Below are positions 1 through 20,725 of a DNA stretch of 20,725 bases, piece after piece. The notes under the pieces were generated by a model. It was not told the origin of the DNA. It made no database searches and saw only the letters and a program-made list of their open reading frames with translations. The DNA lies in UHGV virus genome UHGV-1517735; one strand, given 5' to 3'. Position 1 is the stretch's first letter; every line of letters starts with the position of its first letter. The position numbers and the translations under genes were made by a program. Origin of the DNA: a virus.

Positions 1-48
1 TTAACAGCTAACTCATAGCAAATCATTCCTATTCAGACACTAACTCAA

Positions 49-79
49 CCCTCTGTTTTTACAGAGGGTTTTTGTTTTT
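49..79 (+). terminator. Rho-independent terminator-like hairpin
   Basis: CCCTCTG (49-55) / CAGAGGG (62-68) stem, 6-nt loop, followed by TTTTTGTTTTT. Confidence 0.5.
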
Positions 80-135
80 ATGTATTCATTTCTATTCACT
101 CTATACCATATTTTTCGGCGGTACAGGTGACGGTA

Positions 136-150
136 TTACCTTAAAGGTAT
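136..150. promoter_or_regulatory. Operator-like palindrome TTACC-TTAAA-GGTAT (9/10 to TTACC-N5-GGTAA) upstream of integrase
   Basis: Matches the recurring intergenic palindrome; lies 43 bp upstream of the int start. Confidence 0.4.
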
Positions 151-192
151 ACTCTCATACCGTCATGAAAATGGTTTCTATACGGGTGAATT

Positions 193-1443
193 GTGCTTAC
201 CGATACAAAATTAAAAAACCTCAAGCCGCAGGACAAACTATACAAAGTCTCCGATCGTGACGGGCTGTATGTAGCTGTGCTTACGTCAGGTACGGTCTCG
301 TTTCGCTATGACTACCGTATCAACGGTCGCCGCGAAACACTGGTAATCGGGCAGTATGGGCGTGACGGTATCAGCCTGGCAGAAGCGCGGGAAGAACTGA
401 TTGCTGCAAAGAAGCTGCTTAAAGCAGGCCAGTCACCGGCTGCGGCTAAACGTGACGGTATCAAAAAGATTCGTGGTGCCGAGACGTTTGCGGTACATAC
501 CGACAGTTATATGAAACACGTCATCCTGGCTGACAGTACCCGCGCAATGAAACAGGCGGTGATCGACCGTGACATACTTCCGGTTCTTGGCAATAAAATG
601 ATGGCTGAAATTACCACATCGATGGTTCGTGATTTGTGTGACCGGATTGTCGAACGCGGTGGCCGGGCAACAGCAGTGCAGGCCAGGGAGATCATCAGTA
701 GCGTATACCGTCACGCCAATGACCGTGGTCATGGTTTGTTTAATCCTGCGGCTGACATTAAACCTTCGTCTATCGCCATATTTAAACCACGAGAGCGAAC
801 ACTGACACCAGAAGAAATTGGCCTGTTCTTCCGCACGCTGGATGCCATTGGTGCTATGGGCACTATGAAAATGGCTTTAAAACTGGTGCTTATCACTATG
901 GTTCGTAAGGGCGAATTCACCAATGCAACGTGGGATGAAATAGATTTTAAAAAATGGACATGGACAATTCCTCCAGACCGCATGAAGGGAAGCCGGGCGC
1001 ACGTTATTTACCTGCCTAAACAGGCACAGGATATATTGGTCGGGTTGCAGATGTGCGCTGGTGGAAGTGAATATCTGGTTCCTGGTCGTTACAATTTCCG
1101 GAAGCCATTATCTAATGCCGCGCTGAACTCTCTGATCGACAGAACGGTGAAAATAATAAATGAAGATGGTGAGCATATTCAGGACTTCACTGTACATGAT
1201 ATGCGCCGTACAGCCAGTACGTTGTTGCATGAGGCTGGTTATCCTTCAGACTGGATTGAAAAGGCTCTGGCACATGAGCAGAAAGGTGTGCGCGCCGTAT
1301 ATAACAAAGCGGAATACGCCAGACAGCGCGCCTACATGTTGCAGCAGTGGGCCGATATGATTGATTCATGGATTGACGGGGAGCATACGGATCTGATTCC
1401 GTTCTCCCCGTCGAAGTTTGAGAAGTGGATGGCGGGGGAATAA
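193..1443 (+). CDS. int: Tyrosine site-specific integrase (P4-type, DUF4102-like N-terminal domain)
   Basis: 416-aa ORF, GTG start; N-terminus MLTDTKLKNLKP..DGLY typical of P4-family integrases; C-terminal HDMRRT (HxxR) and VRAVYNKAEY catalytic Tyr region. Confidence 0.93.
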   Translation: MLTDTKLKNLKPQDKLYKVSDRDGLYVAVLTSGTVSFRYDYRINGRRETLVIGQYGRDGISLAEAREELIAAKKLLKAGQSPAAAKRDGIKKIRGAETFAVHTDSYMKHVILADSTRAMKQAVIDRDILPVLGNKMMAEITTSMVRDLCDRIVERGGRATAVQAREIISSVYRHANDRGHGLFNPAADIKPSSIAIFKPRERTLTPEEIGLFFRTLDAIGAMGTMKMALKLVLITMVRKGEFTNATWDEIDFKKWTWTIPPDRMKGSRAHVIYLPKQAQDILVGLQMCAGGSEYLVPGRYNFRKPLSNAALNSLIDRTVKIINEDGEHIQDFTVHDMRRTASTLLHEAGYPSDWIEKALAHEQKGVRAVYNKAEYARQRAYMLQQWADMIDSWIDGEHTDLIPFSPSKFEKWMAGE

Positions 1444-1637
1444 CGTTTAATAGTTCTGCTGATTTTCTTCCATCTCTGCTTCTGCTGCCAGTGATTCAAT
1501 TTTGTTTTCGAATATTGCTGACAGTGTTGCAAATTCAGCATCAGTGACAGCGGGAATTGGAACAAACCTGATCCCGCTGTGTGCAAGCATGTTTGCAGTT
1601 TCAAGGCATTTTCTTAAATCTGCTGGTGATGCCCTGT

Positions 1638-2288
1638 TCATGCAGCACGCTCCCGCCCCTGGTTGTCTGTTGGTGACAGCGGAGCATTGCTGAATGCATT
1701 TGTTAATCCGCCAATATCCAACGCGTATCCAGGGTGTAGTTGCACTGCCGGGTCTTCGCACTGATTACCCCAAACATCGAAGCCATGAGACGTCTGGCGG
1801 GCGAACAGTTCAATGCGAGAAACATCGCCTAATAATTGCACAAGTTTTTCACGAACGATATCTGGCTTTCTTGAATGCTCAAGCCGCGGTGCGGTAAATG
1901 ACTGAACGATCCCTGCATTAATGCGCGTAGGTAGTTTTCCCTTTACCGCAAACAGGCAATCTTCACTATTGGCGCGAGTCATGTGTCCCATACCCATAAC
2001 CAGTTTATCTGGTTGTCGACTACCACATTTTATCCACGTGAAGCCCTTCATCGTCATCAGACGGAATCCCCAGGCTTCAACAACTTTTAGTGCTTCGAGT
2101 GGTTGTGTTGGCACCCACCACATGGCCAACAGACAGTTTTCATCGGCCAAATCCCACACAGGAAGGCGGCAGATATCCAGCACACTCATAACCGGATATT
2201 TAAAACCGGCACCGCGATTACCATCTGCGGCTTTGTCCCGGTATACCCAGGGTGGATCTGCATAGATTAGTGTGTATTTCTTAGTCAT
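1638..2288 (-). CDS. MT-A70 family N6-adenine DNA methyltransferase (orphan, no cognate nuclease seen)
   Basis: 216-aa ORF; IYADPPW catalytic motif near N-terminus and EHSRKP motif; start overlaps upstream gene stop. Confidence 0.85.
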   Translation of the reverse strand: MTKKYTLIYADPPWVYRDKAADGNRGAGFKYPVMSVLDICRLPVWDLADENCLLAMWWVPTQPLEALKVVEAWGFRLMTMKGFTWIKCGSRQPDKLVMGMGHMTRANSEDCLFAVKGKLPTRINAGIVQSFTAPRLEHSRKPDIVREKLVQLLGDVSRIELFARQTSHGFDVWGNQCEDPAVQLHPGYALDIGGLTNAFSNAPLSPTDNQGRERAA

Positions 2289-2580
2289 AAACCACCCCGC
2301 AACATCCTATACCGCTATAGTCTCCACGGCGAAGGCCGTTACCTTTTGTGATACATTGGTCCCTGCGAACCGCGATCCTTGCACGCTCAACATCACCAGA
2401 AGCAACATCCATACACTGAAGCCAAAGGTGAGCGGCAATGCGGAACTGCCCTTTTTTCTCTCTTTCAATCGCGCGTTTTTCGATCTCTATCGCCGCAGGA
2501 GTAACGGCGACAATCTTTGACGGACTGCGCATTGAAACCTTATTCATGTGATATTTTTCAAGTCGGCTTAACTTTCTCAC
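2281..2580 (-). CDS. Hypothetical protein (99 aa)
   Basis: ORF with GTG start preceded by AGAGAGGG; stop overlaps the methyltransferase start by 8 nt; no recognisable domain. Confidence 0.5.
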   Translation of the reverse strand: MRKLSRLEKYHMNKVSMRSPSKIVAVTPAAIEIEKRAIEREKKGQFRIAAHLWLQCMDVASGDVERARIAVRRDQCITKGNGLRRGDYSGIGCCGVVYD

Positions 2581-2693
2581 TTAATCCAACCCTCTCTGAA
2601 AATTAATGCCAGCAGATAAAGCCATGCTGAAACAGAGGCCAGGAATAAGTACCATCCTGACCATTTGATCCAGTGCCTTAGCAGCGCACTCAT
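2577..2693 (-). CDS. Small hydrophobic peptide (38 aa, single predicted transmembrane helix)
   Basis: Hand-translated, below ORF-track cutoff: MSALLRHWIKWSGWYLFLASVSAWLYLLALIFREGWIK; ATG overlaps the excisionase stop (ATGA) and its TGA overlaps the GTG start of the next gene (GTGA). Confidence 0.4.
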   Translation of the reverse strand: MSALLRHWIKWSGWYLFLASVSAWLYLLALIFREGWIK

Positions 2694-2938
2694 GCAGCGT
2701 TGCTCACGGGACGATATACACGTTGCTGAACAGGAGGTTTTTTACCCTGGAACTCTGCCGGGCTTGCTGCCTGACGTTCATCAAGCCAACGCTCAACTTC
2801 GTCACGGTTCCATGCGCAGCGTTTGTCAGTGATATACCAGCGTTTAGGAAATTCCCCTGCGCGCTCCATACGGTCGATAGTGCTCCATGACAGTGGCACC
2901 ACCGCCAGGAGTTCCTTCTTACCTAATGCACCTTTCAT
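2690..2938 (-). CDS. AlpA/Xis-family excisionase or DNA-binding regulator
   Basis: 82-aa ORF; LSWSTIDRMERAGEFPKRWYI...CAWNRDEVERWL fits the AlpA/Xis HTH pattern; RBS AGAGAGG; sits between int and the recombination genes. Confidence 0.75.
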   Translation of the reverse strand: MKGALGKKELLAVVPLSWSTIDRMERAGEFPKRWYITDKRCAWNRDEVERWLDERQAASPAEFQGKKPPVQQRVYRPVSNAA

Positions 2939-2987
2939 AAATACCTCTCTTGGTTGCAGTGCGGCGCGTGTGGCACCGCGGTGGTGG

Positions 2988-3869
2988 TTACATAGATGTT
3001 TCGTTTAATTCTTCCCGACGAACGCTGTAAACGTCGGTGGCTTTTGCCAGCAGTTCGTCATCATCTGAAAGTTTTTGTGCAATGTATTTGTAAGCCTTAT
3101 CCAGTTCGGAGACGGTGCTGTAATTCATCGCTGCGCTGGTAAAGGCCATCAGCATTTCTTCTGGATCACGGCTATCCGCTTTACGCGTTTGCTCATCATG
3201 CTTTTTCACTGGTTTAGCGTTGATCAGACTGTTCATTCCCGCAGCAGTAGTCGTTTGCGGAGTAATGTCTCGCTCAACGCGCGGTGCCGTTTCCTGTAAT
3301 TCGTCAGGGGTGTAAACACCGAGAAGCACATCAGGAGCGTGCAGGCGAGCCCATCGTTTCGTGCAAAGATAGGCAAGCTGCTGGCGCGGATCCTGTTCCC
3401 ACAATGGAGAGTTACGCACTCCGGCTTGCGCCATACTGATGGTAAGCTCACGGGGTTCTGCTTCTCCTTTAAGAACTGCTGACACAGTTACCGTCAGATT
3501 CGGTGATTTATCTGTTTTGCCGTTAACATTCGACCAGTCACCGCTCCAGCGATAATTCAGGCGTGTCGCTAGCAGGCTGGAAGAGGATACGACCGCGTTT
3601 ACCAACTGTGCTTCGTAGCCTAACGTTCCGTTTACCACATGCGTTTTCTGCGCCACGGCGAAAGGGTTCATTCCCCACTGTGCCGCCTGCATGGTCACCG
3701 CCAGACAATCGGCAGGTTTGCCTTCAAGATGTTTCGGTACAGTCGCTTTGCTTTGTGACATCAACTCCGCGAAACGCACCAGTTGATTCATGCCCTCCGG
3801 GCTGAAGATTGCCGCAGCAGTACCTACAGTTGCGCCTGGTTGTGATGTGATTGCGATATCATTGCTCAT
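2988..3869 (-). CDS. recT: RecT-family single-strand annealing recombinase
   Basis: 293-aa ORF; RecT-like core; ERDITP segment resembles phage annealing proteins; 4-nt overlap (ATGA) with the upstream exonuclease gene. Confidence 0.8.
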   Translation of the reverse strand: MSNDIAITSQPGATVGTAAAIFSPEGMNQLVRFAELMSQSKATVPKHLEGKPADCLAVTMQAAQWGMNPFAVAQKTHVVNGTLGYEAQLVNAVVSSSSLLATRLNYRWSGDWSNVNGKTDKSPNLTVTVSAVLKGEAEPRELTISMAQAGVRNSPLWEQDPRQQLAYLCTKRWARLHAPDVLLGVYTPDELQETAPRVERDITPQTTTAAGMNSLINAKPVKKHDEQTRKADSRDPEEMLMAFTSAAMNYSTVSELDKAYKYIAQKLSDDDELLAKATDVYSVRREELNETSM

Positions 3870-4687
3870 ACGTACATATCCTGTTTACGTGCCCAGTCAG
3901 GGCGTTTAATAATTTCCACGCCGCCCCATTCATCGTTGATGCGGCATTCGTGATAGGTATTCAGATCCCGGCGGAACAGAGCGTGCCCGGCATCGACATC
4001 CGGCGCATCCAGCTCGAACACGCGTACCGGATACCGACCACAATCAATGCTTTCGCTCACGGCAAGAAAGAAAAAACCATGCGACTGACCAGTAACCCTC
4101 ATCGCTCCTTCGCGGTACATTGCGTCCTGCACGTGGTAGCGGAATTCCTCGATGTGGCGTGCAAAACGATCCATATCTGCAACCTTTTTCACGTCGACGA
4201 TCACGTTGTGCTCGTTCAGCCATTTGTCTGGACGAATGCGGCACAACTCACCAGTCTCTTCATCATTCCAGTACATTGATGCTTCGCAGTAACCAGGTGC
4301 TTCCAGCATCCAGCGTGCCGCCGGGTGAGCCATTGCGCTATCACGCATCAGCTCCAGTTTCCGCCACTGCTCGGCATCAAGTACCGTAATCCCCATATCC
4401 GCTACATCACGAAGAAATGCTTCTTCGTCAGCTTTACCTTGTTTCGTCCGACGATCGAACTTCGGTGAAACAATGAAGCGTTTGTCGAATTCTCCAGGCT
4501 CCAGAAGCAGACAGTGCAATGCGGTTCCCATATCCAGTGCAGACTTTTTCTCTTCGTCTTCTGGTGCTGCCTGAACCCATTTAAGAAGCGCCGGATTCTT
4601 GGCAACCATGTCCAGTTGCGACTTACTCACGCCGTCACCGGCGTGGTAGTCTTCGTTGCTGATGTCGAAATAAATTCCCGGTTTCAT
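3866..4687 (-). CDS. PD-(D/E)XK exonuclease, RecE / exodeoxyribonuclease VIII-like partner of RecT
   Basis: 273-aa ORF; RIRPDKW...IVDVKKV matches the PD-(D/E)XK D..(D/E)xK arrangement; N-terminus GIYFDISNEDYH typical of the family; directly upstream of recT. Confidence 0.75.
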   Translation of the reverse strand: MKPGIYFDISNEDYHAGDGVSKSQLDMVAKNPALLKWVQAAPEDEEKKSALDMGTALHCLLLEPGEFDKRFIVSPKFDRRTKQGKADEEAFLRDVADMGITVLDAEQWRKLELMRDSAMAHPAARWMLEAPGYCEASMYWNDEETGELCRIRPDKWLNEHNVIVDVKKVADMDRFARHIEEFRYHVQDAMYREGAMRVTGQSHGFFFLAVSESIDCGRYPVRVFELDAPDVDAGHALFRRDLNTYHECRINDEWGGVEIIKRPDWARKQDMYV

Positions 4688-4983
4688 GCCGCGTCCCTCT
4701 GCCCATCAAGCTGATCCGCCAGATCCCAGCGGGCGATAATTGCCATTGCCTCGCGCCGGTAGGAATCCATCAGTTCTTCGAACTCAGGGCTGTCTTTAGC
4801 AGCCTCCAGCACTTCCTGACGAACGCCTTTGCCTGTTACAACGTCGAAAGTTGAGGACAGTTGATGAAGTCGGATGCTCTCAATCAGTTCAACTTGTCGG
4901 TCATATAGCTGTTCTGACAGGCGGTAGTCCTTGTCGAATGCCAGCATGATTTTTTGAAGATTTTTCTGCTGATTAACGTTCAT
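4684..4983 (-). CDS. Hypothetical protein (99 aa) upstream of the exonuclease
   Basis: ORF with ATG at 4983 preceded by GGGAGGG; overlaps the exonuclease start (ATGA); no recognisable domain. Confidence 0.6.
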   Translation of the reverse strand: MNVNQQKNLQKIMLAFDKDYRLSEQLYDRQVELIESIRLHQLSSTFDVVTGKGVRQEVLEAAKDSPEFEELMDSYRREAMAIIARWDLADQLDGQRDAA

Positions 4984-4985
4984 TA

Positions 4986-5138
4986 TCAGCCCTCCCATAT
5001 CTCGTTATCGTTGGCCACATCGCGAGCTTCTTTGCTGACGAAAGCCCACTTAATGCCTTCCTGTAAGGTGCGGAACTTCCAGCTCATGAATCCGCATGCA
5101 GTAACGCAGTACCAACCGTTGATGATTTTCCACTGCAT
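4986..5138 (-). CDS. Small hypothetical protein (50 aa), first gene of the leftward operon
   Basis: Hand-translated, below ORF-track cutoff: MQWKIINGWYCVTACGFMSWKFRTLQEGIKWAFVSKEARDVANDNEIWEG; its stop is 2 nt from the next start. Confidence 0.35.
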   Translation of the reverse strand: MQWKIINGWYCVTACGFMSWKFRTLQEGIKWAFVSKEARDVANDNEIWEG

Positions 5139-5157
5139 AACTTGTTACCTCGGTCTG

Positions 5158-5234
5158 TTACCGTTGAGGTAATAATTATGCGTATTTGGTTTGATGTCAA
5201 TAGATATGAGTTAAAAAAATTACCCATTAGGTAA
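5158..5234 (-). promoter_or_regulatory. PL-like leftward early promoter with two flanking operators
   Basis: Operators TTACC-GTTGA-GGTAA (5158-5172) and TTACC-CATTA-GGTAA (5220-5234); minus-strand -35 TTGACA at 5195-5200; AT-rich -10 region around 5172-5180. Confidence 0.55.
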
Positions 5235-5243
5235 TAGTATAGG

Positions 5244-5270
5244 CAATAAAAAAGCCGCCAGAAGGCGGCT
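5244..5270 (-). terminator. Rho-independent terminator downstream of the repressor gene
   Basis: AGCCGCC / GGCGGCT stem with AGAA loop, followed on the minus strand by TTTTTTATT. Confidence 0.6.
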
Positions 5271-5291
5271 TACTTACTGAAAAATATGATT

Positions 5292-5876
5292 TTATTGTTT
5301 GTTTTTTTCGTTCTGGTTGATGACAAATTCAATGTAACTTTCGATCTTTGCTTTCTCAGTTTCGGGTAACAATGCGTAGCGCGAGCGGTCATAGTTGATG
5401 GTCGCAGGGTCGTGCGGGTGAATCAGTAATTCATAGCCGTGACGCCCGAATGCGGATGCAACATTCTCCAGGGTGGAAATGGAAACGCTGACCTCATTGT
5501 TTAACAGGCGGCTGATTGTCACCTGGGCGACGCCGGATGCGCGGTGAAGTTTTCCCTGTGTTGAAAGGTCGCGGCTTTCGCTCATCCAGCGTTCCAGGTT
5601 GTGAGCCGCCAGCTGACCTATATCGCTCGGGCCGACAGGCTGAAAACCTTCCTGAGAAAGCGAGCGATCGATATCAAGCCAGTTACGTGGTTTATTGGCG
5701 GCAGCTTCAATTTTTCGCGCAACCTGGTCGCCGATAACCTTCTTGCCAAGAGCCCAGCGGTTTACCAGATTTGCCTGAGTTCCAAGTTTTTCTGCCATCC
5801 GCGTCTGAACACCATTGAATTCACGGTCGATCAAGTCGTTGAGATTTTGCCTGCGGACGTCCTGGATACTTTTCAT
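5292..5876 (-). CDS. CI-like prophage repressor with two HTH domains and no LexA-like peptidase domain
   Basis: 194-aa ORF divergent from the Cro-like gene; N-terminal HTH (QTRMAEKLGTQANLVNRWALGKK) and a second HTH-like segment (SGVAQVTISRLLNNEVSVSISTLENVASAFG); no S24 peptidase signature. Confidence 0.8.
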   Translation of the reverse strand: MKSIQDVRRQNLNDLIDREFNGVQTRMAEKLGTQANLVNRWALGKKVIGDQVARKIEAAANKPRNWLDIDRSLSQEGFQPVGPSDIGQLAAHNLERWMSESRDLSTQGKLHRASGVAQVTISRLLNNEVSVSISTLENVASAFGRHGYELLIHPHDPATINYDRSRYALLPETEKAKIESYIEFVINQNEKNKQ

Positions 5877-5931
5877 TTTCTGGAAAATCGCCTCATATAT
5901 GAATCAGTAGATGATTCAATTTAAAGCAATA

Positions 5932-6005
5932 TTACCCAACAGGTAAATGCACCTCATAGGTAACTATCCTTGATTTTTGTTACCTTATGGGTGAATATTT
6001 ATTAT
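5932..6005. promoter_or_regulatory. OR-like operator cluster (three sites) with PR-like promoter
   Basis: TTACC-CAACA-GGTAA (5932-5946), GCACC-TCATA-GGTAA (5949-5963), TTACC-TTATG-GGTGA (5980-5994); -35 TTGTTA (5977-5982), 17-bp spacer, -10 TATTAT (6000-6005) so the third operator sits inside the promoter. Confidence 0.6.
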
Positions 6006-6030
6006 CTGAAATAAATATCAGGCAATAGCT

Positions 6031-6261
6031 ATGAGCGATAACGGACATTTCGATTTCAAAAAGCACTGGCTTGCACTTACTCCGGATGAGCGTGAAGCCT
6101 TCGCACAGGAAGCCGGAACGACGAGTCACTATATCCAGACTCACTTAACAGGTAAGCGCAAAATGCCAGGTAAAGTATTGATGAATGGGCTTTTTAAAGC
6201 CTGTAAAACAAGACAATGGCTGCGCTCAAAAGCAGAACTGGCATACTTCTTCTACTCATGA
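6031..6261 (+). CDS. Cro-like HTH regulator
   Basis: 76-aa ORF divergent from the repressor; HTH-like segment EAFAQEAGTTSHYIQTHLTGKRKMP. Confidence 0.65.
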   Translation: MSDNGHFDFKKHWLALTPDEREAFAQEAGTTSHYIQTHLTGKRKMPGKVLMNGLFKACKTRQWLRSKAELAYFFYS

Positions 6262-6282
6262 TATCCAGCTACAACCCTCTGT

Positions 6283-6307
6283 AGACCGCCACCCGGCGGT
6301 CTTTTCA
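6283..6307 (+). terminator. Rho-independent terminator after the Cro-like gene (tR1-like position)
   Basis: 8-bp stem AGACCGCC / GGCGGTCT with ACCC loop, followed by TTTCAT. Confidence 0.65.
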
Positions 6308-6316
6308 TATCTATTC

Positions 6317-6331
6317 GTACCTCAAAGGTAA
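6317..6331. promoter_or_regulatory. Operator-like palindrome GTACC-TCAAA-GGTAA (9/10)
   Basis: Immediately downstream of the post-cro terminator, upstream of the replication genes. Confidence 0.4.
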
Positions 6332-6409
6332 TAAAAAACCAAATCTGGTTGATCAAATTTTCCAATTGTGCAAAATAGCCAATATCAATAACAAAAAGGG
6401 GCGGAAAAA

Positions 6410-6622
6410 TTGAAGATAGTAACCAGAATGGAGGCCGCAAAAGCCGGGTTAAATCGCTATTTCACAGGAAAGCGGTGCCGTCACGGCCATCTCTCTGAAA
6501 GGTATGTTCTGAACGGAACATGTGTTGAATGTGCAATGAATAGCGCCAACCGCCATCGTAATGAATTTGCTTGTGCACTAAAGAGTGCAAGAGGGGAAAC
6601 CTATGGCAAGCAGCTGGATTAA
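6410..6622 (+). CDS. Hypothetical Cys/His-rich small protein (cII position); start uncertain (TTG 6410 or ATG 6428)
   Basis: 70-aa ORF; CRHGH...CVEC...C pattern; AAGGGG upstream of the TTG; overlaps the replication gene start; no similarity to lambda CII noticed. Confidence 0.45.
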   Translation: MKIVTRMEAAKAGLNRYFTGKRCRHGHLSERYVLNGTCVECAMNSANRHRNEFACALKSARGETYGKQLD

Positions 6623-7427
6623 GGTTGAAGTTATCACTCCTGATAAACCTGAAATTTTTCAGATAGCAGAAATTCTGGGTATTGATCCAGATGCTGTTCT
6701 TGGAAAGCTGGTTCGTATATGGGCATGGGCTGACCAGCAAACAATAGACGGTAACGCTGGTAGCGTTACAAAAGGAGTACTTGATAGACTCGCTTTTATT
6801 ACAGGATTTGCTGACGCCCTCATTAGCGTCGGATGGCTTGCTTATCATGACGGCAAACTAATTCTTCCAAACTTTGAGCGACATAATGGAGAATCATCGA
6901 AAAAACGTGCACTTACGAATAGAAGAGTGGCAGAGCATCGAAAACGAGTAACGCAAAAAGTAACGCCAACAGCGTTACAAAAGGAGTTACCAGAGGAAGA
7001 GGAAGATATATATAAAACCCCACACATAGCGCACGTGCGCGAGGGTGCTCCGACCAGTGAAGCGAACAGTACGCCGTTGCAGGTGGCAGAACCTGAATTT
7101 CTGGATGGCCTGAGTGAACCCATCGGGAAATTTCCGATGACAGATGGCTGGCTACCGTCGCCAGATTTTCGGCGGCGTGCTGCGCTGTGGGGAACGGCCC
7201 TGCCGGAACCGGAATTTACACCTGCTGAACTTGCTGCATTCCGGGATTACTGGATGGCTGAGGGCAAAGTGTTCACGCAGGTTCAGTGGGAACAAAAATT
7301 CGCCAGGCACGTAAATCATATCAGGGGAAAATCAAAAAATGCCGGGAAAAGCGATGAGCTTGACTGGAATAACACTGACTGGATAGAAGGGGTGTGGGAT
7401 GAAATCAACTCCAGAACTTCTCAATGA
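6603..7427 (+). CDS. Replication initiation / replisome organiser protein with C-terminal DnaT-like domain
   Basis: ATG at 6603 with RBS GAGGGG; C-terminal GKFPMTDGWLPSPDFRRRAALWGTALPEPEFTPAELAAFRDYWMAEGKVFTQVQWEQKFARH closely parallels the E. coli DnaT C-terminus; iteron-like repeats inside the gene. Confidence 0.8.
   Translation: MASSWIKVEVITPDKPEIFQIAEILGIDPDAVLGKLVRIWAWADQQTIDGNAGSVTKGVLDRLAFITGFADALISVGWLAYHDGKLILPNFERHNGESSKKRALTNRRVAEHRKRVTQKVTPTALQKELPEEEEDIYKTPHIAHVREGAPTSEANSTPLQVAEPEFLDGLSEPIGKFPMTDGWLPSPDFRRRAALWGTALPEPEFTPAELAAFRDYWMAEGKVFTQVQWEQKFARHVNHIRGKSKNAGKSDELDWNNTDWIEGVWDEINSRTSQ
6748..7040. repeat. Putative replication origin: duplicated iteron-like element inside the initiator gene
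   Basis: GTAACGC-N5-GCGTTAC-AAAAGGAGT at 6751-6780 and 6960-6990; extra GTAACGC at 6948-6954; AT-rich GATATATATAAAA and 12-bp palindrome GCGCACGTGCGC (7029-7040) follow. Confidence 0.45.
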
Positions 7428-8175
7428 GTACGATCGCTTACGTGAGCATGGTGTTGCTGTGCATGAAGAGCGGCGTGACAGCAATGGCAAAAAGGAGCAG
7501 GTTGCTAGAATTTTCAATGAACTATTTGTCCAGTTACAGGCTGCATTTCCTGCAAGCGTTTCGACCATAAGGGAGCAGAACAAACTTAATGAATTCCGTA
7601 AGCAATGGATGCTTGCGTTTCTGGAGAATGGGATCACTACAATGGAACAGGTTAACGCTGGTATGCGCCACGCCCGCGCCAGTGAATCTCCGTTCTGGCC
7701 GTCGCCAGGGCAATTCATCAAGTGGTGCAAAGACAGCAAGATGGTTCTTGGCGTCACCATTGACGATGTGATGGCGGAGTTTCACCGGTACAGCAAGGAA
7801 AAAAGTTTATATCCTGGTGGTCCCGAAAGATTCCCGTGGCGGCATCCGGTTATGTACTGGGTCGTATGTGATACCCGTCGTGCAATGTATCAGCGCCAGC
7901 TTAGCGAGAGTGAGGTTGAGAAACACGCGCGCAGGCTGCTCGATGATTGGGCGAAAAAGGTGGCTTCCGGACAGCAGATACCCGATCCGGTGATCAGCAT
8001 ACAGGCAAAGCCAGAGCCCATGAGTACACCTCCGGACACAGGGAGAGACGTTTACCATCCACCAGGGCGAAGTTTCGGGTGCATGCCTAACGCCGCCACC
8101 CTTGGGGGAATAACACCGGCGCAGTGGCTGATGGAGGAATACAGGCGGGGAAAGGCGGCAGGATTTATCAAGTAA
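7399..8175 (+). CDS. Lambda P-like replication protein (helicase loader)
   Basis: 258-aa ORF; AFPASVSTIREQNKLNEFRKQWMLAFLENGITTMEQVNAGMRHARASESPFWPSPGQFIKWCK closely matches the conserved core of lambda P as recalled. Confidence 0.88.
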   Translation: MKSTPELLNEYDRLREHGVAVHEERRDSNGKKEQVARIFNELFVQLQAAFPASVSTIREQNKLNEFRKQWMLAFLENGITTMEQVNAGMRHARASESPFWPSPGQFIKWCKDSKMVLGVTIDDVMAEFHRYSKEKSLYPGGPERFPWRHPVMYWVVCDTRRAMYQRQLSESEVEKHARRLLDDWAKKVASGQQIPDPVISIQAKPEPMSTPPDTGRDVYHPPGRSFGCMPNAATLGGITPAQWLMEEYRRGKAAGFIK

Positions 8176-8180
8176 TACCA

Positions 8181-8200
8181 GCGCGATAGCGCATTTTTTT
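8181..8200 (+). terminator. Weak terminator-like hairpin with T7 tract after the P-like gene
   Basis: GCGC GATA GCGC followed by ATTTTTTT. Confidence 0.35.
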
Positions 8201-8212
8201 ACGCCTCGATAA

Positions 8213-8289
8213 TTACCTGTTAGGTAACAAAATATTATAAACTCTATTGATTTCATGTCTTATGTGGTTTTTAATTACCTCAGAGGTAA
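8213..8289 (+). promoter_or_regulatory. Operator-flanked promoter for the downstream operon
   Basis: TTACC-TGTTA-GGTAA (8213-8227) and TTACC-TCAGA-GGTAA (8275-8289); -35 TTGATT (8247-8252), 17-bp spacer, -10 TTTAAT (8270-8275); same layout as the PL-like promoter. Confidence 0.55.
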
Positions 8290-8292
8290 ATC

Positions 8293-8637
8293 ATGAGAAA
8301 ACAGATACAGGCTCTTGGTCGACTCAAAACAGGCCAGATGAACAAAACTGAATCTGCGTATTGCCAGCACCTTGAGCTGCGTAAACGTGCAGGGGAAATC
8401 GCCTGGTATCGATTCGAGGGTATCAAGCTGCGGTTAGCTGACAACACGTTCTATACGCCAGATTTCGCTGTGATGCTCGCCACCGGAGAGATGGAACTGC
8501 ACGAAGTGAAAGGTTTCTGGACCGACGACGCCAGGGTGAAAACCAAAGTCGCCGCAGATCAGTATCCGTTCCGAATCATCGGGGTAACGGTTAAACCAAA
8601 GAAAGCAGGTGGTGGCTGGAACATCGAAGAGTTCTGA
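8293..8637 (+). CDS. DUF1064-like phage protein (putative PD-(D/E)XK-fold nuclease/resolvase)
   Basis: 114-aa ORF; YTPDFAV...ELHEVKG...KTKVAADQYP pattern as recalled for DUF1064; RBS GAGGT. Confidence 0.7.
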   Translation: MRKQIQALGRLKTGQMNKTESAYCQHLELRKRAGEIAWYRFEGIKLRLADNTFYTPDFAVMLATGEMELHEVKGFWTDDARVKTKVAADQYPFRIIGVTVKPKKAGGGWNIEEF

Positions 8638-8698
8638 ATCGACGATCTTTTTAGTTATCAATGTAATCAATAAGTTATGTGGATAAGCGAGGGTAAAG

Positions 8699-9262
8699 AT
8701 GGAAAGTAATATCAAAGGGTTAGTTGCCGCCGGGCATGAGATGGCTTCGGAACTGAAAGCAGAATGTGGTGCCGTTGATATGCGCAGTGTGGCAAAGCTG
8801 ATCAGCGATTTGGCAACGCAACTGGAAGTGCAACTGGTGCGTGCTAATGCGCTGGCCGAAGACCACCAGAGAGCGACTGAGTCAATTAAGCAGGCTGATT
8901 CGGCTGTTAAGTTGGCGCACGAGAAGTTTTCGGTGCTGGCGGCGGAGAATGCGGGGCTGAAGTCTGGCGCAATGGACGAAATCAAGGTTATCAACCGTGG
9001 AGGGCAGGCATATTGCGTAAAAGATGGAGTGCAAGTTAATCCCATGTATGCAAGAGGGTGGAATGACTATCGCGCAAAGTCTCTGCAATCAGACACCCCG
9101 GCCACCGACGCATTCCTTGCTGAAATTGAACGCAAAGCAATCCGCAAGTTCATTAACAGCATTGAACACATCCTGCGTGACAAGTTGTCACCGTATGACA
9201 CCGAAGAGATGCTTGAAGCTATGCGTATTTTTCTGGAAGAACAGGGAGGTGAGCAAAAATGA
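8699..9262 (+). CDS. Hypothetical protein (187 aa), first gene of accessory operon
   Basis: RBS GCGAGGG before ATG 8699; coiled-coil-like N-terminal half; no recognisable domain. Confidence 0.7.
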   Translation: MESNIKGLVAAGHEMASELKAECGAVDMRSVAKLISDLATQLEVQLVRANALAEDHQRATESIKQADSAVKLAHEKFSVLAAENAGLKSGAMDEIKVINRGGQAYCVKDGVQVNPMYARGWNDYRAKSLQSDTPATDAFLAEIERKAIRKFINSIEHILRDKLSPYDTEEMLEAMRIFLEEQGGEQK

Positions 9263-9564
9263 CGATCACAAAACAACGGGTAGAAGAAATCATATCCCGC
9301 ATTGAAATGTATGGGCATGGCGCAGGGTATACCGCCGAAGAGGTTTATGACCTGGCTGTACTGGCGCTGAATTTATCAAATATCGCAAACCTGAAGCGAT
9401 ACGAGCTTGATATGGGTGGTTGTGACTCGTGCGGTCAGGATTGTGGCGCTGACATGACTGAAGATTCTGATGGCGATTATGTCCTGTTTGATGACGTAGT
9501 TAAGTTGTTTGAGTTTGATACATTCGAAAGCCCAGCAAAGGAGGCAACCAGTGAGCGAAATTAA
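9259..9564 (+). CDS. Hypothetical acidic protein (101 aa) with CDSCGQDC motif
   Basis: ATG overlaps upstream stop (ATGA); no recognisable domain. Confidence 0.6.
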   Translation: MTITKQRVEEIISRIEMYGHGAGYTAEEVYDLAVLALNLSNIANLKRYELDMGGCDSCGQDCGADMTEDSDGDYVLFDDVVKLFEFDTFESPAKEATSERN

Positions 9565-10249
9565 TTACCAGGCACTGCGTGAGGCGGCGGAACGTGCAAT
9601 TCCGGCAATGGAACGCCTGTTAATGTTGCTAGTTGATGATGCTCTGATAAGTGAACAGGAACTTAAAGATTACGGTGTGGATATTGATGCGCTCAACGCC
9701 TTCAAATTTCTGGCCGGACCAGAAACCGTGCTGGCGCTTCTGGATGAACGGGAAAGAAACCAGCAATACATCAAACGCCGCGACCAGGAGAACGAGGAGA
9801 TTGCGCTAACGGTAGGGAAACTGCGTGTTGAGCTTGAAGCAGCAAAATCAAAACTCAACGAGCAGCGTGAATATTACGAGGGAGTAATCGCGGATGGAAG
9901 TAAGCGTATTGCTGAACTGGAGAAAAGCGAAGAGCAACTCATCAATGAGCGTGACCATGCTGAGTCTGCTTTAGATGATATGTACTTTGCAGCAACCGGT
10001 AACAGGCCGGAGTGGAGCAACTGGTTCGGCTTTTCAGATGCTGTCGATGCCGTGGTTGACAGAATTGCTGATTTAGAAGCTAAACAGTCATCGCCAGTAG
10101 TGCCGGAAGGACTGGTTAAAGCAGTGCGCTTCTATGAGCAGGTTAAGCGTGAAAATCCGCCAGTCGAAACCGGAGCATGGAAAGACGCTGTTGACTGGGT
10201 GCTCAAAGAGGCCTGCCAGGTTGTAAACATTGGTACCAAAGGAGATTGA
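9551..10249 (+). CDS. Hypothetical coiled-coil protein (232 aa)
   Basis: GTG at 9551 preceded by AAGGAGG; long heptad-like central region; C-terminal PVVPE module shared with the next gene. Confidence 0.6.
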   Translation: MSEINYQALREAAERAIPAMERLLMLLVDDALISEQELKDYGVDIDALNAFKFLAGPETVLALLDERERNQQYIKRRDQENEEIALTVGKLRVELEAAKSKLNEQREYYEGVIADGSKRIAELEKSEEQLINERDHAESALDDMYFAATGNRPEWSNWFGFSDAVDAVVDRIADLEAKQSSPVVPEGLVKAVRFYEQVKRENPPVETGAWKDAVDWVLKEACQVVNIGTKGD

Positions 10250-10250
10250 T

Positions 10251-10631
10251 ATGAGCACTTTTACCGACAAAGAACTGATTAAAGAAATCAAAGAGCGCAT
10301 AGGCAGTCTGGACGTGCGAGACGATATTGAGCGCCGTGCTTATGAAATTGCTCTGGCATCACTGGAAGCAGAGCCGGTGGCGTGGCTTCATTCAGACAAT
10401 GGCTTAGGTATTCCGGCAATAACGAGGAGTAAAAACATTGCTGACAGTTGGTTATCAAAGGGTTGGTATGTTCAGCCGCTATATATAGCCAAGCCAGTGC
10501 CAGTAGTACCGGAAGAAAAACCAATGCCGAACCCTCTTAGCATGTACGCGGTTGATGCTGTTGCCGCTATTGCAGAGGTGAGAGGCTGGAACGCCTGCCG
10601 TGCCGTCATGCTTCAGGGAGATAAATCATGA
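10251..10631 (+). CDS. Hypothetical protein (126 aa), shares C-terminal PVVPE module with upstream gene
   Basis: ATG 10251 preceded by AAGGAG; AKPVPVVPEE parallels AKQSSPVVPEG in the upstream protein. Confidence 0.65.
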   Translation: MSTFTDKELIKEIKERIGSLDVRDDIERRAYEIALASLEAEPVAWLHSDNGLGIPAITRSKNIADSWLSKGWYVQPLYIAKPVPVVPEEKPMPNPLSMYAVDAVAAIAEVRGWNACRAVMLQGDKS

Positions 10632-11245
10632 TTAATCGTACCAAGCTGGAGCACATCCTCGAATATGCCAGACAGCAGAGGCGCTTTGGTCAGCATTGCA
10701 AAATTCCGCCAGGAGATATGGTTGAAATCGTGGAAATGGCCATGCGTAAGGCTGGCAACCCTCATGTAACCCCGGCTCGCCTGCCTGGTGGTTTCACCAT
10801 TGAGGATGCGAAGGCGTTACATGAAGACCTGGTACGCAGCCACATAAGCCAGGCTTTAAGTGGCGAAAATATGAAAAAGAACGATCGCGATGCTGATTTG
10901 CGCTGGATTCATGGCGTAATAGTTCAGGCAGCGTGGTTTGTAAAAGCATCACTGGAGCAAAATGCGCTATCGGGCAACTCTCCGGTAACTCCGGATGGTT
11001 GGGTTATAGTGCCGAAGAAACTAACCGCTGAGAACGGCGCTAAGGGTGTGCTATCCGGTGAATTTTCAGAAACTACGTTTATAAGCTGCCCGGAATGCTT
11101 TGGCGATGATGATTGCGATACCTGTGACGGGAGCGGACGAATTGAAATTAAAGTACCAGTCACGTGGACGACCATAAAATCCATCTGGGATAAAGGTATT
11201 GCGCATTTTGCAGCAAAACCGCCGCAGGAGGTTAACCGTGGCTAA
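10628..11245 (+). CDS. Hypothetical protein with DnaJ-type zinc-finger motif (205 aa)
   Basis: CPECFGDDDCDTCDGSG fits the CxxCxG...CxxCxGxG pattern of DnaJ cysteine-rich domains; start overlaps upstream stop. Confidence 0.7.
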   Translation: MINRTKLEHILEYARQQRRFGQHCKIPPGDMVEIVEMAMRKAGNPHVTPARLPGGFTIEDAKALHEDLVRSHISQALSGENMKKNDRDADLRWIHGVIVQAAWFVKASLEQNALSGNSPVTPDGWVIVPKKLTAENGAKGVLSGEFSETTFISCPECFGDDDCDTCDGSGRIEIKVPVTWTTIKSIWDKGIAHFAAKPPQEVNRG

Positions 11246-11519
11246 CCTGCAACTTGCCGTCAAAGGTGAATACTTCGATGCCATGATTCGCGGGGAGAAA
11301 ACGGAAGAGTATCGCCTGTGTAATGACTACTGGAAAAAGCGCCTCGTTAACCGTAAGCATGACCGCCTGATTATCACAAAGGGATATCCGAAGCGCGACG
11401 ATTCCAGCCGCAGAATAGACGTCCCGTATGAAGGGTATGAAATCAAGACAATCACACATCCGCACTTCGGCGATAAACCGGTAAAGGTGTTCGCGATAAA
11501 GGTAAATATTGATGGCTAA
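11238..11519 (+). CDS. ASCH-domain-like protein (93 aa)
   Basis: GTG at 11238 preceded by AGGAGG; LQLAVKGEYFDAMIRGEKTEEYR resembles the ASCH N-terminal strand-turn motif. Confidence 0.6.
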   Translation: MANLQLAVKGEYFDAMIRGEKTEEYRLCNDYWKKRLVNRKHDRLIITKGYPKRDDSSRRIDVPYEGYEIKTITHPHFGDKPVKVFAIKVNIDG

Positions 11520-11850
11520 ATCAGCAGCAGAGCGCAAAGCCGCTCAGAGAGCCAGACAAGCTGCATCTGGTGTGCGTAAACTGGAGATTGTGCTTGATGC
11601 TCAGGAAATTGAAATGCTGGAGCGTAACTGTGCCACGCGTCGCCCCGGGCGTGCGCCTTACGAATTTGGTGAGTATATAGCGTTACTGATCCGCCAGGAT
11701 GATGCACGCGTGCGCGGGCGTATAAAATCGATCAGCAGAAAACGTTGCGGTAAGTGCGGAGAGAGAGTTCCAGTTAATTCATGCCCGTGTAATGGTGACT
11801 CGCAATGCTGGGTGACTAAAGGCTGGCATGAAACGAAATTAATAGTGTGA
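11512..11850 (+). CDS. Cys-rich zinc-finger protein (112 aa), candidate late-gene regulator
   Basis: Basic N-terminal segment; C-terminal CGKCG...CPCNGDSQC; last gene before the terminator and operators upstream of terminase. Confidence 0.6.
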   Translation: MAKSAAERKAAQRARQAASGVRKLEIVLDAQEIEMLERNCATRRPGRAPYEFGEYIALLIRQDDARVRGRIKSISRKRCGKCGERVPVNSCPCNGDSQCWVTKGWHETKLIV

Positions 11851-11858
11851 CATGTCAC
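11847..11858. repeat. Perfect 12-bp palindrome GTGACATGTCAC (copy 1)
   Basis: Overlaps the stop of the 11512-11850 gene; second copy at 14111-14122. Confidence 0.5.
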
Positions 11859-11897
11859 GAGTAGATTATGCATGATGAATTTGATGGTTTTGAATAC

Positions 11898-11925
11898 TGC
11901 CGCCAACTATGGCGGCTTTATTTTG
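11898..11925 (+). terminator. Rho-independent terminator upstream of terminase genes (tR-prime-like position)
   Basis: GCCGCC / GGCGGC stem with AACTAT loop, followed by TTTATTTTG. Confidence 0.65.
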
Positions 11926-11934
11926 CATGGTACT

Positions 11935-11967
11935 ATTACCACAACGGTAACTATTACCACGGTGGTT
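11935..11967. promoter_or_regulatory. Two operator-like palindromes immediately upstream of the terminase small subunit
   Basis: TTACC-ACAAC-GGTAA (11935-11949) and TTACC-ACGGT-GGTTA (11953-11967), the second abutting the start codon. Confidence 0.5.
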
Positions 11968-12564
11968 ATGATGCCTGCTGAACCTAAAACCTATAAACGC
12001 AAATCAACGCAATTTAAGCCACTAACAGCAATGCAGGAGGCTTATTGCCAGTCATACATCAAAACGCCTGAAAACCAGACTCAGGCAGCGATTAATGCAG
12101 GATTCTCCCCAAATACAGCGGCAGTTAAAGCCAGTGTCATGATGCGCGATGAACGCATTCAAAAACGGATTGCCGAGTTGATGGAGGAGCGCAACAAACG
12201 AATGCGCGTCAGTGCTGATTACGTTCTCATGCGCCTGGTGGAGATCGACCAGATGGACGTGATCGACATCCTCAACGACGATGGGAGCCTTAAGCCAATC
12301 CGCGAGTGGCCGAAAATCTGGCGCACTACGCTTAGTGGCTTTGATCTGTCATCGACCATCATGAACATGAACGAGGATTCGATAGAGACAATCCTCAAAA
12401 AAATTAAATGGCCTGACAAGGTGAAGAACCTCGAACTGATTGGTAAGCACGTCGACGTCAACGCATTCAAAGAACGCCTGGATGTTAATGTGAATGTGAC
12501 AATTGCTGATCGCATAGCAGCAGCCAGGAAGCGACTCAAAGAACGTCAGGATGGCAATCAGTGA
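11968..12564 (+). CDS. Terminase small subunit (start uncertain; upstream in-frame ATGs rejected because they span the terminator)
   Basis: HTH-like segment TQAAINAGFSPNTAAVKASVMMRDERIQKRI typical of small terminase subunits; directly upstream of and overlapping the large subunit. Confidence 0.7.
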   Translation: MMPAEPKTYKRKSTQFKPLTAMQEAYCQSYIKTPENQTQAAINAGFSPNTAAVKASVMMRDERIQKRIAELMEERNKRMRVSADYVLMRLVEIDQMDVIDILNDDGSLKPIREWPKIWRTTLSGFDLSSTIMNMNEDSIETILKKIKWPDKVKNLELIGKHVDVNAFKERLDVNVNVTIADRIAAARKRLKERQDGNQ

Positions 12565-14036
12565 CAGATGCAGCGTTATCTCCTGAAGAGCAGTTGATCG
12601 AGGATATTGCAGGGTTCACTCACGATCCGCTTGGCTATGCCCTCTATGCGTTCCCGTGGGGGGAAGAGGGGACTGAACTGGCACATGCTACCGGCCCACG
12701 TCAGTGGCAGGCCGATGCGTTCCGAGAGATACGTGATCACCTGCAGAATCCAGAGACGCGCTATCAGCCGCTTATGCTGGCACGCGCTTCTGGTCACGGT
12801 ATTGGTAAATCCGCATTCATCTCAATGCTGATCAACTGGGGCATGTCCACTTGCGAGGATTGTAAGGTCGTGGTGACCGCCAACACCGACAACCAGCTAC
12901 GAACGAAGACCTGGCCGGAAATTATCAAGTGGTCGAACCTTGCTATCACGAAAGACTGGTTTACCTGTACTGCTACCGCGATGTACAGCAATGACCCAGG
13001 GCACGACAAGCGGTGGCGGGCTGACGCAATACCCTGGTCTGAGCACAACACTGAGGCATTCGCCGGACTACACAACGAGCGCAAACGCATCATCGTGGTA
13101 TTCGATGAAGCGTCGAACATTGCGGATTTGGTGTGGGAAGTTGCCGAGGGTGCGCTAACGGACGAAGACACTGAGATTATCTGGGTGGCATTCGGAAACC
13201 CGACGCGTAATACCGGACGTTTCCGCGAATGTTTCCGCAAATATAAACACCGCTGGAAAACTGCGCAGATTGACAGCCGGACGGTGGAAGGCACTAACAA
13301 ACAGCAGTTGCAGAAATGGGTTGATGACTACGGGGAAGACAGCGACTTCGTTAAAATCCGTGTGCGCGGCATATTCCCGGATGCATCTGAATTGCAGTTT
13401 ATCCCTACCGGACTTACTGACGAGGCAATGAAACGGGTGGTCACCGCTGCGCAGGTTGCACATGCTCCGGTGATAATCGGCGTTGACCCGGCATACTCAG
13501 GCGTTGATGACGCGGTGATATACCTGCGGCAGGGGCTGCACAGTAAGGTGCTATGGACTGGTAACAAGACCACCGACGATCTGATTATGGCGAAGCGTAT
13601 CGCTGACTTTGAAGACCAGTACCAGGCTGACGCGGTGTTCATCGACTTCGGTTACGGTACCGGTCTGAAGTCAATCGGTGACGGTTGGGGGCGTACATGG
13701 CAACTTGTTCCGTTCGGTGGCGCGTCTACTGATCCGCAGATGCTTAACAAGCGTGGGGAGATGTTCAACTCATGCAAGACATGGCTGAGGCTGGGCGGCA
13801 TGCTGGATGACCAGGAAACAGCGGACGACCTGTCGGCGGCAGAGTACAAAGTTCGCGTGGACGGTAAAATCGTTATCGAACCGAAGGAAGATATCAAGGA
13901 GCGGCTTGGGCGTTCGCCGGGTAAAGGCGATGCGCTACTGCTGACGTTTGCGTTCCCTGTGTCTAAGCGTCTGCGAATTCCCGGGCAGCAGAACCAGCAA
14001 GGCAAGGCCATCACAGATTACGATCCCTATGCTTAA
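12561..14036 (+). CDS. Terminase large subunit
   Basis: 491-aa ORF, GTG start overlapping upstream stop; Walker A ARASGHGIGKSAF, Walker B-like IIVVFDEASNI, C-terminal nuclease-like IGVDPAYSG..D region. Confidence 0.92.
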   Translation: MTDAALSPEEQLIEDIAGFTHDPLGYALYAFPWGEEGTELAHATGPRQWQADAFREIRDHLQNPETRYQPLMLARASGHGIGKSAFISMLINWGMSTCEDCKVVVTANTDNQLRTKTWPEIIKWSNLAITKDWFTCTATAMYSNDPGHDKRWRADAIPWSEHNTEAFAGLHNERKRIIVVFDEASNIADLVWEVAEGALTDEDTEIIWVAFGNPTRNTGRFRECFRKYKHRWKTAQIDSRTVEGTNKQQLQKWVDDYGEDSDFVKIRVRGIFPDASELQFIPTGLTDEAMKRVVTAAQVAHAPVIIGVDPAYSGVDDAVIYLRQGLHSKVLWTGNKTTDDLIMAKRIADFEDQYQADAVFIDFGYGTGLKSIGDGWGRTWQLVPFGGASTDPQMLNKRGEMFNSCKTWLRLGGMLDDQETADDLSAAEYKVRVDGKIVIEPKEDIKERLGRSPGKGDALLLTFAFPVSKRLRIPGQQNQQGKAITDYDPYA

Positions 14037-14077
14037 TCCGCTTGAGGGGATAATGTCGTTGATATCCTCTGATGAGG

Positions 14078-14106
14078 ATAAAACAAAGCCAGCTCATCGG
14101 CTGGCT
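14078..14106 (-). terminator. Rho-independent terminator downstream of the minus-strand cargo ORF
   Basis: AGCCAGC / GCTGGCT stem with 6-nt loop, followed on the minus strand by TTTGTTTTAT. Confidence 0.5.
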
Positions 14107-14109
14107 GTT

Positions 14110-14123
14110 TGTGACATGTCACA
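14110..14123. repeat. 14-bp palindrome TGTGACATGTCACA (copy 2 of GTGACATGTCAC)
   Basis: Identical 12-bp core to 11847-11858; lies between the cargo ORF stop and its terminator. Confidence 0.5.
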
Positions 14124-14126
14124 GCG

Positions 14127-14546
14127 TTACTTAATGGCATCAAATCCAGCGTTGATGGCTTCCGCAATATTGATGGCACTTGTTTTATCGAATTGCCTAT
14201 TCTGAATAAGCGCCGCATGCAGGCATTGTAACTTCATGTTGTATAAGTGTTCGCTCATGTAATCATTATCACTTTTTGTTTTAGCGCAAACAGAGCGAGA
14301 AATATCAAACACATCGCCTTTTTCCATTTCAGAACGTTGTGCTGTTATCCAGTCATGGAACGTAACGCTAGTACCATGGTCTTCGCTAAGAGTTAACCCG
14401 GCCAGTCCCTCACTCTGAATTACTTCGTAATGCATTTCATTACCAGCAAAAACGCCATAAAAAATGCAGTCTTCAGCCTGAACGATACGAGAATATTTTA
14501 ATGGCCATTCATTTAGATACTTAGCCAACATATCAATTGTCTTCAT
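14127..14546 (-). CDS. Hypothetical cargo/moron protein (139 aa), opposite strand to flanking late genes
   Basis: ORF with RBS AAGGTGA; AT-rich codon usage unlike neighbours; own terminator; no domain recognised, no predicted TM segment. Confidence 0.7.
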   Translation of the reverse strand: MKTIDMLAKYLNEWPLKYSRIVQAEDCIFYGVFAGNEMHYEVIQSEGLAGLTLSEDHGTSVTFHDWITAQRSEMEKGDVFDISRSVCAKTKSDNDYMSEHLYNMKLQCLHAALIQNRQFDKTSAINIAEAINAGFDAIK

Positions 14547-14552
14547 GATCTC

Positions 14553-14580
14553 ACCTTAAAAAAATGCCCGGCGAACCGGG
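14553..14580 (-). terminator. Terminator-like hairpin immediately upstream of the cargo ORF RBS
   Basis: GCCCGG / CCGGGC stem with TTCG-type loop followed on the minus strand by ATTTTTTT, then AAGGTGAGATC-ATG. Confidence 0.55.
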
Positions 14581-14657
14581 CGAACTGGAAGCAATGAGTT
14601 ATGCCTTCCGTGGTTGTACTGGTTTACAGCATGAAGTCATCGCAATGGCGTCCTGCT

Positions 14658-14701
14658 GTAAAAAGGGCGGTGATAGTTCTTCAAGGGAAACCATCACCGC
14701 C
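14658..14701 (-). terminator. Possible terminator hairpin downstream of the tRNA
   Basis: 9-bp stem GGCGGTGAT / ATCACCGCC with 18-nt loop, followed on the minus strand by CTTTTTA. Confidence 0.35.
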
Positions 14702-14744
14702 AAGCCCCTGGAACTTCTGGCATCACGGTCCTTAGGCGTGATTC

Positions 14745-14821
14745 TGGCGTGGCATGCAGGATTCGAACCTGCGACCAACCGCTTAGAAGGCGGTTGCTCT
14801 GTCCAACTGAGCTAATGCCAC
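14745..14821 (-). tRNA. tRNA-Arg, anticodon UCU (argU-like, phage-borne)
   Basis: 77-nt cloverleaf read on the minus strand: acceptor GTGGCAT/ATGCCAC, D-stem GCTC/GAGC, anticodon stem ACCGC/GCGGT with loop CUUCUAA, T-stem GCAGG/CCTGC with TTCGAAT loop, encoded CCA. Confidence 0.92.
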
Positions 14822-15143
14822 AACGCTGAGAGCACTTAGCCTGTTAAGGCGCCACACTTTGTCGCGGCTCCATAAATGCTCTCATCGTTGTACCCTCGTC
14901 TCTTCCGAGGCGTCACACCGAATCGCCGGGATGGTGAATCCCCGTGCGCGGAATAAAACCGCTCGACTTGCACATTCCGGCTACCTGGTTCGTTTGCCCG
15001 AGCAAGGGAGGGTGCCCCTTAAACGTATCCAGACCGCTATCGGCGCATGTGCCAGACGCCGTACTGCTCAAAATAAAAGCTCACTCCACCTGTTCAATTT
15101 AACGACAAGCCAGTCAGGTTAGTAACCGGAATGAACTCTTTGG

Positions 15144-15158
15144 TTACCTGAAAGGTAA
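15144..15158. promoter_or_regulatory. Operator-like palindrome TTACC-TGAAA-GGTAA upstream of the head module
   Basis: Perfect match to the recurring palindrome; intergenic. Confidence 0.5.
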
Positions 15159-15248
15159 TAATTTGTGCGTTAAATGTCAACTACCTACGATAAATAAATC
15201 ATATGTGGTTAAATTGGTAATAATTTAATTGCGTACGGAGTCATTGAT

Positions 15249-15455
15249 ATGTGCATGGGTAGCTCACCATCAGTGCCTGCAACACCAGAAGTTCAGGCAG
15301 CACCACAGGAGCAGGATGCCGCCGTTGTTGATGCCCGCGACGAAGAAACTCGTCGCCGTCGCGCTGCTGCTGGTCGTAGTTCTACGCTGCTTACCGGTTC
15401 TCAGGGCGACACATCAACCGCTAATACCAGCGGTAAAACGCTGCTTGGTCAGTAA
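15249..15455 (+). CDS. Small Ala/Gln/Arg-rich protein (68 aa), possibly a virion internal protein
   Basis: RBS CGGAG; begins MCMGSSPS; located directly upstream of the portal gene; loose resemblance from memory to small podovirus internal proteins. Confidence 0.5.
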   Translation: MCMGSSPSVPATPEVQAAPQEQDAAVVDARDEETRRRRAAAGRSSTLLTGSQGDTSTANTSGKTLLGQ

Positions 15456-15469
15456 CCGGAGTCATTGAA

Positions 15470-17149
15470 ATGGCGGAAACAACTAAAGAGCGATTGAACA
15501 AACAGTTCGCACAACTTGAAAGCGAGCGTCAGTCGTTCGAGCCGCACTGGCGCGAGTTGAGTGATTACATCAACCCGCGTGGTTCCCGCTTTCTGACTTC
15601 TGAGGTCAACCGTAACGATCGACGCAATACACGCATTATTGATTCGACCGGGACTATGGCGGCGCGCACTCTCGCCAGCGGCATGATGTCAGGCATCACA
15701 AGCCCCGCGCGTCCGTGGTTTCGCCTGGCTACGCCAGATCCTGAAATGATGGATTATGGCCCTGTTAAGTTGTGGCTTGAGGCGGTGCAGAACCGCATGA
15801 ACGATATGTTCAATAAGTCGAATCTCTATCAGTCGCTGCCGCAGTTATACGGAAGCCTCGGCACATACAGCACTGGCGCAATGGCGGTGCTGGAGGATGA
15901 CGAGGACATCATTCGTACAATGCCATTCCCGATAGGAAGTTACTACCTGGCTAACTCACCTCGTGGCAGTGTGGACACCTGTTTTCGCAAGTTCTCTATG
16001 ACTGTTCGTCAGCTTGTTCAGGAGTTTGGACTAAATAACGTCAGCGAATCCGTAAAAAGCATGTGGGAAAGCGGCACCTACGAGAGGTGGATTGAAGTGA
16101 TGCATTCGGTTTACCCGAACATTGACCGCGATACATCGAAGCTGGATAGCAAGAACAAGCCATTCAAATCGGTTTATTACGAGGTTGGTGGCGATAACGA
16201 CAAGTTGTTGCGTGAGTCCGGATTCGATGAGTTTCCAATTATGGCTCCGCGCTGGGAAGTTAACGGCGAAGATGTTTATGGATCATCATGCCCGGGTATG
16301 CTGGCGCTTGGACCTGTTAAGGCATTGCAGCTTCTCCAGAAGCGCAAGTCGCAGTTGATTGATAAAGCCACCAATCCGCCGATGGTTGCTCCGACTTCCC
16401 TCAAGAATCAGCGCGCCTCCCTTCTTCCTGGCGACATCACGTATATCGATCAGATTACTGGTCAGGATGGTTTCAGGCCTGCTTATCTGGTTAACCCCAG
16501 TACAGCAGATCTGGTAGCAGACATTCAGGACACTCGTCAAATCATTAACAGCGCCTACTTTGTCGATCTGTTCATGATGTTGCAGAACATCAATACCCGC
16601 TCGATGCCTGTTGAAGCGGTGATTGAAATGAAAGAAGAAAAACTTCTGATGTTGGGTCCGGTTCTGGAGCGTCTGAACGACGAATGTCTTAATCCTCTCA
16701 TTGACCGCGCTTTCTCGATGATGGTGCGTAAAAACATGCTGCCGCCACCGCCTGACGCGATGGAAGGTATGCCCCTGAAGGTCGAATACATTTCCGTCAT
16801 GGCTCAGGCGCAGAAGTCTATCGGCCTGTCCAGTCTGGCATCCACGGTCAACTTCATTGGTCAACTTGCGCAAGCGAAACCAGAAGCTCTCGACAAACTC
16901 AACGTTGATCAGGCGATTGATGCATTTGCTGATATGTCCGGTGTGTCTCCAACCGTCATTGTTCCGCAGGAACAGGTTGAGCAGGCTCGCCAGCAACGGG
17001 CACAGCAGCAACAGCAGCAACAAATGATGGCGATGGGGATGGCAGCGGCACAGGGTGCCAAGACGCTAAGCGAAGCTAAAACTTCGGATCCGAGTGTTTT
17101 GTCAGCTATGGCGAATGCAGTTAGTGGTCAGGGGGGGCAATCACAATGA
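15470..17149 (+). CDS. Portal / head-to-tail connector protein
   Basis: 559-aa ORF in the terminase-portal-scaffold-capsid order; Gln/Ala/Met-rich C-terminal tail (QQRAQQQQQQQMMAMGMAAAQG) reminiscent of podovirus connector proteins. Confidence 0.8.
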   Translation: MAETTKERLNKQFAQLESERQSFEPHWRELSDYINPRGSRFLTSEVNRNDRRNTRIIDSTGTMAARTLASGMMSGITSPARPWFRLATPDPEMMDYGPVKLWLEAVQNRMNDMFNKSNLYQSLPQLYGSLGTYSTGAMAVLEDDEDIIRTMPFPIGSYYLANSPRGSVDTCFRKFSMTVRQLVQEFGLNNVSESVKSMWESGTYERWIEVMHSVYPNIDRDTSKLDSKNKPFKSVYYEVGGDNDKLLRESGFDEFPIMAPRWEVNGEDVYGSSCPGMLALGPVKALQLLQKRKSQLIDKATNPPMVAPTSLKNQRASLLPGDITYIDQITGQDGFRPAYLVNPSTADLVADIQDTRQIINSAYFVDLFMMLQNINTRSMPVEAVIEMKEEKLLMLGPVLERLNDECLNPLIDRAFSMMVRKNMLPPPPDAMEGMPLKVEYISVMAQAQKSIGLSSLASTVNFIGQLAQAKPEALDKLNVDQAIDAFADMSGVSPTVIVPQEQVEQARQQRAQQQQQQQMMAMGMAAAQGAKTLSEAKTSDPSVLSAMANAVSGQGGQSQ

Positions 17150-17442
17150 CAGATTACGAAGATGATCAACTGAAAGAAGAAAGCGCCCGTAAGCAACGTG
17201 ACATGGCACAGCGTGAAATTGATGACATTCGCTTTGTCATGAGCAGTGAACAGGGGCGTCGCGTTGTCTGGTCGGTGCTGGAGAAAGGCCGTGTGTTTTC
17301 CGCTATCTCACCGATGGACGCTATGGCAATGGCATTTAATGAGGGGCAACGCAATCTGGCGCTGGAACTGTTTCAGCGCGTTATGGCGCATTGCCCTGAA
17401 CAGTATTTGAAGATGGCCAAAGAGGCCAGTGAACAGGAGTGA
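17146..17442 (+). CDS. Hypothetical head-module protein (98 aa)
   Basis: ATG overlaps portal stop (ATGA); between portal and scaffold. Confidence 0.6.
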   Translation: MTDYEDDQLKEESARKQRDMAQREIDDIRFVMSSEQGRRVVWSVLEKGRVFSAISPMDAMAMAFNEGQRNLALELFQRVMAHCPEQYLKMAKEASEQE

Positions 17443-17444
17443 TC

Positions 17445-18140
17445 ATGAGTTTATTTGAGCGTTTGCTGTATCGCCGTCTTTGCAATGAGCAACCAGTCGA
17501 TGGTGGAGCAGCTCCGGCTGCGTCAGAACCGTCAGCGCCTGCAGGTGATAACCCTGCTCCAGTTGGTGATCCATCACAACAGGAAGGTGATAAGCCACAA
17601 CCTGTTGCTGATGGCGATAAACCTGCTGATGACAAAAAGCCTGAAAACGATAAGCAGGATGAAAAAAAGGACGGCGATAAACCAGAGGGTGCGCCTGAGA
17701 AGTACGAGTTTCAGGCTGCCGAAGGCGTAGAGCTGGATACAGAAGCGTTGAAGGAATTCGAGCCGGTGGCGCGAGAACTTAACCTGACCAACGAGCAAGC
17801 GCAAAAGCTGGTTGATGCTTATCCGAAGATTCTGGCAGGTGTTCAGCAGCGCCAGGCAGAAGCCTGGCAGAAAACGACCGAGCAGTGGGCTGCTGATGTA
17901 AAAGCCGACAAAGAAATCGGTGGCGACAAGTTGATTTCTAACCTTAGCGCCGCACAGCGTGCGCTTGACCAGTTCGGGACACCTGAACTCAAAGAATATC
18001 TGAACACCACCGGGCTGGGTAATCACCCTGACCTGGTCAAAACGTTCGTGAAAATCGGAAAGGCGATGTCTGAAGATGGCATGGTCACCGGTGGTAATGA
18101 AGGCCAGCGTAGTGCGGCCGAAGTGCTCTATGGCAAATAA
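17445..18140 (+). CDS. Putative scaffolding protein
   Basis: RBS AGGAG 5 nt before ATG 17445; disordered Pro/Ala/Asp/Lys-rich N-terminal half and helical C-terminal half; directly upstream of the capsid gene. Confidence 0.6.
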   Translation: MSLFERLLYRRLCNEQPVDGGAAPAASEPSAPAGDNPAPVGDPSQQEGDKPQPVADGDKPADDKKPENDKQDEKKDGDKPEGAPEKYEFQAAEGVELDTEALKEFEPVARELNLTNEQAQKLVDAYPKILAGVQQRQAEAWQKTTEQWAADVKADKEIGGDKLISNLSAAQRALDQFGTPELKEYLNTTGLGNHPDLVKTFVKIGKAMSEDGMVTGGNEGQRSAAEVLYGK

Positions 18141-18154
18141 GAGAGGAAATAACA

Positions 18155-19141
18155 ATGGCTGTTAAAGGCTTAACTGCGCTAACGCTGGCTGACTGGGGTA
18201 AGCGCGTCGATCCAAACGGGAAAGTCGATAAGATTATCGAGCTTCTCGGTCAAACTAACCCGATCCTTCAGGATATGCCTTTTGTCGAAGGGAACCTTCC
18301 TACCGGACACCGAACCACCATTCGTTCTGGTTTACCTTCTGCTACCTGGCGTTTGTTGAACTATGGCGTACAACCAAGCAAATCAACCACAGTGCAGGTC
18401 ACCGATCCCGTTGGCATGTTGGAAACCTATGCTGAAGTCGATAAGTCACTGGCTGATCTGAACGGCAATACCGCCGAATTCCGCCTGTCTGAAGACCGAG
18501 CATTTATTGAAGCGATGAATCAGCAGATGGCGCAGACGCTGTTTTATGGTGATTCCAGCGTTAACCCTCAGCAGTTTATGGGACTGTCCTCCCGCTATTC
18601 CAGCCTGTCTGCGGGTAATGCTCAGAACATCATTGATGCTGGTGGCACGGGTACAGATAACACCTCAATCTGGTTAGTAGTGTGGGGCGAAAACACCGTG
18701 CATGGCATCTTCCCGAAAGGGCAGAAGGCTGGCATTCAGATGGAAGATAAAGGCCAGGTGACACTGGAAGATGCTAATGGCGGCAAGTACGAAGGCTATC
18801 GCACCCATTACAAATGGGACAACGGACTTGCTCTGCGTGACTGGCGTTATGTTGTTCGCATTGCAAACATCGATGTCAGCAATCTTTCAGAACCTTCCTC
18901 TGCCGCAAATATTGCGAAGTTGATGGTTAAAGCACTGCATCGCATTCCAAACCGTGGCATGGGCCGCCCGGTGTTCTACATGAACCGCACTGTAGGCCAG
19001 GCTCTTGATCTGCAGTCTCTGGAGAAAACATCTCTGGCTATCAGCGTAAAAGAGACTGAAGGCGAGTGGTGGACTTCATTCCGTGGTGTACCAATCCGTG
19101 AAACTGATGCGCTTCTGGAAACAGAAGCCCGCGTGGTGTAA
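18155..19141 (+). CDS. Major capsid protein
   Basis: 328-aa ORF with RBS GAGAGGA; follows the scaffold gene; followed by an intercistronic hairpin; call based on position and size, no specific motif recognised. Confidence 0.7.
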   Translation: MAVKGLTALTLADWGKRVDPNGKVDKIIELLGQTNPILQDMPFVEGNLPTGHRTTIRSGLPSATWRLLNYGVQPSKSTTVQVTDPVGMLETYAEVDKSLADLNGNTAEFRLSEDRAFIEAMNQQMAQTLFYGDSSVNPQQFMGLSSRYSSLSAGNAQNIIDAGGTGTDNTSIWLVVWGENTVHGIFPKGQKAGIQMEDKGQVTLEDANGGKYEGYRTHYKWDNGLALRDWRYVVRIANIDVSNLSEPSSAANIAKLMVKALHRIPNRGMGRPVFYMNRTVGQALDLQSLEKTSLAISVKETEGEWWTSFRGVPIRETDALLETEARVV

Positions 19142-19157
19142 CGCCTGTTATTAACCT

Positions 19158-19177
19158 GTGGGTCGTAACAGACCCAC
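19158..19177 (+). promoter_or_regulatory. Intercistronic stem-loop after the capsid gene (no U-tract)
   Basis: GTGGGTC / GACCCAC stem with 6-nt loop between the capsid stop and the next RBS. Confidence 0.4.
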
Positions 19178-19192
19178 TAATGGAGAAAGAAG

Positions 19193-19630
19193 ATGATCAC
19201 CGACAAACTGTTGATGTTCTCCGAAGCACAGGCGGTAACTGATACCGCGGCTTCTACTGACGTAATCGATCTCGGCCCAATTGATGGAAACCGTCGCGAT
19301 ATCGGCGTGGGTTACCCGCTTGAGTTTTGGGCGCTGGTTAACGAAGCCGCCACGGCAAGTGGTGAGGCAACTGTAAACATCCAGTTGCAGACGAGTGAGA
19401 ATAACAGCTCTTGGACCACTATTTATGATAGTGGCGCACTGGCAAAGGCCACCCTGACAGCAGGTAAACGAGTTGTTTCTGCAAAGGTGCCTGCCGGTGT
19501 TCAGCGATATTTGCGTGTTAACTACTCCGTCGCAACTGGCCCACTAACGGCCGGCAAATTCACTGCGGGTATCAGTCTGGATGTTGATGCCAATACACCG
19601 TACCCGATCCGCTCAAAAATAACTGGTTAA
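19193..19630 (+). CDS. Hypothetical head protein (145 aa), possible capsid decoration/accessory protein
   Basis: RBS GGAGAAAG; Thr/Ser/Gly/Ala/Val-rich composition suggestive of a beta-rich surface protein; immediately after the capsid gene. Confidence 0.6.
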   Translation: MITDKLLMFSEAQAVTDTAASTDVIDLGPIDGNRRDIGVGYPLEFWALVNEAATASGEATVNIQLQTSENNSSWTTIYDSGALAKATLTAGKRVVSAKVPAGVQRYLRVNYSVATGPLTAGKFTAGISLDVDANTPYPIRSKITG

Positions 19631-19640
19631 GGTGATATCG

Positions 19641-19976
19641 ATGTCTGGTGAGAAACCAAGATACCGCGTTCTGCGCCTCTCTCATATCCATAACACACTG
19701 TGGACGGAGGGAGCAGAAATCGAATACGAAGGTGAGCCTGGTAGCGCACTGGAACCTGTTAACGATGCAGCCAGACAGGCAAAAGCAAAAGTTGCAGGAA
19801 AGGTGTCAATGGCAGCAACCAGCACCAAAATCATCAACGATGTGTCAGATGATGGTGAACTGGATAAGCTCCGTGAAGAGTACGAATTGCTCTTTAACGA
19901 GAAGCCACACCATAACGCCAAAGCAGAAACGCTCCGCGAGAAGATCGCAGATAAGCGTAAAGAACTGGGCGTGTAA
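19641..19976 (+). CDS. Hypothetical head-module protein (111 aa)
   Basis: ATG 19641 preceded by AAGGTGA; followed by a terminator-like hairpin. Confidence 0.55.
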   Translation: MSGEKPRYRVLRLSHIHNTLWTEGAEIEYEGEPGSALEPVNDAARQAKAKVAGKVSMAATSTKIINDVSDDGELDKLREEYELLFNEKPHHNAKAETLREKIADKRKELGV

Positions 19977-19993
19977 GCCTCGCGAATCAGACA

Positions 19994-20015
19994 AGGGGCT
20001 TCGGCCCCTTTATTG
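19994..20015 (+). terminator. Terminator-like hairpin with weak U-tract
   Basis: AGGGGC / GCCCCT stem with TTCG loop, followed by TTATTG. Confidence 0.45.
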
Positions 20016-20026
20016 CAGGAGTGTAT

Positions 20027-20350
20027 ATGGAACTCGTAAACCTCAAAACCGGCACTGACAGCTACCAGGATGAGAGCGGAGAAACCAGAACTCGCGATGA
20101 ATACCCGTGGGGGCTGTGCATCACTCTTAATAACGACACATTGAATAAGCTGAAGGCGCAACCTCAGGGCGTCGGAACGGAAGTGATGATAACTGCAAAG
20201 GCTGTTATTCGAGGCCTGTCTGCCAGAGAAACTGACGATGGCGTTAATCGCAGCGCCGATCTGCAGATCACTGATATGGCGATCGCTCCTGTTTCCGGGG
20301 ATGTAGAAAAATCAGCGGCTGAAACTCTGTACGGTAACGGAGGTGAGTGA
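20027..20350 (+). CDS. Hypothetical structural protein (107 aa)
   Basis: RBS AGGAG 5 nt before ATG 20027; stop overlaps next start (TGATG). Confidence 0.55.
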   Translation: MELVNLKTGTDSYQDESGETRTRDEYPWGLCITLNNDTLNKLKAQPQGVGTEVMITAKAVIRGLSARETDDGVNRSADLQITDMAIAPVSGDVEKSAAETLYGNGGE

Positions 20351-20725
20351 TGGCCTCTGTAGTAGAGATCTGTAATCGTGCGCTGTCCAATATTGGCAAC
20401 AGCCGCAGCATTAACAGCCTGACGGAAGCCAGCAAGGAAGCGGGGGAATGTTCGCTGCACTTTGAGGCCTGCCGTGATGCTGTGCTTTCTGATTTTGACT
20501 GGAACTTTGCTACCAAACGCGTGGCGCTTGCAGATACGAGCAATCCACCGCCTGACTGGGAATATGCGTACCAGTACCCGTCAGATTGTCTGCGCATTAC
20601 TGAAATTATGCTTCCTGGTGTACGCAATCCAACAGCAGCAATGCGCGTTCAGTACGAAGTTGGTGCAGACACCAACGGAACAGGAAAGTTGATCTACACA
20701 GACCAGCCTCAGGCATGGCTCAAGT
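20350..20725 (+). CDS. Putative head-to-tail adaptor / tail tubular protein A-like (5' part; runs off window end)
   Basis: Hand-translated open frame from ATG 20350 with no stop before 20725: MASVVEICNRALSNIGNSRSINSLTEASKEAGE...; N-terminus resembles podovirus gp11-type adaptors from memory. Confidence 0.5.
   Translation, partial: MASVVEICNRALSNIGNSRSINSLTEASKEAGECSLHFEACRDAVLSDFDWNFATKRVALADTSNPPPDWEYAYQYPSDCLRITEIMLPGVRNPTAAMRVQYEVGADTNGTGKLIYTDQPQAWLK

Follow-up and report, generated by a model that had tools for sequence, protein, structure and literature searches.

A head and neck gene block very probably from a phiV10-type Uetakevirus, with a lambda-like early region inherited alongside it

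The phages phiV10, TL-2011b and vB_EcoP_ZX5 are temperate podoviruses of the genus Uetakevirus, and the T7 morphogenesis set comprises the gp8 portal, gp9 scaffold, gp10 capsid protein, gp11 adaptor, gp12 nozzle and gp14-16 core. Solved homologues of the head and neck proteins considered here come from BPP-1, epsilon15, Carin-1 and LME-1. We compared these systems with a 20,725-nt stretch of virus genome UHGV-1517735 (the window), which was collinear over its whole length with phiV10 (93-98% identity), TL-2011b and ZX5. For the head block at 15249-20725, nucleotide identity to phiV10 was 98.4% over 100% of the length, with the same 98.4% for the O157 typing phages 9 and 10 and TL-2011b, and 98.1% for ZX5. 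On these alignments the block is very probably the operon for head and neck morphogenesis in a Uetakevirus of phiV10 type, which belongs to the temperate podoviruses of the epsilon15 group, and we have similarly high confidence that the entire window, from the integrase onward, is the left half of such a phage or prophage. The architecture of the head block is already known, being ordinary for the phiV10/epsilon15 group (genus Uetakevirus) of short-tailed temperate E. coli phages. Electron microscopy of ZX5, 98% identical in the head block, shows a short tail (PMC9782041).

Nothing matched the whole window exactly: coverage reached 89% in the best phage record and 91% in the best E. coli genome, and the window is therefore a new mosaic variant in its accessory cassettes. 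Among 5,426 complete E. coli genomes, 240 had a match spanning at least 80% of the window, while many carry partial matches only, as might be expected if the region were a decayed prophage remnant with no working morphogenesis module. That reading is very improbable, as the nine head genes are all intact and 96-100% identical in amino acid sequence to those of plaque-forming phiV10, with gene overlaps and spacing kept. All structural open reading frames named in the initial annotation were present on the plus strand (Table 1), together with four head-block genes that it had not named, encoding the Bbp19-like, Bbp16-type cement, gp9-like and gp10-like proteins.

Table 1. Genes and variable segments in the window, with the matches or features that identify them
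Feature	Coordinates	Strand	Evidence or remark
Integrase	193-1443	+	Pfam
MT-A70 methylase	1638-2288	-	Pfam
PerC	2281-2580	-	Pfam
AlpA	2690-2938	-	Pfam
RecT	2988-3869	-	PF03837
RecE-like PDDEXK nuclease	3866-4687	-	Pfam
Two-HTH repressor	5292-5876	-	two HTH domains, no S24 peptidase domain
cro-like	6031-6261	+	Pfam
DnaT-domain initiator	6603-7427	+	Pfam
Lambda-P homologue	7399-8175	+	PF06992, E 5e-56
Variable Ea/Ead/nin-type accessory cassette	8856-11512	+	nucleotide patches shared with other phages
Small terminase	11971-12564	+	PF03592, E 1.6e-29 for terminase entry; phrog_51 and phrog_2 for the pair
Large terminase (TerL)	12561-14036	+	95% amino acid identity to epsilon15 TerL
Variable insert, packaging-head gap	14127-14821	-	similarity to relatives breaks at 14106-14558
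139-aa ORF in variable insert	14127-14546	-	phrog_4846
tRNA-Arg(TCT) in variable insert	14745-14821	-	ARAGORN; Rfam tRNA 73 bits
gp3-like protein, 68 aa	15249-15455	+	phrog_831, E 2e-36
Portal, 559 aa, T7 gp8 type	15470-17149	+	PF12236, 623.8 bits, E 2e-187
Bbp19-like protein, 98 aa	17146-17442	+	PF25181, E 2.8e-17; phrog_528
Scaffold-like protein, 231 aa	17445-18140	+	phrog_458 'protease'; portal-capsid position
Major capsid protein, 328 aa	18155-19141	+	PF20911, E 5.5e-149; NF045672 equivalog
Bbp16-type capsid cement/decoration protein, 145 aa	19193-19630	+	PF21190, E 4.9e-48
gp9-like protein, 111 aa	19641-19976	+	phrog_590, E 1.8e-60
gp10-like protein, 107 aa	20027-20350	+	PF21628, E 1.2e-51; PDB 3j40_N, E 1e-19
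Head-tail adaptor, first 125 of 201 aa	20350-20725	+	runs off window end; T7 gp11 fold in model

The block opens with a 68-aa protein, internal-protein-like in the initial annotation, that is 100% identical to phiV10 p06 and 88% identical to epsilon15 gp3, with a Met-Cys N-terminus, an RRRRAAAGRxSTLLTG core and a KTLLGQ C-terminus; M1, C2 and the R/G/T/L core were invariant across 20 homologues. No Pfam family matched it even at E<=10, including PF17570 (T7 gp6.7), and hhalign against T7 gp6.7 gave E 0.018 with a probability of 2.6%. The adjoining 559-aa portal, proposed initially to have a Gln/Ala/Met-rich tail, belongs to the family that T7 gp8 itself matches at 379 bits and aligns with the Carin-1 portal (PDB 8ck0_A, E 5e-179); residues 497-559 contain 25% Gln, 17.5% Ala and 8% Met, or 51% of the three combined versus 17% elsewhere in the protein, bearing out that description. 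The Bbp19-like gene shares 4 nt with the end of the portal gene, stop codon included, and its product is 65% identical to epsilon15 gp5.

The 231-aa protein is placed between the portal and capsid protein genes as T7 gp9 is, and its gene has an alternative start at 17439 that would give 233 aa instead of the 231 aa from 17445. Its pI is 4.6; the N-terminal region is acidic and disordered, while the C-terminal domain is helical and ends in the peptide SAAEVLYGK. The protein might instead be a prohead maturation protease of a phage without a separate scaffold, given the label of its PHROG, the NCBI name 'peptidase', the annotation of epsilon15 gp6 as 'similar to S. Typhimurium LT2 putative endoprotease', and a GNHPE motif with a near-invariant His plus two invariant Asp. 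The label, however, goes back to likeness with another unverified annotation; neither the window protein nor any of 40 diverse homologues matched a Pfam or NCBIfam peptidase family, and no Ser or His was invariant among these homologues, Asn standing in for His194 in at least three of them. The AlphaFold2 model (pLDDT 46) also lacks a globular fold, showing a disordered stretch of about 85 residues ahead of the helices, and the BPP-1 major capsid and cement proteins are uncleaved in virions (PMC3863775). Furthermore, a capsid protein that lacks a delta domain, as this one does, would need a separate scaffold. A protease is thus unlikely, and 'scaffold', the initial assignment, fits the protein more likely than the database label does. 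Three of the 40 homologues matched the T7 scaffold family PF05396 below threshold, and above threshold there was no match to a scaffold family, either solved or in Pfam; the protein's position, composition, lack of protease signatures and low-confidence model together suggest the scaffold role.

For the shell, the initial capsid assignment was upheld by the Pfam and NCBIfam models, the latter (MCP_gp7_epsi_15) scoring 412 bits where 75 is the cut-off. The protein is of the epsilon15 gp7 / BPP-1 Bbp17 HK97-fold type, with PDB matches to 3j4u_A (BPP-1, E 4e-128), 8cjz_Y (E 5e-87) and 3j40_A (epsilon15, E 3e-85). The cement protein matched the BPP-1 cementing protein 3j4u_H (E 4e-27) and the Carin-1 decoration protein 8cjz_B (E 6e-22), and the gp9-like protein is 40% identical to epsilon15 gp9. 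The gp10-like protein ends in the peptide SAAETLYGNGGE; a co-varying C-terminal peptide is common to the scaffold-like and gp10-like proteins.

The adaptor fragment is 100% identical to the 201-aa protein P0123 and falls in phrog_394 ('tail') and phrog_9239 ('tail tubular protein'). With Foldseek, its AlphaFold2 model (pLDDT 86.5) matched 8ck1_E (E 1e-16, TM 0.85), the LME-1 adaptor (E 5e-10), KP32 tail tubular protein A (5mu4, E 8.5e-6) and T7 gp11 (7box_M, E 2.4e-6, TM 0.57), and the best 29 matches were all adaptor or neck chains of short-tailed phages, T7 gp11 among them. The modelled adaptor folds like T7 gp11 (tail tubular protein A), the protein it had been thought to resemble; the RefSeq annotation of epsilon15 gp11 likewise cites an HHpred match to tail tubular protein A. 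Since the window stops inside this gene, we inferred the tail genes from near-identical (98%) relatives, in which the next genes encode a nozzle (E 4.5e-218 to the Carin-1 tail nozzle) and T7_gp14-type internal virion proteins, with a tailspike gene also downstream. No tail tube, sheath or tape-measure gene is annotated downstream in these relatives. Together with the portal family and adaptor fold, these genes agree with the short-tailed type proposed initially, and the tail and internal proteins of epsilon15 have been linked to the T7 set (PMC4819975).

These identities are consistent with an assembly route in which the upstream terminase genes would package DNA via a T7-type dodecameric portal, while the acidic helical 231-aa protein may act as scaffold, nucleating a T=7 shell of uncleaved HK97-fold capsid protein. 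A Bbp16-type jellyroll protein would cement the exterior, and the adaptor would close the portal and bear the nozzle and tailspikes encoded just past the window; stoichiometries and assembly order are likewise presumptive.

The initial annotation also described a lambdoid control region joined to a podovirus-like head module. Its P homologue and RecET genes were recovered, as was a cro-like gene beside a repressor, yet this repressor is only a functional analogue of CI. The early/lysogeny region (193-8175), with genes identified by Pfam, is collinear with phiV10 and epsilon15. A recent recombination of a lambdoid control region onto a podovirus head module near 15249 would accord with the presence of P, with patches of 89-95% nucleotide identity to lambda, Stx and P22-like phages, and with relatives whose cassettes differ at 6531-7645 and 8856-11512. 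The patches, however, occur only in accessory genes at about 8850-11520, and position 15249 is not a junction: from approximately 14550 to 20725 the window stays similar to phiV10, TL-2011b and ZX5 without a break, and from 14558 onward no relative shows one. P is only 39% identical to its lambda counterpart, a DnaT-like initiator takes the place of O and the repressor is not of CI type, so that 'lambdoid' fits only in part. Between phiV10 of E. coli and epsilon15 of Salmonella, int-xis-repressor-cro and terminase-portal-adaptor have stayed together at a comparable 76-95% amino acid identity, and the measured divergences do not show early genes nested near-identically in lambdoid siphovirus clades with late genes in Uetakevirus. 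A recent chimera is thus extremely improbable. Relative to epsilon15, early and late arms diverge alike (integrase 87%, TerL 95%, portal 81%), and therefore the combination is ancestral to the named genus rather than a local chimera, with both arms co-inherited across Uetakevirus. The lambda-like layout (int-xis-recombination-repressor/cro-replication-accessory) goes back to the ancestor of the genus rather than to a fusion with the head module at this locus. The actual mosaic joints lie at 6531-7645, 8856-11512 and 14106-14558, with a further one relative to epsilon15 at a swapped capsid-shell cassette (18104-20339).

Among known systems, the phiV10 group (TL-2011b, ZX5, PAS61 and O157 typing phages 9/10) is closest, with 98% nucleotide identity in the head block and the same gene order window-wide. 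phiV10 shares the immunity (repressor and cro-like protein 100% identical) and the P4-type integrase (98.6%), but differs in its DnaT-type initiator allele (6531-7645; 46% amino acid identity over 83 aa), its RecT allele (74%, within a RecE-RecT fusion), its Ea/nin-type accessory cassette (8856-11227 of the window) and its reverse-strand insert (14127-14546). Salmonella epsilon15, type member of the group, has the same synteny from gp1 through gp11 and in the early region, with further identities of 88% for gp3, 82% for the adaptor N-terminus and 75% for the scaffold-like protein. In the swapped cassette, identity drops to 43% (major capsid protein), 36% (Bbp16-type), 40% (gp9-like) and 43% (gp10-like); the window's P, RecT and RecE proteins had no tblastn match in epsilon15, and its repressor is only 42% identical, and therefore immunity differs. 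BPP-1 (Bordetella) and Carin-1 (Cobetia marina) infect other hosts; the capsid protein scores best with BPP-1 Bbp17 (430 bits) and the cement protein matches Bbp16, while the Carin-1 decoration protein, portal (8ck0), adaptor (8ck1_E) and nozzle (8ck1_A) match their counterparts.

By comparison, lambda and the lambdoids share the order int / xis-like / recombination / divergent repressor-cro pair / replication / accessory genes, the P helicase loader (PF06992) and Ea22/EaA/Eae-type accessory genes. In contrast to lambda, the window has a two-HTH repressor without an S24 autoprotease domain, a DnaT-domain initiator and RecT/RecE rather than Red recombination genes, and neither an N nor a Q antiterminator homologue was recognised. 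Unlike T7, the window phage is temperate and has a lifestyle based on host RNA polymerase, terminase genes upstream of the head genes and a capsid protein of another family (PF20911), and comparison with T7 gp9, gp11 and gp12 showed no pairwise sequence similarity. The two nevertheless share the order of morphogenesis genes, the portal Pfam family with a Q/A/M-rich C-terminal tail in both portals, an adaptor with the predicted gp11 fold and, downstream in the window's relatives, a T7_gp14-family protein.

Megablast comparison aligned the block at 15249-20725 in full (100%) with phiV10 and with O157 typing phages 9 and 10 at 98.4% nucleotide identity, followed by 98.1-98.2% identity to TL-2011b, vB_EcoP_ZX5 (ZX5), PAS61 and HEMP4, 83% to Enterobacter phage Tyrion, and about 77% to Salmonella and Klebsiella relatives. 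phiV10, TL-2011b and ZX5 were collinear with the entire window, with phiV10 showing 93-98% identity across most of positions 1-20725. Position 2 of the window corresponds to position 1 of TL-2011b, indicating that the window opens with the phage genome's integrase end. Identity and collinearity, read over a window that holds only half a genome, assign the element to the genus Uetakevirus, along with phiV10, epsilon15 and ZX5, and the major capsid protein (MCP) is likewise of the epsilon15 type expected of that genus (NF045672 MCP_gp7_epsi_15 equivalog, 412 bits against a cut-off of 75; PF20911, 495.7 bits). Among 5,426 complete E. coli genomes, 240 had a match over at least 80% of the window, so prophages of the epsilon15/phiV10 type are present in about 4% of them. 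We regard the element as a new accessory-gene variant within a known phage species group. Its architecture is already known, having been published for the temperate podoviruses epsilon15 and phiV10, and re-describing it carries little weight.

The plus-strand ORFs of 15249-20725 are closely packed. All five ORFs named in the initial annotation are present, but four further genes of the block had been missed.

Features of the window, with amino acid identity of their products to epsilon15 where compared
Feature	Position	Strand	Length and remarks	Identity to epsilon15
Integrase				87%
AlpA				85%
RecT and RecE-like nuclease	2988-4687	-	separate genes
Repressor	5292-5876	-	194 aa; 100% aa identical to phiV10
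Cro-like protein	6031-6261	+	100% aa identical to phiV10
TerL				95%
gp3-like protein	15249-15455	+	68 aa	88%
Portal	15470-17149	+	559 aa	81%
Bbp19-like protein	17146-17442	+	98 aa
Scaffold-like protein	17445-18140	+	231 aa; alternative ORF start, GTG at 17439	75%
Major capsid protein	18155-19141	+	328 aa	43%
Bbp16-type cement protein	19193-19630	+	145 aa	36%
gp9-like protein	19641-19976	+	111 aa	40%
gp10-like protein	20027-20350	+	107 aa	43%
Adaptor	20350-20725	+	125 aa within window, ORF continues past window end	82% (N-terminus)

Against T7 gp8, gp9, gp11 and gp12, pairwise BLASTP returned no significant match for the portal, scaffold-like protein, adaptor or nozzle; since the T7 proteins are too diverged for pairwise BLASTP, family and fold tests were applied. 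The portal belongs to PF12236 (Head-tail_con; 623.8 bits, cut-off 27, profile positions 2-488/489), as does T7 gp8 (379.4 bits), and among solved chains the Carin-1 portal comes closest (8ck0_A, E 5e-179). The Gln/Ala/Met-rich portal tail described earlier from sequence alone is real: residues 497-559 contain 25% Gln, 17.5% Ala and 8% Met, and the three residues together make up 51% of this segment versus 17% of the protein body. The C-terminus of T7 gp8 is likewise rich in Gln, Met and Ala, with a BLASTP alignment to the portal tail that lacked significance. Solved relatives of the MCP are those of BPP-1 (3j4u_A, 430 bits), Carin-1 (8cjz_Y) and epsilon15 (3j40_A, 289 bits), and the MCP scores better against BPP-1 than against epsilon15. 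The 145-aa protein is of the same type as BPP-1 Bbp16 and the Carin-1 decoration protein, the 107-aa protein is of the epsilon15 gp10 type, and the window carries genes of both types. The Bbp16 homologue in epsilon15 is gp8. A re-analysis of the outer "staple" decoration density of epsilon15 concluded that the 111-aa gp10 had been wrongly assigned to it and that the 130-aa gp8 fits (Hryc and Baker, 2022, PMC9207676), which casts doubt on the labels that the gp10-like protein receives from PDB 3j40 (chain N) and from Pfam PF21628. TerL had no match among PDB sequences.

Over the 125 residues seen, the last ORF has the same sequence as the N-terminus of P0123, a full-length adaptor of 201 aa. 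An AlphaFold2 model of the latter, built from 20 homologues, reached a pLDDT of 86.5, and its best 29 Foldseek matches in the PDB were all adaptor or neck chains of short-tailed phages, including the Carin-1 connector (E 1e-16, TM 0.85), T7 gp11 (7box_M; E 2.4e-6, TM 0.57-0.60), KP32 tail tubular protein A (E 8.5e-6) and the LME-1 adaptor. Neither the 125-aa fragment nor the 201-aa TL-2011b orthologue had a Pfam match to PF17212 (Tube), BLASTP against T7 gp11 found nothing, and hhalign gave E 0.56 with a single sequence on the T7 side. The proposed resemblance to tail tubular protein A holds for fold and role, as judged by Foldseek, but not for sequence family membership by PF17212 or BLASTP. 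By analogy with the LME-1 homologue (9efk_T, 12 chains), described as a dodecameric adaptor (PMC12407071), the protein would form a dodecameric ring between portal and nozzle.

As the window stops at 20725, it holds only the adaptor N-terminus of the short-tail gene set, with nozzle, core and tailspike seen in relatives only. There, the adaptor gene is followed by one whose 823-aa product has a match to the Carin-1 tail nozzle (E 4.5e-218), and next come internal virion proteins, one of them a Pfam T7_gp14 match, and then the tailspike. Epsilon15 gp12 and the internal proteins of that phage were previously tied to the T7 set (Hardies et al., PMC4819975), and ZX5 is reported to have a short tail (PMC9782041). 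The podovirus-type head module recognized in the initial annotation was borne out, and neither siphovirus or myovirus families nor tube or sheath genes appeared, the downstream genes being read in relatives.

The small protein encoded ahead of the portal is conserved (phrog_831), and its Met-Cys start, Arg-rich centre (RRRRAAAGRxSTLLTG) and terminal KTLLGQ do not vary among the aligned homologues. T7 gp6.7, an ejected head protein, likewise starts with Met-Cys, is also small, and is also encoded upstream of the portal. PF17570, the T7 gp6.7 family, scored 98 bits with T7 gp6.7 itself and gave no match to the 68-aa ORF at E<=10; BLASTP between the two proteins found no significant link, and hhalign returned E 0.018 with a probability of 2.6%. 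Calling the 68-aa ORF a T7 gp6.7-like "internal protein" is a guess.

For the 231-aa product we weighed two readings, scaffold and protease. Databases call it "protease" or "peptidase", a label that in the epsilon15 record goes back to similarity with a Salmonella LT2 "putative endoprotease" annotation. Neither the window protein nor any of 40 homologues (35-67% identity) matched a Pfam or NCBIfam peptidase family, and the 231-aa protein falls in none of the prohead maturation protease classes considered (S49/ClpP, S77, S78, S80, herpesvirus-like). The alignment has no invariant Ser, and at least 3 of the 40 homologues have Asn in place of its sole conserved His. In BPP-1 virions, both the capsid protein and the cement protein are uncleaved (PMC3863775). 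A protease thus seems unlikely to us, and the label, which finds no support here, probably reflects a mis-annotated scaffold, the error having spread from an unverified annotation. On the scaffold side, acidity (pI 4.6) and a Pro/Asp/Lys/Ala-rich N-terminal region of variable length mark the protein, and its gene lies between those for portal and capsid protein, like T7 gp9; the lack of a delta domain in the capsid protein was also counted toward the scaffold reading. AlphaFold2 predicted disorder over about 85 residues and helices after them, with a pLDDT of 46, a level at which fold matches would carry no meaning, and the model was therefore not searched. Sub-threshold matches to the T7 scaffold family PF05396 (E>=0.01) came from 3 of the 40 homologues, with no match from the window protein and hence no family membership. 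The scaffold alignment against T7 gp9 gave an hhalign E of 0.44, the T7 side being a single sequence, and the 40-homologue profile found only chance matches (E>=1) among PDB sequences. The family itself is very large, with 13,759 representatives of 50%-identity clusters at E<=0.001. Overall, we consider a scaffold the probable identity of the 231-aa protein. Its Pro/Asp/Lys-rich low-complexity region (17500-17700) differs in length among close relatives, one of which (P0001) carries a 20-residue duplication.

Across the early region, Pfam identified a P4-type integrase, an MT-A70 methylase, PerC, an AlpA-type excisionase-like protein, RecT, a RecE-like PDDEXK nuclease, an initiator with a DnaT domain, and a lambda-P homologue (PF06992, E 5e-56) that is 39% identical in amino acids to lambda P. 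The initiator partnering P carries PF17948, the DnaT domain, and is not the O of an O/P replication module. Nearly the same early genes are annotated in phiV10 and epsilon15, and P has no tblastn match in epsilon15. The RecT and RecE-like genes are annotated as one fused ORF in phiV10, to which RecT is only 74% and RecE 98% identical in amino acids. The repressor had HTH-family matches only (HTH_3 at residues 106-147; weak YdaS at 21-61), the phiV10 record describes its repressor with two HTH motifs, and Pfam found no S24 peptidase domain; with two HTH domains and no S24 domain, this repressor is not of the CI type. It is divergently paired with the small cro-like gene, and the sequence identity of both products to those of phiV10 implies that the two phages would share the same immunity. 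Antirepressors encoded elsewhere in the genomes of relatives (ZX5; phiV10 Bro-N) suggest induction by antirepressor. Patches of 89-95% nucleotide identity to lambda ea22, 933W, other Stx phages and P22-like phages are confined to about 8850-11520, where the accessory genes are of Ea/Ead/nin type. Pfam and PHROG scans of the ORFs examined, including part of the small ORFs at 8293-11850, revealed no homologue of the N or Q antitermination proteins. The lambdoid reading of the early region is therefore only partly right.

Similarity to the E. coli relatives breaks at 6531-7645 (initiator allele and start of P), at 8856-11227/11512 (accessory cassette), and at 14106-14558 (reverse-strand ORF adjoining tRNA-Arg(TCT)). 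From about 14550 to 20725 it is unbroken, which leaves no joint at 15249. The initial annotation implied a notable junction here; a recent join of lambdoid and podovirus parts close to that position was rejected because similarity to relatives continues across it. The identities to epsilon15 indicate that the early and late arms diverged together. Inside the head module, a capsid-shell cassette at 18104-20339 has been exchanged relative to epsilon15: it comprises the final 12 scaffold codons and the MCP, Bbp16-type, gp9-like and gp10-like genes, and its products are 36-43% identical to those of epsilon15 versus 81-82% for the flanking portal and adaptor. The joints thus lie at the initiator allele, the Ea/nin cassette, the tRNA/reverse-ORF insert and, across genera, the capsid-shell cassette, not at the early/late boundary. 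Between the large terminase and head genes (14127-14821), the minus strand carries tRNA-Arg(TCT) (14745-14821) and a 139-aa ORF (phrog_4846); terminator-like hairpins flank this ORF, and the relatives carry a replacement of its segment. Over 13900-15500, no promoter came out of a sigma-70 scan, and the terminator-like hairpins of this stretch are on the minus strand, close to the tRNA and the reverse ORF; neither result affects the reading of the head block. An Rfam scan of the window detected the tRNA only.

The scaffold-like and gp10-like proteins share a terminal peptide, SAAE[VT]LYG in the window (encoded at 18111-18140 and 20312-20350) and AFYP in epsilon15. The respective C-termini are ...RSAAEVLYGK and ...KSAAETLYGNGGE in the window, and ...DLISAFYPKK and ...LKDAFYPDGEDD in epsilon15, so that the two proteins end alike within a phage and differently between phages. 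Nucleotide similarity to epsilon15 ends 36 nt before the scaffold gene stop codon. We compared 83 sequences, consisting of 80 IMG/VR loci from the scaffold alignment together with the window, phiV10 and epsilon15 (loci L004, L005 and L007-L086). A gp10-like protein is also encoded in 59 of these, yielding 17 distinct peptide pairs, every one of which fits small/polar-A-x-x-[LMF]-[YF]-[GPD], and variants within a locus agree (VLFG/VLFD, AFYP/AFYP, LYG/LYG). The two proteins' peptides thereby co-vary over 17 distinct phage lineages. Same-locus pairs scored 26.7 by BLOSUM62 versus 21.3 +/- 1.2 for shuffled pairings, a value reached in 1 of 10,000 shuffles, although shuffling ignores phylogenetic relatedness, which is still in play. 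Tail type follows capsid-protein type, and the peptide moves with the swapped capsid cassette. In the whole phiV10 genome, the motif ends only the scaffold-like and gp10-like ORFs.

This C-terminal peptide may be new and is the sole lead here worth following. From the paired sequences we infer that the peptides reflect one docking site used by both proteins, most likely located on the capsid protein, which agrees with a scaffold that binds coat protein through its C-terminus. The assignment of gp10 to the "staple" density has been questioned (PMC9207676), and the shared, co-varying peptide could help to position epsilon15 gp10 in the virion. More tentatively, and with somewhat less than even confidence, it might serve as a capsid-docking (targeting) peptide that recruits the gp10-like protein to the scaffold's site on the MCP, for example as an internal head protein, in the manner of the coat-binding tail of a scaffold or the cargo-loading peptide of encapsulins.
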